A program made the translations under genes and the position numbers. This document shows, piece after piece, positions 1 through 64,000 of a stretch of 64,000 bases of DNA. The stretch's first letter is position 1. Each line of letters starts with the position of its first letter. The notes under the pieces are model-generated. The model was given only the letters and a program-made list of their open reading frames with translations. It made no database searches and was not told the DNA's origin. Source of the DNA: a virus (Duplodnaviria; Heunggongvirae; Uroviricota; Caudoviricetes). The DNA lies in the IMG/VR virus record IMGVR_UViG_3300013288_000004, positions 127,360-191,359 of that record, one strand, 5' to 3'.

Positions 1-223
1 AAAAAACTATAATCATTGGAACAAAATAAAACAATATAATGTCTAACATATTGATTTCCTTAAGATAATAAAATTACTTTGTCGTTGTCTCTGACATTAT
101 TTTCAATTTTAATTGAATTGACCACTTCGGCGTAACGCCAATAGTCCGCATAGTAGACTTGATAATCACCATGTTCTTCAATTGTACGTTGCAATTTATC
201 AATTAATGTACTAGCTTTCATTT

Positions 224-460
224 TTAGTCCACCATCAATGTCAAGTTTTCATCATCCATCATATCCGCAACCATTTCAAGTACTTCGCAAATATCTTTAT
301 AATTCCATTCACAATCCTCAAGATAATTTCGCAAATATAATAATCTATCATTGTCATTTGTTAAATTGATGACTTGACGCGACACTTCCGTTGGAATTTG
401 TATCGGAAAATCCACATGACCGTTTGGGCGAACCCTTCTAAAATATAAATTATGAGACAT
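224..460 (-). CDS. hypothetical protein
   Basis: 78-aa ORF from track; no recognisable motif. Confidence 0.35.
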   Translation of the reverse strand: MSHNLYFRRVRPNGHVDFPIQIPTEVSRQVINLTNDNDRLLYLRNYLEDCEWNYKDICEVLEMVADMMDDENLTLMVD

Positions 461-620
461 TATTTTTGCTCTTCCAAAATTTTACCATCAATTTCTGCCA
501 ATTGTGCTGCTATATCATCCACAGAATCATCGTTACACAAACTTATTAAATAAATTTGATGAGCACGATTAAAATACTCTATCGTTTCTTGTTTTGTGGC
601 ACTAATTAATTGGCTCATAT

Positions 621-947
621 CTAATCATCCACTCTAAGTTTACGCTTTCCGTGGAATTTTTCCAGATACCACCATTTCATATGATAATATTTACGAATTA
701 CATATGGTTTATATGTACTATTAAATTTGTATGGAAGATTTACCAAAAAATATATCAATAATAGTAAAGGCTCTTTGATTAAGCGATATTCCAATTTACG
801 TAATATAAAAAGTTCATCATATTTTCTACCCAAAGATTTAGGTGAATTTGAAAAACAATATCCCAAAAGTACGCATTCCAATCGTTCTAACAATGTTTCT
901 TTTTTGTCCATTATAATTTCCACCAATGAGGTTTTTGTGTCTTCCAT
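621..947 (-). CDS. hypothetical protein
   Basis: 108-aa ORF; overlaps next ORF, start uncertain. Confidence 0.3.
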   Translation of the reverse strand: MEDTKTSLVEIIMDKKETLLERLECVLLGYCFSNSPKSLGRKYDELFILRKLEYRLIKEPLLLLIYFLVNLPYKFNSTYKPYVIRKYYHMKWWYLEKFHGKRKLRVDD

Positions 948-1360
948 GTTGAGAATGATGCTTTCTCGCCATGGTAATAATTTCTATACGCTATAACAGC
1001 ATCTTCGTGTTTATATTGGTCTGGCATAGCCTGCGCGAATGGTGTTAAACCGATATCAGGCATTGATTCTGGTGGCATATACTCAGCTAAGTATTGTTCA
1101 CTCTTGTGAACCTTGCCATAACGTCTTGTGTACTCTTTACAGAGTTCTTTCGTATGAAACCATAGCCACATGAAGTTCTGCTTACTGTCGCCAGCCCATC
1201 GCGTACAGGGATGATTATGATGAGTCGGTTTGTATGTACAATAATAACCTTCGCCGTAACGATGAAGTACAGTTGTCATTAGCTGACAACCCTCTAAAAT
1301 TAATTTTATCACGTGTTTGTCGTTTAATTCTCTGGCCGCTACTTCAGGATTTCGATCCAC
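911..1360 (-). CDS. putative pyrimidine dimer DNA glycosylase (T4 endonuclease V / DenV-like)
   Basis: 149 aa; by-eye similarity to the Pyr_excise family (N-terminal RELNDKH block, central HP..W.G.. and FHTKEL..Y.RRYG block resembling T4 endoV). Recalled alignment, not computed. Confidence 0.4.
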   Translation of the reverse strand: MDRNPEVAARELNDKHVIKLILEGCQLMTTVLHRYGEGYYCTYKPTHHNHPCTRWAGDSKQNFMWLWFHTKELCKEYTRRYGKVHKSEQYLAEYMPPESMPDIGLTPFAQAMPDQYKHEDAVIAYRNYYHGEKASFSTWKTQKPHWWKL

Positions 1361-1598
1361 AATAAAAATATTAATTTTTCTCTCTCCATAATTTCTGGTA
1401 TTAATCTAAATACGCTGTGGTATATCCGATAGTCTCACCTTCTAGGGTCAATTCTACGGAGATAGTTTTACAAGAGTCGTCATATCCATACTCTTTATTA
1501 ATATTTAAATTAATTTTTAAATTGTCTCGGATATATTTCGCAACAAATTCTTTGAATGATATAGAATCATTTGACATTTTAGTATTTCCTTTTATATT

Positions 1599-1670
1599 TG
1601 GTGCCCACTACGGGACTTAAACCCGTGACCAGCTATGTTTTCCGCTGCTCTTTCTCTGAGCTAAGAGGGC
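1599..1670 (-). tRNA. tRNA-like sequence, possible pseudo-tRNA (anticodon arm does not fold canonically)
   Basis: Minus-strand reverse complement has acceptor GCCCTCT/AGTGGGC, D-arm GCTC-AGAGAAA-GAGC, T-arm ACGGG-TTTAAGT-CCCGT and encoded ACCA. The 19 nt between D- and T-arms cannot form a 5-bp/7-nt anticodon arm. Confidence 0.35.
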
Positions 1671-1792
1671 ATTTGTTCTTGTTCACAATATTCTACTGGG
1701 AGTGACAATATGACTTATCACCCTATCACCAATTTGTATATCCAAAAATGGTGACTTCTGATAACATTCTTTTCATGGATATCATAAAATTT

Positions 1793-1933
1793 AAACATAT
1801 GCAGATTGACATTGTGATAACGAACCCGGTCCATTCCGTAAGTCTCGACAGTATACAGATTTCGAACTCTGTTGCTATCTCAGCCGGGTAGTATTCAATC
1901 GTCTTTAAATGGCACCATTTCTGGTTACATATG
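1793..1933 (-). repeat. structured repeat element, copy 1 (140 nt), conserved after the tRNA-like gene
   Basis: Near-identical ends (AACATATGCAGRTTGACATTGTGATAACGAACCCGGTCCATTCC ... GGTTACATATG) shared with 4055-4195. Internal T-arm-like hairpin differs by compensatory changes between copies. Confidence 0.4.
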
Positions 1934-2092
1934 TTATTCTTGATTTGTTGAAGCTATCATAGCTGACTCTTGGGTTGACGTCAAGCGTTCTAACAATTTT
2001 TCTATTCGTTGGATTGGCAACATTTGATTATAATAAAAGCCAGCATCTACTGGACTGTGCCCATCACCCATTCCATGAGTATCACACGAGCT

Positions 2093-2344
2093 TCAGCAAC
2101 AACAATATCCGACTTCGAAATCCCCTTCATTGATAACATTTATTACCATCTGTAAAGTTTCTTTTATTTCTTGTAAGAGTTCCTTATCCATTGTTTTGCT
2201 CGCCATTAATACGTTTTCTATAAACGTTAAAATGTCCAGATTTTGATTTTTCGGGGAGAGTTCCAAGATACTCATATCCTTGTTGTAACATATCAAGGTA
2301 CTCTTTCTCGACATGCCCATAACCTTCCTTAAACCGATGCTCAA
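2093..2344 (-). CDS. hypothetical protein
   Basis: 83-aa ORF; overlapping alternative ORF 2184-2399 in another frame. Confidence 0.3.
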   Translation of the reverse strand: MSIGLRKVMGMSRKSTLICYNKDMSILELSPKNQNLDILTFIENVLMASKTMDKELLQEIKETLQMVINVINEGDFEVGYCCC

Positions 2345-2355
2345 TTACTTTCCAT

Positions 2356-2652
2356 TCATATTGCATAAATAATCCTTTTACAATTAATAATATTATCAAT
2401 ATATTTACATTGTGTAGGTAAACATCGTGCTAAATCATATACATCATCATATTCATCAAAATCATCTAACCCAATATTCATCCAACCCAAAGCAAGTTTT
2501 TTAACTTTATCAAAAAGATAATCATTTGCCATAACTGCGTTCTCAAATTCTTCATATGTAAAACATTGAGAACCCCGAATTCTTTTATATTCGTCAAAGA
2601 ATGGTTGTAACATATTACGACTATCTACAGTAATTTTAAATTCAATTTTCAT
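2356..2652 (-). CDS. hypothetical protein
   Basis: 98-aa ORF in a tightly packed minus-strand run. Confidence 0.5.
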   Translation of the reverse strand: MKIEFKITVDSRNMLQPFFDEYKRIRGSQCFTYEEFENAVMANDYLFDKVKKLALGWMNIGLDDFDEYDDVYDLARCLPTQCKYIDNIINCKRIIYAI

Positions 2653-3091
2653 TTATATTTCGATTCCTCTTTATAGTGTATTTCAATTGAATATAATTAC
2701 ATGGTAGAACCGGTTTGATCAATAAGTCAACCCACATCAACTCTTTACCGATCATTCCATCCTTCCACAATTTAACTGCATGACGCTTACTACGACACTT
2801 AACATCATCAGCGTATGTTATAAATTCATTTTGATCTATTACAAATGGGCGGATATAATACCTTCTATTTTTACGAATAAATTCATAACTATGGTACGTG
2901 ACAGTCTTACAATCTGTTACGCCATAATCATATATCATATTTTTATCTTTAAAATATTCGCAAGTATCTTTTATAATACTTTCACAATTATGCAAATCAT
3001 TGGTAAATAGATCATGCATTAATCTTTGTGAACATTCTTCCTGTAATTTTTGAATTACTCTTCTGGTATTTACTTTACTTAAAGCGTCCAT
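2642..3091 (-). CDS. hypothetical protein
   Basis: 149-aa ORF; 11-nt overlap with the downstream gene (operon-like). Confidence 0.5.
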   Translation of the reverse strand: MDALSKVNTRRVIQKLQEECSQRLMHDLFTNDLHNCESIIKDTCEYFKDKNMIYDYGVTDCKTVTYHSYEFIRKNRRYYIRPFVIDQNEFITYADDVKCRSKRHAVKLWKDGMIGKELMWVDLLIKPVLPCNYIQLKYTIKRNRNINEN

Positions 3092-3389
3092 CGTCCACCA
3101 TTTGTTGTATTTCCGCTAAAATTTCTTTATCTATTTCATCTCTGATTTCGTTTGCCAATCTGCGCACAACATTGTTCATGGCTAAGTGCCATTGTCTTTT
3201 ATTGCGACGATATCTAGATTGCCATGGCTGAATTATTGCCTTATTGCGTTTAAATGCATACGTTTTTTTATACTGTAATGGAAGCCACCATTTTTCAGCC
3301 TCCATTGTCCAACTAGCAGTTAATTTTCTGCCTTCATGTTTCCAAAATAAACTTTTTATGTATTTGTATAATTTGTAAATTACATTCAT
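3075..3389 (-). CDS. hypothetical protein, paralog of 4593-4925
   Basis: Shares IIQPWQSxYxRxxR..H...V...A.EIxDEIDKEl.Ae motif block with ORF 4593-4925. Confidence 0.45.
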   Translation of the reverse strand: MNVIYKLYKYIKSLFWKHEGRKLTASWTMEAEKWWLPLQYKKTYAFKRNKAIIQPWQSRYRRNKRQWHLAMNNVVRRLANEIRDEIDKEILAEIQQMVDDGRFK

Positions 3390-3425
3390 TACTTAAATAT
3401 CTCTTTTGTCTGTCAATTACTGAAT

Positions 3426-3881
3426 TTATTGCTTTTCATTCAGATTGTCCTCAAGTTCTTTAATGCGTTTGCGAAGCTCGCCGTTAATGACACTCATATT
3501 CTTTATATTATCACGTTCAAAATCGACAGTTCGCAATGCTTTCTTTAAATTTACATTATTGAAATCACAGGCGTCAGCAATGTTTGAATCGCGATTGTCC
3601 CATTCTATAAATAATTCACGCTTTTTGAGCCTTCTAGCCGCAAGAGCATCCTCACTAATCTGCCACTTTCTTGCTACAAAGTCAATAGCTGCAAGTACAT
3701 CACCCATCTCTTCAGTCATTCTGGTTATCATGGAACCTTTACCATCCGGGTGATCATCACTATCATAATATGCGATTTTCTTTGCGCATATCTGAACTAG
3801 TTCACCGCATTCTTCCATCAATTTTGTTAAACCATTTGCAGACATCATAAAGCCAATATTCCTGTATAATTTGGAGCCCAC
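3426..3881 (-). CDS. MazG-like nucleotide pyrophosphohydrolase
   Basis: 151 aa; LMEECGELVQ ... EEMGDVLAAIDF blocks typical of the MazG/NTP-PPase all-alpha family. Confidence 0.5.
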   Translation of the reverse strand: MGSKLYRNIGFMMSANGLTKLMEECGELVQICAKKIAYYDSDDHPDGKGSMITRMTEEMGDVLAAIDFVARKWQISEDALAARRLKKRELFIEWDNRDSNIADACDFNNVNLKKALRTVDFERDNIKNMSVINGELRKRIKELEDNLNEKQ

Positions 3882-3946
3882 TACGGGACTTGAACCCGCG
3901 CTCGCCGCTATACGCTATCGCTGCTCTTTCTCTGAGCTAAATGGGC
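3872..3946 (-). tRNA. tRNA-like sequence, possible pseudo-tRNA
   Basis: Reverse complement GCCCATT-TA-GCTC-AGAGAAA-GAGC...GCGGG-TTCAAGT-CCCGT-AGTGGGC-T-CCA has good acceptor, D- and T-arms plus CCA. Anticodon region (contains CGCTATACGCTATCG direct repeat) has no canonical stem. Same family as 1599-1670. Confidence 0.35.
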
Positions 3947-3962
3947 TTAATTCTTTTTCATA

Positions 3963-4034
3963 CACCCTGTGACGGTATCGAACCGTCCTCTTCCAGATCA
4001 ATATAGATATTCTAGCCGCTATTACTAACAGGGT
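3963..4034 (-). tRNA. tRNA-like sequence (acceptor ACCCTGT/ACAGGGT, perfect T-arm GACGG-TTCGATA-CCGTC; D and anticodon arms non-canonical)
   Basis: Folded by eye on the minus strand; no CCA; low confidence. Confidence 0.3.
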
Positions 4035-4054
4035 GTACTATTACATATAAGTAA

Positions 4055-4195
4055 AACATATGCAGGTTGACATTGTGATAACGAACCCGGTCCATTCCTT
4101 AGTTCTCGATAGTTTGAGAGTTTCGAACCTCTCTGTCTAATCTCAGCCGGGTAGTATTCAACCGCCTTTAATGACACCGTTTCCGGTTACATATG
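4055..4195 (-). repeat. structured repeat element, copy 2
   Basis: Paralog of 1793-1933; hairpin GAGAG-GTTCGAAA-CTCTC here versus CAGA-GTTCGAAA-TCTG in copy 1 (covariation). Confidence 0.4.
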
Positions 4196-4600
4196 TTATT
4201 CTTGTTTCTCATTTGATGGCTCTATAGTATCTGGTAGCAGAGTCCTTGTCAACTGTTTGAGCAATTCTTCTCTGTCTAGTATAATTACATTATCACCTTC
4301 AACTGTCGCCCCACTATTGGAAGGATATGGAAAAATGTAATCTTCTTGTAACGATAGCGGATTGTAATAACCGTCTTGGTTATCAAGCTCTAGATCGTGG
4401 ATATCCTTCATCGCGAAATCCCTCTCTTCATTTTTATCAACGTCTAGAGCGTTTAAAAGAAATTGTGGCTCTTTGTGATATTCCGTTGATCCAAACCATA
4501 TGCAAATTGGGCGAATAGTTCTTACTGAACGTTCGCCCTTATAGTTTGTGTAATCAATCTTGAAATTGCAGTTATATGTCAAGTTTGCTATGTTATACAT
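4196..4600 (-). CDS. hypothetical protein
   Basis: 134-aa ORF. Confidence 0.45.
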   Translation of the reverse strand: MYNIANLTYNCNFKIDYTNYKGERSVRTIRPICIWFGSTEYHKEPQFLLNALDVDKNEERDFAMKDIHDLELDNQDGYYNPLSLQEDYIFPYPSNSGATVEGDNVIILDREELLKQLTRTLLPDTIEPSNEKQE

Positions 4601-4925
4601 TAAATAATGGCCCTCTAAATAATTTTACTAAATCTGCCATAAGTTCCTTATCAATTTCATCACATATCTCTTTAGCGCATTTCTTAACGAGAAGTCTTTC
4701 GATAATATGGGGATTTCTATTCCACCGCTTATATGATGACTGCCAAGGCTGAATAATATTATGATTTCTTTTACTCTTTGGTAGGATTCTATTGGTATTC
4801 AATCTACGCTTCGAAGTTTTCTCCCAAGATATATCTAAATCAAAATTGGCATCAAGCTTATAGCTCGGACCTCCCCTATTAACTCCATCCAATATAATAA
4901 ATGGCCCATTGACTGTATAATTCAT
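4593..4925 (-). CDS. hypothetical protein, paralog of 3075-3389
   Basis: Shared IIQPWQS.Y.R..R motif block. Confidence 0.45.
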   Translation of the reverse strand: MNYTVNGPFIILDGVNRGGPSYKLDANFDLDISWEKTSKRRLNTNRILPKSKRNHNIIQPWQSSYKRWNRNPHIIERLLVKKCAKEICDEIDKELMADLVKLFRGPLFNV

Positions 4926-5131
4926 TTCTTAAATCTCTCTTTCGTCTGTTTACGAAGCTCTTTAATCAGATGTTTTAAGACGGCTTCAGTCGCATATTTA
5001 TCAACAATTACTTTAGCATCATCGGCTATCTCTTGTTTTAACTGTTTAACCATCATTCGTAATGCCCGACTATGATATTGCCTAACAGGCTTTTCATATT
5101 CTATTGTCCACTCGCCTTCTAGCTTACGCAT
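4922..5131 (-). CDS. hypothetical protein
   Basis: 69-aa ORF, start overlaps upstream stop (ATGA). Confidence 0.4.
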   Translation of the reverse strand: MRKLEGEWTIEYEKPVRQYHSRALRMMVKQLKQEIADDAKVIVDKYATEAVLKHLIKELRKQTKERFKK

Positions 5132-5596
5132 TCACTTACCCCATACTATATTTTTGATGATTCTATCAATGATCCTTTCCCACAATGATTTCTTTTTACG
5201 AATGTTTATGGTTTCACCATATTCTGGCTTAGGTTCTGGCTTGACTATTTCTTTCTGTTTCTTTTTAGGAGGATCAGCATCTTTCTTTAATTGTGGTTCT
5301 GGCCATTGTTTCTTCTGTTCTTCGGATACATAATCATATGTAACTTCACCTGTAGATTCATTTATCAACCTATTAGGTGGGAACCGAAGAAATGCTTTAC
5401 TATTTTCGATATTACCTTCTATCTGAACCAATCCATTAGACGACTTATGTTGTGTTGCCACTTTTTTCGTTTGTATATTGTCTATCTTTATCTTTGCAAA
5501 CATTTGATCATCGGAAAATGATGGACTTACATACGATGAGTAAAATAATTTTAATTCTATTGGATCAGAATCTAACAGTTCTTTATTTAATTTCAT
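5132..5596 (-). CDS. hypothetical lysine-rich protein
   Basis: 154-aa ORF; KKDADPPKKKQKEIVKPEPKPE low-complexity segment. Confidence 0.45.
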   Translation of the reverse strand: MKLNKELLDSDPIELKLFYSSYVSPSFSDDQMFAKIKIDNIQTKKVATQHKSSNGLVQIEGNIENSKAFLRFPPNRLINESTGEVTYDYVSEEQKKQWPEPQLKKDADPPKKKQKEIVKPEPKPEYGETINIRKKKSLWERIIDRIIKNIVWGK

Positions 5597-5709
5597 ATAA
5601 GAATGACTACCATCACCATTATCTGCTTCCTAAAACATGTACATAATGTACATCATTCCAGTTCCTAATTCAACCATCCAACTTTCACACGATTTTCTGT
5701 GCAAATTGG

Positions 5710-6948
5710 TCAGATGTCCAAAGGCGTAACTTCGGGACAAGCCATCCCTAGTTGTCTCATTCCTGAGACATAAATATTTTTGGCAGCATTCCAATCTCTG
5801 TCCATTTTATGACCACAATCCGTACAGCAGAAGATTCGATCACTCAATTTCAAGTCTGATTTATAGCTACCACAACTAGAACATGATTTGGAAGTCGGTG
5901 CCCATTTATCTATTACAACTAAATTGTTGTTATAAATCAATGACTTGTATTTGAGTTGGCGTCGGGCTTCGCCCACGCCACCATCAATTCCTGACTTCCC
6001 AAACATTTTGCTCCAGCTTTTCAAATTCAAATCTTCTATAATTATCGTTTGGTTTTCGCGACAGATTTGAGTTGTAAATTTGTGTGTGAAATCGTGACGT
6101 AAGTCACTGATTTCTTTATGTATTTTTGCTACTTTACATCTTTGTTTCTTTTTGTTTTGACTTCCATCTTTTCTCTTTGAACAAATTCTCTGATACCTTT
6201 TCAGCTTTTGAAGCTTGTTTTTCAATGGTTTTGGTGCATCGAAAGATGCGCCATTTTGATCAACCGCGAAAGTTTTGATGCCAAAATCAATTGCTATGGT
6301 GTTATCTGATGTTCTAGCTTTACCATAATCATTCATCTCTACCGCAATTGATATAAACCATTTATCAGCTTTTCGACTGACCACAGCAGACATGATCTTA
6401 CCTTCAAATCTCAATGTCTCTTCCAATTTAATTTTTCCAATTAGTGGAAGTTTAATCATATTATCAGTTATGTGAAATTGATCGTTTGAGACATAAAATG
6501 AATCGCGTTTGTACTTTTTCTTAAACTGCGGATACGCGGTTCGTTTGTCGAAGAAACCTTTGAAAGCACTTTGTAAATTTGTAAATGGTTGTTGATTTGC
6601 ATCTTTTGGTGAATCGTATATCCATGGAAATTCCTGCTTTTTAATGGAATTGAATTGCTTTTTCAATTTTAATGCTGACGGTTTCTCGCCTGCCATATAT
6701 TGCTTATTCCATTCGGCCAAAGCCCAATTGTAAGTGAATCTGGCGCAGCCTGCGGCTCGCGCCAGCATCTGCTTCTGTTCTTTGTTGGGTTTTAACTGAA
6801 TTTTGTGGGCAAGATTCACGGCGATTTTATTCGCTTTTTCTCTTAACTTTGGCGTCTTTCGGCACCAATATAGTGCGTGATGCCGTTTGGTATGCACCTT
6901 CGATGTAGCCAAGGTGGAACCAATTGTAAGCTGTTCTGTAACATACAC
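5710..6948 (-). CDS. tnpB: IS607/IS605-family TnpB (OrfB) RNA-guided endonuclease
   Basis: 412 aa; N-terminal LKPNKEQKQMLARAAGCARFTYNWAL; RuvC-I IAIDFGIKTFA, RuvC-II IIIEDLNLKSW, zinc finger CSSCGS...CCTDCGH, RuvC-III DRDWNAAKNI. All catalytic blocks intact. Confidence 0.85.
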   Translation of the reverse strand: MYVTEQLTIGSTLATSKVHTKRHHALYWCRKTPKLREKANKIAVNLAHKIQLKPNKEQKQMLARAAGCARFTYNWALAEWNKQYMAGEKPSALKLKKQFNSIKKQEFPWIYDSPKDANQQPFTNLQSAFKGFFDKRTAYPQFKKKYKRDSFYVSNDQFHITDNMIKLPLIGKIKLEETLRFEGKIMSAVVSRKADKWFISIAVEMNDYGKARTSDNTIAIDFGIKTFAVDQNGASFDAPKPLKNKLQKLKRYQRICSKRKDGSQNKKKQRCKVAKIHKEISDLRHDFTHKFTTQICRENQTIIIEDLNLKSWSKMFGKSGIDGGVGEARRQLKYKSLIYNNNLVVIDKWAPTSKSCSSCGSYKSDLKLSDRIFCCTDCGHKMDRDWNAAKNIYVSGMRQLGMACPEVTPLDI

Positions 6949-6985
6949 CTTGCGTCTTTGCGAAATCTACTAATTTTATCATCAT
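6828..6985 (-). pseudogene. remnant of IS607 TnpA serine recombinase (MerR-like HTH N-terminus only, about 52 codons)
   Basis: Minus-strand ORF MMIKLVDFAKTQGVCYRTAYNWFHLGYIEGAYQTASRTILV... matches the HTH N-terminus of IS607 TnpA (compare the intact TnpA at 20845-21411). No resolvase catalytic domain follows; the TnpB ORF begins overlapping it in another frame. Confidence 0.45.
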
Positions 6986-7030
6986 TTTTCAATCCTTTAC
7001 ATCTATTTATACGGATTTTAAAAATACGCG

Positions 7031-7288
7031 CTAACAATTTTTGATTTCTTGTTCCTTTAATCGTTTAATTTCTCTACGCATTAAGTTGTCATAATTGTTC
7101 ATTGCAACACCAATATTACCACCACTTTCGGCGTGTTGCAATATCAACTCTTCTTTGATTTTTTCTAAAGGTGAAAATGGGTATGAGGTTAGATTCCATA
7201 AAATTGTATCACATTCCTCATAGGTTAAATCTTGTGACCAATACTTGCGAACAAAATCTACAAAAGTGCCTTCAGTTATTTCTTCCAT
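7031..7288 (-). CDS. hypothetical protein
   Basis: 85-aa ORF. Confidence 0.45.
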   Translation of the reverse strand: MEEITEGTFVDFVRKYWSQDLTYEECDTILWNLTSYPFSPLEKIKEELILQHAESGGNIGVAMNNYDNLMRREIKRLKEQEIKNC

Positions 7289-7575
7289 TATTCATTCTCA
7301 ATTACAGTTCTTCTGTTCCAACGGTCAATAGCTTCTTGTTCACTATCACCACTTATTTCTGCGCCACATCCTCCAGCATTTTCGGTACAATTCATAGTCC
7401 AGCACATACCGTCACCTTCCTTAGCTCTATCTCTTCCATGATAAGACCGCATAGTCCCTTCATTTGGAAGTACATTATCTCTCCAGTATGTCCCAGATGG
7501 ATATAGCGTATCAATTAAATCTTCTTCTGGTTCCATACCACAGAACGGGCATGGTAGTAATTTTACGTTGCTCAT
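7288..7575 (-). CDS. lar: Lar-family restriction alleviation protein (zinc ribbon)
   Basis: 95 aa; LPCPFCG...C..C...EAIDRWNRR matches the Lar family signature (PCPFCG zinc ribbon, C-terminal EAIxxWNRR). Confidence 0.6.
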   Translation of the reverse strand: MSNVKLLPCPFCGMEPEEDLIDTLYPSGTYWRDNVLPNEGTMRSYHGRDRAKEGDGMCWTMNCTENAGGCGAEISGDSEQEAIDRWNRRTVIENE

Positions 7576-7580
7576 AATGA

Positions 7581-7967
7581 TTAATCCATTTCAATAATTT
7601 TAATATCTCTACCCAAATAACCAGAAGTATTAACAGGTGTGCATGGTGGTCGCCATTTATTTTCCAATGCTGTTTTAATCCAATCAGGTGTTAACAATTT
7701 TAATTGTTCATTACCAATCTTTTCAGCTTTTTTACATGCTTCTACTGCTGTTTTAGCCTTTCCAATATATCTAGTATGTTTATAATTCCAATCAGTAATT
7801 TCTACTGACCATCGATACATTCCATCGATCAAATCAACTTCCAAATCTATATTAGCTGGAGAATTGTAGTATAATGATTTTCTCCAAGGACTATAATTTA
7901 ATGATTTGGAACCCCAACCAGTACCGTTGAATGGTTTTGGCGGAAAATAATCTAATTCATAGCTCAT
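7581..7967 (-). CDS. hypothetical protein
   Basis: 128-aa ORF. Confidence 0.45.
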   Translation of the reverse strand: MSYELDYFPPKPFNGTGWGSKSLNYSPWRKSLYYNSPANIDLEVDLIDGMYRWSVEITDWNYKHTRYIGKAKTAVEACKKAEKIGNEQLKLLTPDWIKTALENKWRPPCTPVNTSGYLGRDIKIIEMD

Positions 7968-8176
7968 ACTATCCTCACATCAAAGTCATGTACGTACCCT
8001 TTTACCAGAACATCGCCTGTAATGCAAGTCAATGCTAGATGATCACCATGGTGAATATGATCTACTTTGAATTTATGTCCTTTATATTCTTCATAATAAG
8101 GATAGAATGGTGGCTCATAAACTTTGTCCACAAACTCTACAATCATGCCGAGCTTAATCTGAGTCATACTCATCAT
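7964..8176 (-). CDS. hypothetical protein
   Basis: 70-aa ORF, overlapping start/stop with neighbour. Confidence 0.4.
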   Translation of the reverse strand: MMSMTQIKLGMIVEFVDKVYEPPFYPYYEEYKGHKFKVDHIHHGDHLALTCITGDVLVKGYVHDFDVRIV

Positions 8177-8181
8177 ATCCT

Positions 8182-8490
8182 TTAGGTGATATAGGTAACA
8201 TTTTTATTACGGTTGAGGTTCGTGACCTCGAAATAAATAATACAACCATACTGACTATACTCACCAGCACAAACCTTTATTTTACAATCTACGCCGTATT
8301 GTAGTCGAATAGTCGTAATGAATGCTGCGAAATGTGATGGCTCACTTGCGGCGACATCAAGTGAATCAACTAAACAATCATATTCATTAAGTTTGGCAGC
8401 AATCTTACCATCACACTCAATTAATCGATATCTGTCAGTTTCAATATCCTGCACAATGAACACAAGCTCTGAATTAGGTGGTGCGTACAT
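8182..8490 (-). CDS. hypothetical protein
   Basis: 102-aa ORF. Confidence 0.4.
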   Translation of the reverse strand: MYAPPNSELVFIVQDIETDRYRLIECDGKIAAKLNEYDCLVDSLDVAASEPSHFAAFITTIRLQYGVDCKIKVCAGEYSQYGCIIYFEVTNLNRNKNVTYIT

Positions 8491-8712
8491 ATCTTATAGC
8501 CTATCCGAGATATTCACGATTTTGTAAAAATCGTAATACTTATTTTGTTGAGAGATATATTCTTGCGCATCAGCTTCATTATCGAATGAGGCTAAAAAAT
8601 TGTCAATATTTGGATAATATTGATCCCACCCCAACACCCAAAATAATTTCATGTCCTTCATCCCCTATGTTTAAGCTATCATAAGGGAATTGAGGTTAGA
8701 TGTCAATGATGA

Positions 8713-9105
8713 TCAATACGCCAACGCGGTGTCAGCTTGTTGCTGTGTCAATAGACCAACACTGACGAGGTATGCAATACCATTGATTGCATCTGGCGAT
8801 CCTAATCTCACGGTCTGTCGGGCGCGAAGCGTGACCAACATTTCTGCGATGATAGGGTCGTTCGGTGCCGCTGCTGTTATCGCGGCGAATCGCTCCGCGC
8901 CAATACGTTCAACAAACTCAAATACTGAAATTTGATCAACCTTCGCTGAGTCAGCCCATGATTCAGCTACACGTTCGATTGCATTTTGTACATATTCCTG
9001 TACAGATTGGTACGGTGAATCTCCATCTTCAGGGATTGTCATCATATAAGCCGCATTTGCGCCAGCTATGTGTCTGTTATTTGTTAAAGTAACCGTAATT
9101 GTCAT
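8713..9105 (-). CDS. hypothetical tail-fibre-associated protein (GC-rich island)
   Basis: 130 aa; GC-rich codon usage unlike flanking DNA; last gene of the fibre-proximal module. Confidence 0.5.
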   Translation of the reverse strand: MTITVTLTNNRHIAGANAAYMMTIPEDGDSPYQSVQEYVQNAIERVAESWADSAKVDQISVFEFVERIGAERFAAITAAAPNDPIIAEMLVTLRARQTVRLGSPDAINGIAYLVSVGLLTQQQADTALAY

Positions 9106-9165
9106 TTTTATTCCTATTTAGTTTATAAAGGTATTTATCAATTCAAGGCGACCAACCTAATCATA

Positions 9166-9672
9166 TCACACTGCTCTGGCTTTAGCGGCATGAAACAAGT
9201 CATCAACTTGTTCCTGAGTTAATCCAAGGGCGATTCTTCCCGACTCAATAAAATCAGAATCGCGACGTATCGTTGATCTGTGTTGCCAATAGATTTGTTC
9301 CACCGGAGAAAGCGTATCTACATAACCCTGCACAGAGGGAAGTAGATTGAGATCATGTAATGTCAATTTGAATGCTATAGTGTCCACTTCCTCTGGCACG
9401 GCAAGTTCTTCGACAACCCATGTCTGGGTCCATCTGCCATTTATTAGGGCATCTGGTCCATTGCTCAATTGTTCATCAGGTCCAAATTCTGGAGGGTCTA
9501 CTTCCAAAACATATTGATAGCCTACCGCCGCTAACTGCTCATCGGTTGGGGGATTATCCCAGACTGTGCGGATGCCTTGCGCGGGATTTGCTACTGATCC
9601 GATACGTGGAAACGTTCGAAGTAATTGTTGCAGCGTAGTTCTACCGCCAGTTATTGTGTTTACTATTTTCAT
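9166..9672 (-). CDS. hypothetical protein (GC-rich island; possible tail-fibre assembly/accessory protein)
   Basis: 168 aa; GC-rich; ATGA overlap with the upstream gene. Confidence 0.5.
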   Translation of the reverse strand: MKIVNTITGGRTTLQQLLRTFPRIGSVANPAQGIRTVWDNPPTDEQLAAVGYQYVLEVDPPEFGPDEQLSNGPDALINGRWTQTWVVEELAVPEEVDTIAFKLTLHDLNLLPSVQGYVDTLSPVEQIYWQHRSTIRRDSDFIESGRIALGLTQEQVDDLFHAAKARAV

Positions 9673-10421
9673 ACTAACTCCGTGTGTCTTCGTTGTCTTG
9701 CGTTTAGAAAATTGATTACTTCAGGATTGACTATTTGATTGATGACACCAGCGCCTCGCCAGATTCGCAAAGCTGCAAGATTTGCGTCAAGATAAGAGCC
9801 GGGGGTTACGGATGTCGATCCGATCCTGACGTCAGATGAGCTACCGGCTCGTGCGCCTCCAACTAAAGTGGTTGTCACAGCCGCATCCGTGCCGATTTTC
9901 ACTCCAATTACATCTGCATTTGGATCGTGCCAACATAACACAGGAATCCATTCACTCATCGGTACATTAGCAGAAACCGATACAGCGCCATCAGCAGCGA
10001 CAGATCTCCCAACAGTAAAGATCAAAGTCGACAAAGAAAAGTAAATAATGAATGCTCTTGCGGTAGCAGTAGCGACCACAGTACTCGGTGATTTGGCAAA
10101 AATGATGCGGGCGCCAGTTGCGTTTCGCTTGGCCCAAAAGTGCATGGCCCATTCATTATCTAAAATATTTACATTTGATGTTCCTGAACTTGGCAGATAG
10201 AGATGCTCCGAGTTATCTGGTGTAAACAAGCGTGACCCGTATCCGGGCGTTGCTCCGGCGGCGGATTCCACTGTATTCACATCAATGAAATCATACTCAC
10301 TAATACTTTGATCAATAGCGTCCCCACTAACCTCTTCAAGATCAAGTGAAAGAACTAAATTAGATGATAGGTCCAAGCTACCATTAGACCGTTGTAAGAA
10401 CCTGCCGCCGCGTTTAATCAC
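9669..10421 (-). CDS. hypothetical phage tail protein (GC-rich island)
   Basis: 250 aa; Gly/Ser/Thr/Ala-rich beta-type composition typical of fibre/baseplate-distal proteins. Confidence 0.5.
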   Translation of the reverse strand: MIKRGGRFLQRSNGSLDLSSNLVLSLDLEEVSGDAIDQSISEYDFIDVNTVESAAGATPGYGSRLFTPDNSEHLYLPSSGTSNVNILDNEWAMHFWAKRNATGARIIFAKSPSTVVATATARAFIIYFSLSTLIFTVGRSVAADGAVSVSANVPMSEWIPVLCWHDPNADVIGVKIGTDAAVTTTLVGGARAGSSSDVRIGSTSVTPGSYLDANLAALRIWRGAGVINQIVNPEVINFLNARQRRHTELV

Positions 10422-10777
10422 GCTGTACTTCCTCCAATGATCACGGAGTTTGTTCCATCACATTCCCACCATAGGAATGATGGGTCAGCAGCACTTCCTG
10501 TGTGTCCAGTAGACGCAGCATCAGGGGTTATGACCATTGATCCCGTCACTGACCAAGTGATGACCCCAGCTCCAACGGCTCGCATAATCAAGCCGCCCAT
10601 TCCAGCGGTTAAAGTGTCAGGAAATATAGCGCTGTTCGCTCCAGCATCCGTAAACCTTACGCACTTGTTTACATCACTTGGGCCAAAAGTGTGAGAGTTG
10701 GTAGACGTTGGTTCTTTATAAGTCTGCCTTGCGACAAAAGAACCTTCGACTTCAAACTCATCCGTAGTAATTTTCAT
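10418..10777 (-). CDS. hypothetical phage tail protein (GC-rich island)
   Basis: 119 aa; overlapping stop/start with neighbours. Confidence 0.5.
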   Translation of the reverse strand: MKITTDEFEVEGSFVARQTYKEPTSTNSHTFGPSDVNKCVRFTDAGANSAIFPDTLTAGMGGLIMRAVGAGVITWSVTGSMVITPDAASTGHTGSAADPSFLWWECDGTNSVIIGGSTA

Positions 10778-10808
10778 GTGTGTATATCCCTATTAGTCTA
10801 ATTGATAT

Positions 10809-12596
10809 TTATGCTGCTTGAATCAGTTCGACTCGACCAACCCAATAAGTTGTCGTTGCGTTGGCAGGAGTTACTTGGATTACGATTGCACCCGCACCCG
10901 CACCCGTTGCCGGTACTACATTGATCGTTGGTGTGCCTAAAGCAGCATCTAAACCCTTGGTAGTAACCGTGTTAGTGCCAACGATTATTGCATTGCCGCT
11001 AGCTCCCCGGCGTGCAGTACCTTCGATCTTCCACGATCCAGCAGCGGCGCCAGACGCATGCACCGCAACAACCCGCGCTTCGAAATCTGCGCCAGAGTTA
11101 ATTGGCAACACCATCACATTCGTGGCGGATTCGGCGCCACCGTCCGCCGTGAGCGTTGTTGCGGATGCTGCGCTGGTCGTAATGCGGACTGGCTGTACTA
11201 TAACCTGCGCGTCGCCTAATGCCGCACGCTGACCAGCACTATACGCGCCTGCGCCATATAGCAGGCGCGTAGTGGCCGTCGATCCTCCGGGAATCCACGA
11301 CAGCGGACCAGATGCCAAGTTTGCATACCCACCACCAACAGCAGAAGTTTGTCCTCCTGCTATGTTTGTATTACCGCCAGCGACGACAGAAGTTGAACCT
11401 GAGGCAGTGTTTCTGAATCCCCCTGCGCATGTCGCCCATGCGCCGGAAGCGACCTGCGTAGCGAGAGTGCGAGTGCTTGTCTGCCAATCAACTGCATTCG
11501 TCCCGCGCGCATTACCACCCGCCGTGGTGCTATCCGGAACCTGCGCAGACAAAGCGCCTGTACCCGCAGGAGTCAGTGCGACGTTGATGTTAGCGGTGCC
11601 AGTACCCGCACTCTGCGCAGCGATCTGCATCCAACCGGATGTGGCGCCGGGAATGAGTGCCAAACGCTCGTAGTTGCTGGCATCGGTATAGGTATTGTAA
11701 ATGCGGGAAGTTTGGGTGGTAACACCACTACGTTGCGCAAGTATCCCAGCGGCATCCCTGAAAAGAGCTGTGCCCGTGCTGAAAGATAGAGACGCACTAG
11801 CGCTTACTACATTTATATCCGTAGTAGATATACTGATCATGCGCGTCCCGGAGCCGCTCCACATAGTGAGCGTACCTCCGTAGTTGCCGATGCCAGCAAC
11901 ACCGGGATCTTGCACTCCGGGTGACGTAGGAAATACGATAGCCCCGCGCCTCAGTATGCGGACAAAATCTGATCCATCCACACTAAATGTAGCGAACCTG
12001 CTCAGCACATCGCTAGCGGTATTCGTCACGTTGAGTTTGATGCCCTCAAACGTAACCGCAGCGTTATTCCAAGTCTGCGCAAGATTAAGAACAGGGTTAC
12101 TAGCAGTAAGGACACCGCCGCCTAGCGCTACAGTCTTGTTAGTCGTGTTGTAAGTAAACCCTGAGTCGCCGGCAAGTGCGCCAGCGTTGTTGAACTGAAT
12201 CTGTGTGTCTGCGCCACCCGCTGTTGCTGGGAAGGTAGCGGGCTTGTCTGTTATATCATCCCAGCCTACTGCGCCAGCATCGCCTGCTGAAAATTTATCG
12301 TATTCAATTCCTATATCAATGTCAAAAGCAGTAATATCTGGGCGAAGTATTTTATATTCACCCGGATATGATATTGTTAATGAGTATGCACTACCACTCA
12401 TAGCTACGACACCATTTAAGTAAAATGATTCGTAAATATCGAGAACATTTTTTCTTTTAACTCTAAAAAGAGGAATATCCTTCGGAATGTTCACAGTAGG
12501 ACTGAAAATGGTTAATTGTAACACTTCGTTCTCGCCAACAATGATTGACGATGTTAGTGTTTTAGTCCTTCCAGCGGTTAATAGAACAGTTGACAT
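10809..12596 (-). CDS. tail fibre protein (mosaic: AT-rich N-terminus, GC-rich C-terminal receptor-binding region)
   Basis: 595 aa; long Gly/Ala/Thr/Ser/Asn-rich fibre-like repeats (GGADTQIQFNNAGALAGDSGFTYN, NTASGSTSVVAGGNTNIAGGQTS). First ~100 codons are AT-rich like the host genome, the remainder ~60% GC. TATAAATA-like element 23 nt upstream. Confidence 0.7.
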   Translation of the reverse strand: MSTVLLTAGRTKTLTSSIIVGENEVLQLTIFSPTVNIPKDIPLFRVKRKNVLDIYESFYLNGVVAMSGSAYSLTISYPGEYKILRPDITAFDIDIGIEYDKFSAGDAGAVGWDDITDKPATFPATAGGADTQIQFNNAGALAGDSGFTYNTTNKTVALGGGVLTASNPVLNLAQTWNNAAVTFEGIKLNVTNTASDVLSRFATFSVDGSDFVRILRRGAIVFPTSPGVQDPGVAGIGNYGGTLTMWSGSGTRMISISTTDINVVSASASLSFSTGTALFRDAAGILAQRSGVTTQTSRIYNTYTDASNYERLALIPGATSGWMQIAAQSAGTGTANINVALTPAGTGALSAQVPDSTTAGGNARGTNAVDWQTSTRTLATQVASGAWATCAGGFRNTASGSTSVVAGGNTNIAGGQTSAVGGGYANLASGPLSWIPGGSTATTRLLYGAGAYSAGQRAALGDAQVIVQPVRITTSAASATTLTADGGAESATNVMVLPINSGADFEARVVAVHASGAAAGSWKIEGTARRGASGNAIIVGTNTVTTKGLDAALGTPTINVVPATGAGAGAIVIQVTPANATTTYWVGRVELIQAA

Positions 12597-12618
12597 AAAT
12601 TATCCATGATATTTTGTA

Positions 12619-12626
12619 TATTTATA
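12619..12626 (-). promoter_or_regulatory. TATAAATA (T4-late-promoter-like -10 element) upstream of the tail fibre gene
   Basis: Minus strand reads TATAAATA, 23 nt upstream of the fibre ATG. Confidence 0.35.
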
Positions 12627-12643
12627 TCATGTGATAAAATAAA

Positions 12644-12871
12644 TTAATTTATTTGTACTCCAATATCCGTACCAAAATATGATATGTTAGGGCGGTATAC
12701 CCTATATGTACCAACGATATCTATCGCGACACATAAATTTTTTTCAGTTAAAATAAGCTGCCCCACACCAGCCACAAATGCATCATCAAAAATTCCTAAA
12801 TTATTCATTCGTTGAATTTTTAATGTAGCAGTTTCATTTTGAAGAGGGTCTGCGCCAGTATATATGCACAC
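12644..12871 (-). CDS. hypothetical protein
   Basis: 75-aa ORF. Confidence 0.35.
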   Translation of the reverse strand: MCIYTGADPLQNETATLKIQRMNNLGIFDDAFVAGVGQLILTEKNLCVAIDIVGTYRVYRPNISYFGTDIGVQIN

Positions 12872-13151
12872 TAATACCGAAGAACCCTCGGAAACAACAA
12901 ATGAATCAGAATATGCAGAAGTTTGGCCTAACGAAAGAATGCTTGTAGTAATGATTATATCCCCTTATGAATAACATATATGGATATTTATATATTTTCA
13001 TATTCCGAATTATCTTCTTGTTTATGAATCAATAATAATTCATATTCTTCAAGAGAATCTCTGTATTTTTCTAGGGCAGTTTTTTCTCTATACTCTAATA
13101 CGGAGCCAGTGCAATAGTAGCACATGCAACGACGACTAAATCTACGTGTTT

Positions 13152-13427
13152 TCATTTTTCTTCCACGTCAGTTGGTGGTAATTCCATCCATGCGATTGGT
13201 TTACAATTATTTGATCTAGTTGTGACATGCCCACCTACAATATATCCATTCCAGAATCCACTGCCCGGATGATGTTCTTCGAAGATACCATTAAAATATC
13301 CTATACCTACTTGTTTACAATTATATCGGTTATCACTATGATTAGTGAATTGCCATAAAATAAGAATATCTCTGTCCTTGGGAGCAGTATCCATAGATTG
13401 CCACGGTGGGAATTGGCTATAGTTCAT
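13152..13427 (-). CDS. DUF551-family phage protein
   Basis: 91 aa; W.SMDTAPKDRDILILW motif characteristic of the DUF551 C-terminal domain. Confidence 0.55.
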   Translation of the reverse strand: MNYSQFPPWQSMDTAPKDRDILILWQFTNHSDNRYNCKQVGIGYFNGIFEEHHPGSGFWNGYIVGGHVTTRSNNCKPIAWMELPPTDVEEK

Positions 13428-13428
13428 A

Positions 13429-13641
13429 TTATCTCTTCAATGTACTGGAAATTTGTTCATAATCTAATCTTGGTTCAACTTTAGTTAGATCATAGAACAC
13501 TTTTAATTTAGCATCAGTGTCTATATTAGACATACCTTCAAAAAGATATGCCATTTGTTCTTTAAGACCATAAGTTAATTCTTTATGACCCATAATAGCC
13601 GAAGAATATTCGACCATTTGTTCTTGGAATGATGTAACCAT
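13429..13641 (-). CDS. hypothetical protein
   Basis: 70-aa ORF directly downstream. Confidence 0.45.
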   Translation of the reverse strand: MVTSFQEQMVEYSSAIMGHKELTYGLKEQMAYLFEGMSNIDTDAKLKVFYDLTKVEPRLDYEQISSTLKR

Positions 13642-13658
13642 GATATTCCTTAAAATTG

Positions 13659-13783
13659 AGGACCATGTTGGAATCGAACCAACCTAATGCTGCTTACTTT
13701 TGGTGATTTCAGATTTGAACTGATCAGAGCCTAAAACTCTTACACCCACAGGCAGCCGTAATACCCAGACATACCAATGATCC
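13659..13783 (-). tRNA. putative tRNA-His(GTG) interrupted by a ~51-nt intervening sequence at the canonical 37/38 anticodon-loop position
   Basis: Minus strand: GGATCAT-TG-GTA-(D loop with GG)-TAC-G-GCTGC-CTGTGG-[51 nt]-A-GCAGC-ATTAG-GTTGG-TTCGATT-CCAAC-ATGGTCC-T. Acceptor and anticodon stems pair only if the 51 nt are removed. Folded by eye. Confidence 0.4.
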
Positions 13784-13799
13784 ATATAATATTATTTTG

Positions 13800-13897
13800 C
13801 AGACCGGCAGGGACTTGAACCCCGATCATCAGTTTTCCTAAATATTCTTTTACAAAAACATTTAGGAGACTGGTATGCTGCCATTGCACCACCGATC
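13800..13897 (-). tRNA. tRNA-like sequence with ~30-nt palindromic insert (CCTAAAT...ATTTAGG); anticodon uncertain
   Basis: Acceptor GATCGGT/GCCGGTC (2 GU), T-arm CGGGG-TTCAAGT-CCCTG; length ~98 nt. Confidence 0.3.
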
Positions 13898-14004
13898 TAT
13901 ATTACTTTATTTATTCCATTCTACAGTAGCATTTTTTGCAAAACCTGTAAATGGCATCTTTATGCAAACGCTTTTAATTCACGTTCTCTAGCTATTCTTT
14001 CCAT

Positions 14005-14055
14005 TTCTTCTAATTCTTCTAATTCTTCTAATTCTTCTAATTCTTCTAATTCTTT
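14005..14055. repeat. hexanucleotide tandem repeat (TTCTAA)n, ~8 units
   Basis: Direct inspection; minus strand would encode a small (ELE)n peptide. Confidence 0.8.
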
Positions 14056-14094
14056 AGCTGAGACAACAATTATTTCCATAATTTTATTTAATTT

Positions 14095-14170
14095 TGGCGA
14101 GGACAGATGGATTCGAACCACCATTTCACAATTTTAACATCATGCGTAATTCCAAATGTGGTGAATGCAT
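14095..14170 (-). tRNA. tRNA-like 3' portion (T-arm GGTGG-TTCGAAT-CCATC, acceptor 3' strand TGTCCTC, encoded GCCA); 5' half not identifiable
   Basis: Complementary 5' acceptor strand GAGGACA not found within 300 nt. Confidence 0.3.
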
Positions 14171-14304
14171 TCTACTCACGCGTTATACGACATCCCCATT
14201 TCTTGTATCATACACAACTTATTTAGTGTTGTCAGCTATGTTTGATTTCAGTGTTTTGAACTATTTTATGTTCACGTTGATAAATACTTAAAAAGGATAA
14301 CAAA

Positions 14305-15114
14305 ATGATTAAAACATGTTTATACTGTAGTAAAGAGTTTACCACAAATGACTCAAGAAGTAAATTCTGTAATCAATCGTGTGCCGCTTCATATAATAAC
14401 AGTAGAAGAAAACATAGTGAAGAAACAAAACGAAAAATGTCTGAAAACCATAAACTAAGCAGATCACTTAAAATAATAACATGCATAATCTGTAACGCGC
14501 AATATCAACATCGGCGATATAGAAAAACGTGTTCTGATGAATGTTACCATAAAGCAAGATCACAATTGACAATCAATTATTGGAAAAACGGATTATATGA
14601 TGGTGTAAAAATGGGAGGCGTTCGTCTAGGCTCTACCAGAGGTAAGTCTGGAAAATACCAAGGCATATATTGCGATTCTACTTATGAATTAGCTTTTGTA
14701 ATATACAACTTAGATCACGGTAATAATATTGAAAGATATGGAAAATATTTCGACTATTATGACCCTGATCGCAATGACCACTTCAAATTTTTTCCCGACT
14801 TTTTAGTCAATGGTAAAATCATAGAAATAAAGAATTATTTTAGAAATATAGACACTTACAAATTATCAGGAACAAACGGTTTGGTGACCATAAAATATAA
14901 ACAAGATTTACAAGAGATATTTGAATATGTTGAAAACAAGACTGGATTACACCGAAACAGATTTTTTGAATTATATGATGATGTCGTAATTGAATTTAAG
15001 GGATGTGCTAATTGTGGTACAGAGTTTAAAGTTACTTCTGACCGTAAGAAATTTTGTTCTCAAAAATGTGGCGGGCAGTATGCGGGAAATCATAATAGAT
15101 TCTGTAAATCTTAA
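14305..15114 (+). CDS. putative homing endonuclease-like protein with N- and C-terminal CxxC zinc-finger motifs
   Basis: 269 aa; N-terminal CLYCSKEF...FCNQSCAASYNNSRR shared with the HNH endonucleases at 21791-22423; C-terminal CANCGTEF...FCSQKCG; lies between tRNA genes on the opposite strand. Confidence 0.5.
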   Translation: MIKTCLYCSKEFTTNDSRSKFCNQSCAASYNNSRRKHSEETKRKMSENHKLSRSLKIITCIICNAQYQHRRYRKTCSDECYHKARSQLTINYWKNGLYDGVKMGGVRLGSTRGKSGKYQGIYCDSTYELAFVIYNLDHGNNIERYGKYFDYYDPDRNDHFKFFPDFLVNGKIIEIKNYFRNIDTYKLSGTNGLVTIKYKQDLQEIFEYVENKTGLHRNRFFELYDDVVIEFKGCANCGTEFKVTSDRKKFCSQKCGGQYAGNHNRFCKS

Positions 15115-15121
15115 AGAAGAA

Positions 15122-15198
15122 TGGCGGGGTTAAACGGATTCGAACCGATATTTCATTCATCGACAGTGAATTTTCTTCGCCAGTTAGAAGATAACCCC
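15122..15198 (-). tRNA. tRNA-Asp(GTC)
   Basis: GGGGTTA-TC-TTCT-AACTGGCGA-AGAA-A-ATTCA-CTGTCGA-TGAAT-GAAAT-ATCGG-TTCGAAT-CCGTT-TAACCCC-G-CCA; clean cloverleaf, anticodon GTC. Confidence 0.75.
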
Positions 15199-15486
15199 GC
15201 AGTTCCTTAATTTTTATTACCTATATCTTGTATATATGCTATTACATCATCACAAATTCTACAATAGCCTGTTAAATTTTTGAGCAGGACTTCTCAAATC
15301 CTTCGCGGACTTCGACATCCACATAGTTGCTCAAGCTATGGCATCTATTCAGTAAGTGCCTCTTACCTGCTGGGTGGTTTAGAGCATGACCAGTCGCATG
15401 CTATCCATTTCACCTTATGGACAAGGACCGGTGTGAGATCACCGAATTTCTAAGTTGTGCTATCATAACTGATGCACCAACTCTTG

Positions 15487-16443
15487 TCAACACTTTATCG
15501 ATATGTACTTACTGTACCTTAAACATGCAAACTCTTCCTCGTCAAGGTCATAGTCAAATCCACCATGGATGCTCATATAATTGTTACCAGATGTCAGGTT
15601 CTTATATCTAACATAACCGATAGTATTAGTAAAATTCTCAAGTTTTAGTGGCTTTTTCTGCACAATTAGAAAATGAGTAATCCAACCATCTACTTCTAAT
15701 TGACTACCAGAACCAACGTTCTTTTGTGTAAAAATATCCTTCCAAAAGGAAATTCTATCCGCCTCACTGGCTTCAAATGAGTTAACTATATTGTCTAGAA
15801 TTATTTTAACTCTTACTGGATAGTTCTTAAAATTATAGCACTTGCCAAGCAATTCAAAAAGCTTATCAAAGTTCGTGCGAATATTTTTCCAATCGTCTAC
15901 GGTGCCTAGCACTTTTATCTCTGGCAGACCACACATAAACATTGAGTACGAATAATACGGTGACGCCATTTCACAAAATAAAGCCTGAATCATTCCAACA
16001 GATTCTTCGCTCTCAATTGATAATTCTGGAAAGAGGATAGACGCATCAAAATTAATGCTCTTCGATAAAGCCTCTGATAATAAATCCATCGGCATCTCAT
16101 ATTCGCTATTCGTTGGAACTAGAATTTCTTTCTTTTCAGTGGAATCGGTAAACAGTTCCCTAAATGGTTCCGGCTTATCTACAATAAATTTGGACACTTC
16201 ACTAATAATCAGAATCCAAATATCATATGGTGAGATAGATACATTCACATGATTCGAATAAGCGTGACTCAAAAATCCCAAGAGTCCCGCGTTACGCAAT
16301 TTGGTCTGGGGAAATTCATAAAAGAATTGATATTTTTCATCAGGTTTCAATACCTTAGTCATATTTGACCGAATAATATCTCCTAACGGATATTCTCGTA
16401 TATTCTCAGATTTAGTCAGTTTATCATTTAAAATTAATTTCAT
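15487..16443 (-). CDS. hypothetical protein
   Basis: 318-aa ORF, no motif recognised. Confidence 0.55.
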   Translation of the reverse strand: MKLILNDKLTKSENIREYPLGDIIRSNMTKVLKPDEKYQFFYEFPQTKLRNAGLLGFLSHAYSNHVNVSISPYDIWILIISEVSKFIVDKPEPFRELFTDSTEKKEILVPTNSEYEMPMDLLSEALSKSINFDASILFPELSIESEESVGMIQALFCEMASPYYSYSMFMCGLPEIKVLGTVDDWKNIRTNFDKLFELLGKCYNFKNYPVRVKIILDNIVNSFEASEADRISFWKDIFTQKNVGSGSQLEVDGWITHFLIVQKKPLKLENFTNTIGYVRYKNLTSGNNYMSIHGGFDYDLDEEEFACLRYSKYISIKC

Positions 16444-16985
16444 AGCACAAAATCATCCGCTGAAACATAGTGATATACACGATTATTATGGAAATCATCC
16501 ACATGAAGGTGGAAGTCGCCATTCACATATTCTTTTCGATGCTGTACAAGCTTCTTATGAACCTGTAAGAACTCCGCTTCCATTCGAGCCTCATTAACTA
16601 GCTTCCAAGACAGCGTTGTCTTATTGGCATGTACATAATTTTCATCAAGGTTCATTATCTGCTGATTGAGATCAAGCAGAATCTTGTCCAATTTGATTCT
16701 CCCTTCTTCTAAGATAGAATCACGCTTACTGATTAACTTCTGTTCGATCTCTTCCCACGAAAGAAAGCGCTCTACACCCCTTTCTTTTGATGCTAAGAAG
16801 ACGCAATACTTACCTTCAAGTTTCATCTGTGCGATAAAATCTACAACTGATTTCGGATCAACATATTCGTCATATTTATTCACGTTTTTAACAAACTCCG
16901 CATTAATATGCGACAACGTTCCGAACGACTTTAACATTTCTTTTCTGTCGTCTGTAAGCTTATGGATCTTGAAGTAATTATTCAT
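16440..16985 (-). CDS. hypothetical protein
   Basis: 181-aa ORF, ATGA overlap with the downstream gene. Confidence 0.5.
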   Translation of the reverse strand: MNNYFKIHKLTDDRKEMLKSFGTLSHINAEFVKNVNKYDEYVDPKSVVDFIAQMKLEGKYCVFLASKERGVERFLSWEEIEQKLISKRDSILEEGRIKLDKILLDLNQQIMNLDENYVHANKTTLSWKLVNEARMEAEFLQVHKKLVQHRKEYVNGDFHLHVDDFHNNRVYHYVSADDFVL

Positions 16986-17190
16986 ATTTCTCTCTTAGTT
17001 ATAATTTAACGCTGCGGTGCCTAGTTCTAGCTTTCGGCATCTCATCATAGTCCCCTTCACGCATACCCAAGTATGGTTGAGGCCAAGGCACACCTACTAT
17101 GATCCCCCTTGGTCGTGTACGTCTATCCGTACTGTCCGCAGCGGCGCTCTTTGATTCTTTCGTGTATCTTACATGGAGTCCTTCATCTTG

Positions 17191-17667
17191 TCAATAGCTG
17201 ATCGTCAAGTATCTATTCTTTTTTGTAAATTCATATGTTACGCATAACGGTAATGCAAAGATTTCTGAGAGATATTTCGCGGCCTTGATAGCGTTTGCAT
17301 TTTGTAGTAAATCGTAATATCTATCTTGCTGCTCGTCAGTTATAACATATTTTACATCATCTATGACTATGTAAACATCATATTCTATTGGTACATGCGA
17401 TTCATTATCAGTAGAGGCGATAAAAATAATATTATTGTCTTTTATAAATTGACGAACAACTTCTAAAAATTTACAAGACAACATTTTTTCTGGAGAGTCA
17501 CTAAGTTTGATATAATCTTTATAATCATACCAACCAAATCTATTATGACAGTATGGACCACCACCATCATGCGCAGGACCGTAAAGGACAGGATCGACAT
17601 AACCCAGAACACCTTCAGACAAGGCATCTTTTAATAGATCGTGTAAATATTTTCGTTCAACTTTCAT
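17191..17667 (-). CDS. hypothetical protein
   Basis: 158-aa ORF. Confidence 0.5.
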   Translation of the reverse strand: MKVERKYLHDLLKDALSEGVLGYVDPVLYGPAHDGGGPYCHNRFGWYDYKDYIKLSDSPEKMLSCKFLEVVRQFIKDNNIIFIASTDNESHVPIEYDVYIVIDDVKYVITDEQQDRYYDLLQNANAIKAAKYLSEIFALPLCVTYEFTKKNRYLTISY

Positions 17668-17945
17668 TTCGGATCTAACCTAGATATACCAATTCTTTTC
17701 CATTTATTACCGTAGTGAATGAACCCTTCTGGGCTGACGACTCTACAATTTGAATACATTTCAGTAATTACTACTGTTTCCAACCAATAGATGGTATCTT
17801 TATGTAGTAGTGGGAACCAAGCGAATTTTGTATAAATTCGCTGTTCATTTATTTTTGCCTTGCTTCGGGGCTTTTGTTTTATATTAAAGATCATTTGCGT
17901 TCGTTTCCATATCCGGTAAATAATCCCACTTAATAGGACTGGCAA
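17664..17945 (-). CDS. hypothetical protein
   Basis: 93-aa ORF. Confidence 0.4.
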   Translation of the reverse strand: MPVLLSGIIYRIWKRTQMIFNIKQKPRSKAKINEQRIYTKFAWFPLLHKDTIYWLETVVITEMYSNCRVVSPEGFIHYGNKWKRIGISRLDPK

Positions 17946-18204
17946 ATCCGTCCATACTCAATTCTTTTCCAAACTTTGAATTGCCAGTAAAAAATCCTAC
18001 ATACTCTCGTTGGAAATAAACCAAACTAAAATGAGTAATTGCGATAAACTTTTCCCCATCCTGACGTTCCCATACTGCAAGGCACACTGTACCATCTTTT
18101 GGAGCAGAATCAATCGGTTTCCAATCTGGCTTCATTTTTAAGGTCTCTTTCACAAGCTTCAAACGCAGTATCCAAGATTTTGTTGATCTTGTCAAGCTCT
18201 TCAA
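17884..18204 (-). CDS. DUF551-family phage protein
   Basis: 106 aa; WKPIDSAPKDGTVCLAVW motif. Confidence 0.5.
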   Translation of the reverse strand: MKSLTRSTKSWILRLKLVKETLKMKPDWKPIDSAPKDGTVCLAVWERQDGEKFIAITHFSLVYFQREYVGFFTGNSKFGKELSMDGFASPIKWDYLPDMETNANDL

Positions 18205-18337
18205 TGCACACGTTTGCTAAAAAGATAGCATCTTCTCTTGTCTCAATCTTAGGTGCAGCATCATAATACTCTCTGACATCTTTGACATCATATCTCTTAG
18301 ACATATCACGTATATTATTGCTCATCTGGAATCCCAT
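18110..18337 (-). CDS. hypothetical protein
   Basis: 75-aa ORF. Confidence 0.4.
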   Translation of the reverse strand: MGFQMSNNIRDMSKRYDVKDVREYYDAAPKIETREDAIFLANVCIEELDKINKILDTAFEACERDLKNEARLETD

Positions 18338-18602
18338 ACACAGAAATAAGATATCTCAACTGGTTGAGATCGCGGTTTTTATCTAATTCTTTACGACGTT
18401 CTTCCAAAAAAAGACGAGCTTCATATTCTTTATCGGTTTCTTCTCTTTCATACTTTAACCAAACGTATTCATCATCATGGTCATACTGCAACCGTATATC
18501 GTCATATGATATATGATTAGGTAGTCCATTTACTGTTTGTAAAATATCATTCAAACTCATACCATAATTTAAGTTGATGTATTTTTCTACGATCTTTTTC
18601 AT
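18315..18602 (-). CDS. hypothetical protein
   Basis: 95-aa ORF. Confidence 0.45.
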   Translation of the reverse strand: MKKIVEKYINLNYGMSLNDILQTVNGLPNHISYDDIRLQYDHDDEYVWLKYEREETDKEYEARLFLEERRKELDKNRDLNQLRYLISVYGIPDEQ

Positions 18603-18647
18603 TTATACTTTATCCCAGTGAAAACATTTTAAATTGTTTATCTACCT

Positions 18648-18833
18648 TTAACATTTCATTTCGTCAATATAGTCCATAACTTTGGCACGTTCAACTAACA
18701 TTTTATCTGCATAAGCATATGCTTGCGTTGCAACAAACTCTGGGTTATTCCACCCATATATTTTAATTTGTAATAATGTTTTCATAGCACATTTAGCGAA
18801 GTTATCTCTGAGTTTTTGTTCATATTTTGTCAT
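18648..18833 (-). CDS. hypothetical protein
   Basis: 61-aa ORF. Confidence 0.4.
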   Translation of the reverse strand: MTKYEQKLRDNFAKCAMKTLLQIKIYGWNNPEFVATQAYAYADKMLVERAKVMDYIDEMKC

Positions 18834-18834
18834 A

Positions 18835-19020
18835 TTATTCGTGATCCTTGGGTTGTAAACTCATGATAGTTTGGCGTTTTTCTTCTACGTCTTCTAACAA
18901 TTGACGTATGGCGGCATGAACATGACCGCCGAAATAATAATCTTCGACGATTGCGACCACTTTACCTTTCAGGTATATTCTAATACAACTACCATCATCC
19001 TGTATATCATAGATATTCAT
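18835..19020 (-). CDS. hypothetical protein
   Basis: 61-aa ORF. Confidence 0.4.
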   Translation of the reverse strand: MNIYDIQDDGSCIRIYLKGKVVAIVEDYYFGGHVHAAIRQLLEDVEEKRQTIMSLQPKDHE

Positions 19021-19283
19021 TCTACAAAACCCGCAGCTTTAATTAGACGAGTAGCAATTTCTCTACCGTATTGCTCGGCTTTAGCTTCATATTCGACTTC
19101 ATCTTTTTTTGCATGCGGAACATTTAAGGCAACCTGAAGAGCACAATGGCGCGCCATCATATCTGGAAACTTATCCCAAGTAAATTTGTCGCCTCTCATT
19201 TTATCATTCAAAAAGGTAGCAAACATGCCAGAGACTGTCGCATAGCACTGATTTGCAATTCGTATTTGATGAAGTTCTTTCAT
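19017..19283 (-). CDS. hypothetical protein
   Basis: 88-aa ORF. Confidence 0.45.
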   Translation of the reverse strand: MKELHQIRIANQCYATVSGMFATFLNDKMRGDKFTWDKFPDMMARHCALQVALNVPHAKKDEVEYEAKAEQYGREIATRLIKAAGFVE

Positions 19284-19558
19284 AATCTTTCAACTTCACA
19301 AGTTTTTGGTTGTTTTGTTTCTGGATCAATGACTGGAGTTGTTGGACGAAGATATTCACCTAAGAAATAAACAACGCCATTAATACACCCTATCTTCAGT
19401 CCATTAGATGTTGTTATAACATTTGATCGACAATACTTGTCGTTACTATCTTTACATGATTGCTTTTCCTTAACAATGGGAATGATAATTGCGGCAATTA
19501 TAGCCATAATCACAATAACAATCATCAATTCAATTATTGTAAAACCTTTAGTTTTCAT
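19280..19558 (-). CDS. prepilin-type N-terminal cleavage/methylation domain protein (type IV pilin/pseudopilin-like)
   Basis: 92 aa; MKTKGFTIIELMIVIVIMAIIAAIIIP is the class III signal (G-F-T-x-x-E + hydrophobic helix) of type IV pilins. Confidence 0.55.
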   Translation of the reverse strand: MKTKGFTIIELMIVIVIMAIIAAIIIPIVKEKQSCKDSNDKYCRSNVITTSNGLKIGCINGVVYFLGEYLRPTTPVIDPETKQPKTCEVERL

Positions 19559-19618
19559 TTTCTTTCCTCTACTTTATATTCACATGTAATTGGAGTACCA
19601 TCATTATAGTTCCATAAA

Positions 19619-20848
19619 TCAATGCCAATAATGACATAACTTAGGTTTTGTGTCAAGTGAAATTTTCACTGACAAGGGCCAACTACATGCCTCTATCGGA
19701 TCAATTTTTACATCTCCGACTGCTTTTCTCATAATATTATATGCGCCATTGACATCTGCATTTATTTCTAAATCAAGACATTTGTCTTTATAAATTCCTC
19801 TGGTTTTTCTATATCCAGAAAATTTCATGTCATCCGTCTTCTCTCCATATGTCGGAATCATATCATTACTCAAACATGATGCCTTTGATGTATAGCTCTC
19901 TTCCTGACAAATGACATTAATTCCTCTTGATTCGGCTTTATATGTCAACATTTGTTTCAATTTATTGAATGGCACTGACACAAAATTTTGATTATTTTTC
20001 TTTCCGATGTTTATCTCTTGTTTCCAACCTTTATTTTCACCGATTATTAAGGTGTTTATTTGGTTGAAATCTAATTGATTAATAAGCCACGTACTTGCTT
20101 TATGTAAATAATCACGAATTTTGTCATTTCTTTTTCTAGAAATGGCGTTGATTCTATTACTTGTCTTTCTTTTGTCTCCTAATTTTGATTGTAGTTCTGC
20201 TTTTCTTTTATTATAATATTGGTTTATAGCTTTCAATGGTTTTCCATTTATTAAAAATGGTTTCATGACATTTGACGCTGTTGCTACTAAATTACTTAAA
20301 CCGATATCAACGGACAAATAACGACTATTGTCACTTCTTTTGTCTTCTATATCTGTCAAATATATCACTTCTATATCAAAATGATTGCTTCTCGGAACAA
20401 CTCTAACCTGTTGTATATCTGTTTTTTCTGTCTTTATAAAGATGTCATAACCAGATAATTTTACATATCCAGGTTTAACGAAAGATAATGCCTGATTAGT
20501 GAAAATTGTCACATATTTACCTGATTTGTCTAGGTAATTTGGTATACGTACCTTGTCATTTTTCTTTGCTTTCAACAAAGCAAAGAATGATCTAAAATTT
20601 TGATCAACCAATTTTAAGGTCTGTTGTGACACTTTTCTAGGTAATTGCTGGTAATCTATATTAGTTTTTGCGAAATCACCAGCTAATTTTGAATAGCCGA
20701 TGTATGTTTTTGTGGAGAAAAAATGCTGACGAATGGCATACAAAGATGCATTATACAAGTTTTTGGACTTGTGAGTCAGATCACACAAGTCACTAAAATA
20801 ATGACTTGTGCGACATATGGCATGCTTTTCTACACGTCTAGCTTTCAT
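19619..20848 (-). CDS. tnpB: IS607-family TnpB (OrfB) RNA-guided endonuclease
   Basis: 409 aa; RuvC-I LSVDIGLSNL, RuvC-II LIIGENKGW, RuvC-III INADVNGAYNI; zinc-finger cysteines reduced (only 2 Cys); 4-nt overlap with tnpA. Confidence 0.85.
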   Translation of the reverse strand: MKARRVEKHAICRTSHYFSDLCDLTHKSKNLYNASLYAIRQHFFSTKTYIGYSKLAGDFAKTNIDYQQLPRKVSQQTLKLVDQNFRSFFALLKAKKNDKVRIPNYLDKSGKYVTIFTNQALSFVKPGYVKLSGYDIFIKTEKTDIQQVRVVPRSNHFDIEVIYLTDIEDKRSDNSRYLSVDIGLSNLVATASNVMKPFLINGKPLKAINQYYNKRKAELQSKLGDKRKTSNRINAISRKRNDKIRDYLHKASTWLINQLDFNQINTLIIGENKGWKQEINIGKKNNQNFVSVPFNKLKQMLTYKAESRGINVICQEESYTSKASCLSNDMIPTYGEKTDDMKFSGYRKTRGIYKDKCLDLEINADVNGAYNIMRKAVGDVKIDPIEACSWPLSVKISLDTKPKLCHYWH

Positions 20849-21411
20849 GCAGCTTCCAAGGATTGGATCAGCTTTTCGGTCTGTCGCTTGGACCTACGCA
20901 ATCCATACAACCGGGCTGTAAAAGATGTGACAAGTGACACGAAATCTTGCATTAAATCTTCTTTTTCGTCCTGAACCGGATTGATGACCTCAATCTTTCT
21001 GTCAGAAACAGCCAGCAATTTCTCGATGTAATTGGTGCCGAAACGGGCTAATCGATCTTTGTGTTCCACAACAATCAAGTCAATGTCTTTATCTATTAAA
21101 AGCGACTCAAGTTTTGGTCTGTTGTCATTTAAACCAGAACCAATTTCTGTGACAATCTTCTCTATTTTGTATCCTTTGGCATTGCAATAAGACACAACTC
21201 GATCTTTTTGTCTATCAAGATTATCTTTGTTTTCTGTACTCGAAACTCGGGCATAAACAGCGACTTTTGTCTCTTTATTGACATCAAGTAAGATGCGAAC
21301 CCTGCCAGTTTGTGTATGTTCTATTTGTAGTTCGTTATTTTTGATCCAGCGCCATACTGTGCGCTGGCTCACACCTTTCATTTTTGCATATTCAGATATT
21401 TTTATTCTCAT
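20845..21411 (-). CDS. tnpA: IS607-family TnpA serine recombinase (MerR-like HTH + resolvase catalytic domain)
   Basis: 188 aa; N-terminal IKISEYAKMKGVSQRTVWRWIKNN HTH; catalytic YARVSS...DRQ...VVEHKDRLAR serine recombinase blocks. Confidence 0.85.
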   Translation of the reverse strand: MRIKISEYAKMKGVSQRTVWRWIKNNELQIEHTQTGRVRILLDVNKETKVAVYARVSSTENKDNLDRQKDRVVSYCNAKGYKIEKIVTEIGSGLNDNRPKLESLLIDKDIDLIVVEHKDRLARFGTNYIEKLLAVSDRKIEVINPVQDEKEDLMQDFVSLVTSFTARLYGLRRSKRQTEKLIQSLEAA

Positions 21412-21488
21412 TTGTTTTTCTCTTCTACAAATCTATTTATAGTAAACGCAGACAAGTGTACCAAAAATATCCTGTTATGTCTTCTAAT

Positions 21489-21794
21489 TCAATAAAGATT
21501 CATAATACCAGCAGATTTCAGCAAGTCAACGCCTTCTTTTTCTGATAGTGGCGGCAACCCACCAATAGACTCAAATTCGGAATTATCATTTTTAATCGCT
21601 TGAATTTGTTTACGAATATATCTCATAAACAATATAGCTTTATCTTCATCCAAGAAAGTCCCGTCACCAGTATCACTAATAGGCACTGGAAACATGAAGC
21701 CACATTCAGTTTTATAAAACAATTCACCATGCTTATAGTAACAAAACTTCACTCTCTTATTATCTTTAACTATGTCTTTAATATTGTAATTCAT
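21489..21794 (-). CDS. hypothetical protein
   Basis: 101-aa ORF. Confidence 0.45.
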   Translation of the reverse strand: MNYNIKDIVKDNKRVKFCYYKHGELFYKTECGFMFPVPISDTGDGTFLDEDKAILFMRYIRKQIQAIKNDNSEFESIGGLPPLSEKEGVDLLKSAGIMNLY

Positions 21795-22423
21795 GAATCT
21801 ATCCCTCTGGTTATTTCTAATCCACTATTTTCTAGTAGTCTTTTTGCTCTACCATAATTGTCACCCTTTGGTGACATGTTTAAATTTAACAAACCATGGC
21901 GTATACTGCCAGCGTTTACTATGCTATTAATAAGTTCGTTATCACTTATTTTCGCCTTTCTTGTGTTTCTTCCTCGCCATGTCGGAGTTAATGAATGACA
22001 ATTAGGACATAATCCCTCTAGATTATCTCTAGAATTATTCTTATTATTTCCGTCAATATGGTCAATCTCTAATGAGATTGGAGATCCCATCCACTCAAAA
22101 ATACCACAAGAATTACATTTATTTTCTTGTTCTTTTATGACCCTAACCCGCTTTACATCAAAACATACAGAGTCAAATGGTTTTTCATTAATTTTCTTTT
22201 CGAGAGTTTCTTTTATTTTCTTAATTCTAGTTGGTGTATGTATTTTTGATATTCTCTCTACCCTTTCCAAATCTGATAAATTTCTCCAAAATATCTTGTT
22301 CTGGTCTGCTTTTTTAATTTTGGCTTCATCAGTAAAGACCCTAGTATTTCTACATGCTAGAGAACAATAATTTATTAACCCCTTGGATGGTATAAAATCT
22401 ACTTCACATTTTTTACATTTCAT
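21791..22423 (-). CDS. HNH homing endonuclease
   Basis: 210 aa; N-terminal CKKCEVDF...CSLACRN zinc ribbon; HNH core LEIDHIDGNNKNNSRDNLEGLCPNCHSLT. Confidence 0.8.
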   Translation of the reverse strand: MKCKKCEVDFIPSKGLINYCSLACRNTRVFTDEAKIKKADQNKIFWRNLSDLERVERISKIHTPTRIKKIKETLEKKINEKPFDSVCFDVKRVRVIKEQENKCNSCGIFEWMGSPISLEIDHIDGNNKNNSRDNLEGLCPNCHSLTPTWRGRNTRKAKISDNELINSIVNAGSIRHGLLNLNMSPKGDNYGRAKRLLENSGLEITRGIDS

Positions 22424-22484
22424 GTTATGGAACCTTATGGTTATATTCTTATTTATACATAAGGTTCGATATTGCCTAATTAAA

Positions 22485-22560
22485 TGGTGGGACGACCGGG
22501 CAACGATCCCGGAACCTGTCGGTTAAAAGCCGAATGCTCTGCCAATTGAGCTACCGTCCC
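22485..22560 (-). tRNA. tRNA-Lys(TTT)
   Basis: GGGACGG-TA-GCTC-AATTGGCA-GAGC-A-TTCGG-CTTTTAA-CCGAC-...-TCGTCCC-A-CCA; anticodon TTT; T-loop ATCGTTG is atypical. Confidence 0.7.
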
Positions 22561-22566
22561 ATAAAC

Positions 22567-22845
22567 TTACTCTTCGAATTCTCTGTAATTCTTTGCAGGA
22601 ATCCATTTATCATCGATCTTGATCATACAACCAGTCATCATTGTATAATGTGATGGTGTATTAGACATGTTCCATGTTTTAGTACATGAATATTCATTCA
22701 ACGCTGCTTCAAGTGTAAATAATGAAGCGAACCCAAATAAACATGCTATTATCATATATATCTCTCCATGCTTATAAGAATTCAAGCCTGCAATTCCAAC
22801 CACGATGGCTAACATAAGAAGTATTACGAATACAAAGAAGAACAT
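22567..22845 (-). CDS. hypothetical membrane protein
   Basis: 92 aa; N-terminal hydrophobic helix FFFVFVILLMLAIVVGIAG. Confidence 0.4.
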   Translation of the reverse strand: MFFFVFVILLMLAIVVGIAGLNSYKHGEIYMIIACLFGFASLFTLEAALNEYSCTKTWNMSNTPSHYTMMTGCMIKIDDKWIPAKNYREFEE

Positions 22846-22862
22846 TTATATCTCCGATCTGC

Positions 22863-23243
22863 TTATTGTGAAGCTATCTTACTGGAATCTTCGGTCAATG
22901 TCAACTCATATTCACGCTTGATCACTTCTCTAATCATTAAACTAAGTGCAAGACAAAGGATGAATACGATTGGTAGGAAAATATACCCATGATAAACTAA
23001 TGCTATAATCGCAATGATATTTAATGTCCTGTGTACGACAGTAATTGATGACTCTGGTTTATATACCTTTGCACTATTCTGCAAAATAGCGTCATTTGTT
23101 AATGCTAGAAATAATAGAAAAGAAATAGTAAAAGAGAGGTACACAAAGAATGACAGCAAATTCATAATATTTTCATATTGAAGAATAGCGCCAAAGAATG
23201 TCATTACAGATACTAGCACTAACATAAAAATTTTAGTTAACAT
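22863..23243 (-). CDS. hypothetical multi-pass membrane protein
   Basis: 126 aa; four hydrophobic segments. Confidence 0.45.
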   Translation of the reverse strand: MLTKIFMLVLVSVMTFFGAILQYENIMNLLSFFVYLSFTISFLLFLALTNDAILQNSAKVYKPESSITVVHRTLNIIAIIALVYHGYIFLPIVFILCLALSLMIREVIKREYELTLTEDSSKIASQ

Positions 23244-23680
23244 TTTGGATTTCCCATATATGTTTTAAGTAGTTTAAGAGTTCTTGTGACAAAGTTCATC
23301 GACTTAGGGCAACCATCATACCAATCCTTAACCACATCTGTCAAACCATCAATTAGAATTTTTTCTTTTGAAACGCCAGATTCTGACTCTATCTTCATAT
23401 TTTGTTGTAAAAGTTTTAGCAATGCTATGTCAGCCTCGTATGTTTCTTTAAGAGCCTGCTTCAATTCTTCGCCAATATCTTTGGCTATGATCAAATCCAT
23501 CTTCATCTCAAGCTTGCGTAAAATTGAATCACTTATTATCAAATCATGTAAATTATCCTCGGCATAACCAGAAGGATAAAGATCAGAACGATATGATGGG
23601 GGGACTTGATCGTCAGGGATTTCTATAATTATGCGCATGGTGGGTTTTTGGTTATGGAGGTTGTAAAGGCATGTTCGCAC
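23237..23680 (-). CDS. hypothetical protein
   Basis: 147-aa ORF. Confidence 0.45.
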   Translation of the reverse strand: MRTCLYNLHNQKPTMRIIIEIPDDQVPPSYRSDLYPSGYAEDNLHDLIISDSILRKLEMKMDLIIAKDIGEELKQALKETYEADIALLKLLQQNMKIESESGVSKEKILIDGLTDVVKDWYDGCPKSMNFVTRTLKLLKTYMGNPKC

Positions 23681-24469
23681 AAAAAAGGAATAATGTCAAC
23701 GAACTCGTATAAATACTTAAAAAGGAGAGTTCGAATGCCAAAACCAAGAACGTCAGTAATATGGTTAATACCTAGAGAAGATTTACAAAACATGATAGAC
23801 ACAAGTAGTTCTATCGTAGAAGTTTTAGAGAAGTTAGGATTTAATGGTTACAACGGGAACCATAGGACACTGACACGGAGGATCAGTGTGGAGTCAATTA
23901 ATACCGAACAAATGAAATTAAACTATAAAGAATATAGAAAAGCACGCATAGATTGTACTCATAATATACACAATGTTTTTGTTACTGGTTCTAAGACGAG
24001 TAGAAAAACAATTAAAAAGATACTAACAGAAAATAATCTATTAGCTTACAAATGTTCTGAATGTGATAATAATGGAAGTCATAATGGCAAACCATTAATC
24101 TTGCAATTAGAGCACATTAATGGGATTAATGATGACAATAGATTAGAAAATTTATGTTTTCTTTGTCCTAACTGTCACAGCCAAACTACTACATTTTCTG
24201 GTCGAAATTCCAAACGTCCGAAGAATGACAAGCGGAAGAGCTATGAATCAGCAGAGAAAAAGGCCATCAGGACTCAAAATATGAGAAAGTTTAACGTCAC
24301 TAAAGAGGAATTGACAGAATTGATCATAAACCATTCAATGGTGTCTTTGGGTGAGAAGTTTGGTGTCAGTGACACGGCAATTAAGAAAAGATGTAAGCGG
24401 TTGGGGATAGATTTAGATTTGAGAAAATATAAAAAATTGGAGCGGGCGATGGGAATCGAACCCACCTAA
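23606..24469 (+). CDS. HNH homing endonuclease (3' end of ORF runs into tRNA-Gly; true stop may be earlier by frameshift or read-through)
   Basis: 287 aa; LEHINGINDDNRLENLCFLCPNCHSQT HNH core; C-terminal region with HTH-like VSLGEKFGVSDTAIKKRCKRLG. Confidence 0.7.
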   Translation: MIVRDFYNYAHGGFLVMEVVKACSHKKGIMSTNSYKYLKRRVRMPKPRTSVIWLIPREDLQNMIDTSSSIVEVLEKLGFNGYNGNHRTLTRRISVESINTEQMKLNYKEYRKARIDCTHNIHNVFVTGSKTSRKTIKKILTENNLLAYKCSECDNNGSHNGKPLILQLEHINGINDDNRLENLCFLCPNCHSQTTTFSGRNSKRPKNDKRKSYESAEKKAIRTQNMRKFNVTKEELTELIINHSMVSLGEKFGVSDTAIKKRCKRLGIDLDLRKYKKLERAMGIEPT

Positions 24470-24514
24470 ACTCTGCGTTGGAAGCGCAGGGCACAGCCAC
24501 TATACCACACCCGC
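24438..24514 (-). tRNA. tRNA-Gly(TCC)
   Basis: Acceptor GCGGGTG/CGCCCGC, anticodon arm CTGCG-CTTCCAA-CGCAG, T-arm GTGGG-TTCGATT-CCCAT, encoded T-CCA; D-stem uses GU pairs. Confidence 0.7.
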
Positions 24515-24529
24515 CTAATTCTTTAATTT

Positions 24530-24605
24530 TGGTGCAACCGAGAGGCTTCGAACCTCCAACACCTGACATTTCACGCCAGTGCTCTACCAGTTGAGCTACA
24601 GTTGC
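24530..24605 (-). tRNA. tRNA-Phe(GAA)
   Basis: GCAACTG-TA-GCTC-AACTGGTA-GAGC-A-CTGGC-GTGAAAT-GTCAG-GTGTT-GGAGG-TTCGAAG-CCTCT-CGGTTGC-A-CCA; canonical. Confidence 0.85.
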
Positions 24606-24720
24606 ATTGTTCATACATACTACACCTATTTAGTATGTTTGTCAACTGTTGTTTTTGCCTAGAAAATAACAAATTCGAACCATCTGTATAAATACAATTA
24701 ACAACATAAGAAGGTTCAAA

Positions 24721-25470
24721 ATGAATTATATATCAAAAGAAGATTTACAAGAGGCGATCAATGCCAGTACATCAAAAGCCGAGTGTTTTAATTTTCTAGG
24801 TTTACACACTACTAGCAATTACTCTTATAAGTCATTAAATTATTATATAAAGTTATATGATTTAAATATAGATAAGTTTACAAATAATAAAATAGGGAAA
24901 AATAACATTAAAATAAATCTAAAAGATATATTGGATGGGAAATATCCATCATACACAACATCTAAACTAAGAGTGCGATTAATTAAAGAGAATATATTCT
25001 CTCATCAATGCTCTATATGTTCATTAACTGAATGGAACGATAAACCAATACCATTGGATTTAGATCATATAAATGGAGATCCAACAGACCATCGACTAGA
25101 AAATATAAGATTATTATGTAGGAATTGTCACGCACAGACTAGTAACTTCTGCGGAGCAAATGTCAAAAAGAGATCAGTTAAGATAAAACCAGAAAGACCT
25201 AAAAAGATAAAACCCGAAATAATCCGAAAAGAAATATACAATTATAGGACGGGAGAACTAACAACAAAAATAAAAGATGATATGGAAATAATTAAAAACT
25301 GTGATATTGATTTTACAAAATATGGATGGGTGACAAAATTAGCCACATTACTTGGTAAGAAACCTCAGAAAATCAATAGATGGATGAAGAAATATATGCC
25401 AGAAATTTTAGAAAAATCATTTCAAAAATCTAATAATTTGGCAGCGGTAGATGGAATCGGACCACCATAG
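24721..25470 (+). CDS. HNH homing endonuclease (3' end overlaps tRNA-Gln)
   Basis: 249 aa; LDLDHINGDPTDHRLENIRLLCRNCHAQT HNH core. Confidence 0.7.
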   Translation: MNYISKEDLQEAINASTSKAECFNFLGLHTTSNYSYKSLNYYIKLYDLNIDKFTNNKIGKNNIKINLKDILDGKYPSYTTSKLRVRLIKENIFSHQCSICSLTEWNDKPIPLDLDHINGDPTDHRLENIRLLCRNCHAQTSNFCGANVKKRSVKIKPERPKKIKPEIIRKEIYNYRTGELTTKIKDDMEIIKNCDIDFTKYGWVTKLATLLGKKPQKINRWMKKYMPEILEKSFQKSNNLAAVDGIGPP

Positions 25471-25512
25471 TCTGAGTCAAAGTCAGATGCATTACCATTA
25501 TGCTATACCGCT
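25439..25512 (-). tRNA. tRNA-Gln(TTG)
   Basis: AGCGGTA-TA-GCAT-AATGGTA-ATGC-A-TCTGA-CTTTGAC-TCAGA-CTAT-GGTGG-TCCGATT-CCATC-TACCGCT-G-CCA. Confidence 0.75.
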
Positions 25513-25664
25513 ACATATTTTGTTAATGGACAGTAAATAATCGTGTACTTAAATCATTTACTGCCCTAGATTTAACATGAGTGTTCGATAGATCATCCAA
25601 CCGGGAATTCCACCGTAGGTCACATACGATCTGAGTCATCTTAAATCTATTTCTTAATTTTTTG

Positions 25665-25737
25665 CGGGCATGATAGGAGTCGAACCCACAGCCGAATGAT
25701 TCGTATTCATTCCATCGTCCATCGAAAGTGCATACCC
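25665..25737 (-). tRNA. tRNA-Arg(ACG), 5' region atypical
   Basis: Acceptor GGGTATG/CATGCCC, anticodon arm AATGA-ATACGAA-TCATT, T-arm GTGGG-TTCGACT-CCTAT; D-arm spacing irregular. Confidence 0.5.
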
Positions 25738-26084
25738 GTGATTTGTGTATCTTACATCTATTTAGTGTTGCTGTCAACTACTGGTTTCACCATAAACAAT
25801 AAAACCTAATTGTTGTCACATCTTTTGATACATGTTTTAAATCTACTTCTAATCCCTCACACACATCGGCATTATATTTTCTAACATAATTTAATGATGT
25901 GGCAATACACTCTTCTTCTTCTTCGGGATATTCCCCATCAAAAAAAATTAACAACCTCAATTGGTGGTTTGATGTTTAATTTCTTACAAGAGTCCCAAAC
26001 AGCCTTCATCACTCGCCATTTATCATCTACTGGCACTAATCCTACAACATGCATTGACATACTCATAAACTTATTATCCTTTTA

Positions 26085-26396
26085 TTAAAAGAAACTTTTT
26101 CCAGTACTTTCTATCTGATAGATGCCCATTTTTAGCTTTTCACCAGCATCGTTTGTGTCAGGAGTGCTTCGTGTATGTTCTTCCTGCAAATCCCACTTAC
26201 CTCTCAACCGATATTTTTTTAAATCTTTATCTTTTAGTTGTTCAGCTTCAACGTCCAAATGTTTATTTGGTAATACGTCAATATTGAATTTTTCCTTCAA
26301 CATTTTTCGAATCTCTGACAGGACTATAGATTTACCAGTGCCTGCTGGACCAGATACAGTAATTGTTGTAATATTTTTTCTGCGCCCACGATTCAT
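26085..26396 (-). CDS. small P-loop NTPase
   Basis: 103 aa; Walker A VSGPAGTGKS. Confidence 0.5.
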   Translation of the reverse strand: MNRGRRKNITTITVSGPAGTGKSIVLSEIRKMLKEKFNIDVLPNKHLDVEAEQLKDKDLKKYRLRGKWDLQEEHTRSTPDTNDAGEKLKMGIYQIESTGKSFF

Positions 26397-26399
26397 TAT

Positions 26400-26690
26400 T
26401 TAACCCTTATCAGTTTCTTGTAATTCTTCTTCATCTTTATTGACAACACCATAACAATACCAGAAATCATCTGATTCATTTATTAATAACCAAATTGCCA
26501 TATCAATATTAGCACTATCAGTAACATCTGTCTGCCGGAACGCTTTATGAAAGTAACCGTCAATATCTGGTAAATCTGATTCGTATTCTTTAAGCAATTT
26601 ATACAAAGCTCTAGAAGCATAGCTATCTGAAGTTTTGGTTCGTTTTTCAAACAACTCAAGAAATTGTTTGATTTTTACTTGGTCATTCAT
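26400..26690 (-). CDS. hypothetical protein
   Basis: 96-aa ORF. Confidence 0.45.
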   Translation of the reverse strand: MNDQVKIKQFLELFEKRTKTSDSYASRALYKLLKEYESDLPDIDGYFHKAFRQTDVTDSANIDMAIWLLINESDDFWYCYGVVNKDEEELQETDKG

Positions 26691-26699
26691 AATATTCTC

Positions 26700-27023
26700 T
26701 CAAATAGATCCATAATCAAATAATGACAATCGTTCTTGTTTAATCACTAGAATATTCTTCCTGTACGGGATACCAAAATCTTCCAGCAATTCTTCAGAAG
26801 ATACCGAAAAATCTTCACCACAACAATCACAAGTAATATTGTGTGGATATCTTTCAAACTTTTCTATGAAATATTCGACAGCCTCATCATATGGCAGTTC
26901 AATGTATATGACACCATAATCTTTAATCTTTCTTGAGCCGCCACTACACATATCATAAAATTCGGTCCACATATTAGTCTTCTTCTGTTGGTGCACTATA
27001 CAGTAACGGATTGAACCATTCAA
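26700..27023 (-). CDS. hypothetical protein
   Basis: 107-aa ORF. Confidence 0.45.
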   Translation of the reverse strand: MNGSIRYCIVHQQKKTNMWTEFYDMCSGGSRKIKDYGVIYIELPYDEAVEYFIEKFERYPHNITCDCCGEDFSVSSEELLEDFGIPYRKNILVIKQERLSLFDYGSI

Positions 27024-27143
27024 GCTCTTTTGGAGAAATTTTCATCTCATCCATGGTAGCAACCATAGCTTGGGCTAGCTCTTCAATCCACGCATTTTTT
27101 ACTTTTTGAAATTCATCGATATTCATTTTAATACTCCAATGAC

Positions 27144-27359
27144 TTAATTTGAACGTTCTGCTGAACGCTGTAAATTAAATTGTGTGCTATTCCCATTTAT
27201 ACATGTCACCACCATCAAACCGTTTGCGGAATGAATTATTTCTTGGATTTTATCCTGACCACCACAAATATCTACAGCAAGATTTACTGTCCAACCCGGT
27301 ACAGTATCGCTACAGGCAGAAAGTAGAAATACAATCATAATTAACATTATTGTGCGCAT
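27144..27359 (-). CDS. small lipoprotein (paralog of 27360-27569)
   Basis: 71 aa; signal peptide + lipobox LLSAC; conserved ...CGGQDKIQEI... with neighbour. Confidence 0.5.
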   Translation of the reverse strand: MRTIMLIMIVFLLSACSDTVPGWTVNLAVDICGGQDKIQEIIHSANGLMVVTCINGNSTQFNLQRSAERSN

Positions 27360-27569
27360 TTACTTATCCTCTTGTAACTGAATTGAGTAGAATATACCAT
27401 TTTTACAATTTACTGAGCCGGAACTAGTAGATGCATCATAAAACATTTGCTGTATCTTATCTGCCCCGCCACAATGAATTGCGGCACTGTCAGCAACCCA
27501 TTGTGGGATTGCATCGTTACATCCAGCAAGTGATAAAATTAAAACTATTAAGATTGTGGTTTTGGCCAT
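27360..27569 (-). CDS. small lipoprotein (paralog of 27144-27359)
   Basis: 69 aa; signal peptide + lipobox LSLAGC; ...CGGADKIQQM... Confidence 0.5.
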   Translation of the reverse strand: MAKTTILIVLILSLAGCNDAIPQWVADSAAIHCGGADKIQQMFYDASTSSGSVNCKNGIFYSIQLQEDK

Positions 27570-27823
27570 GGTAGTAAGTCCGAATGTGGTAGTGGTCTAT
27601 TATTCACTGCTGCGAGAAGATTGTCAAGCATTCTTCTGACATCTTTGTCCGTATATCTTGGATGTTCATGACCTTCTAATAACATTAGACCAATGACTTG
27701 ATAAGCTTCATTACAAGCGGCTTGTAGCCTTTCTTTATGCTCTTTAATAGTGTCCGAATCTTCACAATTTTCAGACATGAACTTAATTGTGTCGTTTTTA
27801 TAAACTCTCATACAAATGGCCAA
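27548..27823 (-). CDS. hypothetical protein
   Basis: 91-aa ORF. Confidence 0.4.
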   Translation of the reverse strand: MAICMRVYKNDTIKFMSENCEDSDTIKEHKERLQAACNEAYQVIGLMLLEGHEHPRYTDKDVRRMLDNLLAAVNNRPLPHSDLLPWPKPQS

Positions 27824-28014
27824 ACACGCTTAGGAGCTTCATAGGGTTCTACCACAACTGGAGTGGGTTCTGGCTTATTAGCTTCTGCGATAGCACGAAG
27901 CAATTCGATATGATGTTCATTATCACGCTTAATACTTTCATCATAAGCTTGTTTTAAGACAAGTGCACCAAGCAATCCACCAGTGAGTAAATTATTGTCC
28001 ATCATCATTCTCAT
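27808..28014 (-). CDS. hypothetical protein
   Basis: 68-aa ORF. Confidence 0.4.
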   Translation of the reverse strand: MRMMMDNNLLTGGLLGALVLKQAYDESIKRDNEHHIELLRAIAEANKPEPTPVVVEPYEAPKRVWPFV

Positions 28015-28219
28015 TTGAGAGTTGTTTTTGTATAAGTTCTCTTAAAAGAGACTTTCCAGAATTACCTTTTGAGTATAATACGACCATTTGACCGGGTTTG
28101 CAACCACCAGCAAGTATTTCATTGATCGACATCATGGCATCAACCATAACTCGCCTACTTTCTTTCGTGACAGACTCATGTACTTGTGGATCATATAAAT
28201 GGAAGCTATTGGTGTTCAT
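27992..28219 (-). CDS. hypothetical protein
   Basis: 75-aa ORF. Confidence 0.4.
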   Translation of the reverse strand: MNTNSFHLYDPQVHESVTKESRRVMVDAMMSINEILAGGCKPGQMVVLYSKGNSGKSLLRELIQKQLSNENDDGQ

Positions 28220-28391
28220 ATTATTCCTAGTAATAAATGGCTAAGTAAAATCTCCACAAGTGTAAAACCTTATGATGACCGTCATAGTACGTCGAATAGT
28301 AACCAAATAATTTTTTGTTCGGTAATTTGTTTCTACTACAATATCCGCAAGTCACTTCACCATATCTAAGTATGTAAAATAACTCTTTCAA

Positions 28392-28727
28392 TTAACGGCC
28401 CCAACGATCTCTATGGCGCCTATCATGCCTGTAATTTCGATGATTGTCAAATCTATAGTTGTATTGATATTCGTAGCGATATCTATAATTACGAGGATAA
28501 TTGTAATAACCATATGGCCTATAATATCGTTGCCCATAATATGGATAACTTCGATAATAATTATATGGTGGTCTGTAATAACCGTTATAATAGCCATGGT
28601 TGCTATAGCGATCTACTGCTACCACAAAGTTCCCATTATCATAAATCAATCTTACATCACTATCCGCCTTAACGGTGCCAGCGAACAATGATGCTACCAA
28701 CGCAAAGATTACTAAAAATTTGTTCAT
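28392..28727 (-). CDS. secreted Tyr/Arg/Asn-rich low-complexity protein
   Basis: 111 aa; Sec signal MNKFLVIFALVASLFAGTVKA, then YYNGYYRPPYNYYRSYPYYGQRYYRPYGYYNYPRNYRYRYEYQYNYR... Confidence 0.55.
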   Translation of the reverse strand: MNKFLVIFALVASLFAGTVKADSDVRLIYDNGNFVVAVDRYSNHGYYNGYYRPPYNYYRSYPYYGQRYYRPYGYYNYPRNYRYRYEYQYNYRFDNHRNYRHDRRHRDRWGR

Positions 28728-28755
28728 GGTATTCTCCTAATGAACTTATAACTAT

Positions 28756-28989
28756 TTATGATCTAAAAGGCTTTAAATCCCGAATCATTTTATCTTTCAT
28801 ATCTTGTTGAAGTTTTTCTTTAAACAGTTGAATTTCACCTAAAACCGTGTTACCAATTATAGCTGGAATATTATTCCTGATTTCAGAATACTGCATGTCC
28901 TGCAAATATTCAACAGAGACATACAATTCCACTTTGTAATATGGTTTGAAATCCGATTCATTGATCAATAATTCTACATTATTCTTCAT
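28756..28989 (-). CDS. hypothetical protein
   Basis: 77-aa ORF. Confidence 0.4.
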   Translation of the reverse strand: MKNNVELLINESDFKPYYKVELYVSVEYLQDMQYSEIRNNIPAIIGNTVLGEIQLFKEKLQQDMKDKMIRDLKPFRS

Positions 28990-29329
28990 GAATTTTATAC
29001 TCTATTTCATTAGCATCAATTAATTTTACCCAGAACCTGATGCTCTTTGTAATCTTTTTCTTATTAATTACTGGTATCGATTCCTTCAACCACAAAAAAG
29101 TAATGCTATCATATGCTGGTGAACCCTTTTTGATATAAATTCTATCAATCTTTAATAAAGCATCTATGGGTAACTCACATCGTGTAAGTTTATTTGGTTC
29201 ATAGTAGCTAGGTCTTGGAAGACCTAGATACTCTCTCAACCCTGTGTTTCGATATTCGTCATAATAATTAAATGCCCATTCTGACGTTAATTTTAATACT
29301 GTGCCTAATGGCGGAATGAATAGTTTCAT
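28979..29329 (-). CDS. hypothetical protein
   Basis: 116-aa ORF. Confidence 0.45.
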   Translation of the reverse strand: MKLFIPPLGTVLKLTSEWAFNYYDEYRNTGLREYLGLPRPSYYEPNKLTRCELPIDALLKIDRIYIKKGSPAYDSITFLWLKESIPVINKKKITKSIRFWVKLIDANEIEYKIHEE

Positions 29330-29330
29330 T

Positions 29331-29534
29331 TCAATCTAATCCTAACCAGTGTTCCCATCCTTCAGTACCGAAGAAATCATCATTTCCTAATGGGTCAAGG
29401 AAGTTATCCTGAAGATATCCTAAAATGATATCAATGTCAACCTCCGACCCATCTCTAGAAACTTCCATAAATTTCTCGCCTATTAGCTTGAGGACTTCTC
29501 TCTGCTTCTTCTCTTTGAGATCGGTTAAGTTCAT
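29331..29534 (-). CDS. hypothetical protein
   Basis: 67-aa ORF. Confidence 0.4.
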   Translation of the reverse strand: MNLTDLKEKKQREVLKLIGEKFMEVSRDGSEVDIDIILGYLQDNFLDPLGNDDFFGTEGWEHWLGLD

Positions 29535-29537
29535 GAT

Positions 29538-29951
29538 TTATAGCTTGGTTATATTGATTTTTTGTACCTGAGAGATAAGGTAATTATCCTTCAACTCATA
29601 AACTCCAAGTCTGAAGTCCTCTTCGAAACCTTCACAATCTTCTTCAGCATAACGCCGAATAACATTCTGGATTTCATTCTCCCCGACGTTTACTTCGACC
29701 ACATTTTCATCTTCGTAATCGAATATCAGAAACTGTTTTGGTTTTTGAATGGTTTCTGATTTAGTATTTTGTGCTTGATCACGCAGGGTGATATACGCAT
29801 CATATAGTTGCTTTACTCTTACAGAAAAGCTCTTTTCGGGACAATTCCAATTTTTAAACAAGCTATCAGGCCCGTGTACAATGGCAGAGCCGTTTTCATC
29901 TATTACTAAAATACTGCCATTATCTAAAAAATCAAATCTACTAAAGTTCAT
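29538..29951 (-). CDS. hypothetical protein
   Basis: 137-aa ORF. Confidence 0.45.
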   Translation of the reverse strand: MNFSRFDFLDNGSILVIDENGSAIVHGPDSLFKNWNCPEKSFSVRVKQLYDAYITLRDQAQNTKSETIQKPKQFLIFDYEDENVVEVNVGENEIQNVIRRYAEEDCEGFEEDFRLGVYELKDNYLISQVQKINITKL

Positions 29952-29969
29952 TATGGATTTTCCTTGATC

Positions 29970-30398
29970 TTATTTAAACAGGCTGGCGATTTCATCAATT
30001 TCCATCGCAGTTCTGGTGTCTTCACTGACCAACTTCTTAAGTTTCAGTTCAGCGGCTTCCAATTCCTTCTTCTTGGATTCCCAAGATACTACGCTTAGAC
30101 GGGTTTTGAAATCATCACACCATTCGTCTAGAGTATATCCATTCCACTGCAACACTTTCTGTGGTACTGACAACATGTTTGCCGCAATATCATTGAAATT
30201 CTGTTTCAGCAGTAGATGCGACAAAGCTTCAACCAATTTCTGTGGGTCCACGATAGTATTGATATTGAAAAAATCATTATTATCATACTTGAACACACCA
30301 TTAGTCTTATAACTAATTCGTGGCTTCTGGCCTAGTGCTTCTTTCTTAGAAGCAATGGTTTCCAGAAGAGCTTTAATTTTATTATCATTGTTTGACAT
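29970..30398 (-). CDS. hypothetical protein
   Basis: 142-aa ORF. Confidence 0.45.
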   Translation of the reverse strand: MSNNDNKIKALLETIASKKEALGQKPRISYKTNGVFKYDNNDFFNINTIVDPQKLVEALSHLLLKQNFNDIAANMLSVPQKVLQWNGYTLDEWCDDFKTRLSVVSWESKKKELEAAELKLKKLVSEDTRTAMEIDEIASLFK

Positions 30399-30414
30399 TT
30401 TATTTTCCTTTTAA

Positions 30415-31524
30415 TTATCGAATTTTGTGGATTTTGCCATATTCATTATGGGCAATTGCTTGATATAATTTAAGATTATTTAATTGTGTACTGAATTGAT
30501 CTTTTGGCAGTTTATGATAATCATAAAAATAATTATAACTATCTCGTGTTGGGCGTACACATAACACCTTATAACCGTCAATCATACATTCAATCCTACA
30601 ACGAATATTGATGATATCATCTTTAATTCCGTTATAGTCAAATTCATAATACTTTCCATCTTTACTTGAGAAGTAACCATAGCCCATAACTCTCGTATGT
30701 CCGTAGTGATTTACAATCTCAGGTACGACCTCTTCAAATGTAACTTTGGTTACGGGAGACCCATAGAATGACTGTTTTAATTTCTCATATTCTTCAGCAA
30801 AGTCTGAAGAAATTGCATCAGACAATTTGGATGCAATTTTTGTAAATCCTGTTTGAATCCAGTACTTTCCTGCCTTATCTTTATCAGTATGAAGGAATAC
30901 GTGTTTCTTTCCTTTATTCACTTGTTGATAAGCGGTGTACTTATCATTATCAAAGCCATAATCAGTTTCAAATTCGTAGTAATCCTCTCTGCCCAGATAA
31001 AGAACATTTTCCATGTCCTTATTCATGTAGACGCATCCGGGGATCATGTCACTCTTTGAAACCTTTGATAGCTTATGATCTGTGAAAACCTTTGATGACT
31101 GATATTCAACTGATTCAGTTGGGAGAAGAATTAGATTAGTACCATCCCACGCATACACAAATTCTCCCTCAAGACCCTTACCCTTCGTGGAAGTACATTC
31201 CTGAAGGATATAAAGAAGATTTTCTACAGAAATTTCAAATTCAAACCCACGCGGATCATACACGCGAATGTGGGCCATGCGATGATTCCAATCGCTACGA
31301 TAATCGCCAACCTTCTTGTTTAGAACAAAACCAGAAGTGGGTTCGTTCGGAAATTCCTGTGCATCAATCTTATGATCGCGCCAAGAGTCCCAACTCTTTT
31401 CCTTGCGGAGCACACCCTTCTCATCATAATAGATGATGTACGCCAACATTCCAGTATATGTATCAGAGCGCTTATTGAATCCGACTTTGATGGTCTTTGC
31501 GATGTTTAACTTATTATTGGACAT
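30415..31524 (-). CDS. hypothetical protein
   Basis: 369-aa ORF, no motif recognised. Confidence 0.5.
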   Translation of the reverse strand: MSNNKLNIAKTIKVGFNKRSDTYTGMLAYIIYYDEKGVLRKEKSWDSWRDHKIDAQEFPNEPTSGFVLNKKVGDYRSDWNHRMAHIRVYDPRGFEFEISVENLLYILQECTSTKGKGLEGEFVYAWDGTNLILLPTESVEYQSSKVFTDHKLSKVSKSDMIPGCVYMNKDMENVLYLGREDYYEFETDYGFDNDKYTAYQQVNKGKKHVFLHTDKDKAGKYWIQTGFTKIASKLSDAISSDFAEEYEKLKQSFYGSPVTKVTFEEVVPEIVNHYGHTRVMGYGYFSSKDGKYYEFDYNGIKDDIINIRCRIECMIDGYKVLCVRPTRDSYNYFYDYHKLPKDQFSTQLNNLKLYQAIAHNEYGKIHKIR

Positions 31525-31588
31525 GATGTATTCTTTGTTAGTGGTGGTAGTTGTGAAGACTATACTATCTTATGCTACAAGCGTCAAG

Positions 31589-32395
31589 TTATTTTGACAC
31601 TGGTACTTGCAGCATCCCTTTGAAGTCCATCGGAATGATAATAGTATTAACTTTACCGTCACGTACAGCCTCTGCAATCGTTACAGTGGCAGTTGCCTGC
31701 ATATAACCTACTGCACCAGCATTCGCGTTCAAAACTGCAATACGCTCAGCTTCCTTGCGTGCTGTGTCAACTTCTACTTCCTTTTGTAAGAAGCGATTCT
31801 TAGCCTCAACTAAAGCATTAGCAGATTCAATAATCTTGTCCGCTGGAAGAATATTCTTCACTAATACCTGTTGAATTAGAATAGACTCGGCAAGTCCTTC
31901 TGCGGCAAGAGAATCTATCATACTTTCCTTAATCTCTTGTTCAATGGATGCGCGATTATCACTCATTTTCAGTGATTCATACTTACGAGCAGATTTGTAT
32001 GCTGCATTGCGTGCAACCTGATGAACATAATTATACATCAATAGAATGTCTCCATCTTCACTGACAGCGTGGAAGCTACGATTCTTGTCAATATAAATGT
32101 CTGCAACTTGCGAAATATTTAGACTGTAAATAACAGCCATGTCAAAATCTTTTACTGTGCTATTGTCGGATGCGAGCGGAGTCATATCTTTAACTTCTAC
32201 TTGAACATCTTTCGTAGGAAATGTAAGTACATCACCAATCAAATGTTGATTGAATGATCCCGGTACAAGCTCATCAGTTTTAACTTGCTTATCAAATCCT
32301 ACACGGACGCCTACTTCACCAGTTTCGATACGGGTACAGCCGACAGCGAAAGCTGAGATGGCAATTGCTAGGGACAACTTTGTAAGTTTATTCAT
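31589..32395 (-). CDS. SPFH/band-7 (prohibitin/HflK-like) domain lipoprotein
   Basis: 268 aa; signal + lipobox AFAVGC; SPFH-type core with coiled-coil C-terminal region (EAKNRFLQKEVEVDTARKEAERIAV). Confidence 0.65.
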   Translation of the reverse strand: MNKLTKLSLAIAISAFAVGCTRIETGEVGVRVGFDKQVKTDELVPGSFNQHLIGDVLTFPTKDVQVEVKDMTPLASDNSTVKDFDMAVIYSLNISQVADIYIDKNRSFHAVSEDGDILLMYNYVHQVARNAAYKSARKYESLKMSDNRASIEQEIKESMIDSLAAEGLAESILIQQVLVKNILPADKIIESANALVEAKNRFLQKEVEVDTARKEAERIAVLNANAGAVGYMQATATVTIAEAVRDGKVNTIIIPMDFKGMLQVPVSK

Positions 32396-32415
32396 TGGTC
32401 TTTTCCTTGATTAGT

Positions 32416-32592
32416 TAAAATAATGTAACGAAGAGGTATAGCGTGATACTTGTTAATGCTGTTACAATCAGTGCGTATGTCCACTTTTGATTTGTCCTGA
32501 GCTTTACATGATACACGTGCTTGGCTACATAGTCAATACCGAAGAAGAATACACAGAAGAATGCAACGATTGTTAGAATAATTTTGATCATG
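32416..32592 (-). CDS. small two-helix membrane protein (possible NfeD-like partner of the SPFH protein)
   Basis: ~58-codon ORF not in the supplied track (below cutoff): MIKIILTIVAFFCVFFFGIDYV...ALIVTALTSITLYLFV; immediately upstream of the SPFH gene. Confidence 0.3.
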
Positions 32593-32689
32593 TTATGTCC
32601 TTATTACGAGCAACTGTGGCATGTTCCTTTGTGAACCTTTTCACTATCTGGTGTTGGCACTACGCCACGTTTAATAATTTTCATGATTT

Positions 32690-33406
32690 TCATGATTTTC
32701 TAATCTCCGAATCTCTGTGTGGTACTTTACGACGATTAAAAGCGCCATCGTCTATGACGTGTCTGACAATCTCTAAATCAAGACCATCAATATAATCACC
32801 ATCGATAATACAATCCAATAATTCTTGATAAGGGATTGTATAACGTTCTCCATCTACTACAAATTCCACCCTGAGTGATTCGTCATATGAATGGTTCTTT
32901 GTAAGTTCGAAATCGTCCTTCTTTGATCTATCTGTACAAAGTTCCATATATGATACACACATACAATCTACCGTATATCGAGCATGCTCAGAGAACCAAT
33001 TAAAAATTTTTAATAATTTTTCATTATCCTTGATCTTGTTAGAATTAGATTTAGGCTTAGAATCCTCTTTCTCTTTTTTACATGCATCCGATCTTGAGTC
33101 ATAAATCACCAATTCCACTTTTTCGCGAATAACATCAACCATGCGAGATCGCAAATGCTGCGCGATAATATGCACATTTTCTATAACTTGTGCAGTTGTA
33201 TGTTTAGAATGAGAATAGTGCATCGTGGCATAACACTTCACACCTTCACCTAAACAGATGTCATTTTCGATGCACGAAAATATCCAACCAGTCTCTTCTA
33301 CGATAGGTTTAAGCTCTGAAGCTTTACCAAGCATTGTGACATGGCATTCATAATATTGTTTCATTTGATAGTGTTCTTTTGTATGTGGACACAAACATAG
33401 TAACAA
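32690..33406 (-). CDS. hypothetical protein
   Basis: 238-aa ORF. Confidence 0.5.
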   Translation of the reverse strand: MLLCLCPHTKEHYQMKQYYECHVTMLGKASELKPIVEETGWIFSCIENDICLGEGVKCYATMHYSHSKHTTAQVIENVHIIAQHLRSRMVDVIREKVELVIYDSRSDACKKEKEDSKPKSNSNKIKDNEKLLKIFNWFSEHARYTVDCMCVSYMELCTDRSKKDDFELTKNHSYDESLRVEFVVDGERYTIPYQELLDCIIDGDYIDGLDLEIVRHVIDDGAFNRRKVPHRDSEIRKS

Positions 33407-33430
33407 GCATAAGACGATATGTCAAGAACG

Positions 33431-33460
33431 AAAAAGGCCAGCGCAAGCTGGCCTTTTTCT
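33431..33460. terminator. rho-independent terminator hairpin (bidirectional)
   Basis: AAAAAGGCCAGC-GCAA-GCTGGCCTTTTT perfect 8-bp GC stem flanked by A/T runs; ends the minus-strand tRNA array. Confidence 0.6.
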
Positions 33461-33597
33461 GAATCACAATAAGTTGCTAAAATGGTTCGAATAGCTTTCG
33501 CTATTTTGTCCGGGTTTGAACCAGACTCGCGATCCGATGATTAAGTCGAACGTTTCTCCAAGGTAAACCAGATTAATCGACTGTGAAAAAAAACTGA

Positions 33598-33683
33598 GGA
33601 CAGTGTGGGATTCGAACCCACGGCCCCTTTCGGAGCTTCACTTTTCAAGAGTGACGTGATAAACCTGACTCCACCAACCGTCC
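33598..33683 (-). tRNA. tRNA-Ser(TGA), type II with long variable arm
   Basis: GGACGGT-TG-GTGG-AGTCAGGTTTAT-CAC-G-TCACT-CTTGAAA-AGTGA-[AGCTCC-GAAA-GGGGCC]-GTGGG-TTCGAAT-CCCAC-ACTGTCC-T. Confidence 0.8.
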
Positions 33684-33726
33684 GTAATACATTACCAGTA
33701 AGTTATCAACAATCAAATGCGAACCG

Positions 33727-33800
33727 ACGCTAGTGTTGGATTCGAACCAACTAATTCCCAAATTTTTGGCGGGAAGATAATGATCATCTATCGACTGATA
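33727..33800 (-). other. tRNA-like unit c: T-arm GTTGG-TTCGAAT-CCAAC + acceptor 3' strand; upstream leader with CAGTCGATAGATGATCATTATCTT; no 5' acceptor partner found
   Basis: Direct inspection; member of a repeated promoter-leader-tRNA-like family. Confidence 0.25.
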
Positions 33801-33937
33801 AATTCAAAATTATTGTAGTAAGTTATTCGTAAGGAATTATGGGCACGCGGCCCAATTCACCAATTGAAAGATAATCCTTAGCAGATCGACTACAAATTCT
33901 ATTTATATGTTTGCCAATAAGTTTTAGTAAAAGTTTT

Positions 33938-34022
33938 GGTGCCATACCCAAGGTGGGATTCGAACCCACAGTCTTTTTTAAGATAATCTTCTACAAATCG
34001 ACTGACAATTTTATTCTATTTA
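33938..34022 (-). other. tRNA-like unit d: TATAAATA, CAGTCGATT, AGATTATCTT leader, perfect T-arm GTGGG-TTCGAAT-CCCAC, ...GGCACCA 3' end; no 5' acceptor partner
   Basis: Direct inspection. Confidence 0.25.
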
Positions 34023-34098
34023 TACATGTTCAAGTAAGTTAAACAATGAAAGATGTTTTGACGGCTGGCTAACCACTTGCCTACCAGTTCTATTTCTA

Positions 34099-34180
34099 GT
34101 ACCCGGATGGGATTCGAACCCACGTGCTGCTGTTTGCTTGATAACCTTTACATCTTCGACTTAAACAATTTTATTCTATT
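34099..34180 (-). other. tRNA-like unit e: upstream TAAATAGAAT + AAGTCGAAG motif, T-arm GTGGG-TTCGAAT-CCCAT; no 5' acceptor partner
   Basis: Direct inspection. Confidence 0.25.
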
Positions 34181-34189
34181 TAGTACATT

Positions 34190-34402
34190 CTACACTTTTG
34201 TTTTCTTGTTGTCAACTACTTCAATCCGTTCCAACATATCAATCCACCATTGTGGGTCTTTTGTTTCGCGCCATCTACCGTATGGTCCACAACCCCATTG
34301 ACATGCACATCTTGGCCATGCTCCATGTTTCTTAACAAATTCCACAATCCACTTTTCGGTTTCATCTATTGATTTACCGCAGTTACGATCACAATACAGC
34401 AT
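34190..34402 (-). CDS. hypothetical Cys/Trp-rich protein
   Basis: 70-aa ORF; CDRNC...CACQWGC. Confidence 0.4.
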   Translation of the reverse strand: MLYCDRNCGKSIDETEKWIVEFVKKHGAWPRCACQWGCGPYGRWRETKDPQWWIDMLERIEVVDNKKTKV

Positions 34403-34403
34403 A

Positions 34404-34589
34404 TCAATATGTTTTCCTTGGCCAATCCAAATCCTCTGCGATTAGCCTAGCATGTTCGATAGAATCTGCCAATACCGTTTTCCAGTTTCTACCCCAATGA
34501 CTATCTAGTCCACCTTGAGAAACAAAGAAGTCATACTCTTTTACAAAATATTTACCACCATCATTTTTAAATACTTTATACTTATCCAT
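34404..34589 (-). CDS. hypothetical protein
   Basis: 61-aa ORF. Confidence 0.4.
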   Translation of the reverse strand: MDKYKVFKNDGGKYFVKEYDFFVSQGGLDSHWGRNWKTVLADSIEHARLIAEDLDWPRKTY

Positions 34590-34603
34590 AATGTACTCTA
34601 ATT

Positions 34604-34679
34604 TGGAGTCTCGTGAGAGAATCGAACTCCCCTAAAATCCGGGTTGCAATCGGATACATAGCCACTCTGTCAACGAGAC
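34604..34679 (-). tRNA. tRNA-Cys(GCA)
   Basis: GTCTCGT-TG-ACAG-...-TCCGA-TTGCAAC-CCGGA-TTTTAG-GGGAG-TTCGATT-CTCTC-ACGAGAC-T-CCA; anticodon GCA with U33/A37; one A.C mismatch in anticodon stem, 6-nt variable loop. Confidence 0.55.
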
Positions 34680-34776
34680 ATTATTAATTCAGTAAGTTTT
34701 ATTGACGGTTATGGGAGTTTTCATAATAGTTGATAACCCATAGTTGTCCTTCGACTGAATATTCTTACAATTCTAT

Positions 34777-35127
34777 TTATGTTTTCTTAAAGTGCTTTTT
34801 AAGCACGTCAATCATGTTGCTATTATTAAAAACAACACCTAATACATAAGATGCTACAGTTCTTCCAGTTTCAATTGGACCGTCCCACGATTTATAAGCA
34901 AAACCATACGGTTCTCCCCATTCTTCAAGTAAGACCTTTTTAGCATCTTCAAATTCATCATCATTAAATTTCCAGACATTAGCATCAACAATGATACCAT
35001 TGTTCCAATTTATAATTACGTATTCTTTCTCTGGATCATCGTTTCTAAGTAAATTAAATGCGATAGCCATGATGGTCTCAATAACGCTTAATCGTAATTT
35101 TTGGCTTAGTACTAATTTCAATTTCAA
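34777..35127 (-). CDS. hypothetical protein
   Basis: 116-aa ORF. Confidence 0.45.
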   Translation of the reverse strand: MKLKLVLSQKLRLSVIETIMAIAFNLLRNDDPEKEYVIINWNNGIIVDANVWKFNDDEFEDAKKVLLEEWGEPYGFAYKSWDGPIETGRTVASYVLGVVFNNSNMIDVLKKHFKKT

Positions 35128-35332
35128 TTGAAGTTGCCTTGTAAACTATAAAGTCTACATCATCTTCGGTATACTCATTTTCGTCCAAATATCTTTGAAC
35201 TTCATCTTCAATTTCATTGAATTCAATTGCTTCTGCTACAAGTTCACCATTATTAACATCCATAATGACATACAATGAACCGTCATCATCTGCTGATACA
35301 GCAGCACAGCTACAGCTATTTTTCTTTGCCAT
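35078..35332 (-). CDS. hypothetical acidic protein
   Basis: 84-aa ORF. Confidence 0.4.
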   Translation of the reverse strand: MAKKNSCSCAAVSADDDGSLYVIMDVNNGELVAEAIEFNEIEDEVQRYLDENEYTEDDVDFIVYKATSIEIEISTKPKITIKRY

Positions 35333-35411
35333 TTTACAATCCTTTTTTTTTTGTTTTGTTTTAGAAAGATCATTTTATGAGAAGAGTTATAAATGACACC
35401 CTCTTTACTTA

Positions 35412-35831
35412 TCAAATCTTTATTGCGTTTTCAAGCTCTTTTGCGTTGCTGAACCAGCCATTTTCAAAATCTGACCTGCGTCCATCAAAGGTGAAGCTAA
35501 TGAACCACTCATTTCCACCAATGTCAAACTTCTGCCAAGACCCTCTTTCAACATCACAATAATTATAATCAATTAAAGGCAGATTCAACTCTTTTAAATA
35601 ATCTACTATTTCATCCGTAGCTGGGATGATATCTAGAGGAAAATAATCCACATTTTCTTCCAAAACTTCTCGAATATCATCCTTATCACTATTACACAAG
35701 AAATATTCTACAATTAAGGCCAGACATACTCTTGCAGAAACGGACATGTTGTATTTAGTACAAATTTTTCTGATGTTTACCAGAATGTCATTCATTCTGT
35801 TCCACTCGTACTGTCTGACATTTTCCATCAA
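35412..35831 (-). CDS. hypothetical protein
   Basis: 139-aa ORF. Confidence 0.5.
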   Translation of the reverse strand: MMENVRQYEWNRMNDILVNIRKICTKYNMSVSARVCLALIVEYFLCNSDKDDIREVLEENVDYFPLDIIPATDEIVDYLKELNLPLIDYNYCDVERGSWQKFDIGGNEWFISFTFDGRRSDFENGWFSNAKELENAIKI

Positions 35832-35954
35832 TCAGTGGATATCCACAAGTAGTTGATATGAGATAAAAAACGTACATCATAACCGCCATCAACACAACCC
35901 CGATTCCTGCTCCGGCCATCGCAGTATATTTTTCTGTTTTAGATCGCCATTTCA

Positions 35955-36170
35955 TTATTGAGTCCCTTTCATGTTTTGTATCTTAACCATTTCTGTAGGT
36001 TCTGTCAAGGTCTTTCCTGTTCCACCACATGCGCCACATTTGGGGCTACCATTGTGATCATATCGTCCAGATCCATTACATGCGTTACATTTTTCTAACT
36101 TTCTTCCATGATTTTCTTGATAAGCTTTTCTACGCTCTTCTTTTCTAATTTTATAATTATTTTCAAACAT
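35955..36170 (-). CDS. DnaJ-type zinc-finger (CxxCxGxG) small protein
   Basis: 71 aa; CNACNGSG ... CGACGGTG. Confidence 0.45.
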   Translation of the reverse strand: MFENNYKIRKEERRKAYQENHGRKLEKCNACNGSGRYDHNGSPKCGACGGTGKTLTEPTEMVKIQNMKGTQ

Positions 36171-36172
36171 GA

Positions 36173-36640
36173 TTACACCTTTTGTAATTTTTCTAATTCT
36201 AGCTTAAGATCTTGTATTTTCTTAGCTTTGTTATAAGCTTTATAAGATTGTACCGATTTATTATATTCTTCCAATGCGTTGGAATACTTTTCATCAAATT
36301 CTTTTAATTCTTTGTTAAATTCTTCATCGGATTTTTCCAACACAACGTGGAATTCCATAATAGGATAATAATGGTCTTCAATTAATGATATTTTTATTTT
36401 ATCTGGAACTATATTAAATGTTTTGGCTAGTTCATTTACAGCCGTATTAATTTCACTAAGCCGAATATCGCTGTTATGAACAGAATAATCATCATAATGT
36501 TCGTTTTCATAATCTTCAAATAATTTAATATCATTATCTGAATATCCACGATACATATAAAAGAATTTATGACTAGTTTTTTCAGGTTTTTTAAACGTTG
36601 GCTTAATTGGCTTTTTCATAACCAAAATTCCTTGTGACAT
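36173..36640 (-). CDS. hypothetical protein
   Basis: 155-aa ORF. Confidence 0.5.
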   Translation of the reverse strand: MSQGILVMKKPIKPTFKKPEKTSHKFFYMYRGYSDNDIKLFEDYENEHYDDYSVHNSDIRLSEINTAVNELAKTFNIVPDKIKISLIEDHYYPIMEFHVVLEKSDEEFNKELKEFDEKYSNALEEYNKSVQSYKAYNKAKKIQDLKLELEKLQKV

Positions 36641-37082
36641 TTATAATTTCATTAGGTACAAAATATACTTCGGCACTTTCAAAGACTCTACAAAAGTTGT
36701 GCTCATCTTGATAATAAGAATTTTCTGGAGAACCCAGCAAATCTACAACGATTTGATAATAAGAATCACTAACATAGTGAGAGAAGTTCTGCTCGTCAGG
36801 AATATCTTCAACCGTGTGACCAAGATCGTACTCTTCTACGATTTCTCTGGCTACTGACGGATGTCGTAAAAGAACTTTATCAACATATTGAATAAGCAAT
36901 TCGTCTTCGACACCTTGATTACAAAAGCGCTCATCATCAGAATCGAAACCTTTAAGGAACTCTAAAAAGAATAGAACTTTTTCTTTAGAAAGTCCATATA
37001 GTGTAATTGTCTTTGGCGAATCGCCATCGTTTTCCCAAGAATCTACAACTAATTGAAATCCTGCACTAATATTTTTATTCAT
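36603..37082 (-). CDS. hypothetical protein
   Basis: 159-aa ORF. Confidence 0.5.
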   Translation of the reverse strand: MNKNISAGFQLVVDSWENDGDSPKTITLYGLSKEKVLFFLEFLKGFDSDDERFCNQGVEDELLIQYVDKVLLRHPSVAREIVEEYDLGHTVEDIPDEQNFSHYVSDSYYQIVVDLLGSPENSYYQDEHNFCRVFESAEVYFVPNEIINVTRNFGYEKAN

Positions 37083-37086
37083 GACG

Positions 37087-37326
37087 TTATCCTAATAATT
37101 CATTGATGTGATTTTTGATATAAGTTGCTCCGTCCTTGAACTCATAATATCTTTCGCCTTCAGCTACTATATCAAGTAGTTCAAGTTTTAACAACCTCAA
37201 AAGTTCTGCAAGCTGGTCATCATAGATAGACGACCAATCAATCTCTGCGCCAGCAGGCTTCCAAGGTTCATCTGACCAAAAACAAAATCCCGCTTCTTCC
37301 GCTAACTGTTTGATTTTATTGTTCAT
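37087..37326 (-). CDS. hypothetical protein
   Basis: 79-aa ORF. Confidence 0.45.
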   Translation of the reverse strand: MNNKIKQLAEEAGFCFWSDEPWKPAGAEIDWSSIYDDQLAELLRLLKLELLDIVAEGERYYEFKDGATYIKNHINELLG

Positions 37327-37505
37327 TTTAATTCTACCTGCGCTGTAATTCCCATTCGTTTAAGCTTAAACTGCTTTGTTATAGCTTCTTCGTGTGTGTC
37401 ATAAAATTTATGAACCTCATAATCTTTTTCGAAGTCCCACCACGAAACGATCCATCTAACTTTCTTCTTTGACATGGTCGGCCACCTTTCATTTCCATTT
37501 TTCAT
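37323..37505 (-). CDS. hypothetical protein
   Basis: 60-aa ORF. Confidence 0.4.
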   Translation of the reverse strand: MKNGNERWPTMSKKKVRWIVSWWDFEKDYEVHKFYDTHEEAITKQFKLKRMGITAQVELK

Positions 37506-37543
37506 ATGCTATCATTGGCATCTAATTCAGTCAAGGAACGTAC

Positions 37544-37804
37544 ATGTCCATGAAGATAGAATCACTATTCGAAAGTCCGCCACAATTTACACCTGATGGA
37601 CAACATTTTTGGGACAATAGAGTTGCGGATGCTTTACAAAATAAATCATATGTTTACTATGTAAATTTGTTACCACATAGAGAAATAATTCGAATTACGT
37701 CACTAAAACAATATGATGAATTAGCAAATAGTAAGGAGATTTGGGGCGATGGTACAAAACATCAGGCAAGACGAATTATAATTACAACTAAACAATTAAT
37801 TTAA
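37544..37804 (+). CDS. hypothetical protein
   Basis: 86-aa ORF; first plus-strand gene after a long minus-strand block (divergent junction ~37510). Confidence 0.4.
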   Translation: MSMKIESLFESPPQFTPDGQHFWDNRVADALQNKSYVYYVNLLPHREIIRITSLKQYDELANSKEIWGDGTKHQARRIIITTKQLI

Positions 37805-37815
37805 AGGAATTTAAC

Positions 37816-38841
37816 ATGCATTGGGTACTACAGGAAAATTTGTTTAACGAACAAGGATTTAGGGACGCTCTGGACGTTTTTGAAAGGTTTAAGATACCAT
37901 ATTCTTTACATAAGGTTGTGCCGTTTGTTGGTGAGCTAGAGCCTGACATTAGTCCAGATGACAATGTGATCTGCATGGGTTCTTACTCTATGCGCCACAT
38001 TGCTAAGAAGAAGGGTTGGTATCCCGGTGTGTTCGATCTAGAACCAGTTAATTTTAATGAACAAATGAAGCATTGGGGAAAGCACATGCTCAATGCTGAT
38101 GCTGTTGTGTCAAGATTTGCTGATGCTAAGATTGTAACAGGAAAAGCATTCCTACGTCCAATTGAAGATTCCAAAGTATTTGCTGGAAAAGTATTTACAG
38201 ATCAAGAACTTACAGAATGGCAGCATAGTATCATTACTATGGGAGATGACTATGGTTCTTCTATGAATGGTGACACACTGATACAAGTATGCCCGGTCAA
38301 GGAAATCTACGCAGAGTATAGATACTGGGTTGTGGACGATAAAATCGTAACCAAGTCCATGTATAAGCGTGGTGGGACGGTTCATTACTCCAGTGACGTT
38401 GATCATCGATTTGATAAGTTTGTGTCATCACTAACTTCTGGACCGTTTTCAGTAGATTATTGGCGACCGCATGATGCATACGTGATAGACGTTTGTGACA
38501 CACCAGATGGTATCAAGGTGGTCGAATTGAATACACTCACAAGCGCGGGGTTCTATGCGGCCAATATGACAGACCTAATCATGGCACTAGAAGATAAGTT
38601 TAGTAGAAAAGAACCTAGAAAAGATATTGGCGGTATTATTACTTATAAAGTGCAACGCAGTATGGATAAAGGATTCTTTTATTGTCCATATAACCCATTT
38701 GTGCCAGTTGTAGAAAAGTTACCAGAACCTGAGCCTCCAACTCAAGAGATGATAACTATGTGGATTGATGGTGTTAAAAACAATGATCCACAGAAAGATG
38801 CTTATATAGAATTGTTGAAAAAACTCCCACCATTCAGTTAA
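37816..38841 (+). CDS. ATP-grasp domain protein
   Basis: 341 aa; FLRPIEDSKVFAGKVF, EYRYWVVDDKIV, VIDVCDTPDGIKVVELNTLTSAGFY blocks typical of ATP-grasp ligases. Confidence 0.6.
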   Translation: MHWVLQENLFNEQGFRDALDVFERFKIPYSLHKVVPFVGELEPDISPDDNVICMGSYSMRHIAKKKGWYPGVFDLEPVNFNEQMKHWGKHMLNADAVVSRFADAKIVTGKAFLRPIEDSKVFAGKVFTDQELTEWQHSIITMGDDYGSSMNGDTLIQVCPVKEIYAEYRYWVVDDKIVTKSMYKRGGTVHYSSDVDHRFDKFVSSLTSGPFSVDYWRPHDAYVIDVCDTPDGIKVVELNTLTSAGFYAANMTDLIMALEDKFSRKEPRKDIGGIITYKVQRSMDKGFFYCPYNPFVPVVEKLPEPEPPTQEMITMWIDGVKNNDPQKDAYIELLKKLPPFS

Positions 38842-39200
38842 ATATAATTACTGCGTGAAATGGTATCTTGGTGGACTGACAATTGTTGTTTTATCATCTT
38901 CACGATATCATTAAACAATCCTTGAAGTCTGTTCATATTTGTAAAAATTCTAGACTTGTGAAAGTTCTTTTGCTCAGGGTCTTTTAATTTTGCAACCAGT
39001 GGAACAGCACGTTGTGCGGCTTCAAGGCGTTTCTTAGCAATTTCAAATGCTTGGGTCAAATCCATATCTTCTGGTAAATTTGTAACAGGAGAATCTGTAG
39101 TATTGAATGATGCTTCATTTAATATATTATTCAATTGTTCAAGCATGACTTGCTGTTGAACATCTTCCATGCTATTGTATATTTCGCTAAGTAATTTCAT
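38838..39200 (-). CDS. hypothetical protein
   Basis: 120-aa ORF, convergent with the upstream gene. Confidence 0.45.
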   Translation of the reverse strand: MKLLSEIYNSMEDVQQQVMLEQLNNILNEASFNTTDSPVTNLPEDMDLTQAFEIAKKRLEAAQRAVPLVAKLKDPEQKNFHKSRIFTNMNRLQGLFNDIVKMIKQQLSVHQDTISRSNYI

Positions 39201-39240
39201 AATTATTTTCCGTTTTACATATTTATAAAAGATAGGTGCT

Positions 39241-39948
39241 ATGAGAATTTTTTCAAAATTTATTGACTACTACGATAAAGTTCAGGCATTTGGTGCTGAT
39301 GATTCAGTCGTGTATATTAGAAATCGTGAATATACTAATGACTGTGGTATCGACCTACAAGATACTAGATCATATCGCGATAAGTATACATGGAAAAAGT
39401 ATAAATCTACACATGAAATGCAAAGGGGAGCAATTATTTTCTGTGGCAAAATATATAAATTTGTACAGCTACATTGTGGTAAGGCTGAGTATTCTTTCAA
39501 CCCTTATTCTTTCCCTTATACAATAGCATATGATTACACCTCTATGGTAGAGGCTCTGAAAAAATTATGTGAAGAAACTTATCCAAAAAACCCAGAAGCA
39601 CTATATAAAAATACTATCATAGATTTTCCAAACGAAGAGTTTTTTAAAGTTTTGGATACTAACCTAAATATCGAAAGAAAATGTCCAATAATCTATCAGA
39701 AAAGTGGTTCAATTTATGAAGATCATTTAAAAACTGATTATAATTCTATGTTAAACCCTTGTCTAAAGTACTATGATTTTTTTAAAGTGAAAGATCCATT
39801 CACAGCCTATATGGAGTTGGATATGTACCTATCTGGCGTTTTGGGTAATTCTGGCAATCCCATGGTTAATATTAGTGACAAAGATAAAGTTTATAAACAC
39901 GGTTTCGACCCCGAATATGGATTTAGAAAGAGAAAAAATGAAATTTAA
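39241..39948 (+). CDS. hypothetical protein
   Basis: 235-aa ORF. Confidence 0.5.
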   Translation: MRIFSKFIDYYDKVQAFGADDSVVYIRNREYTNDCGIDLQDTRSYRDKYTWKKYKSTHEMQRGAIIFCGKIYKFVQLHCGKAEYSFNPYSFPYTIAYDYTSMVEALKKLCEETYPKNPEALYKNTIIDFPNEEFFKVLDTNLNIERKCPIIYQKSGSIYEDHLKTDYNSMLNPCLKYYDFFKVKDPFTAYMELDMYLSGVLGNSGNPMVNISDKDKVYKHGFDPEYGFRKRKNEI

Positions 39949-40670
39949 ATTTATAAGTCATAATGTATTATATTATATTGGAATGATGACAACCATTCTA
40001 GTAACAGTTTTACTTGGTTTTGCGATTTATATTAATGGGTTAGTAGAACCGTGGATCACCTTACTTTTTATGAATTTCCTTGGATATTTACTACTTTTAT
40101 ACATCTACATATCCGAGTGAGTTGACATTCAAATTTTTCACGTCTACAATTGAAGCACAACATAGGAAGCAACAAATGACATACCAAGAAATTCGTGACA
40201 TTATTAATAATACCACAGATACCAATGAATTGCAAGATATCATCAATCAGTTATCAGAAGCTCTAAAGAACGTTAAGTAAATGTGTGGAGAAAATCGGGT
40301 CTTTCGGCCCGATTTTTTATATGGTAAATCTAATCATTACTCCAGATCAAGAAACTGATAATTTTCCATCACGTTTAATATTACCATTCAATAATGAAGA
40401 GGATATTAGACTTGCGATGGATACTATAATTGAAATTACTAACGCTGGCGTTACATTTACTACAAGATTGACAGAAAATCTGATGGATGAAGAATGCAAA
40501 CTGTAAGAAACATATACGCAGAAGTATTGCTACTCATAGCTTTTTTCGTTCCTTTTTGTTTTATAACATATCAACTTATAGATAATACCATCAATGGTAC
40601 AATAGAATTTATCGATATTTTAGTACTAACTTTCGATTTATTTCTAGCGGCGAGTATCTATTTACAAATT

Positions 40671-41162
40671 TCAACAATTAGGCTTTATATGTGGTCTATC
40701 AGGAAAAAATCCCATGACATGACAGGTAATTAATGCTGGGTCTACCTTTCTCCCGGAAGCATCTAATATTTTACCTTCCTCGTCAACAATGAACCCTATA
40801 TCCGCTATAAATTTTTTATATGCCTTGCCGTGATTTTTCTTTTCTACAAAAACTTTAGTCTTAAAAAGCTCAAACGATTCTTGATATTCTTTTGCCAATT
40901 TGAATGTCATATCATCCTCGCTAACACTCAAATCACTATACATTACAACTTTAGGAGACAATGTTGTTTCTATCGTTACGGGCATGCTAGTTTGTGTAGG
41001 CTGCGTGTACATGACAACATTTTGATTATCTATAGGCAATGTATAAGGTATATCCTCTTGTTTTACAGTTCCAAAAATTATGACAGAGGAAATTATTACG
41101 ATTCCCACTATTATCCATGAAATACCCATGACACCTTGTTTGGCTCGTTGACTCATCAACAT
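40671..41162 (-). CDS. hypothetical membrane-anchored protein
   Basis: 163 aa; N-terminal TM helix ISWIIVGIVIISSVIIFG. Confidence 0.45.
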   Translation of the reverse strand: MLMSQRAKQGVMGISWIIVGIVIISSVIIFGTVKQEDIPYTLPIDNQNVVMYTQPTQTSMPVTIETTLSPKVVMYSDLSVSEDDMTFKLAKEYQESFELFKTKVFVEKKNHGKAYKKFIADIGFIVDEEGKILDASGRKVDPALITCHVMGFFPDRPHIKPNC

Positions 41163-41194
41163 TTAATTTCAATGCCTTTTTAAAACTATTTATC

Positions 41195-41202
41195 TATAAA
41201 TA
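41195..41202 (+). promoter_or_regulatory. TATAAATA late-promoter-like element upstream of the lipoprotein/adhesin gene pair
   Basis: Plus-strand TATAAATA 11 nt before the ATG at 41213; spacing short, so weak. Confidence 0.25.
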
Positions 41203-41212
41203 AAGTGAATAT

Positions 41213-41521
41213 ATGAGCAAAAAATCAATGAAATTTATTTTAATAATGTTATTAATGATCTTATCTAGTTGTCGCTCATCAGTGGAGATAGACTTTACAA
41301 AAGAGGTTATCGCATGCACAAACATATACGATTTACAAGATGACATTATATATTATGAAGAAAACAAAAGTTCTTTTGAATCAATGAGCACTGGTGTTAT
41401 ACAATATACATATGTGGATGTATATCAAAATCGTAGAATGCTTAATGAATATGAATTAGAAAATTATGAGTGTACGCAAGTAACAAGTGCGGAAGAATAT
41501 AATAAAATAGTGAACGATTAA
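41213..41521 (+). CDS. lipoprotein
   Basis: 102 aa; signal + lipobox MILSSC. Confidence 0.5.
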   Translation: MSKKSMKFILIMLLMILSSCRSSVEIDFTKEVIACTNIYDLQDDIIYYEENKSSFESMSTGVIQYTYVDVYQNRRMLNEYELENYECTQVTSAEEYNKIVND

Positions 41522-43230
41522 TGTTATTAAATTTTTCAAATGGTATAGTCCAAAGGCAACCCGTAACTCCTTTCCTAATCAAGAATGGAACTAGCATATC
41601 ACTTAATAGTGCGACAGCACCTTTAATACTATCTTTCTCTCACGGATCATCAAATTATCTAACTATACACCCTGACATAATAAAGAGTGCATGGAAGGGT
41701 CCATTCAACAAAAATAAAGACGCATATTTATATGTAGATATTAATATTAATACAGCAAAGATAACATATGGCTCTACACCACTACCTCCTAAAGCTGGAG
41801 GAAAACTTCCTATCCATGCAGAAATAGATCAGAATTTCTTCGAATTCAAATCTAGAAAAATGTACATTAAACGTGCTGGGGTGAATTCGTGGAAAGAAGT
41901 AATAAGAGTATTTGTTGGTGAATATAGAAAAGGAGCTATTTTAAAGTGTTACGACATTGGATCTAATTTTAACTTAGCAACCAAAAACAATTCCGGTTTA
42001 ATCCTATTTGATGAAAATAGACATCCAATTAAAAAAGACAATAGCAATGAGTTTCTAACCACCGAAAGTGAACTGACAGTTGAAAATGGGTATATTGGAA
42101 AAATAGATCAACATCTGAACATCACTAAATGTTTAGAGGCTATTCCAAAACATCATTGTGTGTCAATTGATACAAAGAATTACAAATATTGTAAATTGGC
42201 AAAAAATGGACTAGCGTGCACCGGAATCAACCAAAACGGGCATGCTTCCGGTGATGTTGTAAATTATGTCAAATATGGTTATCTATATGACGTTTTAGGC
42301 TGGGGGTTTTCGGGTTCACCGGGTTCTCCTTTATATCTAGGAGAACAAGCGAATATAAGCGAATCACCATCTAGGTATATCATACAAAGAGTAGGATTCA
42401 TAATAGACGAATTCACAATTTTTGTTGATATTAGCGATCCTATAAAAACAATGTTTGATTTTCAAATGTCACCAAGCGTTACTCCCACATCTACCAATAT
42501 TTCAGCTACAGTGACACCTACAGTGACACCATCTGTAACACCTACAGTGACACCTACAGTGACACCATCTGTAACACCTACAGTGACACCATCGGCTTCA
42601 CCATCTGTGACAGCCACAGTGACACCATCGGCTTCACCATCTGTGACAGCCACAGTGACACCATCGGCTTCACCATCTGTGACAGCCACAGTGACACCAT
42701 CGGCTTCACCATCTGTGACAGCCACAGTGACACCATCGGCTTCACCATCTGTGACAGCCACAGTGACACTATCGATTTCACCGACAATTACTCCTACGGT
42801 CACACCTTCGCCAATACCATCAGAATCAATTGTAGAAGTAATTGTTTTTTACTCTTTTGGAACACTAATTAATATGATAGTTTTAGATGATCCTTGTTCA
42901 TACACACCTCGTGAAGATTTAGGATACGCTAATATAACTAGTGGTACTGTATATACATATACCGGTAACAATGGTTGTGATTTTAATTATTACAACGATT
43001 GTGGGGTTATAGTAGATGTGGATAATGGTACAGAAGTATTGTCTAATACATACCCAATTACACCGATGTCAATACCATTTTCTGGCGCATTGCCAGAATT
43101 TGATACAAGTAACATTCCAATCGGAGCACAAAGCGAAATTGAATTTTCAGGTGGTTGTATAGCTATATTAAATATAGAGACCGGTATTGGGAATTTCATA
43201 TGGAAAATAGTATACAGTTCATGCTCATGA
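41521..43230 (+). CDS. large surface/adhesin-like protein with Thr/Val/Pro/Ser tandem-repeat linker
   Basis: 569 aa; central (TVTPSASPSVTA)n encoded by perfect 36-nt tandem repeats, flanked by globular N- and C-terminal domains. Confidence 0.6.
   Translation: MLLNFSNGIVQRQPVTPFLIKNGTSISLNSATAPLILSFSHGSSNYLTIHPDIIKSAWKGPFNKNKDAYLYVDININTAKITYGSTPLPPKAGGKLPIHAEIDQNFFEFKSRKMYIKRAGVNSWKEVIRVFVGEYRKGAILKCYDIGSNFNLATKNNSGLILFDENRHPIKKDNSNEFLTTESELTVENGYIGKIDQHLNITKCLEAIPKHHCVSIDTKNYKYCKLAKNGLACTGINQNGHASGDVVNYVKYGYLYDVLGWGFSGSPGSPLYLGEQANISESPSRYIIQRVGFIIDEFTIFVDISDPIKTMFDFQMSPSVTPTSTNISATVTPTVTPSVTPTVTPTVTPSVTPTVTPSASPSVTATVTPSASPSVTATVTPSASPSVTATVTPSASPSVTATVTPSASPSVTATVTLSISPTITPTVTPSPIPSESIVEVIVFYSFGTLINMIVLDDPCSYTPREDLGYANITSGTVYTYTGNNGCDFNYYNDCGVIVDVDNGTEVLSNTYPITPMSIPFSGALPEFDTSNIPIGAQSEIEFSGGCIAILNIETGIGNFIWKIVYSSCS
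42584..42765 (+). repeat. 36-nt perfect tandem repeat x5 (coding, TVTPSASPSVTA units)
   Basis: Direct inspection. Confidence 0.85.
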
Positions 43231-43250
43231 TAAATATTAAAATGTGAGGA

Positions 43251-43541
43251 ATGATTATGAAACTTAACGATATAATTCTTGAAAATAAGAAAGATGAAAA
43301 CAAAGATCTGAGTAGAACACCACCGCCTGACGGTGGTAAGATGACGACTGCACAAGCCGCCAAAAAACTTGGCGTCACAATGGGAAGAGTTAGACAGATG
43401 ATAATGAATGGTCAATTAGACTCTGATGGACCAGAAAAGGGACGTAGGGATAATCTACTATCTACGAAAGATGTGCAGGGTATCGCAAAAAAGAAAAGAA
43501 AAGCTGGTCGTCCTAAAAAGAAAGACTCAGAGAAAGAATAA
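43251..43541 (+). CDS. HTH DNA-binding protein with C-terminal AT-hook-like basic tail
   Basis: 96 aa; MTTAQAAKKLGVTMGRVRQMIMNGQL helix-turn-helix; KKKRKAGRPKKK contains a GRP AT-hook core. Confidence 0.5.
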   Translation: MIMKLNDIILENKKDENKDLSRTPPPDGGKMTTAQAAKKLGVTMGRVRQMIMNGQLDSDGPEKGRRDNLLSTKDVQGIAKKKRKAGRPKKKDSEKE

Positions 43542-43762
43542 TGAAAATTAAAACAGATTTTGGCATCATAAATGTTGATGCTGACACTATTTCATATTAT
43601 AACGTATCTGTGGATACAAACGCAAAAACATATGAAATTACATTTTATTTCAGTGAATCATCTAGTTCACTGAGTACAAAATTGAATTCAGTCGAAGAAG
43701 CAGTTAAACTGATGAAGACGATTGATTACGAAAAAACATCGTTAAAAATTCTTAGAAAATAA
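43541..43762 (+). CDS. hypothetical protein
   Basis: 73-aa ORF; TAATG overlap with the upstream gene. Confidence 0.4.
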   Translation: MKIKTDFGIINVDADTISYYNVSVDTNAKTYEITFYFSESSSSLSTKLNSVEEAVKLMKTIDYEKTSLKILRK

Positions 43763-43775
43763 CAGGAGAAAAAGA

Positions 43776-44006
43776 ATGAAAGTAGAAATCTTCTCGAAAG
43801 ATGGTTGCCCCTATTGCGTCAAGGCTAAAAATTTATTGAGTATAAAAGGTATATCATTTACAGAACATAAAGTTGGTCAGAATGGAATAGATAAACAATT
43901 TATACAAGAAAAAGCCGGTAAACCAATACATACTGTACCACAAATCTTTATTGACGAAACTCACGTTGGAGGATTTACAGACTTAGAAAAATGGTTCAAG
44001 GCGTAA
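43776..44006 (+). CDS. nrdC: glutaredoxin (NrdH/NrdC-like)
   Basis: 76 aa; CPYC active site, TVPQIFI motif; RBS AGGAG 8 nt upstream. Confidence 0.75.
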   Translation: MKVEIFSKDGCPYCVKAKNLLSIKGISFTEHKVGQNGIDKQFIQEKAGKPIHTVPQIFIDETHVGGFTDLEKWFKA

Positions 44007-44011
44007 ATTAA

Positions 44012-44019
44012 TATAAATA
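44012..44019 (+). promoter_or_regulatory. TATAAATA late-promoter-like element
   Basis: 19 nt upstream of the ATG at 44038 with AAAAAGG RBS between. Confidence 0.3.
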
Positions 44020-44037
44020 TAATAAAAAGGTATATTT

Positions 44038-44340
44038 ATGGACGAGACTCTTTGGATAATAATATTTACAACTATAATTTTGTTTTTTGTACATAAGAAA
44101 CTACAAAGAGACAAGTTCAAACCGCCAGCGGTGATCATAGGTCATAGAAAATATTATGATACTATTGGCAGAATGTATGTAGATGTAGTAGATTATGATG
44201 GAATTACAGTTTATTTTAGACTGGAAATAGAATCAGAAATAGCCGATGTGCAAACACTACCAGAAAAAGAATTCCTAAAAAGATATAAAAAAGTTGGTAG
44301 GCCAGATATCAGTATTGTCAGAGATGATTTCGTAGAATAA
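44038..44340 (+). CDS. hypothetical membrane-anchored protein
   Basis: 100 aa; N-terminal TM WIIIFTTIILFFV. Confidence 0.45.
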   Translation: MDETLWIIIFTTIILFFVHKKLQRDKFKPPAVIIGHRKYYDTIGRMYVDVVDYDGITVYFRLEIESEIADVQTLPEKEFLKRYKKVGRPDISIVRDDFVE

Positions 44341-44342
44341 GA

Positions 44343-44368
44343 AAAAGGGCCAATTTGGCCCTTTTTCT
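44343..44368. terminator. bidirectional rho-independent terminator
   Basis: AAAAAGGGCCAA-TT-TGGCCCTTTTT between convergent genes. Confidence 0.6.
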
Positions 44369-45611
44369 ATTCATAATTTCTAAGTAGAAACTTGTTGCAT
44401 GTTTTTGGAAAACAAGTATCATTATCCTCTGTTAAGAACCAAAACCATTTTTCTGGAATCTTTGGGGTAACTGTTGTTCCCAAACCATCAGTAATAATAA
44501 AAACACCTTCTGGATAAGAATCAAAATCTTTCAGAACTGATTCTTCAATAATTCTAAAACAAGTACCACCTCCCATTGGCAACCTATTTTTATTCAAATC
44601 TATTTCGTGCACATAAGTTGAAAAACAAAAAAACCTAACATCAAATTTATCCAGCGGGACACTTTTTGCGGCATCGTAGAAACGTTGGGCGTAACTATGG
44701 CAAGACCCGGAAGTATCTAGATAAAATGCTATACTAATTCTTTCTTTCTTCTTTTTATCCATATCCGCTATTGTTGGTAAAAAGAAATTACTATCCAATG
44801 TTACAAATCTTCTATTCTTTCTAGCCCACTGATAGTATTCATTTTCCGTAACCTTTAATTTAGATTTCACCCATTTATGTATAACAGTTTCCCACTTCTT
44901 CTTTTTAACTACTTTCTTATTTTCTAACTCCTTTACAACAAATACATAAGCAGACCCTGCTTGTTTTTTGTTAGAATTGTTTACGGAATCTAAAGCCTCT
45001 TTTAGTTGCTCTAATTCTGATTCATCCATCCCGTCGATCATTTCTTGAATTACTTTATCTGATACAATAAACCAGTCGGAATGATCGTCAAGCATATTAC
45101 CGCCAGAACGTCCTTGCGGTCCATTCCCTTGTTCATCTGTTTCAGCATCTTTTACTAACAAATTATAATAATATTCCATAGTCATTCCATATGGTACATT
45201 TTTGTCAGGAAAAGCATTATCAAGCCACCAACCTCCGATATCCAATTCTTCCTTGATAAATTTATAAAATCTAACAAGAGTTTCGTTCACACATATATCA
45301 GCAGCTATATTCATCAATTCTTTGTTGAATTCTGGTAAACTTAGCATTCCATATAATCTTGGTAGATGCGAGAGCATCACATGCATACATTCATGGCTAA
45401 TCAAGAATAATTTTTGCAATTTATTCATCTGACTCCAAAAAGTTGGATTAATTGTCAATAAAATGTGTTCCCGAGATTCATCCGTTGCAGACACTCCAAG
45501 TGTTGGTACACTATCACTAAATTGTACGTAGCTCATGTTAAGGAATGTATAGTACATATTCCCATATGGTTGTAGACCGCGTAATAATTCTAATTTCTCT
45601 TCCAATTCCAT
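44367..45611 (-). CDS. VWA-domain protein with N-terminal HExxH metallopeptidase-like motif (CobT-like / DUF2201-like partner of the AAA ATPase)
   Basis: 414 aa; HECMHVMLSH zincin-like motif; C-terminal AFYLDTSGSC (VWA MIDAS DxSxS) ... ITDGLGT. Confidence 0.65.
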   Translation of the reverse strand: MELEEKLELLRGLQPYGNMYYTFLNMSYVQFSDSVPTLGVSATDESREHILLTINPTFWSQMNKLQKLFLISHECMHVMLSHLPRLYGMLSLPEFNKELMNIAADICVNETLVRFYKFIKEELDIGGWWLDNAFPDKNVPYGMTMEYYYNLLVKDAETDEQGNGPQGRSGGNMLDDHSDWFIVSDKVIQEMIDGMDESELEQLKEALDSVNNSNKKQAGSAYVFVVKELENKKVVKKKKWETVIHKWVKSKLKVTENEYYQWARKNRRFVTLDSNFFLPTIADMDKKKKERISIAFYLDTSGSCHSYAQRFYDAAKSVPLDKFDVRFFCFSTYVHEIDLNKNRLPMGGGTCFRIIEESVLKDFDSYPEGVFIITDGLGTTVTPKIPEKWFWFLTEDNDTCFPKTCNKFLLRNYE

Positions 45612-45672
45612 ATTCTTGCCTCATGTATTTTTTCGATGATATCATTGCTCAACAGAAATTAAAAGGTCACCA

Positions 45673-48303
45673 ATGGCTACAATAGAAGATAAATTAAAAT
45701 TTGCTGCGAAGAATGAACTAAATGTCATGCTGATCGGGCATGCTGGAGTTGGAAAAACTTCAATAGTTAAAAACATATTCGAAGAACTTGGATTAAAGTA
45801 TCTGTACTACTCAGCTTCTACCATGGACCCATGGGTAGATTTTGTTGGAGTCCCGCACGAAGTAACTGGAGAAGACGGTGTAAAATATCTCGACCTAGTT
45901 CGTCCTAAAGCATTCGCATATGATGATGTTGAAGCTATCTTTTTGGATGAATATAATAGATGCATCAGTGGTGATACCAAAATTCTGTTAGCCGATGGTA
46001 CATCAGAAGCTGTTAAGGATTTAGTCGGTAGAGAACATTTTTATGTGTATTCTTTTGACACCAAAAACAAAAGTATAGAAATTGCAAAAGCACATTCTGC
46101 TAGAATTACCGTCAGAAACGAAAACTTACTAAAAATAACATTAGATAATGGCGCATCATTCAAATGTACAAAAGATCACCCTATATTAAGAATAACTGGA
46201 GAATTTGACTTAGCTGAGAATTTTTCAGTCAACGATTCTCTAATGCCGTGCTATCGTTTCTGGAAACAAACCGGATATGAATATATAATGCAACCACAAG
46301 GAAAGAAATGGGAATTAACGTATCTTTTGGCTGATTTATACAACTTAAGAAATAATATTTATAAAATTGATGATGGTGAGCATCGTCATCATGTAGATTT
46401 TGACAAACATAATAATTCACCAGAAAATATATTGAGATTAACAGAATCTGCGCACATGTCTCTCCATGCCAATCATGATGAGAAATCTATTATGGGTGGT
46501 AGAATGGCGCATAAAATTCACCCGGACTTGTATGCAAGGACAATAGGCACCGAGGAAAGTAGGAAAAAAATGAAAGAACGGTCGGCATTGGTAAGAAAAA
46601 CTTGTCCAAAATATAAAGCGAAGCGCTCTATCGCAAGCAAAAAAATGTATACTCAAGAGATGAGGGATTATCGTGCGGAAGTAACCAAAAAACAATGGCA
46701 AACTGAACAATTTAAGAATATAGACAGAAAGGCTTCCTTAGAAAGAAATCATCTATCTAGAGTATTAAACTTTCTCACGGATAATAATATAAACATCGGC
46801 GAATTGACCGAAGAAAACTATAAAAATGCTTACTTGGAAAGAAGTAGAAATAAAAGACGACTGCCAATGAAACATTCTACCATAATAACAAAATTTTCAG
46901 ATTTTGAAAATTTCAAAAAAATACTATTGGAATTTCAATCAGCTAAAAAAAATGGTAATCATAAAATAATAAAAATCGAAGAAGTTGATGCTGAAGATAC
47001 TTACGATATTACGGTTGATGAATTTGAGAATTTTGCCCTAGAGTGTGGAATTTTTGTTCATAATTCACCAATCAAGGTAAGGAACGCTGTTATGGAATTG
47101 ATACAATTCAAATCCATCAATGGTAAAAAATTCAATAATCTAAAACTGGTTTGGGCCGCAATAAATCCTAGTGATGAGGATGATACAGGAAAAACATATG
47201 ATGTTGAAGCTCTTGACCCGGCACAATTAGATCGTTTCCATTTTCACATTGAAATGCCTTATGCTTTAAATAAAAAATATTTCAAATCAAAATACCCAGA
47301 GTATGTAGATGCTGTTCTTGAATGGTGGAATGCTCTACCAAAACCACAAAAGAATTTAGTATCTCCTAGACGTGTTGACATGGCTTTAAGCGTTCTCAGA
47401 AATGGCGGTGATCTAAATTGGATATTACCAAATAATGTAAACTGTAAAGAATTGGTAGACATTCTAGATAATGGAACATTTTCCGCTAGAGTGGGCAATT
47501 GTTTTGAAGAAAAGAATGAAGAAAAAACTAAGAATTTATTGACTGACAATGACAAAACTCTTAGCAAATACATGAAGTGTATATTCCAAAAGAATGAATA
47601 TATTGAATATTTCATGCCATTCATCACTGATGAACAAATGATGAGCATGATAACCAACAACAATAAACCCGTCATAGATTATGTGTCACGAGCAGATATT
47701 GCCGTAACTCGTGAAAAATTGTTAAGTAGCATAGTAAAAGCTAAATCAGTGAAAAAGGATTTGTTGGACAAATTCAACAATGTATTAAAAGTCATTAGAC
47801 AATCAAAACAAAAAATAGATGTTACGTCTAATGTTGCGCATTTACCCTCCGAATCTTTGTGTATAGGTAAAAATGAAAATAGTCATATTGATTTAGAATC
47901 AAATCGTGACTGGCTAGATTTTTATCATAGGATTACATCAACTAGATATGTTCCAAATACATACGACAGGAAAAAAGTCTTTTTGGCGCTTACTGATATG
48001 GGTGGTGCTATCTATGATTATAAAATGCCAGAAAAAACAGAATTAATCGGTAATATATTTGATTGTGCTGTTTCTATAATAAAAAGTACTTATAATATTG
48101 TGCATGGCAAAGAAAACTTAATATATTTAATTAAAATTATGAATTCGTGTGATGTAATTTTATCAGAACACAATATAGATATATTCGCCTTAATGAAAAA
48201 GAAAACAGATAGAATAGACAAAGCGTTAAAAGTAATAGAACAAGAACAATCGTGCTATGATATGTTAAATTCAAAATTCAAGGACTATCATGATAATTTA
48301 TAA
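45673..48303 (+). CDS. MoxR/CobS-like AAA+ ATPase (AAA_5) interrupted by an HNH-containing intein
   Basis: 876 aa; Walker A LIGHAGVGKTS, Walker B IFLDEYNR immediately followed by Cys (intein start CISGDTKILLADG); extein resumes ...VHN|SPIKVRNA; sensor region AQLDRF. Confidence 0.8.
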   Translation: MATIEDKLKFAAKNELNVMLIGHAGVGKTSIVKNIFEELGLKYLYYSASTMDPWVDFVGVPHEVTGEDGVKYLDLVRPKAFAYDDVEAIFLDEYNRCISGDTKILLADGTSEAVKDLVGREHFYVYSFDTKNKSIEIAKAHSARITVRNENLLKITLDNGASFKCTKDHPILRITGEFDLAENFSVNDSLMPCYRFWKQTGYEYIMQPQGKKWELTYLLADLYNLRNNIYKIDDGEHRHHVDFDKHNNSPENILRLTESAHMSLHANHDEKSIMGGRMAHKIHPDLYARTIGTEESRKKMKERSALVRKTCPKYKAKRSIASKKMYTQEMRDYRAEVTKKQWQTEQFKNIDRKASLERNHLSRVLNFLTDNNINIGELTEENYKNAYLERSRNKRRLPMKHSTIITKFSDFENFKKILLEFQSAKKNGNHKIIKIEEVDAEDTYDITVDEFENFALECGIFVHNSPIKVRNAVMELIQFKSINGKKFNNLKLVWAAINPSDEDDTGKTYDVEALDPAQLDRFHFHIEMPYALNKKYFKSKYPEYVDAVLEWWNALPKPQKNLVSPRRVDMALSVLRNGGDLNWILPNNVNCKELVDILDNGTFSARVGNCFEEKNEEKTKNLLTDNDKTLSKYMKCIFQKNEYIEYFMPFITDEQMMSMITNNNKPVIDYVSRADIAVTREKLLSSIVKAKSVKKDLLDKFNNVLKVIRQSKQKIDVTSNVAHLPSESLCIGKNENSHIDLESNRDWLDFYHRITSTRYVPNTYDRKKVFLALTDMGGAIYDYKMPEKTELIGNIFDCAVSIIKSTYNIVHGKENLIYLIKIMNSCDVILSEHNIDIFALMKKKTDRIDKALKVIEQEQSCYDMLNSKFKDYHDNL
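45961..47064 (+). other. intein (368 aa) with HNH homing-endonuclease domain
   Basis: N-terminal Cys + block A ISGDTKILLADG; internal HRHHVDFDKHNNSPENILRLTESAHMSLH (HNH); C-terminal block G FVHN followed by Ser. Confidence 0.75.
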
Positions 48304-48754
48304 GAAGCTAGATGTAACATATGTAGAAAAAGGAATAATTGCACACGGTGTAAACGGACAATTTGTTATGGGCAGCGGGGTTGCATTAGCTATAAGAAAC
48401 AAATGGCCGATTGTTTATGATGAATACATGAAATTCAGACATTCAAACTATACGGGTGGATTATTGGGACAAGTAGCATTCGCAACTATCAACCAAAATC
48501 TGATAGTTGCGAATTGTTTTACACAGATGTATTATGGCAACACGGTAAACGTGAGGTATGCCAGTCCTTTAGCTATAGAAACATCTCTAAATCGATGTGT
48601 AAGCGAATGCAACTCTAGGGGGCTTGATCTGTATATGCCACGCATAGGGTGCGGTCTGGGCGGTTTGAGTTGGTCAGATGACGTATTACCGATAGTAGAT
48701 AAAGTCTCTCAAAAATTGAATGATGAATTAATTATAACTGTTTGTGATTTATAA
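48290..48754 (+). CDS. macro-domain (ADP-ribose binding/processing) protein
   Basis: 154 aa; AHGVNGQFVMGSGVALAIRNKWP and MPRIGCGLGGLSW resemble macro-domain phosphate-binding loops. Confidence 0.5.
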   Translation: MIIYKKLDVTYVEKGIIAHGVNGQFVMGSGVALAIRNKWPIVYDEYMKFRHSNYTGGLLGQVAFATINQNLIVANCFTQMYYGNTVNVRYASPLAIETSLNRCVSECNSRGLDLYMPRIGCGLGGLSWSDDVLPIVDKVSQKLNDELIITVCDL

Positions 48755-48789
48755 ACTTGATAAATAGTACGATTGAAGAAAAAATATAA

Positions 48790-49326
48790 ATGAATAAATC
48801 GGTATCAGATTTTGACAAAGATGTCTATAATAAAATCAGAAATAATATAGATCATTTTCTTAGTGGACAAGCTAAAACCCACAATAATGGATCTTTACAA
48901 TTATTGGACATTGCCCCGCAAATTCATGCTGGCGCAAAAAAATATTTCACCAAGTGTGATATAGACACTGCTGACATAGATCCAAAATCTAATGCTAACT
49001 ACATAGTGGACATATGTGAAAATAACTCCCACATTATCTCCAATAATGTATTTGATATAATCGTATGCACTGAAGTATTAGAGCATACTCTGAATCCATT
49101 CTCTGCTGTTTCCGAATTACATAGAATGCTTAAAATAGGTGGAAGACTTTTATTATCAACTCCGTTTGACTTCAGAATACATGGCCCTCTACCAGATTGC
49201 TGGAGGTTCACCGAGCATGGATTGCGTGCTTTGTTAAAAGATTTCAAATCTGTGGAAATTACACCACTAGAAAATGAAAATAGATTCTTGATGCCATATC
49301 ACTATACTACGGTAGCAATAAAGTGA
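48790..49326 (+). CDS. class I SAM-dependent methyltransferase
   Basis: 178 aa; LLDIAP (motif I), DIDP (acidic loop), IIVCTEVLEH, LKIGGRLLLS. Confidence 0.7.
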   Translation: MNKSVSDFDKDVYNKIRNNIDHFLSGQAKTHNNGSLQLLDIAPQIHAGAKKYFTKCDIDTADIDPKSNANYIVDICENNSHIISNNVFDIIVCTEVLEHTLNPFSAVSELHRMLKIGGRLLLSTPFDFRIHGPLPDCWRFTEHGLRALLKDFKSVEITPLENENRFLMPYHYTTVAIK

Positions 49327-50585
49327 AGAATGTATTGGTTTTTCCCTGCGGTTCTGAAATAGGACTGGAAATAAATCGTGCTTTGAAATATTCCAAACAT
49401 TTTAAAGTGTTTGGAGCATCAAGCGTAAATGATCATGGTAAATTCGAATTTGATAATTATGCAGATGGTGTTCCTAACGTTTCCGATGATAATTTCATTG
49501 ATCATATCAATTATCTAGTAAAACAATATAACATAGACTTTATATTTCCTGCTCATGACTCCGTAGTGGTTAAAATGATAGAAGAACAACATCGTTTATC
49601 TGCAACAGTCATAACCTCTGATAAAGAAACATCACAAATATGCAGGTCAAAATCAAGAACATATGATGTTTTTAAGGGATTATTACCAGTACCAAAAACA
49701 TATGATGTTGATGGTGGAATACGATTTCCTACTTTCTTAAAACCGGATGTAGGACAAGGTGCTAAAGGTACATACAAAGTAGCTAACTACAAAGATATAA
49801 AATTTTACGTAGAAAAAGACCCATCATTATTAATTCTAGAATATCTACCCGGAAGAGAATACACGGTTGATTGTTTTACTAATCGACACGGACAATTGAT
49901 ATTCTCTGAAGGTAGGGAACGCGGCAGAATAAACAACGGTATTAGTGTAAATTCCAAGAAAACTATAAATCATAAATTCACAGAACTGGCAGAAATAATA
50001 AATTCGAGATTAAAATTTCGTGGGGCATGGTTTTACCAACTGAAAGAACGGTCTGATGGAGAATTGGTTCTAATGGAAATTTCTCCAAGAATAGCCGGAA
50101 CAATGGAACTATTCAGAAACTATGGAATAAATTTTGCGCAATTAAGTTTGTTTGATAGAATGGGAATTGACGTGTCCATAATCAACAACAATATAGATTT
50201 AGAAATAGACAGGTCATTATCCGCCAAGTATAAAATGACTTATGAATATAACCACGTGTATATTGATTTAGATGATACTATCTTAATAAATGATAAAATA
50301 AATTCAAACGTCATGAAATTTCTATATGAGTGTATTAACAATCATAAGAAGATTCATTTATTGACAAAACATAGGCATGACGTGGAACATACATTATGTA
50401 ATAATTATATTGACATCAATATGTTCACTACTATTAACCAAATAAGTCAATTCGACCATAAACCCGATTTTATAATTCATAAAGATTCGATTTTTATAGA
50501 CGATTCTTTTGCGGAAAGAAAGAGAGTGTCAGATAATGTGGGGATTCCCGTATTTGACGTTGATGCTATTGACTGCTTGATGTAA
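49323..50585 (+). CDS. ATP-grasp enzyme fused to C-terminal HAD-like phosphatase domain
   Basis: 420 aa; ATP-grasp blocks FLKPDVGQGAKG, EYLPGREYTVDCF, LMEISPRIAG; C-terminal YIDLDDTIL (HAD motif I DxDxT) and HLLTKHRHD. Confidence 0.6.
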   Translation: MKNVLVFPCGSEIGLEINRALKYSKHFKVFGASSVNDHGKFEFDNYADGVPNVSDDNFIDHINYLVKQYNIDFIFPAHDSVVVKMIEEQHRLSATVITSDKETSQICRSKSRTYDVFKGLLPVPKTYDVDGGIRFPTFLKPDVGQGAKGTYKVANYKDIKFYVEKDPSLLILEYLPGREYTVDCFTNRHGQLIFSEGRERGRINNGISVNSKKTINHKFTELAEIINSRLKFRGAWFYQLKERSDGELVLMEISPRIAGTMELFRNYGINFAQLSLFDRMGIDVSIINNNIDLEIDRSLSAKYKMTYEYNHVYIDLDDTILINDKINSNVMKFLYECINNHKKIHLLTKHRHDVEHTLCNNYIDINMFTTINQISQFDHKPDFIIHKDSIFIDDSFAERKRVSDNVGIPVFDVDAIDCLM

Positions 50586-50680
50586 TTAATATTTTAACTA
50601 ACTGTCTCTGGGTTGTGGGATTCCCCTATATCACCATCCGGGGACGCTCCCAGCAGCGTTAAAATACCTAAGAGAAACAG

Positions 50681-52666
50681 TTAGTTAAAATGCCATGGTC
50701 TAGTTTGTAATCCGCAAACATTATCAAATGCCGCCCCAACATCAATTTGTATTATATCTCTTTCGTGATAATCGTGTATAAATTTCTTAGATACGAATGC
50801 ACATGCGTATAGTACCACACATTTGTCCACAATACTATCTTCCAACTGTTTAGCTAAATCATCATATTGATACACAACTGCACATCTGTCTTTAAAGCCA
50901 TTATTCTTTGTAATCAAAGTATTTTTTTTCAGCTTTAATTCATTATCAGTTATTATGTGTTTAAAATTTATATATTTTTTAAGATTAGCAAGATAATCTG
51001 GACCAACTATGATAACATTCTTATCTTTCAATAACTCCAACATTTCGAACAATACTCCGGTTATCTGCCATCTCGCAAACAACCCACCGTCAAAAATTTG
51101 TAGATCTTTTATATAATCGTAAATATGTTTCACCATTACTTCCGATTTTAAAACTTCATTACTAATACCAACATAATACGGGATAGTTTTTACAACAGGG
51201 GTGATATTTTTATCCACAAAATCTTCAGTGTTTTTATCCCATTTAACTTTATGTACATTATATAGATTTTTATCTGGAATCTTTAGCATGCACACCCATT
51301 CACCATCATTATATCTGGACAATGACATTTTTTGATTATTTTTTATATTATCAAAAATGAATTTTTTTATATTATCATTTTGTATATCTACATTATCATG
51401 AGTTATTAATGGATATTTCTTATTTTTTATTTTATAGATTGTATCTTCAGTAAAATACTTCGGAGCAAATTTTCTATACATTAAAAAAGATTCATGATAT
51501 CTGACATTTTCTATATAATCAAATATTCGCCCTTGTTGATTTTCATATGATAATATGTTACTGGAATAATTTTGAATGTTCTCAGACATTGATGATAATA
51601 AATCTCTATTATTATATAAACTAGATATAGCCTTTATCATGGCTTTTGTGTCTGATTTCTCAACAATAAAAAGCATATCATTCGTGTATTTCGCGTGTTT
51701 GTTTGCATTATGCACATCTGTGGTTATTAGAACTACACCTTGAAGAATTGCTTCGCATCCCAATGGCCAACCATTATATGCCGAACCATTTTCCAAATTT
51801 ACTATAACATCAACATTATCGTGATAAAACTGGTCCAACTCTTTAATTGGCATCGGGTTATAGTTAGTAATATGCGGAGAAGGTAGACAATTACCTATTG
51901 ATATAAATTTTATATCATGATTAGGATACATAGATTTATATTTGTCCACCATGACCTTGTAAACAGGAGCACCTTTCTGTGTCGATACTCCCATGTTACT
52001 AAAACATACCGTCAAAGTTCCATCATTTTTTAATTTTTTCTTTATAACATGGTTCTTTGGTAATAGCGTTCCACCGAAGACATCAATATAGTTAATATGT
52101 TTATATGCTTTAAGCCATTCAGTAGTATTATTATTTGTTGATATAACTTTTGTATCTTTGTGAATCTTGGATATCGCGTTTTTACCAGACAAACCTCCAC
52201 CGGGATACAGGTGTATGAATTGATTAGATTTTGAATATTTAAAACTGGTATTGAATCGTTCATACATAGACAAAAAAATATGATACACCGTCTTATAATT
52301 TTGTACATCAAATTTAATATCTCTAGTAAATAAGTAGGAAAAACCATTAACACAGTTGAATTTGGTACCGTCAATTCTAGAATTATATTTGTTTAGGTGG
52401 TTAAACCTTTTATCGAAGATTATTACATTGTATTCTTGTAAATTATAATACTCTTTCATTTCTTCATAATCGATATCATATTTTATATCAGCATACGAGT
52501 CAATTTTATAAACTAAAAAGTCAGCATTAAATTTATCTATAAAAGCTTTACTCTCTTCGATTCTCCACTTTGCATATTTGTTAGGAAAAACTATATCAGT
52601 TACTAGAATCATACGATTCAATCGCCTCACATATAGTCCAAAACTGTTGCTCAGTAATATCTTCAT
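50681..52666 (-). CDS. large multi-domain glycosyltransferase-like protein
   Basis: 661 aa; C-terminal ...IDVGAAFDNVCGLQTRPWHF block paralogous to the C-terminus of 53600-54355; overlaps the downstream gene by 70 nt (start may be later). Confidence 0.45.
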   Translation of the reverse strand: MKILLSNSFGLYVRRLNRMILVTDIVFPNKYAKWRIEESKAFIDKFNADFLVYKIDSYADIKYDIDYEEMKEYYNLQEYNVIIFDKRFNHLNKYNSRIDGTKFNCVNGFSYLFTRDIKFDVQNYKTVYHIFLSMYERFNTSFKYSKSNQFIHLYPGGGLSGKNAISKIHKDTKVISTNNNTTEWLKAYKHINYIDVFGGTLLPKNHVIKKKLKNDGTLTVCFSNMGVSTQKGAPVYKVMVDKYKSMYPNHDIKFISIGNCLPSPHITNYNPMPIKELDQFYHDNVDVIVNLENGSAYNGWPLGCEAILQGVVLITTDVHNANKHAKYTNDMLFIVEKSDTKAMIKAISSLYNNRDLLSSMSENIQNYSSNILSYENQQGRIFDYIENVRYHESFLMYRKFAPKYFTEDTIYKIKNKKYPLITHDNVDIQNDNIKKFIFDNIKNNQKMSLSRYNDGEWVCMLKIPDKNLYNVHKVKWDKNTEDFVDKNITPVVKTIPYYVGISNEVLKSEVMVKHIYDYIKDLQIFDGGLFARWQITGVLFEMLELLKDKNVIIVGPDYLANLKKYINFKHIITDNELKLKKNTLITKNNGFKDRCAVVYQYDDLAKQLEDSIVDKCVVLYACAFVSKKFIHDYHERDIIQIDVGAAFDNVCGLQTRPWHFN

Positions 52667-53615
52667 GTAAAGAAAAATTGATTATTCTTTTATACAAATT
52701 CATAGAATTAGCAAAACCGACTAATGGCTTATAATACTTATTAGCCTCTATTCCTCTATCTCTAAAATATTTAATATCAGCGGGTTTATCGAAAATTATC
52801 GGTAAGTTTCCATAAAATACACCAGCCGAATAATTAAACAGTTTATAACCACTTTTACCAATTAATCTATCAATAAATGTATCTTGGATCGCCAAATGTT
52901 TTTCTATGCTATACGAATCCATATGTTGCAAAATAAATGCTGCCGCAACATCTGACATTTTAAAATTGGATGAAAGCACTTTGTAATCTCTGGCATCATT
53001 AAAACCAAATCCAAGTAACCTTTGTACTTCGTCATATAATTTGCTATCCAACACCAAAAAACCACCTTCTCCAAATCCTAGAGTCTTTGTATGATGTAAT
53101 GAACTAAAGGAAACATCACCCATTAGTGATATATTTTTTCCGTTTTTATCTTTACTCATAAAAGATGATGCATTGTCATATATTGTTAAACCAAAATCAT
53201 TCTTATATGGAATAACTGTTCCAAAAAGATTTGTTATTATAACACCATCATATTTGTTAGCGTAATACTCATCGATAGTAAATGTTGAACTATCTATATC
53301 ATAAATGTCAGTATTAGACTTATTGACAGAGCATGAAGGGAATGTAAAAGCTGGGCTTGCCCATTTCCTAGCGCTTCCACATATAGCATCATAATAAAAC
53401 ATAAAAGCATGTAATGCTGTAGTTCCATTAGAAGCGCATAACACTTTTTTACCATCTGGTAAGTTTATCATTTCTGATAATCTATCTTCTAATATCCTTT
53501 TTACTGGTCCATTATTTGTATAATGATTCGCATTTTTGGATATTTCTAGATATTTCTGTACAGAGTCATAATTTATTTTCTTTCTTTGTATATAATTTAT
53601 CATTTGATTACGCAA
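52596..53615 (-). CDS. DegT/DnrJ/EryC1/StrS-family PLP-dependent sugar aminotransferase
   Basis: 339 aa; ASNGTTALH ... DVSFSSLHHTKTLGFGEGG (PLP-lysine region) ... typical family architecture. Confidence 0.8.
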   Translation of the reverse strand: MRNQMINYIQRKKINYDSVQKYLEISKNANHYTNNGPVKRILEDRLSEMINLPDGKKVLCASNGTTALHAFMFYYDAICGSARKWASPAFTFPSCSVNKSNTDIYDIDSSTFTIDEYYANKYDGVIITNLFGTVIPYKNDFGLTIYDNASSFMSKDKNGKNISLMGDVSFSSLHHTKTLGFGEGGFLVLDSKLYDEVQRLLGFGFNDARDYKVLSSNFKMSDVAAAFILQHMDSYSIEKHLAIQDTFIDRLIGKSGYKLFNYSAGVFYGNLPIIFDKPADIKYFRDRGIEANKYYKPLVGFANSMNLYKRIINFSLHEDITEQQFWTICEAIESYDSSN

Positions 53616-54355
53616 TATTCCTGTATGTTGCCATCTTTAAACCATGGGCGTGATTGAATACCGGCCCATGCGTCGAGTGTTGCACCGAAATCTATAGCTA
53701 TTTTATTCTGTTTCTTTAAAATTACACCGAGGTCTTTAGCCGTTATACTAACGCCATATAGAACAACATTTTCTTTTATGTCACGAGTCTTATTTATTAA
53801 CTTTTCTCTATCATTGTCAATTAATGTCACAGACACATTGGTTTGTAAAATGTTAGACAATTTATCAATATCCAAGGATTTATTTGGAGTTATTATATTA
53901 ATAGGTTCACCGCAGATTATATGTTTAAAATTATTAGGGTCTCCAAATAATTTGGATCTAGGTAATTTGTGATCACAACATACGGGTTCCGGTACGTTCA
54001 ATTTATTTAATTTTGAAATAGGAAGCGACCAAATATGTTTATAAAATTTTCTATTAATGTTTTCAACATTATTAAAATCCATTATGCCTAAAATATCAGT
54101 TTCTCGTATGGTTGTCAGCAATTGTTCTACATATTTTTGTCGCATTTTTGGATATTCTGAGACATGATATCCCCACAGATTAGCTATTCTTTGTTTTAAC
54201 GAATCTGGCGCATTATCATTTAGAATGTAAATTTCACCGTCTCCCATCCTAGATAAACAGAATGGAGTTTGATTTTTTATGCATAATTTTATACGTTCAG
54301 CAACTTGCTCGTTAGAAAGAGTAGCTTCAAGATATTTGACGGAATGGGCAGGCAT
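53600..54355 (-). CDS. putative glycosyltransferase-like protein
   Basis: 251 aa; shares C-terminal FGATLDAWAGIQSRPWF block with 50681-52666. Confidence 0.45.
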   Translation of the reverse strand: MPAHSVKYLEATLSNEQVAERIKLCIKNQTPFCLSRMGDGEIYILNDNAPDSLKQRIANLWGYHVSEYPKMRQKYVEQLLTTIRETDILGIMDFNNVENINRKFYKHIWSLPISKLNKLNVPEPVCCDHKLPRSKLFGDPNNFKHIICGEPINIITPNKSLDIDKLSNILQTNVSVTLIDNDREKLINKTRDIKENVVLYGVSITAKDLGVILKKQNKIAIDFGATLDAWAGIQSRPWFKDGNIQEYCVIK

Positions 54356-55103
54356 TAAATAGTTGTCTCAAATCAATATTAAAATCATAATCTTCGAAAC
54401 TATTTATGATATCATTTATTGTAGTATCATTTTCAACTCTAAAAGATTTACAATGCTCTCTGTTAACTGACGAATAATAATCTTGGAATTTGAAACCACC
54501 TCCAAGAACTTTATCTGAAAATTCCACCCATTTTGATTTTATACCATAAGCATCCGCTGCTATAATTCCGTGTAATGAACTAGAAGCTATCATATCGCAA
54601 GACAAAATCTGATCGACCACTTTGTCTATTCCAGACAATATGTCTATTTTCAGTACATCATTCGATGTATTTGTTTTAAACCATTCGTTCGTAGAATCTA
54701 TATAATGTGGTATAATACCTAATTTATATTTCTTCTTTATGTCAGGTTTGTAATATCTTGGATATAATAATGCCGGGTCGCCATAAACTTCAGGACAATC
54801 AATTCCTTGACTTAATATTATATTTCTTGTCAGCTTTCCTCTTACAGCACAAATTTGTTTAGGTGTGATTGACAATTTTCGCGAATTTGAAAGAAAGCCT
54901 GCGCCCCATATTATAGAACCTGCATCGGCTCTTTGTAAAATACTACCAATACAAATATACTTTTCTAAAGTATTGCCATGATTTATCCAAACTACTTTCT
55001 TCCTTGAAATTTTCTCTATTAACGTTTTATTGAGCAAATCGCCCCAATTGTTCCTATCAAATCCGTTGACAGGATTATACCAAAATGCATTTATTGTTGT
55101 CAT
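54327..55103 (-). CDS. polysaccharide pyruvyl transferase family protein
   Basis: 258 aa; N-terminal NNWGDLL and SSLHGIIAADAYGIKSKWV blocks match PS_pyruv_trans (CsaB/WcaK) motifs. Confidence 0.6.
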   Translation of the reverse strand: MTTINAFWYNPVNGFDRNNWGDLLNKTLIEKISRKKVVWINHGNTLEKYICIGSILQRADAGSIIWGAGFLSNSRKLSITPKQICAVRGKLTRNIILSQGIDCPEVYGDPALLYPRYYKPDIKKKYKLGIIPHYIDSTNEWFKTNTSNDVLKIDILSGIDKVVDQILSCDMIASSSLHGIIAADAYGIKSKWVEFSDKVLGGGFKFQDYYSSVNREHCKSFRVENDTTINDIINSFEDYDFNIDLRQLFNACPFRQIS

Positions 55104-55958
55104 TTACATTACCAAGATAGAACCAATAGCAGAATTACACAAATCATCAAAATAATATGACATGTCTCTTTCCAACATTCTTATGGCGGAATTTGCTTCT
55201 TCCTCATCTTTAAGATATATCGCCCCTTTTCCATATTTTAATGATTTTGGAGCATCGTTAAAGGTGATTTTCCCAGTTACTAGATATTGAGCAAATAATT
55301 CATTCATAAGTTCAAAATAATCTCTAACATTGCGATCTCTGGCCGATTTAAAAGTACATAATTGTTGCCCTATTTGTTTTAATAATAATTGTTTATCTCG
55401 TGATTTTGGGGCGTAATCATGTGGATAATGTCCTCGACCCCGTTCAAATTCTTCTTCTCTACCATAACACGCTAATATATCATTAAAACCACTAATTAGT
55501 GCACTTCCAGCTTCTTTAAAAGCTGGGAATTGAGATCCACCTCTATAATTTCTATCCGGTCTGGCCAATGCATGGGATAATCTATGGCAAATGATCCAAG
55601 GGGTCATTGATACACCTTGTGTGCCCTTATTATTAGTAAAAATGATATTAATTGCGTCGTCATCTAGACGTTTTTCTATATGATCTGCAACTTCTTGATC
55701 TAAATTTTTCCTAAGCCAGTTCATATCGACTTTTCCGACTTCGGTATGAGCATTACCTTTAGGTGAGTTCAAAAAATATAAATTCAAATTGTGATCAGTT
55801 TTTCCTAATTTTTTCTTTACATTCTCTATAGCCTTCGGTGAAGATACCATCAACCTATCTCTATTTCTAAAAGAAGAATTTTTGGAAAAATTACCAAATG
55901 TTTGGTAATCAGTAACAGGAGCCTCTGATAAAAATTGTATAAATGATTTTCTTTTCAT
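55104..55958 (-). CDS. hypothetical protein in glycan cluster
   Basis: 284-aa ORF. Confidence 0.45.
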   Translation of the reverse strand: MKRKSFIQFLSEAPVTDYQTFGNFSKNSSFRNRDRLMVSSPKAIENVKKKLGKTDHNLNLYFLNSPKGNAHTEVGKVDMNWLRKNLDQEVADHIEKRLDDDAINIIFTNNKGTQGVSMTPWIICHRLSHALARPDRNYRGGSQFPAFKEAGSALISGFNDILACYGREEEFERGRGHYPHDYAPKSRDKQLLLKQIGQQLCTFKSARDRNVRDYFELMNELFAQYLVTGKITFNDAPKSLKYGKGAIYLKDEEEANSAIRMLERDMSYYFDDLCNSAIGSILVM

Positions 55959-55994
55959 GAATAATATTTATCGAAATAAATATTTCTAAATCAA

Positions 55995-56453
55995 TTAAAC
56001 AGTAGTCCTGACTATTTTTTCGAAAGAATATATCAATCTAAAATCGTGGGGAGCGGATTCCGCATATGACACATTAGATCTGTTGAATAATAACTTACAA
56101 TTAGTTATATAAGAAACTGCAACCGGTTCACCACTCGATAAATATGTAATAATAAAATTACATTGTTTCAATTTATCCAATAATTTTATAATTTTATTAG
56201 TAACTTCATCTTCCAATACAACAGTAAACAAATTGTTATTTTGTAGAAAACTTTCTTGAATAAATGCTTCGATAACCTGTGAAGCAAATATTTTCTTTTC
56301 ATCAGGTGAAAATGACTGACTATCCACATCTAATCTGAAATTATGTTTACATTTTGGGTGTATAAAACCACCAAAGATTCGTCTCTCTTCATTTTCTTTT
56401 TTAGATGATGTTTCGTACATTTCTTTTAATGTTGTATCGATTATGTGTGCCAT
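55995..56453 (-). CDS. hypothetical protein
   Basis: 152-aa ORF; first gene of the minus-strand cluster. Confidence 0.4.
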   Translation of the reverse strand: MAHIIDTTLKEMYETSSKKENEERRIFGGFIHPKCKHNFRLDVDSQSFSPDEKKIFASQVIEAFIQESFLQNNNLFTVVLEDEVTNKIIKLLDKLKQCNFIITYLSSGEPVAVSYITNCKLLFNRSNVSYAESAPHDFRLIYSFEKIVRTTV

Positions 56454-56538
56454 ATATTTTCCAAATTTACTTGTTATTTATGGTTGACAACCTCTGTGTT
56501 TTTTCTATAATTAGCAATCTATCATTGGATAAAAGTTA

Positions 56539-57045
56539 ATGAAAGCAAAAGATATGAAATTTAATGAACAGTGGAGCGTGGCGATTGATCTCGATGGAAC
56601 CTTGGCAGCGTTTCAAGAGAAGGTTGAAGAAATTAACAATTTAGAATTCCATAAAATTCCTAAAGGAAAAATGTGGCAATCCATATCACATTATGATAAG
56701 ACGGTGGAACCATTCTTCGAATCGTTAGAACTATTACCAGATGCGATGCAACTTTTTAATTTCGTGAAGAATAATTTTATTAATTATTATATCTTAACTG
56801 CCTGCGGTAACACTCCACGAAATGCTGCCGAACAGAAAAGAAATTGGTGTAAAAAACATTTTGGTAACATTGTCGTTAAAACTGTTCAAAGTAGTGAACA
56901 AAAAGCACAATACGCAACGCCAAATTCTATCTTAATTGATGATAGAAATCAGTCTATTGCGCCATGGGTTGCGGCTGGTGGTATCGGTGTGCTACACACC
57001 AGCGCTAGTGATAGTATTGCAAAAATAAAACAAATTATTGGTTAG
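56539..57045 (+). CDS. HAD-superfamily 5'(3')-deoxyribonucleotidase-like protein
   Basis: 168 aa; IDLDGTLA (motif I), ILTAC, ILIDDR (motif IV). Confidence 0.65.
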   Translation: MKAKDMKFNEQWSVAIDLDGTLAAFQEKVEEINNLEFHKIPKGKMWQSISHYDKTVEPFFESLELLPDAMQLFNFVKNNFINYYILTACGNTPRNAAEQKRNWCKKHFGNIVVKTVQSSEQKAQYATPNSILIDDRNQSIAPWVAAGGIGVLHTSASDSIAKIKQIIG

Positions 57046-57563
57046 GAAACTCGGATGAAACTTCCCGTAGCTACAGTTGGGTCCGTTGTTACGTTAGTAG
57101 ACTTTCTGACATCCACACCAAAAAGTCCACCCGTAAGACCAATACTAACCAATCCTCGTAAATGGATGAAAGTCTCTCCGGTGATATCTGACAATATTGT
57201 CGGCATCACCTCATTCATCACTCCAGTAACGCCGGTAGATGTTGTATAAACAGCAGCGAAAGTTGTAATGTTTAACGCTGAACTATTAAATATAAAACCA
57301 AAACCATCCGTATTACCATTTTCTAACAACAATAAACATTCCACCGTATAAACAGTGTTAGGATTCAATGTTACGGATAATACCTGTTGTGGATCATCGG
57401 TAAGGACTATCTCTGGCGACGTTAAATAATCTAGACCTGCACTTGTTATATAATTTTTTACATCGTCCACGGAACCAGCCACATTACTCCCACCTTTAAC
57501 CAATGGTAACTTTTCTGTACCATCCAATGTGCCTGACGCTGGCATTACACTTATTTTTGACAT
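57042..57563 (-). CDS. putative virion structural protein
   Basis: 173 aa; beta-rich T/S/G/V composition. Confidence 0.4.
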   Translation of the reverse strand: MSKISVMPASGTLDGTEKLPLVKGGSNVAGSVDDVKNYITSAGLDYLTSPEIVLTDDPQQVLSVTLNPNTVYTVECLLLLENGNTDGFGFIFNSSALNITTFAAVYTTSTGVTGVMNEVMPTILSDITGETFIHLRGLVSIGLTGGLFGVDVRKSTNVTTDPTVATGSFIRVS

Positions 57564-57590
57564 TTTATTTTCCTTTTTGTATATTTATGA

Positions 57591-59096
57591 TTATTCCATT
57601 TCTATCGGTGAACCATCTTCCATAAGCATCGATGACCCACTCTCCATTAGAATATGTATTATTGGTGACACAGAAGGCGTGACCGATGGAGTTACAGAGA
57701 TTGTTGGTGTCGCCGTTGGAGTCACCGTGACCGTTAAAGTAGGTGTTACGGATGGTGTTGGGGTAACATCGTCTTCCATGAGCATAGGTGAATCGTCTTC
57801 CATGAGCATAGGTGAATCGTCTTCCATGAGCATCATTGGAAGAGTATATGAAGATGATGGTGTAACTGTTGGTGTGACGGTGATCGATGGTGTAACTGTT
57901 GGTGTGACGGTGATCGATGGTGTAACCGATATAGTAGGTGTTGGTGTAACAGGTACAGTATTAACTGTTATATTTAATACTTCACCAATGTTCATGTGAA
58001 TATTATATGGTTTAGGAATAGTACATTCTTCAAACCCATCAAACCCAGCGCCGAATCTATACCCGTATAGACGTATTTCACCATTTCCGGATACTGGAGT
58101 AGATATACTCTCAGCGAATGTTAATGTTGTAGCATCTGTTTCTGCATTATAAGAATGATTACTTATCTTATATTCGGTAACTTCTGTTGTATCAGGATTA
58201 TAATACCACACTCGTCTTGGAGCTATTAATCCTGTACGCAACTGTACTGACCCGTGCACAGTTTCTGTAACATGATTGAATATATTATTATTTCGTATAG
58301 TTACAATTGTATCAGTACCATTATATGAAACAGTTTTTACCTGATAAACGCCATTATTTTTGTTTGGACTCTTAACTTCGATATAACCGGAGACTATAGT
58401 AGTATCAACAGTTTCACTTACAATGATCTCTGTTCTATTTGTTGCTGGAATGTACCGTACCAGTGTTACAGCATATACACCGTTGTTATAACGGCTTCCA
58501 GACACCCTAAAATCCATCTTGCTTTGTATCTCGGATACTTTATTTCCGGAAACAAAAAAACTATTAGAAGTATTGGCAACAATGTCGAAAGTAAAGAATG
58601 GTACTACTAGAAATAATTTATGTGTATTAAATGTGGATTCGTGATTTCCCTTTAATACTATAGTATCGCTTGTCGGTATGTTGTGAATTTGAATTCGTTG
58701 GTCATACGTAAAATCACCTGATGTATATTCACCGGCCAATTCCACCGTATCAGCATCTTCATCTATGGAAACTATGGGAGCAGTGACCAATAAGTCAGAG
58801 TTATCAAATATTAATCCATATCCACCAATACATTCAAATAGATCACAACATTCAACAGCATCAAACCCACATTCTTCGTCCCATATAAGACCAAAACCTA
58901 CTGGACCACAAAGGGCTAGATTCTTTTTTATTATATCTATATCATAATTTTCAGATATTCCGACAGAAATATATTCATTTATTCTATATTTTTCTATCAC
59001 TTCCAAAAGCTTAGTATGATACGGTTTTACTTCCAAAAAGTATCGTATCAAAGCATCTATAGGTCTTGATATGCCGGGTCTTAATTCACAAGTCAT
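57591..59096 (-). CDS. putative virion structural protein with C-terminal tandem repeats
   Basis: 501 aa; C-terminal (TVTPx) and (MLMEDDSP)x3 repeats encoded by 24-nt and 30-nt tandem DNA repeats. Confidence 0.5.
   Translation of the reverse strand: MTCELRPGISRPIDALIRYFLEVKPYHTKLLEVIEKYRINEYISVGISENYDIDIIKKNLALCGPVGFGLIWDEECGFDAVECCDLFECIGGYGLIFDNSDLLVTAPIVSIDEDADTVELAGEYTSGDFTYDQRIQIHNIPTSDTIVLKGNHESTFNTHKLFLVVPFFTFDIVANTSNSFFVSGNKVSEIQSKMDFRVSGSRYNNGVYAVTLVRYIPATNRTEIIVSETVDTTIVSGYIEVKSPNKNNGVYQVKTVSYNGTDTIVTIRNNNIFNHVTETVHGSVQLRTGLIAPRRVWYYNPDTTEVTEYKISNHSYNAETDATTLTFAESISTPVSGNGEIRLYGYRFGAGFDGFEECTIPKPYNIHMNIGEVLNITVNTVPVTPTPTISVTPSITVTPTVTPSITVTPTVTPSSSYTLPMMLMEDDSPMLMEDDSPMLMEDDVTPTPSVTPTLTVTVTPTATPTISVTPSVTPSVSPIIHILMESGSSMLMEDGSPIEME
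57769..57833 (-). repeat. 24-nt tandem repeat (coding, MLMEDDSP units)
   Basis: Direct inspection. Confidence 0.8.
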
Positions 59097-59147
59097 TCCG
59101 AATCCAAATTCATAGCTTTATTTATGCTATGCGGACAGGTTGTTTAA

Positions 59148-59429
59148 TTAATCCAGATGTTCTGTTTTTTGGTTTATTTGAGCTTTTATCATATCAGTTA
59201 ACTTCGATGATAAAATTTCTAATGATTGTCGTGTTGCTATCGCTATGGCGCGTAATTCACCATCATGAATCTTTTCAATCGGATAATTCAAAATAAAATT
59301 TAATACTTTTCTATCAAAAGTATCAAATTCACCATCATTAAATATAGCACATATATCTAAATCATTCATATCTTTCATATTCTGCTTTTGTGAATTTAGC
59401 AGTATATTGTTCTTCTTTGTTTTTGTCAA
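59148..59429 (-). CDS. hypothetical protein
   Basis: 93-aa ORF; overlaps next ORF by 68 nt in another frame. Confidence 0.3.
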   Translation of the reverse strand: MTKTKKNNILLNSQKQNMKDMNDLDICAIFNDGEFDTFDRKVLNFILNYPIEKIHDGELRAIAIATRQSLEILSSKLTDMIKAQINQKTEHLD

Positions 59430-59595
59430 CTTCCATTACTACTTTTACTTTTTCTAGAAAATCTGAGCAATATGATTGTCTTGGATTTATTTTTTCGGCG
59501 CGTGACAGGACTGCTGTGTCAGTCAAAAACTTTATATAATCATTTACTGATTTTTCATCAATAATTCTTGATTTGGACATATTTACTAATCTCAA
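59362..59595 (-). CDS. hypothetical protein
   Basis: 77-aa ORF. Confidence 0.3.
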   Translation of the reverse strand: MRLVNMSKSRIIDEKSVNDYIKFLTDTAVLSRAEKINPRQSYCSDFLEKVKVVMEVDKNKEEQYTAKFTKAEYERYE

Positions 59596-59601
59596 TTCTG
59601 T

Positions 59602-60609
59602 TTAACTATTTAGTGTTTTTCTAACCGAAATCTGAAAATTTACATTTGATCCAGAGTAGATAGAATCGGTTATCAACTTAACCGTATATGGTCTACCATT
59701 TTTCTTTACGCTTTCTGTAATATCCTTAACATCATCATCATATTGTGGGATTGCAACTGACCAGTTATGCTTTAGTGCGAATTCTAATAATTTATCGGAT
59801 GATCCTTTTTTATCCGGTACAATGATCTTTTGTTTCTTACATTTAACCAATAAATCTTCTTGTTCCGGTGTTAGATAGTTTTCCATGACAGCAACACCAT
59901 TTATATGATAGGCATCAAAGAAACCTTCTGTAATGAATACTCTGTCGCAAGAATTATCATATAACCTATCTAAAAAATACATAGCTCCCAATTTAGGTTT
60001 ATCCACCGTAACATATCTTTTATGAGTTTCTATTAGCGCTCGTGCCTGATAGTAAATCATTTTTGAGTTCTTAAACACGGGGATTATTATTCTATTCTTT
60101 AAATATAATGCTTTGGCATTTTCATCTGGTGATGCTGATGATTTTCCAGAAGAAAGATAAAAAGGGTATTTTTCGTAGTCTATACACTTTTCATTCTTTA
60201 AAAAATTTATTGCCATTTTATAGAATGGATGTGTCGTAGCATTTTTAAGCTGTATGAAATAATCCGGTATGTCAATATATGAAAATTTAGGTTTTTCTTT
60301 CGGTATATTGGCTATCTTATCAGTAGACAATAGACGAAGATATAGAATTTTGTTTAAAGGGATTCCAAACGCTTCTAGGATGGTTTTAACATCAGAACCC
60401 ATGGTGTAGGGCGGCTCTAGTTTGCCTTTTATACCACAGTTAAAACAATGATATGACACTGTATCACCGTCTAACATCCACCCTCCACGCGGACCTTTCT
60501 TTCTGCTACCATCACCACAGACTTCACAATACACTTTCTGCCAACCGTTTCCGGTTGGATTTTTTATGTTAATGTAGTCTCGTACAATATCTTCTAATGA
60601 TTCATTCAT
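59602..60609 (-). CDS. DNA primase (T4 gp61-like; zinc-binding + TOPRIM)
   Basis: 335 aa; CEVCG...CFNCG zinc ribbon; TOPRIM VFITEGFFDA and IIVPDKKGSSDK. Confidence 0.75.
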   Translation of the reverse strand: MNESLEDIVRDYINIKNPTGNGWQKVYCEVCGDGSRKKGPRGGWMLDGDTVSYHCFNCGIKGKLEPPYTMGSDVKTILEAFGIPLNKILYLRLLSTDKIANIPKEKPKFSYIDIPDYFIQLKNATTHPFYKMAINFLKNEKCIDYEKYPFYLSSGKSSASPDENAKALYLKNRIIIPVFKNSKMIYYQARALIETHKRYVTVDKPKLGAMYFLDRLYDNSCDRVFITEGFFDAYHINGVAVMENYLTPEQEDLLVKCKKQKIIVPDKKGSSDKLLEFALKHNWSVAIPQYDDDVKDITESVKKNGRPYTVKLITDSIYSGSNVNFQISVRKTLNS

Positions 60610-60641
60610 CTTGACATTCTATATCAAGATGAATATGTGCG

Positions 60642-61337
60642 TCAATTTTTCTTTTTTGTTGGTGGTTTTTTAACTACTGGTTTTTTCTTGGGAATTAATG
60701 GAACTACTTCAGGTTCATCTTCTTCCTCATCATCTAATTTTGCTATCGGTTGATTGTTCTTTTGTAAACGGTCTAAGACTTCATCACTATCCAACCATAT
60801 GTCTTTACCTTCTAACATATCCTTTATCTCTACATCAGTTAAGAACCCACCATATATTTCATAAGTCAACTTTTTAAACCAGTCTGTAGCATGCTTAACT
60901 CTAGATATTATTTCATTCCCCTTCCCAAATACACCTTCAGAATAATTATGAATCATAAAACTACAGTGCTTATTGACAATGTATTCATGCCCGGATAAAA
61001 ATATTAATGTTGCTGCCGAACAAACTTGACCATCCATACATGTTACAACTGTGGCCCTAGATGTTCTTATGGCGTTTATGATTTGTATGGCCACATACAA
61101 ATCACCACCCGGACAATTTAAATATATTAATATTCTATCATGCTCTTCAGCAGTTTTTAATATATTAATAAGATCTTGAAATGGTTTATAATCTTCGATT
61201 TGATCACTAATATAAAAGTGATAAATGTTTACTGGAATAGTTTGTTTGTAACATTTTATTGAACTGTTGTCTTGCGGTTGAAACATAATTAACTCGTTAG
61301 ATATCTGCTGTTCTTCGTTTCCATAACGTTTACTCAT
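60642..61337 (-). CDS. ClpP-like serine protease (S14 family), probable prohead protease
   Basis: 231 aa; NCPGGDLYVAIQI, GQVCSAATLI (Ser), MIHNYS (His); acidic/basic C-terminal tail. Confidence 0.7.
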   Translation of the reverse strand: MSKRYGNEEQQISNELIMFQPQDNSSIKCYKQTIPVNIYHFYISDQIEDYKPFQDLINILKTAEEHDRILIYLNCPGGDLYVAIQIINAIRTSRATVVTCMDGQVCSAATLIFLSGHEYIVNKHCSFMIHNYSEGVFGKGNEIISRVKHATDWFKKLTYEIYGGFLTDVEIKDMLEGKDIWLDSDEVLDRLQKNNQPIAKLDDEEEDEPEVVPLIPKKKPVVKKPPTKKKN

Positions 61338-61418
61338 GTAGTTTTTAATTCCATATTAGCAAACGTATTTATCTTAGTGTTTTTATTTGTAAACCTAAAA
61401 ACCGGTGGGCATAAACAA

Positions 61419-61446
61419 AAACACCAGCGAAAGCTGGTGTTTTGTA
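61419..61446. terminator. rho-independent terminator hairpin
   Basis: AACACCAGC-GAAA-GCTGGTGTTTTG. Confidence 0.55.
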
Positions 61447-61647
61447 ATCTTATTTGGTAACAAGGTAGATTAGACCCCGTGATAGTTCATGCCGCTTGCG
61501 CGTACTCGACATCAAAAAATTCATCGTTAGATGCATTTATAGTTTCATGCTGATTAGGTCAGTCATCTATCCGGTTGCCACATACACACTCCACTATGAG
61601 TCGAAGCCAATTATACCCCCGTCAAAAGATTACAGACCATAATCTTT

Positions 61648-61720
61648 TGGTGGAGGTAAGCGGAGTCGAACCGCTGTGTTCATAACTTTGTTGTAATGGG
61701 ATTACAACCATTTATTCTTC
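61648..61720 (-). tRNA. tRNA-like 3' portion (T-arm AGCGG-TTCGACT-CCGCT, acceptor strand TACCTCC, encoded ACCA); 5' half not identifiable
   Basis: Direct inspection; adjacent 7-bp hairpin TTGTAAT-CCC-ATTACAA. Confidence 0.3.
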
Positions 61721-61793
61721 TTTCGAAGAATTTTTAAAAATACCTTTCATAATTCTACCAATCAAATAACCTTCCGCTATATATTTATCTAAA

Positions 61794-62012
61794 TCAGTTT
61801 TTCACCCTAAAGTCTTTATAGTCATAATCATTAATCATGCAACAAATATATCTCCAATCATATTCCATATCTTTGATATTTTTGAAATGCCAAGCAGCTA
61901 TTGGTTGTTTATCATCACCATAAAAAATAATACAATTCTCTTTCTTAACAATGCGAGATATAATCCTAAGATTTAATATATTATTATCATTATTTTTTGA
62001 AATTATGAACAT
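61794..62012 (-). CDS. hypothetical protein
   Basis: 72-aa ORF. Confidence 0.35.
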   Translation of the reverse strand: MFIISKNNDNNILNLRIISRIVKKENCIIFYGDDKQPIAAWHFKNIKDMEYDWRYICCMINDYDYKDFRVKN

Positions 62013-62272
62013 GATTCTACCTTTTGTGTAATTGTCGCATATCTCTCTTGATACAATTTTATGTCTCTTACGATTTTAGTATAATCTATTAACATTGATG
62101 ATTCGTCTGGATAGTTCCAGTACAATGATGGAACATCACTCCCAGTGTAATGACTTTTTCTACCTATAATACTATAGAAGAATGCTATCCTATTACGTGA
62201 AGTACAGAAAAAACGCTCAATATTGTTAATGTTAATAGCCCCATTACCCGGTTGATTTGAAATTATAAACAT
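62003..62272 (-). CDS. hypothetical protein
   Basis: 89-aa ORF; shares MFIISxxxxN N-terminus with the previous ORF (small paralogs). Confidence 0.35.
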   Translation of the reverse strand: MFIISNQPGNGAININNIERFFCTSRNRIAFFYSIIGRKSHYTGSDVPSLYWNYPDESSMLIDYTKIVRDIKLYQERYATITQKVESCS

Positions 62273-62273
62273 A

Positions 62274-62507
62274 TTAATACGCCTGATTGTTATAAATCAA
62301 CTTATGACGTATTTGTTCATATTCTTCATCGCGAGCTTCTACTGAATCATATGTTATGTTATATGTCCACCCATTTATAAAACCAAATGAATTTTCATAA
62401 TATTTTATATCACTGTGGTTATCTTCATTTACTACCGTACCCTTTCTAATCTCGACTAGACCGTCTAGATTCATTGCGCCATTATTATCTTTTCTAAAAT
62501 ATAACAT
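62274..62507 (-). CDS. hypothetical protein
   Basis: 77-aa ORF. Confidence 0.35.
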   Translation of the reverse strand: MLYFRKDNNGAMNLDGLVEIRKGTVVNEDNHSDIKYYENSFGFINGWTYNITYDSVEARDEEYEQIRHKLIYNNQAY

Positions 62508-62521
62508 ATTTTATCTCCTGA

Positions 62522-63013
62522 TTATCGTATATGTTCCATTGGTTCATCTTTGGGATGAGTTCTCCAATCTGGCCATTTCCTTTTTTGATTCTCTAATTGT
62601 TTAGTGACATAAGTCATCAAGATTGAATCAATATCATGCCCAGCACGTCTAGCACCATCAAAAGCCAATTGAATTACATCAACCCATTCCACCAGATCAC
62701 TTGGATCTTTTCTTATTTCTTCTAACTCTTTCTCAATATGTTTGATGACCCCTTCAGTCCTTTCACCGGGGCCAAAGGTATTATCAGACCATTCTGCTTG
62801 TTGTGTCAATATCTGCCTAAAAGCTAAACAAGTATCCGATAAATTATCATCAACATGTATTAAAAATGGTGCAGAATATAGGTGCATTATAGTATTTACA
62901 AAGTCACTATGATTTCCATCTATAGATCTGAGGTCATGTATATATTTGGAAGAATTTATTAAATTCTGTTTATCTTCTTTTGTCTTTACTATAAATTTTA
63001 TAGTACTCATCAC
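62522..63013 (-). CDS. DUF550-like / MazG-related nucleotide pyrophosphohydrolase-like phage protein
   Basis: 163 aa; ...FGPGERTEGVIKHIEKELEEI...DLVEWVDVIQLAFDGARRAGHD pattern. Confidence 0.45.
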   Translation of the reverse strand: MMSTIKFIVKTKEDKQNLINSSKYIHDLRSIDGNHSDFVNTIMHLYSAPFLIHVDDNLSDTCLAFRQILTQQAEWSDNTFGPGERTEGVIKHIEKELEEIRKDPSDLVEWVDVIQLAFDGARRAGHDIDSILMTYVTKQLENQKRKWPDWRTHPKDEPMEHIR

Positions 63014-63024
63014 ATTACTCCAGA

Positions 63025-63432
63025 TTATACTTCATATAACTTTCTGAATTTTTCGTCAGAAATTGCATAACCATCTGTCAATTCTTTGTCATTGAAGACT
63101 ACCCAATCACCAGCCTTATAATGTGTCGTACCTTCTTTAGTGGATATCGCCCCATCCGCTTCACATTGATATGCGTAAACCCCAACAGTCTTTTCATAAA
63201 GAACATCTGAAATTGGTGTATAAGTGTTAAGGAATGATTTTTCATCAATTGTATACACTTCTCCAGTGTGGGTTCTTACCAACCAGTCATACGGTTTACA
63301 TTGTTGAGTATCCCCCCATTTATCATATTTAAATAAATGTGTTGTTCCCGCAGGCACAGAAAATGCCAACTGAATTGCTGTAACTGGTGGAGTTTTCTTC
63401 CTGTTGTAATAAACTGGTAATTTAGTATTCAT
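63025..63432 (-). CDS. hypothetical protein
   Basis: 135-aa ORF. Confidence 0.45.
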   Translation of the reverse strand: MNTKLPVYYNRKKTPPVTAIQLAFSVPAGTTHLFKYDKWGDTQQCKPYDWLVRTHTGEVYTIDEKSFLNTYTPISDVLYEKTVGVYAYQCEADGAISTKEGTTHYKAGDWVVFNDKELTDGYAISDEKFRKLYEV

Positions 63433-63439
63433 ATTTTCC

Positions 63440-63718
63440 TCAAAAGAAGTCTGGCTTTGCCACTGATCTTGTAAGCGCCATCAAACCAGTTTGCATATCC
63501 GTCGCACCAATTGACACCCATCGCTGATCAAGATCATTAGTGTTACGCAGCTTGTCCACCAATTCTCCGAGAGCAACTCCCATTGTTTTAATTTCATTCA
63601 TCAAGTCGATCTCTTCTTGGGATAACTCACGATATCCTTTAATTTTTCTATGTTGATTTTCCATATTATTTTCCTTATTTGTAAGTTTAATCATATATTC
63701 CATCTTCTGGTACAACAT
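63440..63718 (-). CDS. hypothetical protein
   Basis: 92-aa ORF. Confidence 0.4.
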   Translation of the reverse strand: MLYQKMEYMIKLTNKENNMENQHRKIKGYRELSQEEIDLMNEIKTMGVALGELVDKLRNTNDLDQRWVSIGATDMQTGLMALTRSVAKPDFF

Positions 63719-63968
63719 CCCACCATGCTTTTAAAATTGTATCACCCCATCTTTCTAAATGTTCACCAACCCAATTGTCATTTTCGATAATAATTTTCCA
63801 ATTATTAATTTGATTATGAGTTCGTTTATCATTATTTTCATAATCTTCAACTGTACCATCTATAACATTTAACCAATTCAATTTAAATGTTTTTACTTTG
63901 CTAATACTATCTAATAATGATATAGCATCTGGACTTTGCCATCCGTAAAATATAATTTTATGTTTCAA
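63687..63968 (-). CDS. hypothetical protein
   Basis: 93-aa ORF. Confidence 0.4.
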   Translation of the reverse strand: MKHKIIFYGWQSPDAISLLDSISKVKTFKLNWLNVIDGTVEDYENNDKRTHNQINNWKIIIENDNWVGEHLERWGDTILKAWWDVVPEDGIYD

Positions 63969-64000
63969 TTGATGTTTAACAAACCATAATAGACGAGTTA

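Follow-up and report, generated by a model that had tools for sequence, protein, structure and literature searches.

Two diverged paralogous copies of a proposed small non-coding RNA operon in a jumbo-phage-like genome

Two similar blocks of a phage genome, each with a tRNA-like gene that has no foldable anticodon arm and a structured element of about 140 nt, raise the question of which RNA is made from them and what keeps its shape. The present analysis of the window (the whole stretch of DNA studied, 64,000 nucleotides) indicates that this jumbo-phage-like genome is the carrier of two diverged paralogous copies of a small non-coding RNA operon, whose 143-nt RNA has kept its pairing through compensatory change.

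Arrangement of the two blocks

Both blocks described in the sequence-only reading (1599-1933 and 3872-4195) are present. The arrangement of parts which it gave is real, but the functional strand is the minus strand, on which the order is promoter, 143-nt RNA, spacer and tRNA-like gene (Table 1). Every part of both blocks lies on this strand, which is also the coding strand of the adjoining genes. A conserved 32-mer and a 22-mer of the tRNA-like gene each have two exact occurrences in the window, against 0.00 expected from 100 shuffles. Identity between the copies is 91% across the 143 nt, part of which could derive from gene conversion, and the spacer is not alignable. Homology begins approximately 95 nt upstream of the 143-nt RNA, taking in the promoter, and picks up again at the tRNA-like gene, past the terminal inverted repeats of the element. 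The genes downstream differ, encoding a 58-aa protein after one copy and a MazG-like protein after the other, and a ribosome-binding site lies within about 15 nt after the CCA in both.

Table 1. Features of the two blocks, with helices of the predicted fold
Feature	Position	Strand	Description
Promoter-like site, copy 1	1956..1984	-	TTGACG, 17 nt, TATGAT
Structured RNA, copy 1	1794..1935	-	helices P1-P7
Helices P1, P2 and P4, copy 1	P1 1926-1935/1794-1803; P2 1914-1925; P4 1895-1900/1804-1809		
Helices P5, P6 and P7, copy 1	P5 1882-1889/1824-1832; P6 1875-1879/1847-1851; P7 1855-1872		
Spacer, copy 1	1673..1793	-	no alignment to copy 2; two local hairpins; holds the place of tRNA-like B
tRNA-like A, copy 1	1599..1670	-	discriminator A, CCA encoded
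Promoter-like site, copy 2	4224..4252	-	TTGACA, 17 nt, TACTAT
Structured RNA, copy 2	4055..4197	-	143 nt; identical in IMGVR_UViG_3300048591_000147
Helices P1, P2 and P4, copy 2	P1 4188-4197/4055-4064; P2 4176-4187; P4 4158-4163/4065-4070		P2 with GAAA loop
Helices P5, P6 and P7, copy 2	P5 4145-4152/4085-4093; P6 4137-4142/4108-4112; P7 4116-4133		P7 with loop GUUCGAAA
tRNA-like B	3963..4034	-	copy 2 only, in spacer; folding z = -3.96
tRNA-like A, copy 2	3872..3946	-	acceptor 7/7, D-arm GCUC-AGAGAAA-GAGC, T-arm, discriminator U, CCA encoded

The sigma-70-type promoter-like sites are conserved between the copies in position and sequence. The site of copy 1 lies within a 45-codon remnant ORF, the end of which resembles that of a 134-aa ORF, and its -10 element ends 21 nt ahead of P1; the site of copy 2, which is the same in a relative phage, lies within the last codons of the 134-aa ORF itself, with the -10 element ending 27 nt ahead of P1. 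The 134-aa ORF belongs to phrog_3715 and has homologs in four other phages, where no RNA genes adjoin them, and no paralog of this ORF is detectable at copy 1. Across the window this promoter motif has 26 minus-strand and four plus-strand occurrences, against about 13 expected for the two strands combined. Of the minus-strand sites, one ends 12 nt ahead of tRNA-Phe and another at the same distance from a tRNA-Arg(ACG)-like gene. From the RNA block to the following ORF no terminator was found, and without one the block RNAs could be just part of a long 5' leader.

Fold and compensatory change in the 143-nt RNA

The predicted fold of the 143-nt RNA is elongated and multi-helix. In this model a 10-bp terminal helix (P1) holds both RNA ends together, a hairpin with a GAAA cap (P2) occupies the junction, and P4-P7 make up a long arm which is interrupted by invariant internal loops and tipped by the invariant 8-nt loop GUUCGAAA. 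The consensus structure contains 38 pairs, with pairing in 100% of cells as against 22-40% in slid registers. Between the two paralogs from which all covariation is drawn (n = 2, the known set being these paralogs and a single identical ortholog) there are 26 differing columns, 15 of them at paired positions, and no pair is broken. The changes that keep pairs comprise seven double compensatory changes in P2, P4 and P7 and one change from U.G to U-A in P6. The hairpin difference noticed earlier from sequence holds on the minus strand, where ACAGA-GUUCGAAA-UCUGU in one copy faces GAGAG-GUUCGAAA-CUCUC in the other, with five of five pairs altered on both sides; these five changes in P7 could represent one single replacement event. 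Compensation extends beyond that hairpin to two further helices, P2 (ACCR-GAAA-YGGU) and P4 (GRUUGA/UCAAYC). The proposal of selection acting on RNA structure is thereby supported, pairing having been kept in all changes at paired positions and reading frames not having been conserved; a protein-coding reading is rejected, as indels shift the frame across nucleotide-identical sequence.

Several features point to the minus strand, including U.G pairs specific to this strand in P1, P5 and P6, and folding z-scores of -2.3 and -2.7 compared with -1.5 and -1.3 for the plus strand. The 5' end of the 143-nt RNA consists of an 8-bp stem, UA and a 4-bp hairpin, near which lies the invariant GG-containing strand GGAAUGGA, and the ends of the element form an 8-10-bp inverted repeat around the palindrome CATATG. 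Duplex predictions pairing the 143-nt RNA with the tRNA-likes next to it were not better than shuffles, and no partner protein or RNA target came to light.

The 143-nt RNA matched no family in Rfam 15, at the gathering score or at E<=10, in searches of 64 kb, 3 kb and 161 nt, the best match in the 161-nt search at E<=10 being a 22-nt viral pseudoknot model (E = 0.95), and clan CL00001 gave no minus-strand match over it. ARAGORN with intron, relaxed and mitochondrial options returned just noise for the 143-nt RNA: at -i -ps80 there was no minus-strand call across 1794-1935 or 4055-4197, and at -ps60 one noise-level plus-strand call overlapped copy 2. These Rfam and intron-option ARAGORN checks, which had been put forward with the original observation, thus leave the element in no known family and do not identify it as a tRNA. 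With megablast and with blastn, none of 50,697 GenBank phages showed a match to the 143-nt RNA, and exact and gapped motif scans of IMG/VR gave one, the close relative IMGVR_UViG_3300048591_000147 (a 315-kb contig), in which the 381-nt RNA block has 0 differences compared with 1.2-2.9% in the flanking ORFs. Two metagenome scans for the element gave nothing or chance matches, a genome scan gave nothing, and a recheck of every recovered locus with covariance model R1 found no 143-nt RNA. A 661-aa protein encoded in the window has no homolog among GenBank phages, indicating that the lineage is poorly sampled. The earlier suggestion of a novel small-RNA family or a highly divergent tRNA-like pair agrees with every sequence-level test and is supported, and the 143-nt RNA is a credible new phage RNA, matching no described RNA family.

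The tRNA-like genes and their relatives in other viruses

Both copies of tRNA-like A have the acceptor and CCA of a canonical tRNA and a T-arm with a 5-bp stem and a 7-nt loop, the acceptor of copy 1 forming 6 of 7 pairs (one U.U). The acceptor, T-arm, D-stem and CCA described in the sequence-only reading are all present and the anticodon arm is, as it stated, not foldable; the D-arm that it took as good, however, has the loop AGAGAAA in both copies, without G18G19. A 5-bp anticodon stem with a 7-nt loop and U33 is found in neither copy, in which at most three of the five stem pairs form around central loops of AGCGUAU (G33) and AAACAUA (A33), with central fold energies of -2.7 and -1.5 kcal/mol. 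Where the anticodon arm would be expected, copy 1 has an unstructured stretch of 19-20 nt, which differs from that of copy 2, and just 2 nt are left for its variable loop; in copy 2 an unstructured stretch of 22 nt stands in the place of both anticodon arm and variable loop. The D-arm and 3' acceptor strand are the same in the two copies and the T-arm nearly so. The Rfam tRNA model (RF00005) gives copy 2 a score of 40.6 bits (gathering score 29), and no tRNA match was reported for copy 1 in the Rfam search at E<=10; ARAGORN called neither copy at default settings and reported both at -ps80.

In tRNA-like B the 7-bp acceptor (ACCCUGU/ACAGGGU) pairs perfectly, the T-arm (GACGG-UUCGAUA-CCGUC) is canonical and G18G19 stand in register. 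The D-stem and anticodon stem of this gene are unpaired and CCA is not encoded, and it obtained no ARAGORN call, including with relaxed options, and no Rfam match.

The exact D-arm of tRNA-like A was found again in approximately 25 distinct other genes, mostly viral. They are treated here as a group defined by U8 A9, the D-arm GCUC-AGAGAAA-GAGC, a standard acceptor and T-arm, and an anticodon arm that varies or is non-standard, a definition that both copies of tRNA-like A fit. Most of these genes have closed or odd anticodon arms, often capped by a GNRA loop or a tri-loop, several have stop-codon anticodons, and in seven lineages they adjoin genes for PTH2-like hydrolases; a PTH2-like gene was sought in the 64-kb window and is absent. 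Like tRNA-like A, phage stop-codon suppressor tRNAs, among others, combine a UA linker with this exact D-arm of 15 nt, and they too have a normal T-arm and encode CCA. Group genes in other viral contigs have CUA or UCA anticodons, whereas tRNA-like A has no plausible anticodon and no foldable anticodon arm, and it also departs from the variable region usual in the group, AGGUC. Judged by sequence, tRNA-like A is a member of a recurrent phage scaffold and not an isolated oddity.

Candidate functions and comparison with known RNAs

Duplicated on one strand, with a structure kept by compensation, no coding constraint, promoter-like sites and no Rfam match, the two blocks are best read as paralogous non-coding operons from which tRNA-processing enzymes would free a small stable phage RNA, as with RNAC and RNAD of T4, a reading adopted tentatively, with confidence just short of even. 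Transcription would start from the sigma-70-type promoter that overlaps the final codons of the ORF upstream and give the RNA of about 143 nt followed by a tRNA-shaped RNA with acceptor, T-arm, D-stem and CCA and no anticodon arm. The tRNA-shaped element would be excised by host RNase P and the enzymes that process tRNA 3' ends; the tRNA-like parts that have been retained are those which these enzymes recognise. This cut would release the 143-nt RNA as a stable small RNA, comparable to the cutting of RNAC and RNAD from the T4 tRNA transcript, and the freed RNA may then act in trans through the invariant unpaired sequences GUUCGAAA, GGAAUGGA and UUCGUUAUCACAAUG, most likely by binding a protein; self-pairing by way of the palindromic UUCGAA of its loop is a further possibility. 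The ends of the RNA, the processing steps and the action in trans are inferences.

It has also been considered, as a fairly unlikely alternative, that the 143-nt RNA is an extremely derived tRNA mimic which together with tRNA-like A serves as a decoy or substrate for a factor recognising the acceptor/T-arm half of tRNAs, such as a host tRNA-targeting defence toxin, a tRNA-modifying enzyme or a PTH2-type hydrolase. The T-loop sequence UUCGAAA occurs within the apical loop GUUCGAAA, the stem, UA and hairpin of the 5' end resemble an acceptor stem, U8 A9 and a D-arm with the GG-containing GGAAUGGA nearby, and the co-duplicated tRNA-like A keeps just its acceptor, T and D parts, with an anticodon region that is wholly different between the copies; genes with the same D-arm elsewhere are often GNRA-capped or tri-looped, and those of seven lineages adjoin PTH2-like genes. 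Yet the loop has 8 nt compared with the canonical 7 in the sole register that pairs in both copies, a cloverleaf cannot be drawn, nothing in the element is recognised by relaxed ARAGORN or by Rfam models, those for tRNA and tmRNA among them, and the window showed no PTH2-like gene and, among the 25 listed of the 27 Pfam families found, none for Ro60/TROVE, RtcB or RNA-ligase proteins. That the element is instead a cis-acting leader (riboswitch-like, or for processing or stability) of a long mRNA reaching the downstream genes is unlikely: the block runs to the next ORF without a terminator and the ribosome-binding site follows the CCA within some 15 nt in both copies, but the two copies are followed by unrelated genes, the element is separated from the ORF by one or two tRNA-shaped elements, and no expression-platform hairpin overlaps a terminator or ribosome-binding site.

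Occurrence in just two closely related genomes, the degenerate look of the tRNA-like A anticodon regions (3/5 stem pairs) and the missing D and anticodon stems of tRNA-like B would agree with a non-functional relic of segmental duplication, kept similar by gene conversion and accompanied by decaying tRNA pseudogenes. This is quite improbable, as decay or gene conversion would not yield pair-preserving changes at 15 of 15 varied paired positions, the acceptor, T and D parts of tRNA-like A are nearly identical while its centre has been replaced, and the promoter is conserved. Very improbable is a functional transcript from the plus strand, antisense to the tRNA-likes. A strong promoter-like site (TTGACA, 16 nt, TATATT; 11/12) at 1571-1598 and a perfect TATAAT at 3865-3870 both point into the blocks, but AT-rich ribosome-binding regions look like -10 boxes on the opposite strand, folding is poorer on the plus strand, where G.U pairs turn into A.C mismatches, and the tRNA-likes, CCA ends included, are read in the minus-strand direction. 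An equally slight chance attaches to a DNA-level feature, whether a small mobile element bounded by the inverted repeats AACATATG...CATATGTT or a hairpin site of recombination or replication, for which the 8-10-bp inverted-repeat ends around CATATG and the two IS605-type TnpB genes of the window (the nearest tnpB ends at 5710, 1.5 kb off) can be cited. Against it, the copies are homologous far past the inverted repeats (for about 95 nt on the upstream side, and again from the tRNA-like gene), target-site duplication is absent, the 3' flanks of the TnpB genes do not resemble the element, which the relative phage carries with no tnpB there, and a GNRA loop and strand-specific G.U pairs suit RNA and not DNA.

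Specific identities were also rejected: a TnpB omega RNA or solo right end, as the 3' flanks of both tnpB genes are unlike the element; a MITE-type element, as the ends are inverted but flanking bases are not duplicated and homology passes both ends; a hammerhead core, as CUGAGAU does not match CUGANGA; and a tRNA formed by splicing out P5-P7, which leaves 76 nt that do not form a cloverleaf.

Beyond the release of a small stable RNA, a wider reading, possible though rather doubtful, is that of an undescribed phage RNA system in which anticodon-less, CCA-ended tRNA mimics with the AGAGAAA D-arm act outside decoding, with the 143-nt RNA as a dedicated partner that, in this phage lineage, has co-evolved with them in one module. 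In such a system the mimics, whose relatives in other phages are linked to PTH2-like genes, could be decoys or substrates for enzymes of the tRNA acceptor end, and if RNAs of this group do act outside decoding they would be a new player in the phage-host conflict over tRNAs. The 143-nt RNA is a tractable new example of a phage small RNA, with its GNRA loop, its apical loop that is T-loop-like or palindromic and its long invariant internal loops, and its two natural variants are a ready-made compensatory-mutation experiment.

GOLLD and ROOL are large (>500 nt) structured RNAs of phages and prophages, often found by tRNA genes and included in Rfam. The 143-nt RNA, which no Rfam model matched, is likewise phage-borne, highly structured and near tRNA genes. 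YrlA-type Y RNAs, which are tRNA-mimicking partners of Ro60/Rsr, occur in phages too (PMC4201824). YrlA and the 143-nt RNA both have a long stem joining the 5' and 3' ends and an inner domain carrying a T-loop-like hairpin, but the order in YrlA is T, acceptor-like and D stem-loops, whereas the 143-nt RNA has one T-like hairpin with no D stem-loop after it. Identity with YrlA is rejected, as neither copy contains the GNCGAA(N)G motif and there is no Ro60 gene in the window, where a Pfam scan of 68 ORFs gave no TROVE, RtcB or RNA-ligase family among the 25 listed of the 27 families found.

The record of small phage RNAs accompanying tRNA genes goes back to T4 RNAC and RNAD, and to our knowledge none of these RNAs has an assigned function. 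RNAC (species 1, 139 nt) and RNAD (species 2, 119 nt), made from the transcript of the tRNA region and of a role that has been obscure for decades, are similar in size to the 143-nt RNA, and all three are encoded beside phage tRNA genes on the gene-coding strand, so that the co-location and co-orientation with phage tRNA genes that mark RNAC and RNAD are found here also. RNAC, in addition, bears a tRNA-type T-arm. Homology is rejected, since model R1, run with filters off on the T4 tRNA region, found nothing above noise at RNAC or RNAD. The 143-nt RNA is set apart from RNAC and RNAD by another helix layout, a promoter of its own, two diverged copies and the anticodon-less tRNA-like gene that follows it.

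The duplicated blocks and their genome

Both blocks noted in the sequence-only reading, each holding a tRNA-like gene and an element of about 140 nt, are present at their window coordinates. On the minus strand, each runs from the end of an upstream ORF through the 143-nt element, a spacer and a tRNA-like gene with an encoded CCA (tRNA-like A) to the ribosome-binding site of the next ORF. The element copies are 91% identical, and the window contains exactly two occurrences each of the 32-mer GGAATGGACCGGGTTCGTTATCACAATGTCAA and the 22-mer TTAGCTCAGAGAAAGAGCAGCG, against none in shuffles. The spacers are not alignable: the 120 nt of copy 1 are unrelated sequence and include two hairpins, and the spacer of copy 2 holds tRNA-like B. 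Upstream of both blocks lie genes for small basic proteins that are paralogs of each other (49% identity across 51 aa, with the common motif IIQPWQS.Y.R), so the RNA module may be only part of what was duplicated in the ancient event.

The source is a poorly sampled jumbo phage, as indicated by the lack of a nucleotide match to the window, or a protein match to a 661-aa window protein, among GenBank phages; by a 315-kb IMG/VR contig (IMGVR_UViG_3300048591_000147), a relative that is ~95% identical across the 1.75 kb surrounding copy 2; and by the homologs of a DNA-binding protein, found at an identity of at most ~44% in 602 records of phages, for the most part cyanophages of Synechococcus and phages of Vibrio, Acinetobacter and Pseudomonas, with large Caulobacter and Acinetobacter phages among the best-matching records. 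With a GC content of about 34%, the window is AT-rich, and the majority of its ORFs are small and on the minus strand. It also encodes seven canonical tRNAs (ARAGORN), with two additional tRNA-model matches in the rest of the window (Rfam), a tmRNA, two TnpB proteins, the first of which is absent from the relative at the syntenic position, and Clp protease, ATP-grasp and macro-domain proteins. An intein-bearing AAA ATPase gene adjoins a DUF2201 metallopeptidase-like gene and ATP-grasp genes. A GC-rich island, at 52% GC against the window average, may be a foreign insertion.

Features of the window and of loci on other contigs (L handles)
Feature	Location	Strand	Remarks
143-nt RNA, copy 1	1794-1935	-	
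143-nt RNA, copy 2	4055-4197	-	
tRNA-like A, copy 1	1599-1670	-	
tRNA-like A, copy 2	3872-3946	-	
tRNA-like B	3963-4034	-	second tRNA-shaped gene
Sigma-70-type site, copy 1	1984 to 1956	-	TTGACG, 17 nt, TATGAT
Sigma-70-type site, copy 2	4252 to 4224	-	TTGACA, 17 nt, TACTAT
Promoter-like site	1571-1598	+	TTGACA, 16 nt, TATATT; strong
Perfect TATAAT	3865-3870	+	
Small basic proteins	3075-3389; 4593-4925	-	paralogous
DNA-binding protein	914-1360		
tRNA-Phe	24530-24605	-	
tRNA-Arg(ACG)-like	25665-25737	-	weak: 28.9 bits, 3-bp D-stem, no CCA
tRNA-Arg(CCU)-like	13800-13898	-	Rfam 44.6 bits; missed by ARAGORN
tmRNA	61396-61752	-	permuted two-piece, betaproteobacterial type; tag ASNDEFFDVEYAQAA; Rfam 103 and 98 bits
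IS605-type TnpB (OrfB)	5710-6948; 19619-20848	-	
AAA ATPase with intein	45673-48303	+	
GC-rich island	10000-12600		595-aa ORF inside without Pfam match
AGAGAAA group genes	L041 4209-4288; L058 3477-3548		further examples: L047, L050, L059; group drawn from loci L038-L064
PTH2-like genes	L058 3066-3470; L054/L065 about 6876-7154; L060 2919 to about 3310; L051 3043-3441; L047 3044-3262; L041 3432-3638; L038 2931-3755		also L066-L068

Structure of the 143-nt RNA

The consensus fold of the two copies (RNAalifold) comprises 38 pairs in six helices. The 5' and 3' ends are closed by a 10-bp helix (P1), P2 (ACCR-GAAA-YGGU) is a hairpin with a GNRA tetraloop, and P4, P5, P6 and P7, separated by asymmetric internal loops, form a long arm with the cap GUUCGAAA; a weak P3 (GYC...GRC) may also form. 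The alignment of the copies shows 26 differing columns, 15 of them at paired positions, and no pair is broken. Seven double compensatory changes account for 14 of these 15 (a single pair in each of P2 and P4, plus every one of the five P7 pairs), and the remaining one turns a U.G of P6 into U-A, bearing out the selection on RNA structure first proposed from a single covarying hairpin. Because the P7 swap may be a single event and only two sequences were compared, the independent pair-preserving events number three or four, not seven. When the 3' partners are shifted by 1-3 columns, pairing falls from 100% to 22-40%, and a shuffle control on two sequences has a floor of 4 in 500. The invariant parts are loops and junctions, namely GAAUACU, CUGAGAU, GUUCGAAA, CGAGA, GGAAUGGA and UUCGUUAUCACAAUG.

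The element is predicted to be a non-coding RNA of the minus strand. The U.G pairs of P1, P5 and P6 are present on that strand only; the minus-strand folds reach -35.7 and -39.8 kcal/mol (z = -2.3 and -2.7) and the plus-strand folds -32.4 and -32.8 kcal/mol (z = -1.5 and -1.3). Owing to two indels, a deletion of 1 nt and an insertion of 2 nt, the nucleotide-identical 3' halves of the copies fall in different frames, and the open frames are short and unconserved between copies.

Several known identities were considered for the 143-nt RNA. ARAGORN, run with intron options, excluded a tRNA, whether intron-containing or not, and a covariance search for kinship with T4 RNAC/RNAD was negative. YrlA Y RNA was rejected on the absence of a TROVE gene and of the GNCGAA(N)G motif and on a stem-loop order different from that of the 143-nt RNA; TnpB omega RNA was also rejected. 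The element is not a MITE, because the homology between copies passes the inverted ends and target duplication is lacking. No obvious pairing with the neighbouring tRNA-like genes was found.

tRNA-shaped genes and their neighbours

As in the sequence-only reading, tRNA-like A has a good acceptor stem (all seven pairs in copy 2, six of the seven in copy 1), a D-stem, a normal T-arm and an encoded CCA, together with U8 A9 and a discriminator base; the D-stem GCUC/GAGC carries the loop AGAGAAA, without G18G19. The 20-23 nt between D-arm and T-arm are unfolded (-1.5 and -2.7 kcal/mol) and wholly different between copies, which puts the acceptor, T and D parts, but not the anticodon region, under constraint. 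tRNA-like B combines a perfect acceptor stem and T-arm with unpaired D- and anticodon stems. In the tRNA-Arg(CCU)-like gene, a ~28-nt insertion in the anticodon loop lengthens the anticodon stem, which becomes a long, ~14-bp hairpin; the insertion does not have the form of a bulge-helix-bulge intron, and a group I intron would have to be longer.

The exact D-arm GCTC-AGAGAAA-GAGC recurs in ~25 distinct other tRNA-shaped genes (the AGAGAAA group), mostly on viral or short MAG contigs: 21 contigs with 16 distinct other sequences came from IMG/VR, and seven further sequences, six of them on MAG contigs, from a single search across 185,579 species genomes. Acceptor stems in this group are mutually unrelated, with seven pairs in all but two members by automated parse; a canonical T-arm is present in all and an encoded CCA in most. 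The anticodon arms are highly variable, the majority non-standard and ordinary loops a minority, including the stop-codon anticodons CUA (L038/39, L051) and UCA (L040, L044, L048, L052, L053), stems capped by GNRA or GNNNA loops (GAAA in L058, GCAA in L047, GAAAA in L049; GAAUA, GCCCA, GUUGA and GUAGA at other loci), tri-loops (L050, L059), an 8-bp stem with a 4-nt CCGG loop (L041) and other loops of 6, 8, 9 or 10 nt, and some members have G33 and a Watson-Crick 32-38 pair. The L058 gene and one L057 gene are identical except in the anticodon arm and variable loop, the pattern seen in the tRNA-like A copies. A covariance model built on the 143-nt RNA (R1) found no homolog of it at these loci, and neither the D-arm sequence nor the group is described in the searchable literature. 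tRNA-like A is part of a phage tRNA-mimic scaffold that recurs and is apparently undescribed.

At eight loci from seven distinct phage lineages, a PTH2-like gene (archaeo-eukaryotic type peptidyl-tRNA hydrolase) lies beside the AGAGAAA gene, at a distance of at most ~100 nt in five and ~0.6 to 1.4 kb in the rest; one member scores 24.7 bits against Pfam PF01981, above the cutoff of 23. A protein-first search found further PTH2-like genes adjoining non-canonical tRNAs. PTH2 is known in jumbo phages (PMC7824862); no mention of an AGAGAAA tRNA partner was found in the searchable literature, and the 64-kb window has no PTH2-like ORF. The adjacency, counted at AGAGAAA and other non-canonical tRNA genes, is a tentative association, and suggests that the PTH2-like gene and the non-canonical tRNA may form a protein-RNA pair.

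Promoter-like sites and proposed release of the RNA

The sigma-70-type sites of the two blocks occupy equivalent aligned positions within the final codons of the upstream ORF. Sites of the form TTGACN-N16-18-TANNNT, many ending in TAAGAT or TATGAT, number 26 on the minus strand of the window against four on the plus strand, the expectation being about 13 for both strands summed, suggesting dense host-type early promoters on the minus strand. Since tRNA-Phe and the tRNA-Arg(ACG)-like gene each lie 12 nt past near-identical predicted promoters (TTGACA...ACTAAATAG.TGTA..AT), the phage seems to drive its RNA genes from promoters of this type. No terminator was found after the RNA blocks. The 381 nt from promoter to CCA show no differences in the relative phage, compared with 1.2-2.9% in the flanking ORFs, which adds modestly to the evidence of constraint. 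The plus-strand sites just beyond the CCA ends, antisense into both blocks, may be chance mimicry by AT-rich ribosome-binding regions.

From the observed anatomy and selective constraint, we infer that each block is a small-RNA operon, in which transcription would start ~14-20 nt upstream of P1. Its tRNA-shaped elements, which keep features recognised by RNase P and by 3'-end tRNA enzymes, would be excised. This cut would free the 143-nt RNA, its ends protected by P1, and the RNA would then use its invariant unpaired segments to act in trans. A compact tertiary fold, such as protein-binding RNAs and ribozymes have, is suggested by the GNRA loop together with the T-loop-like cap; alternatively, the cap has a palindrome, UUCGAA, with purines on its flanks, which could form a kissing dimer. 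The main rival holds that the 143-nt RNA and the tRNA-like gene are both acceptor-end tRNA mimics, serving as decoys or special substrates, and is made plausible by the AGAGAAA group and its PTH2 link.

The finding that gave rise to this analysis is genuine and its reading stands, with duplicated blocks, structure-preserving changes and no Rfam family matching the 143-nt RNA, which is a new family, so far from one phage lineage. For its proposed release from a small-RNA operon, the model is phage T4, which obtains RNAC and RNAD from its tRNA region by tRNA processing of the transcript. The 143-nt RNA is of a known but unexplained kind, the phage small RNAs encoded with tRNA genes.

Follow-up and report, generated by a model that had tools for sequence, protein, structure and literature searches.

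An HTH–TnpB–omegaRNA cassette without a recombinase in large phages: a candidate selfish, homing-type element

Elements of the IS607 family, for example IS607 of Helicobacter pylori, combine TnpA, a serine recombinase with an N-terminal MerR-like helix-turn-helix (HTH) domain, with TnpB and an omegaRNA. The guide of a TnpB/omegaRNA complex is read from the DNA that flanks the right end of the element, and its target-adjacent motif (TAM) lies 5' of the left end. In the IS200/IS605 group, subterminal hairpins at both ends are recognised by a Y1 HUH transposase, and IS1341-type members are solo tnpB genes, a TnpB–omegaRNA unit with no transposase of its own. There is no settled account of how transposase-less TnpB elements of this kind, which are abundant, persist and move. 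Some TnpB derivatives have been domesticated as nuclease-dead transcription factors (TldR), which combine an inactivated RuvC site with a conserved guide against a host promoter. Phages also carry free-standing homing endonuclease genes (Seg/Mob), and homing endonuclease islands have fuzzy boundaries. Non-restorative homing by OMEGA elements has already been proposed, and the TAMs AGGAG and GAGGG are reported for most IS607 TnpBs (PMC13565253). Two small repressors of TnpB or Cas12k elements, Arc and CvkR, have been described (bioRxiv 10.64898/2026.09.24.754181).

Here we analysed a 64,000-nucleotide stretch of viral DNA (IMGVR_UViG_3300013288_000004:127360-191359; hereafter the window) in which a tnpB gene follows a 52-codon HTH gene. 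The original prediction had read this locus as a TnpB made immobile by the decapitation of its TnpA, and possibly domesticated for a phage function. Its anatomy held up on analysis, whereas the immobile remnant and the domestication did not. Our preferred reading, to which we give a probability of about 0.55, is an IS607-lineage OMEGA cassette that lacks a recombinase and persists in large lytic-type phages as a selfish element of the homing type, guided by RNA. In co-infecting relatives, TnpB and its omegaRNA would cut those alleles that have no cassette and in which a guide-matching flank lies next to a TAM, and the cassette would then be copied in by recombination, a non-restorative homing akin to that of free-standing phage homing endonuclease genes. 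The HTH microprotein would bind cassette DNA, at the promoter or the ends, as an autoregulator or architectural factor keeping nuclease expression tolerable. A transposase has here apparently been cut down to its DNA-binding domain, and the stub, under strong selection, travels with an active-looking TnpB–omegaRNA between phage genomes.

The cassette is 1.41 kb long in the window and carries every feature on the minus strand (Table 1), in the order TATAAATAG motif, 52-aa winged-helix gene, tnpB, omegaRNA (four-helix core plus terminal hairpin) and a closing GCAG. It is single-copy and intergenic, and its surroundings are a nuclease-rich accessory region with tRNAs.

Table 1. Coordinates of the cassette and its parts in the window
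Feature	Position	Strand	Remarks
Whole cassette	5623..7030	minus	left end about 7030 (uncertain by about 5 nt), right end 5623; terminus ...GGAAGCAG
Candidate promoter motif TATAAATAG	7003..7011	minus	19 nt upstream of the HTH ATG
HTH microprotein gene, 52 codons	6827..6985	minus	MerR/Xis-like winged helix, corresponding to the IS607 TnpA N-terminal DNA-binding domain without the recombinase
tnpB, 369 codons from GTG 6819	5710..6819	minus	catalytic triad and zinc finger intact by residues
omegaRNA core, four helices (predicted)	5662..5777 (116 nt)	minus	overlaps the last 68 nt of tnpB plus 48 nt past the stop
Hairpin GTCTCAGGAATGAGAC, omegaRNA helix 1	5769..5754	minus	hairpin of the original prediction
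Right-end terminal hairpin (5661..5630) and GAAGCAG tail (5629..5623)	5623..5661	minus	structure kept among copies
Predicted guide ATAATGGTGATGGTAGTCAT	5603..5622	minus	flanking phage DNA just upstream of a 154-aa gene

The nuclease gene and its small upstream partner

The longest tnpB reading frame spans 5710..6948, but the conserved N-terminus (VNLAHKIQLKPNKEQ) begins at GTG 6819 and the extension upstream to GTG 6948 is not conserved in other copies. The overlap between the tnpB start and the HTH gene, as first described, arises only through this extension. The protein matched the Pfam families OrfB_IS605 (2e-25), Cas12f1-like_TNB (2e-18) and HTH_OrfB_IS605 (3.5e-17) and the NCBIfam model guided_TnpB (255 bits, cut-off 100). 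The IS200/IS605 TnpB model scored best (IS200_TnpB, 304 bits, versus 206 bits for IS607_TnpB), a likeness to IS1341-type solo tnpB elements that goes along with the lack of an own transposase. In an alignment to the ISDra2 TnpB structures 8EXA/8BF8 (E = 6e-47), the RuvC D/E/D residues are kept in AIDFGIK, IIIEDLN and MDRDWNAAKNI (codons 6288-6286, 6036-6034 and 5796-5794), as are both CxxC pairs of the zinc finger. No mutated catalytic residues were found, and TnpB is, judged by these residues, catalytically intact, as had been claimed. Phage contigs hold TnpB relatives at 75–86% identity; a pattern-based scan of 185,579 prokaryotic species genomes gave no close relative (best 33% identity).

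The upstream ORF was hard to classify from its own sequence. As a single query it gave no significant family (Pfam, none; NF033518, E = 0.063; phrog_6620, E = 0.015), single-sequence Pfam and PDB searches were uninformative, and tblastn of the 52-aa product against phages gave no match; a consensus HTH query against phages matched only 5 records. A three-sequence HTH profile recovered 444 proteins at E ≤ 1e-3. When the window ORF and the 105 top profile hits were scanned together, 57 of the 106 sequences matched the NCBIfam IS607 transposase model (NF033518) and 15 of the 106 carried a Resolvase domain; nearly all Resolvase-carrying relatives have the HTH at residue 1, their N-terminus. By profile homology, the ORF belongs to the IS607 TnpA N-terminal HTH family. 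At the cassette, neither Pfam nor NCBIfam gave a match to the Resolvase catalytic domain, which is equally absent from all copies. An HTH without its resolvase, on the same strand and upstream of tnpB, is what the original prediction had proposed. The HTH family and the order HTH, tnpB, 3' RNA are shared with IS607, whereas the lack of any recombinase catalytic domain and the presence of a single copy per genome, in phages, set the cassette apart.

The AlphaFold2 model of the 52-aa protein has a pLDDT of 91 and a beta-alpha-alpha-beta topology. Foldseek matched it to MerR DNA-binding domains, BldC, lambda Xis (TM 0.80 over 52 residues) and Pukovnik Xis with probabilities of 0.97–1.00, at E-values of only 0.1–0.5 given the 52-residue size. 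The predicted structure thus fits a MerR/Xis-like winged-helix fold.

Could a full-length tnpA have been broken by a sequencing frameshift? None was found. The gap between the HTH stop (TAA 6829-6827) and the tnpB GTG is 7 nt, which leaves no room for a hidden catalytic domain, and the same arrangement recurs in independent assemblies. A fusion of HTH and TnpB by frameshift or readthrough was also considered, and rejected because the frame relation varies among copies: the two genes share a frame with an intervening stop in three copies (L001, L007 and L093) and are shifted in the window and L006.

The term 'remnant' does not suit this gene. It is 51–52 codons long in every copy, with dN/dS of 0.01–0.08 among close copies where dS (about 0.8–2.4) could be estimated, several close pairs being too saturated for an estimate; between the two HTH subtypes, dN/dS is 0.15–0.24. 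These ratios indicate a gene under strong purifying selection, maintained rather than debris.

In size and position the microprotein recalls Arc (ribbon-helix-helix, IS605) and CvkR (MerR-type winged HTH, type V-K CAST), being a DNA-binding protein of about 50 residues that is encoded just upstream of the nuclease, inside the element (bioRxiv 10.64898/2026.09.24.754181). Its MerR-type fold resembles that of CvkR; it differs from Arc in fold, and its origin is the DNA-binding domain of a transposase. By analogy, the HTH microprotein is probably a DNA-binding accessory factor or regulator. A conserved operator or shared end motif that could be its target was not found in the cassette. If it does regulate or assist the nuclease, it would be a second kind of accessory factor for OMEGA elements beside Arc, and would link RNA-guided nucleases to phage homing biology.

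A structured RNA at the tnpB 3' end and a variable flank

The last 160 nt or so are near-invariant among the closest copies, with upstream codons varying at wobble positions. Across seven tnpB genes, the fraction of identical codons is 0.90–0.95 in the last 40 codons versus 0.46–0.65 over most of the gene. RNAalifold folded this region into four helices with 37 pairs, and the hairpin first noticed in the tnpB 3' end as a potential omegaRNA site is helix 1 of this covarying core. In an alignment of ten sequences, 94% of cells fall in pairs and both sides have changed in 24 of the 37 pairs, although this alignment was fitted to the covariance model, which somewhat favours the structure. None of 500 shuffles reached that level of covariation, and slid controls were 32–45% paired.

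A covariance model of the core (R1) matched the 3' end of the IS607 tnpB of Helicobacter phage KHP30T (48.9 bits). It also matched L089/L090, the 61% TnpB relative (41.6 bits), and a tnpB 3' end in a Waddliaceae MAG (38.8 bits), so that R1 finds the core RNA at the 3' ends of tnpB genes of 33–61% identity. Rfam gave nothing in the region at the gathering threshold; HPnc0580 fell below it (17.2 bits versus a gathering score of 37). A link to HPnc0580 was dropped, as no tie to an insertion sequence was found in the literature and it is absent at the Helicobacter phage IS607 locus. Conservation, covariation and cross-matches identify the tnpB 3' end as encoding a structured omegaRNA.

Between this core and the right end lies the terminal hairpin, whose structure is retained in other copies with a different sequence. 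The window hairpin has a dG of -11.1 (z = -3.6), and that of L093, unrelated in sequence, forms a perfect stem of 13 bp (dG -19.5, z = -5.7). In Helicobacter IS607, the core closes with the same ...AGGAA and is followed by an analogous inverted-repeat segment. The homologous core, a terminal hairpin segment between core and end, and the lack of detectable terminal inverted repeats are thus further likenesses to IS607. With 369 aa, the TnpB is compact and served by a scaffold of 155 nt.

The 20 nt that follow the GCAG right end differ in all seven copies. This agrees with a guide taken from the flank, and 5603..5622 is predicted, by analogy with other TnpB systems, to act as such a guide. As an alternative we considered, and rejected, a fixed guide encoded within the conserved terminal hairpin, since the window offered no target for it and the covariation of the hairpin is that of a structure.

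The variable flank bears directly on the idea that the cassette is a decapitated, immobile IS607 whose TnpB was retained or domesticated for a phage function, either to target the DNA of the host or of competitors under RNA guidance or to control transcription. An intact TnpB implies that something maintains it, and cutting cassette-less relatives could also aid the phage in competition, a concept discussed in PMC13565253. Domestication, however, predicts a fixed guide or a dead nuclease, and a guide region that is not conserved among copies together with an intact active site speaks against it. The lack of a transposase is a likeness to TldR; the intact site, a guide that varies with the flank and the lack of a link to a conserved host gene are differences from TldR-type repressors. 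No second match to ATAATGGTGATGGTAGTCAT was found within the window, and the same holds for targets of either candidate guide.

Copies and ends in other phages

Starting from relatives of the small ORF and of TnpB, we found the cassette at seven loci from six other phage contexts, with 80–83% nucleotide identity where measured. Six copies are full (1392–1410 bp: the window, L006, L007, L091, L092 and L093), and one, L001/L002, is internally deleted, keeping the HTH gene, 65 tnpB codons and the last 78 nt. Homology between the window and L001, L006, L007 and L093 runs from 7034-7023 to 5622-5619, in flanks that are otherwise unrelated. Three copies (L001, L006 and L091) have a common left flank with different right flanks; the remaining copies are independent. 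Each genome segment examined holds one copy. Searches outside these loci added little: a megablast of window 4500-8500 against INPHARED phages gave no match, and of the matches to exact 17-mers in viral and metagenome collections most were due to chance, the known loci being the only real ones.

The most informative comparison is with L093, which is syntenic with window 3450-7141. Next to its counterpart of the tRNA gene at window 3875-3946, L093 carries the cassette in opposite orientation, 1.7 kb from the site used in the window phage; window 3849-3874 is unoccupied. Conversely, the L093 interval bounded by the homologues of window 5385 and 7045 lacks the cassette, and it is mosaic rather than a clean empty site. 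The two phages thus differ in presence and absence at two sites. An exact empty site with TAM and target juxtaposed was not recovered, searches with identical flanking proteins yielding only occupied, 100% identical contigs, and relatives of the 154-aa gene, sought in IMG/VR as a route to such a site, gave none. A unit of 1.39–1.41 kb with the same ends in different flanks, inverted 1.7 kb away in one syntenic relative, is at odds with the immobility originally proposed. From these comparisons, we read the cassette as a working selfish unit at differing sites in related phages.

These data also weigh on domestication. The cassette looks fixed in the window phage, being always present and 100% identical in 19–20 contigs from several metagenomes, as expected of a retained function. 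However, related phages hold it at different sites, and the internally deleted L001/L002 copy is the ordinary decay of a selfish element. Taking guide, nuclease and distribution together, we regard domestication as improbable.

The ends separate the cassette from known families in several respects. All seven copies end in GCAG on the right, and the left end, common to all copies, lies about 19 nt upstream of TATAAATAG. The end search of the cassette gave no convincing terminal inverted repeat or motif common to both ends. IS607 ends in GG and inserts at or after GG (PMC13565253), whereas the cassette ends in AG and its left flanks are T/A-rich. The 5' flanks of the copies read GTTAG, TTTAG, TGTAG, ATTAT, TTTAT, TTTAA and GTTAT. 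Our guess for the TAM would be the T-rich, TTA-containing motif that precedes the left end on its 5' side in 7/7 copies, in genomes that are AT-rich and with three copies sharing a flank; this flank bears no resemblance to the G-rich AGGAG/GAGGG reported for most IS607 TnpBs (PMC13565253). With respect to IS200/IS605, the right-end hairpin is present, but the copies have no conserved left-end hairpin of the Y1-transposase kind and no Y1 tnpA was found, so the pair of subterminal hairpins that defines those elements is lacking.

As in free-standing phage homing endonuclease genes (Seg/Mob), the cassette is single-copy and intergenic, sits at a mosaic boundary between related phages and carries a candidate late-type promoter motif. 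It departs from them in that target recognition would be RNA-guided and in that its ends are discrete and identical between loci. Sharp ends that are identical from locus to locus resemble the outcome of recombinase-mediated insertion more than that of homing, which argues for a recombinase acting in trans; however, a cognate full-length TnpA was not found in the collections searched. For the homing-type element that we favour, new sites could be reached either with the help of a distantly related full-length IS607 TnpA in trans or by break-induced or illegitimate recombination.

Taken further, the cassette could be a non-autonomous IS607 derivative, mobilised in trans by a full-length serine transposase of the IS607 type that the phage or its host encodes at another locus. 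The HTH protein would then represent a truncated transposase whose binding to the ends serves to inhibit or modulate transposition, and TnpB would serve only in its usual retention role. Tn5 Inh and IS911 OrfA are analogues of such truncated transposases. Besides the identical sharp ends at unrelated sites, including the inverted one in syntenic L093, the right-end terminal hairpin is placed like the inverted TnpA-site segment of Helicobacter IS607. A candidate source is also at hand, because the window carries a complete IS607-type tnpA and tnpB (19619-21411, with tnpA at 21411..20845) with the same upstream motif, TATAAATAGAT, as the cassette. That TnpA, however, aligns with the HTH ORF over only 22 residues (45% identity). 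Collections of 5.8 billion and 1.8 billion proteins held no full-length TnpA with a closely related HTH; the best was about 50% identical, and its partner TnpB is of the other TnpB clade. Further points against mobilisation in trans are the AG right end, where GG is typical of IS607 (PMC13565253), terminal hairpin sequences that differ among copies with nearly identical HTH proteins, and the single copy per genome segment. We consider this explanation, on balance, unlikely.

Origin of the HTH module and its promoter motif

The HTH module also occurs away from this TnpB. In L003-L005, the gene whose start overlaps with a promoter and HTH module (75% amino-acid identity) encodes a phrog_3339 homing endonuclease, so that in L003 the module partners a classical homing endonuclease, a further likeness of the cassette to homing genes. 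L021 belongs to an unrelated lineage and has an IS607-type tnpB whose start overlaps with an HTH-only ORF of 57 aa. Conversely, the nearest outgroup TnpBs (L087, 75% identity; L090, 61%) are true solo tnpB genes in phages with no HTH ORF, and L087 also lacks the terminal hairpin. Compared with these and other IS1341-type elements, the cassette has an extra conserved HTH gene and a candidate promoter inside its left end.

Two origins may be considered: deletion of the catalytic domain in situ, or the joining of an HTH module to a solo TnpB. In the strongest form of the second, the HTH gene would not be part of the TnpB element by descent, but a small gene in its own right, of a phage or a homing module (promoter and HTH), beside which a solo IS605/IS1341-like TnpB–omegaRNA unit landed, the pair having since co-travelled by recombination. 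The HTH-free outgroups, the association of the module with a different nuclease gene in L003-L005 and the pairing of the closest full-length TnpAs with the other TnpB clade are what this account expects. Against it, a canonical IS607 of Helicobacter, in which TnpA accompanies this type of TnpB, has a homologous omegaRNA core, HTH-only plus tnpB recurs in a second lineage, and the left end upstream of the HTH promoter is common to all seven copies. We therefore think an independent HTH gene has little chance of being correct, and the homologous omegaRNA of Helicobacter IS607 makes an IS607 origin of the cassette the likelier one.

A more speculative extension of the preferred reading, which we hold to be unlikely as it stands, is that the TnpA-derived HTH microprotein is a portable, dedicated partner of phage selfish nucleases, both TnpB and protein-only homing endonucleases, that tames their expression or binds ends for recombinase-free insertion. 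HTH, TnpB and omegaRNA would then form a self-sufficient, transposase-free mobile element, which, if true, would bear on how solo-tnpB elements spread.

The motif TATAAATAG is invariant in the 7 copies and near-identical (gATAAATAG) in the HTH module of L003. Read against the T4 late promoter consensus, it is a candidate phage late-type promoter, a motif without statistical enrichment: the window holds 15 TATAAATA sites versus 12.7 expected. A sigma-70 promoter scan gave no signal above background. With the cassette's own site excluded, 9/15 TATAAATA sites in the window lie 10–26 nt upstream of an ORF start (ORFs of at least 45 codons), and the genes so preceded include the IS607 tnpA and an HNH gene.

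Cassette boundaries and tRNA sequences

In L093, a phage contig syntenic with the window, the cassette adjoins the 3' end of a tRNA gene, the encoded CCA of which is replaced, and the predicted guide of this copy runs antisense to that tRNA's acceptor and T arm. At the unoccupied counterpart in the window, this sequence has TTTGGAG as its 5' neighbour, which is similar to IS607-type TAMs. In L091, another contig with a cassette copy, the right end is followed directly (3707-3760) by what appears to be the 3' two-thirds of a tRNA, with a CAT anticodon loop, T arm and ACCA; ARAGORN called no tRNA in this interval.

Coordinates of cassette variants and other features
Feature	Location	Strand	Remarks
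L093 cassette copy	L093 2238-3643		unoccupied counterpart: window 3849-3874
Internally deleted cassette copy	L001 5951-6443		= L002, L075
Promoter and HTH module with homing endonuclease	L003 877-2713		also L004, L005
Complete IS607-type element (tnpA and tnpB)	window 19619-21441	-	
tmRNA	window 61417-61752	-	

Variant copies and partners of the HTH gene

The deleted copy in L001 lacks the counterpart of window 6622-5698; what remains is an HTH gene with 92% identity, 65 codons of tnpB and the terminal 78 nt of the right end. In L092 and L093, tnpB has lost its stop codon, giving ORFs of 380 and 400 aa, respectively, that continue through the right end. In L003-L005, the tnpB position is taken by a homing endonuclease (at least 559 aa; phrog_3339, DUF7487), the start of which is overlapped by the HTH module by 32 nt; the HTH proteins share 75% amino-acid identity with that of the cassette.

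The complete IS607-type element in the window encodes a 188-aa TnpA (NF033518 match, 183 bits) and a 409-aa TnpB of a clade other than the cassette's. A motif also found in the cassette, TATAAATAGAT, lies 22 nt upstream of its tnpA ATG.

Synonymous-site conservation and an RNA family match

Synonymous change is suppressed in a second block of the cassette tnpB, distinct from the omegaRNA block, at codons ~225-305 (window ~5900-6150, minus strand), where the identical-codon fraction is 0.70-0.93 versus about 0.5-0.6 elsewhere. This block could reflect an internal RNA, a promoter element or recent gene conversion. On the omegaRNA core, window 5642-5764 (minus strand) gave a sub-threshold Rfam match over the full model length to HPnc0580, a Helicobacter sRNA (17.2 bits); this family may be an unrecognised omegaRNA.

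Genomic surroundings

Contigs of this phage are up to 306 kb long. Eight dispersed tRNAs lie in the window (3875, 13800, 15125, 22488, 24441, 24533, 25442 and 33597), together with a tRNA-like second copy similar to the tRNA at 3875-3946 (paired intervals 1603-1673 and 3875-3955), and dispersed repeats of about 165 nt with 85% identity (1783-1946 and 4044-4207). HNH or homing-endonuclease-like genes are abundant (21791-22423, 44367-45611, 45673-48303, and from 23727 and 24713), one of them encoding an 876-aa ATPase that carries an HNH insert; TATAAATA precedes the start of several of these genes by 10-26 nt.

Follow-up and report, generated by a model that had tools for sequence, protein, structure and literature searches.

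Introduction

Textbook tRNA introns of bacteria and their phages are self-splicing, mostly of group I and rarely of group II, and short introns spliced by proteins belong to archaea and eukaryotes, where removal involves a bulge-helix-bulge (BHB) motif, an EndA/Sen endonuclease and an RtcB or Trl1 ligase. We know of no bacterial or phage pathway for the removal of short tRNA introns outside group I. Bacterial 23S rRNA genes carry intervening sequences, helical extensions at loops that RNase III excises and whose flanking fragments are not rejoined. Phage T4 seals breaks in the anticodon loop with Pnk and Rnl1, a repair after host nucleases rather than splicing.

The closest precedents for the genes analyzed here come from Patescibacteria and from the Lak megaphages. 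Patescibacteria have group I introns between nucleotides 35 and 36 of tRNA-Asn(GUU) and tRNA-Asp, for which self-splicing has been shown by experiment; some of their tRNA introns carry HNH endonucleases, and ARAGORN can mis-assign the anticodon (PMC13011429). Bacterial tRNA group I introns span 184-894 nt (PMC13011429). For the Lak megaphages, Devoto et al. (2019, PMC6784885) describe 'enigmatic' non-group-I introns in anticodon loops; these have no Rfam match, and one of them 'may itself encode a tRNA'. Enigmatic tRNA introns were met again in a 2026 jumbo-phage survey, which makes two mentions in the literature of short inserts that are not ribozymes in the tRNAs of huge phages, both without explanation (PMC6784885, PMC13037316).

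Here, we describe two neighboring tRNA genes of an uncultured jumbo phage, each split within its anticodon by a short, structured insert.

Results

Two tRNA genes are interrupted between anticodon nucleotides 35 and 36

The genes, which we call units A and B, lie on the minus strand of a 64-kb stretch of phage DNA (hereafter the window) taken from a genome of more than 300 kb. The source phage is a distant relative of Xanthomonas phage XacN1, and its lineage appears to use the standard genetic code. A 591-bp region holding both units is 100% identical across six metagenome contigs that were assembled independently, and the units are therefore no assembly artefact. A first-pass annotation had noted that tRNA genes here are apparently split at the anticodon loop by inserts of unusual shortness, and intron-less orthologs in related phages bear this out.

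Features of the interrupted tRNA locus, with positions in the window, strand, and the landmarks and methods that define each feature.
Feature	Position	Strand	Landmarks and basis
Unit A, interrupted tRNA-Asn(GUU)	13659..13783	-	G1 at 13783, discriminator U73 at 13659; ARAGORN intron search and alignment
Unit A 5' exon, nt 1-35	13748..13783	-	3' end C32 U33 G34 U35 at 13751..13748; alignment with intron-less genes
Family A insert, 51 nt, GGGUGUAAGAGUUUUAGGCUCUGAUCAGUUCAAAUCUGAAAUCACCAAAAG	13697..13747	-	Three-way junction; covariation and covariance model
Unit A 3' exon	13659..13696	-	Begins U36 A37 A38 at 13696..13694; alignment with intron-less genes
Unit B, interrupted tRNA-Trp(CCA)	13800..13898	-	A1 at 13898, discriminator G73 at 13800; Rfam and alignment
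Unit B 5' exon, nt 1-35	13865..13898	-	3' end C32 U33 C34 C35 at 13868..13865; alignment
Family B insert, 28 nt, UAAAUGUUUUUGUAAAAGAAUAUUUAGG	13837..13864	-	MFE fold and helix comparison
Unit B 3' exon	13800..13836	-	Begins A36 A37 A38 at 13836..13834; alignment
Unit C, tRNA-like RNA, ~103 nt	14095..14197	-	Homologs in 8 relatives
Putative sigma-70-like promoter CTGACA-17-TATGAT	14207..14235	-	Promoter scan, 10/12 matches
HNH/NUMOD-like endonuclease gene, free-standing, within the tRNA cluster	14305..15114	+	PHROG 1271, E=6e-15
tRNA-Asp(GUC), uninterrupted, first gene of the cluster	15122..15198	-	ARAGORN and Rfam, 54.4 bits

ARAGORN missed both units at default settings and found both once its intron search was turned on, calling unit A Asn(gtt) with a 51-nt intron. 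All four stems of unit A are present, and 58 nt separate the strands of the anticodon stem, which means that 51 nt are extra. An intron-less ortholog, at 11872-11948 of the related contig L016, has the loop CUGUUAA and is accepted by ARAGORN; a second ortholog, in L013, is interrupted and differs by four compensatory stem changes. Alignment with intron-less genes places the insert between anticodon nucleotides 35 and 36 (CUGU/…G/UAA, slashes marking the junctions), and two Asn paralogs show a clean 50-51-nt indel at CUGU/UAA relative to their intron-less orthologs. Exact removal would yield the junction GGCTGCCTGT-TAAGCAGC.

Unit A had at first been read as a tRNA-His(GTG) with its insert at position 37/38. 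The gene, its four stems and the 51 nt hold up; the ortholog alignments give a different identity, Asn(GUU), and a different site, 35/36. Bacterial tRNA-His typically has a G-1:C73 pair, and unit A encodes none, with U at -1 and U73; its intron-less ortholog, moreover, is an Asn gene. From its sequence, then, unit A is a tRNA-Asn(GUU) gene.

Unit B scores 44.6 bits with the Rfam tRNA model (RF00005, gathering threshold 29 bits; E=3e-6 for the whole window), which accommodates the interruption as a 30-nt insertion state. It aligns with the intron-less tRNA-Trp(CCA) genes that occupy the same cluster position in L001, L013 and L016, and the alignment places the insert between C35 and A36 (CUCC/U…GG/AAA) as a clean 28-nt indel; the junction after exact removal is CCAGTCTCC-AAAACTGA. 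A reading as tRNA-Arg(CCU) was rejected on the grounds that the insertion point is unique at the DNA level (CUCC/AAA) and that the intron-less homologs of the gene are tRNA-Trp genes. Furthermore, all copies have G73, most (unit B among them) have A1-U72, and position 20 is a C; ArgRS needs A20. We therefore identify unit B as tRNA-Trp(CCA).

The initial description of a 30-nt perfect palindrome in unit B was right about an insert in the anticodon region. The insert itself is 28 nt long, however, and the outer CC belongs to the anticodon. Only the 7-nt arms CCTAAAT/ATTTAGG form a perfect inverted repeat; the inner stem depends on G-U pairs and can form only in RNA.

When the inserts are removed in silico, ARAGORN calls Asn(gtt) for unit A and Trp(cca) for unit B, and both products have four stems, a canonical 7-nt anticodon loop, U33, a purine at 37 and a T loop of the form UUCRANY. 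Covariance-model scores are mixed. Unit B lies above the Rfam threshold; unit A, with its insert, has no match to RF00005 at E<=10, and its intron-less ortholog in L016 is also below threshold, with tRNA-Sec (19.1 bits) as its best match. Another interrupted Asn gene, the '#4' body, scores 50-51 bits with the same model. Each unit is one C short of an encoded CCA, with UCA after the discriminator in unit A and GCA in unit B.

Both inserts have conserved folds

The family A insert of unit A folds into a three-way junction made of a P1 helix (13746..13743 with 13705..13702), a D-like hairpin (13740..13726) with AGG at the end of its loop, and a T-loop hairpin, UCAG-UUCAAAU-CUGA (13723..13709). 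The last of these had been noticed before as a T-arm-like hairpin, and it is indeed there, without a change in any relative. The 3' tail of the insert, AAAAG (13701..13697), pairs with exon nucleotides 32-35. Across seven distinct sequences, the 20 proposed pairs are formed in 140/140 cells, compared with 29-46% in slid controls. Two compensatory pairs fall in P1 and two in the D-like hairpin, and the covariation score is 0.529 vs 0.193 in shuffles. As modeled, family A looks like the elbow of a tRNA without the anticodon arm. Hammerhead, twister, pistol and other ribozymes were considered for family A and set aside, there being no Rfam match at E<=10; a CUGA...GAAA resemblance lacks essential core bases.

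The family B insert of unit B folds into a hairpin with a GUAA tetraloop at its tip (MFE fold, z=-4.9), and the terminal GG of the insert pairs with anticodon nucleotides C35 and C34. The resulting 13-bp helix is 100% paired in four sequences, with two compensatory pairs, and the insert is 28 nt long in all four sequence variants, including that of L031. The sequence itself gives a geometry of 11 bp with a 2-nt 3' overhang. The complete pairing in both families, the covariation score of family A and the fixed length of family B argue that insert structure is selected.

The inserts are sporadic among orthologs and may move between paralogs

BLAST searches of GenBank phages with a 4-kb region and with the two units returned no meaningful match. 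Exact-pattern scans of IMG/VR with the unit A 3' exon and the family A core found one related contig only, and a single metagenome scan added one true relative, L010; the match L009 from that scan is due to chance and falls in an aldehyde dehydrogenase gene. A relaxed pattern gained the relative L023 in IMG/VR and gave chance matches only in GTDB genomes (the T arm of a true tRNA-Val and unrelated stretches devoid of tRNAs).

Among related phages both insert families are sporadically present or absent in orthologous genes. The tRNA-Trp gene carries an insert in the window and in L010, L011, L014, L018 and L031, but none in L001, L013 or L016. Of the Asn genes, the '#4' body has its insert in L001, L014 and L016 and lacks it in L010, and the unit A body has it in the window and in L013 but not in L016. 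Of the tRNA clusters seen, all but that of L018 retain at least one copy of family A. The genomes of L016, L010 and L031 have uninterrupted Asn or Trp paralogs in addition to interrupted copies.

A covariance model of family A, R1, scores the window copy at 90.8 bits and finds no second copy in the window, where a pattern search likewise found one copy. Over 206 kb of the window and its relatives, R1 confines family A to tRNA-Asn anticodon loops. The family occurs in three different tRNA-Asn bodies, and one of its carriers has a long variable arm. This carrier could be suspected of being a converted Tyr or Ser tRNA, but XacN1 has an uninterrupted long-arm tRNA-Asn(GUU), and we rejected this idea.

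The inserts are better conserved than the genes that carry them. Family A inserts are 90-94% identical between Asn bodies with exons just 58-65% identical, and family B inserts are 100% identical where the exons are 86% identical, which indicates mobility or strong constraint. No dispersed copies of family A that would mark a miniature transposable element (a MITE or an IS200/IS605-derived PATE) occur across the 206 kb of the window and relatives, and ortholog alignments show no target duplication at the insert junctions. The earlier proposal of miniature insertion elements is partly right: the inserts have the behavior of mobile or gene-converting units, limited to one tRNA site.

The exons, too, evolve as parts of tRNAs. 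In four interrupted Trp genes, the 21 cloverleaf pairs are 98.8% paired, and 10 of the pairs are compensatory; the interrupted Asn genes contribute four compensatory pairs in the unit A body and four in the long-arm body; and the loop residues flanking the inserts (CUGU/UAA and CUCC/AAA) are invariant. These substitution patterns show that the interrupted genes remain under tRNA constraint, and the possibility that they are pseudogenes, raised by the first-pass annotation, is disfavored by cloverleaves kept through so many compensatory changes.

The cluster contains a non-decoding tRNA-like RNA and an HNH endonuclease gene

Unit C, a third element of the cluster, has a ~31-nt hairpin inserted in its D loop and a consensus fold with 12 covarying pairs, and has no Rfam match. 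Because its anticodon-like loop varies, at 7-8 nt, this conserved RNA is clearly non-decoding, and the cluster therefore contains tRNA-like RNAs without a decoding role. Directly upstream of unit C is the putative sigma-70-like promoter, which is conserved in L001 with a perfect TTGACA and is likely to start a transcript containing units C, B and A.

HNH endonuclease genes lie beside tRNA genes at 14305, 21791, 23606 and 24721; the last two ORFs span 23606-24469 and 24721-25470. The first has a weak match to NUMOD3, and L001 has a different ORF in the same slot. Among the ORFs adjoining the units, those of 70 and 91 aa have no match and one of 318 aa encodes a DUF4419 protein.

An RNA ligase gene adjoins the tRNA cluster of XacN1, the cultured relative. 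ARAGORN also calls two 'introns' in XacN1, at 2067-2214 and 2615-2728; the former shares sequence with the 5' end of a tmRNA match, the latter lies directly downstream of that match, and both were set aside. Searches for RNase III, EndA, RtcB, Rnl and PNK found none in the window, a weak negative given that the window is 64 kb of a genome exceeding 300 kb. A motif scan of IMG/VR for the XacN1-type RNA ligase, likewise a weak negative, did not have the relatives' contigs among its matches.

Removal of the inserts by proteins is the favored reading

Each insert breaks the anticodon, so a mature tRNA could arise only through exact excision at the RNA level. We favor the view, at roughly even odds (a probability of about 0.5), that units A and B are working-type tRNAs split at 35/36 by short, structured inserts without ORFs, which are spread or kept by homing or gene conversion and are removed by proteins. 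Such homing or gene conversion, acting at the DNA level on both families, would link the tRNA genes of a clade of jumbo phages, probably in interplay with the free-standing HNH endonucleases beside those genes. The interrupted copies could be dispensable, because intact Asn or Trp paralogs are often present.

Removal at the RNA level would take a protein route, with an endonuclease acting first and an RNA ligase second. For family B, two cuts 2 bp apart across the continuous 13-bp helix, after C35 and after the G opposite C34, would have RNase III-type geometry; such cuts would leave ends with 3'-OH and 5'-phosphate groups, which an RNA ligase of the phage or its host could seal in the anticodon loop. 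In family A, the corresponding stagger is 4 nt with mismatches, and the 2-nt stagger is not shared, so a single simple nuclease rule fails to cover both families. We tentatively extend this scheme to an undescribed, protein-dependent tRNA splicing in phages, in which mini-introns are recognized by shape, cut by tRNA-processing or RNase III-type enzymes and rejoined by a ligase, and in which the inserts shield tRNA genes from flanking homing endonucleases; we see this fuller version as possible but on balance doubtful.

The alternative that survives best is that the inserts stay in place, and that the genes are either inactivated or serve as tRNA-shaped scaffolds, for instance as decoys of host anticodon nucleases or as vehicles for small functional RNAs, while intact paralogs or host tRNAs do the decoding. 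No splicing machinery was identified in the window or by the ligase motif scan, intact Asn or Trp paralogs coexist with interrupted copies in three relatives, neither window copy encodes all of CCA, and unit C offers a conserved non-decoding neighbor. The retention of family A in all clusters but one would also be consistent with a role for the insert as such. Against this, the residues that would re-form the anticodon loop are invariant, and exact removal gives loops identical to those of intron-less orthologs. In addition, the cloverleaf stems and the Trp identity elements (G73 throughout, A1-U72 in most copies) persist through many compensatory changes, as expected of aminoacylated, decoding tRNAs, although a scaffold would need its stems too. 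On this evidence we think it unlikely, if far from negligible, that the inserts stay.

A second alternative holds that the inserts are miniaturized group I derivatives spliced by RNA catalysis, alone or with a ribozyme core acting in trans. Family A sits at the Patescibacteria group I site, with U before it and G as its last nucleotide, and one Patescibacteria intron ends in ...UAAAAG/UAA (PMC13011429). A terminal G is found on every family A insert and every Trp family B insert, so that all present inserts share it, but only family A is preceded by U35; family B follows C35. The degraded group I intron suggested at first finds no support as a working ribozyme: no Rfam group I (RF00028) match occurs in 13000-15500 at E<=10 or across the window at the gathering threshold, and other Rfam ribozymes have no match at E<=10. 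At 28 and 51 nt the inserts are too short for a P3-P9 core, and known bacterial examples span hundreds of nucleotides (PMC13011429). Nor does inspection reveal a P1, as the 5' part of family A has no GCAG-type complement of CUGU and no internal guide sequence is seen near the insert 5' end; the end of the unit A 5' exon pairs instead with the 3' tail of family A. We regard this origin as improbable.

The least probable alternative, and to us a very remote one, is the BHB-like intron also listed in the first-pass annotation, with cutting by a phage EndA-like enzyme and joining by RtcB. In family A the two splice sites lie on either side of a helix of four positions, in which exon nucleotides 32-35 pair with the intron tail, and U36 A37 A38 are unpaired beside the anticodon stem, a loosely BHB-like arrangement. 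However, the two 3-nt bulges 4 bp apart are absent, the 5' site faces a single 1x1 G-A mismatch, the 3' site borders the one unpaired triplet rather than falling within it, the helix of family B is continuous with no bulge at its 5' site, and both inserts are at 35/36 and not 37/38. Pfam comparison of 20 ORFs of the window, each 200 aa or longer, found no tRNA-intron endonuclease domain.

Discussion

The locus provides exact predicted splice junctions, two defined insert families, and evidence of tRNA selection on the interrupted genes. If the inserts are spliced, as we infer, bacteria or their phages would process RNA by a route that has yet to be described, and the inserts might give phage tRNAs a timing switch or a means of resisting endonucleases. 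If the inserts stay, then phages maintain tRNA-shaped RNAs that bear conserved structured modules.

Among known systems, the tRNA introns of archaea and eukaryotes resemble the present inserts in being short, free of ORFs, located in the anticodon loop, and paired with part of the anticodon. Those introns are removed by proteins; here the BHB is missing, the site is 35/36, the host genome is that of a bacteriophage, and no homolog of the endonuclease was found in the scanned window ORFs. Family B shares its staggered geometry, 11 bp with a 2-nt 3' overhang, with the intervening sequences of bacterial 23S rRNA, and family A does not fit that geometry. A tRNA cut in its anticodon, unlike the 23S rRNA fragments, needs religation. 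For sealing of the T4 kind, the distantly related XacN1 has its ligase beside the tRNA cluster, whereas none was located in the window of the present phage or by the motif scan of IMG/VR.

The Patescibacteria introns match family A in gene, tRNA-Asn(GUU), in position, 35/36, and in the bases at the junctions, with U35 preceding the intron and G as its last nucleotide, and one of them shares the ...UAAAAG/UAA ending (PMC13011429). Those introns are ribozymes of 184-894 nt (PMC13011429); family A is 50-51 nt long and has no recognizable group I element.

The Lak introns are similar to the present inserts in several ways. As described in that study, they are identical or nearly so across diverged genomes, their presence varies between related phages, and their true site is offset from the 37/38 predicted by software, as is the case here (PMC6784885). 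The introns of Lak Table S6 also include T-arm-like hairpins (e.g. AAUUGGUUCGAAUCCAAUU), a parallel to the T-loop and D-loop fold of family A (PMC6784885). The two sets differ in other respects. The Lak introns compared here, in Tyr, Phe and Thr tRNAs, are 79-114 nt long; one more is reported in a Gly tRNA, and the phages are alternatively coded, have genomes of ~540 kb and infect Prevotella (PMC6784885). The present inserts are 28 and 50-51 nt, lie at 35/36 of Asn and Trp tRNAs, and belong to an unrelated, distantly XacN1-like lineage. By eye, the Lak Tyr and Phe intron sequences given in that paper bear no likeness to ours. Family A contains a tRNA-like element, and family B is a simple hairpin that lacks one. 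We conclude that the present inserts have the traits of the Lak type, a class that is formally undefined, being short, not of group I, placed in the anticodon loop, sporadic and conserved, and that they add to it a fold supported by covariation and spread from paralog to paralog.

Two tRNA genes interrupted in the anticodon loop

Two tRNA-shaped genes, units A and B, were missed by ARAGORN at its default settings, and both were found by its intron search. Covariance-model scoring divided them: the Rfam tRNA model gave unit B (13898..13800) a score of 44.6 bits, assigning 30 nt to an insertion state, and had no match to unit A (13783..13659). On the minus strand, unit A can be read as an acceptor stem of 7 bp (GGAUCAU/AUGGUCC) and an anticodon stem of 5 bp (GCUGC/GCAGC), together with a D arm and the T arm GUUGG-UUCGAUU-CCAAC; as already noted in the first pass, all four stems pair once the insert is removed. 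The anticodon loop occupies 58 nt in unit A and 35 nt in unit B, versus the 7 nt expected. The physical observation of tRNA-shaped genes with extra anticodon-loop sequence is therefore correct, and because the surrounding 591 bp are 100% identical across six contigs that were assembled independently at JGI and ENA, the interrupted sequence is not an assembly artefact. Strand, gene identities and exact insert boundaries called for evidence beyond the window sequence; related tRNA clusters were fetched via the adjacent DUF4419 gene (69-91% identical in relatives) and DNA patterns.

Unit A had been read as tRNA-His(GTG) with an insert at the canonical 37/38 position, a reading that its orthologs overturn. 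In the related contig L016 the same body has no insert (GGGTCATTGGTATGTCTGGGTATTACGGCTTC-CTGTTAA-GAAGC...) and is a plain tRNA-Asn(GUU), and in L013 the insert is present. A second tRNA-Asn body (#4; discriminator G73), unrelated to that of unit A, has an insert in L001, L014 and L016 and none in L010, whose loop also reads CUGUUAA. Alignment of either body leaves a single clean gap of 50-51 nt, CUGU/UAA. Given these insert-less orthologs and this single gap, unit A is a tRNA-Asn(GUU) gene with its insert between U35 and U36.

Unit B was aligned with the uninterrupted tRNA-Trp(CCA) at the same cluster place in L001, L013 and L016. A single clean 28-nt gap separates CUCC from AAA, and since the junction has no repeated base, the insertion point C35/A36 is unique; the insert, noted in the first pass as a 30-nt palindrome, is 28 nt long. 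Under established identity rules the gene fits Trp and does not fit Arg(CCU): all copies have G73, most have A1-U72, and position 20 is C, not A. With the inserts removed in silico at these points, ARAGORN identifies the two genes as Asn(gtt) and Trp(cca). Very probably, these are a tRNA-Asn gene and a tRNA-Trp gene, each interrupted at 35/36 by an insert from one of two structured families. The first-pass observation is confirmed in part, and its interpretation is partly supported.

Genome setting and neighboring RNAs

The closest proteins are those of the Xanthomonas/Stenotrophomonas jumbo phages XacN1, Xoo-sp13, CM1 and RAS14 (36-40% identity), and contigs near-identical to the window reach 306 kb, so the sequence comes from an uncultured jumbo phage. 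The window (35% G+C) contains many small ORFs, homing-endonuclease-like genes and eight RNA genes by ARAGORN, a permuted tmRNA among them. All tRNA genes in the cluster holding units A and B lie on the minus strand. Two TnpB genes and one intein are further signs that mobile elements have heavily colonized this genome. A block of 42-52% G+C, encoding Gly/Ala/Thr-rich tail-fibre-like ORFs of 595, 250, 168 and 130 aa, looks like a recent acquisition; every near-identical contig carries it, so it is no chimera.

Features in the window and in related phage contigs
Feature	Location	Strand	Remarks
tRNA-shaped elements (three)	window 3875-3946, 3963-4034, 25665-25737	-	
TnpB (IS605 OrfB), two genes	window 5710-6948, 19619-20848	-	
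42-52% G+C block	window about 8700-12600		
39-codon repeat ORF	window 13960-14079	-	between units C and B
Unit C	window 14095-14197	-	
Sigma-70-like promoter site	window 14207-14235	-	directly upstream of unit C; conserved in L001
HNH endonuclease-like ORFs	window 14305-15114 (+), 21791-22423 (-), 23606-24469 (+), 24721-25470 (+), 44367-45611 (-)	as listed	five ORFs
Intein within AAA-ATPase gene	window 45673-48303	+	
Permuted (two-piece) tmRNA	window 61396-61752	-	tag peptide ASNDEFFDVEYAQAA; Rfam 103 and 98 bits
Long-arm A73 tRNA with 26-nt hairpin	L001 517-626; L011 3454-3566; L013 1335-1447		
Third insert family carrier	L014 8401-8550, also L015		3' part in L010 about 1040-1100
Trp-like tRNA with 28-nt family B insert	L031 c2050-2151		L031 is IMGVR_UViG_3300034065_000062, a different phage contig
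Intact tRNA-Trp	L031 c1600-1673		
tRNA with ~55-nt insert	L031 c2976-3103		
Unannotated gap with permuted tmRNA	XacN1 record 36.6-39.0 kb		Rfam 123 bits
GOLLD RNA	XacN1 record 38570-38983		same gap; Rfam 227 bits

Unit C is a conserved tRNA-like RNA of ~103 nt with an acceptor stem, T arm and CCA, a covarying D stem and a ~31-nt hairpin in the D loop (conserved loop AUGCAUU). The 7-8-nt loop of its anticodon-like arm is freely variable across 8 relatives, which makes a decoding role improbable. The 39-codon ORF has five 9-nt tandem repeats (ELEELEELEE...) and is annotated by gene callers in related contigs. In the three further tRNA-shaped elements the acceptor and T arms are good, yet default ARAGORN rejects all three; that at 3875 scores 40.6 bits with Rfam, with no anticodon stem, and those at 3875 and 3963 have identical counterparts in L001. 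The XacN1 segment (L027; AP018399.1, 35001-85000) encodes tRNAs with long variable arms for Asn, Gly, Thr and Cys, plus two CUA suppressor tRNAs.

Structure of the insert families

Family A, the 50-51-nt insert type of unit A, comprises eight distinct sequences in three different tRNA-Asn bodies: those of unit A and #4, and one with a long variable arm. The last is no oddity, as an 89-nt tRNA-Asn(GUU) with a long arm and no interruption occurs in XacN1, a cultured relative. In the proposed fold, the anticodon stem is followed by pairing of exon C32-U35 with the insert 3' tail A(A)AG; next come helix P1, of 4 bp (GGUG/CACC), a hairpin with an AGG-ending loop, a GA linker and the hairpin UCAG-UUCRAAU-CUGA, whose textbook T loop bears out the T-arm likeness noticed in the first pass. 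All 140 pair cells in seven sequences are standard, whereas 29-46% pair when partners are slid by 1-3 columns. Two compensatory pairs fall in P1 (GGUG/CACC vs GAAG/CUUC) and two in the first hairpin (AGAG/CUCU vs AACG/CGUU); these changes are essentially one split between two subtypes, so independent covariation events are few. Judging from its motifs, the layout of a GG-ending-loop hairpin beside a T-loop hairpin would correspond to a tRNA elbow without the anticodon arm.

Family B, the unit B type, is a 28-nt hairpin whose last two G pair with anticodon C35 and C34, so that its helix crosses the 5' splice site. Every pair of this 13-bp helix forms in four sequences, two of the pairs being compensatory, and the insert length is exactly 28 nt in all four variants, including that of L031, which also has an intact tRNA-Trp and another interrupted tRNA. 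A related 26-nt hairpin occurs in a long-variable-arm tRNA with discriminator A73 (L001, L011 and L013). Depending on the splice rule, this tRNA would become an amber or ochre suppressor if cut at 35/36 (CUA in L001, UUA in L011 and L013), or tRNA-Lys (CUU/UUU) if cut with family B geometry. A third family of about 73-76 nt, in L014 and L015, is inserted at the anticodon loop in a further tRNA-like gene, whose anticodon stem is CUUGA/UCAAG. Of the six RNA genes of the L014 cluster, four have an insert.

Constrained exons and apparently mobile inserts

When the 21 cloverleaf pairs were compared across four interrupted tRNA-Trp genes, pairing held in 98.8% of cells, with compensatory changes at 10 pairs. 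The unit A body has 4 compensatory pairs and zero disruptive changes, and the long-arm Asn body has exchanged its entire variable-arm stem (AGAU/AUCU vs GUGC/GCAC). Loop bases next to the inserts are invariant. The inserts are conserved above their host genes: between bodies whose exons share 58-65% identity, family A inserts share 90-94%, and identical family B inserts sit in genes with 86% identical exons. Judged by these sequence comparisons, the interrupted genes appear to be functional and their inserts to be mobile. A covariance model of family A, searched over 206 kb of the window and relatives, found it confined to tRNA-Asn anticodon loops. Given this confinement, the exon constraint, the insert conservation and the patchy presence and absence, the inserts behave as a site-specific mobile or gene-converting intron. 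The insertion element proposed in the first pass fits this mobility, but the same confinement argues against a dispersed transposon. A decaying pseudogene is disfavored by cloverleaf stems kept through compensatory changes and by the invariant flanking bases.

Four of the five HNH ORFs (at 14305, 21791, 23606 and 24721) adjoin tRNA genes, and the slot beside tRNA-Asp is filled by a different ORF in L001, which suggests homing-endonuclease traffic around tRNA genes. Plausibly, the inserts may have spread with the aid of HNH enzymes, or may shield tRNA genes from them.

Possible routes of insert removal

No known intron class fits the inserts: Rfam gave no ribozyme or intron family match, both families are far shorter than bacterial tRNA group I introns (184-894 nt; PMC13011429), the 5' exon pairs with the insert 3' end rather than with a guide near its 5' end, and the BHB motif is absent. 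These results leave the degraded group I and BHB-like introns considered in the first pass unsupported.

The family B cut points, after C35 and after the terminal G paired with C34, lie 2 bp apart across a regular helix, and cutting there would free a hairpin of 11 bp whose 3' end overhangs by 2 nt. Products of this form are characteristic of RNase III. RNase III-type cuts would leave 3'-OH and 5'-phosphate ends inside the anticodon loop, and ends of this kind can be joined by ATP-dependent RNA ligases; XacN1 has genes for an ATP-dependent-type RNA ligase and a tRNA-His guanylyltransferase near its tRNA cluster. Family A does not have the 2-bp stagger of family B; its 5' site (U/G) and its 3' site-to-P1 distance bear a qualitative likeness to the ends of a tRNA-like substrate. 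No nuclease or ligase candidate for insert removal was found in the 64-kb window, so we infer splicing from exon constraint. We give the explanation as a whole, including splicing to working tRNAs, a probability of about 0.5, and consider RNase III-type cleavage with subsequent ligation a rather unlikely route.

Comparison with known tRNA introns

Devoto et al. 2019 (PMC6784885) describe 'enigmatic' introns in Lak megaphage tRNAs, state that phage tRNA introns were previously unreported, and remark of one of them that it 'may itself encode a tRNA'; the Lak introns in their list are 79-114 nt long, with T-arm-like hairpins. Intronic sequences in jumbo-phage tRNAs are noted again in a 2026 survey (PMC13037316). 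Another 2026 study (PMC13011429) demonstrates self-splicing group I introns of Patescibacteria at exactly 35/36 of tRNA-Asn(GUU), with U before the intron and G at its end. Our full-text literature searches returned no proposed mechanism for short phage tRNA inserts. The present inserts belong to this known but unexplained kind, and differ from Lak-type introns in that they are shorter, come from another phage lineage and have defined junctions, one covariation-supported fold and evidence for spread from paralog to paralog.
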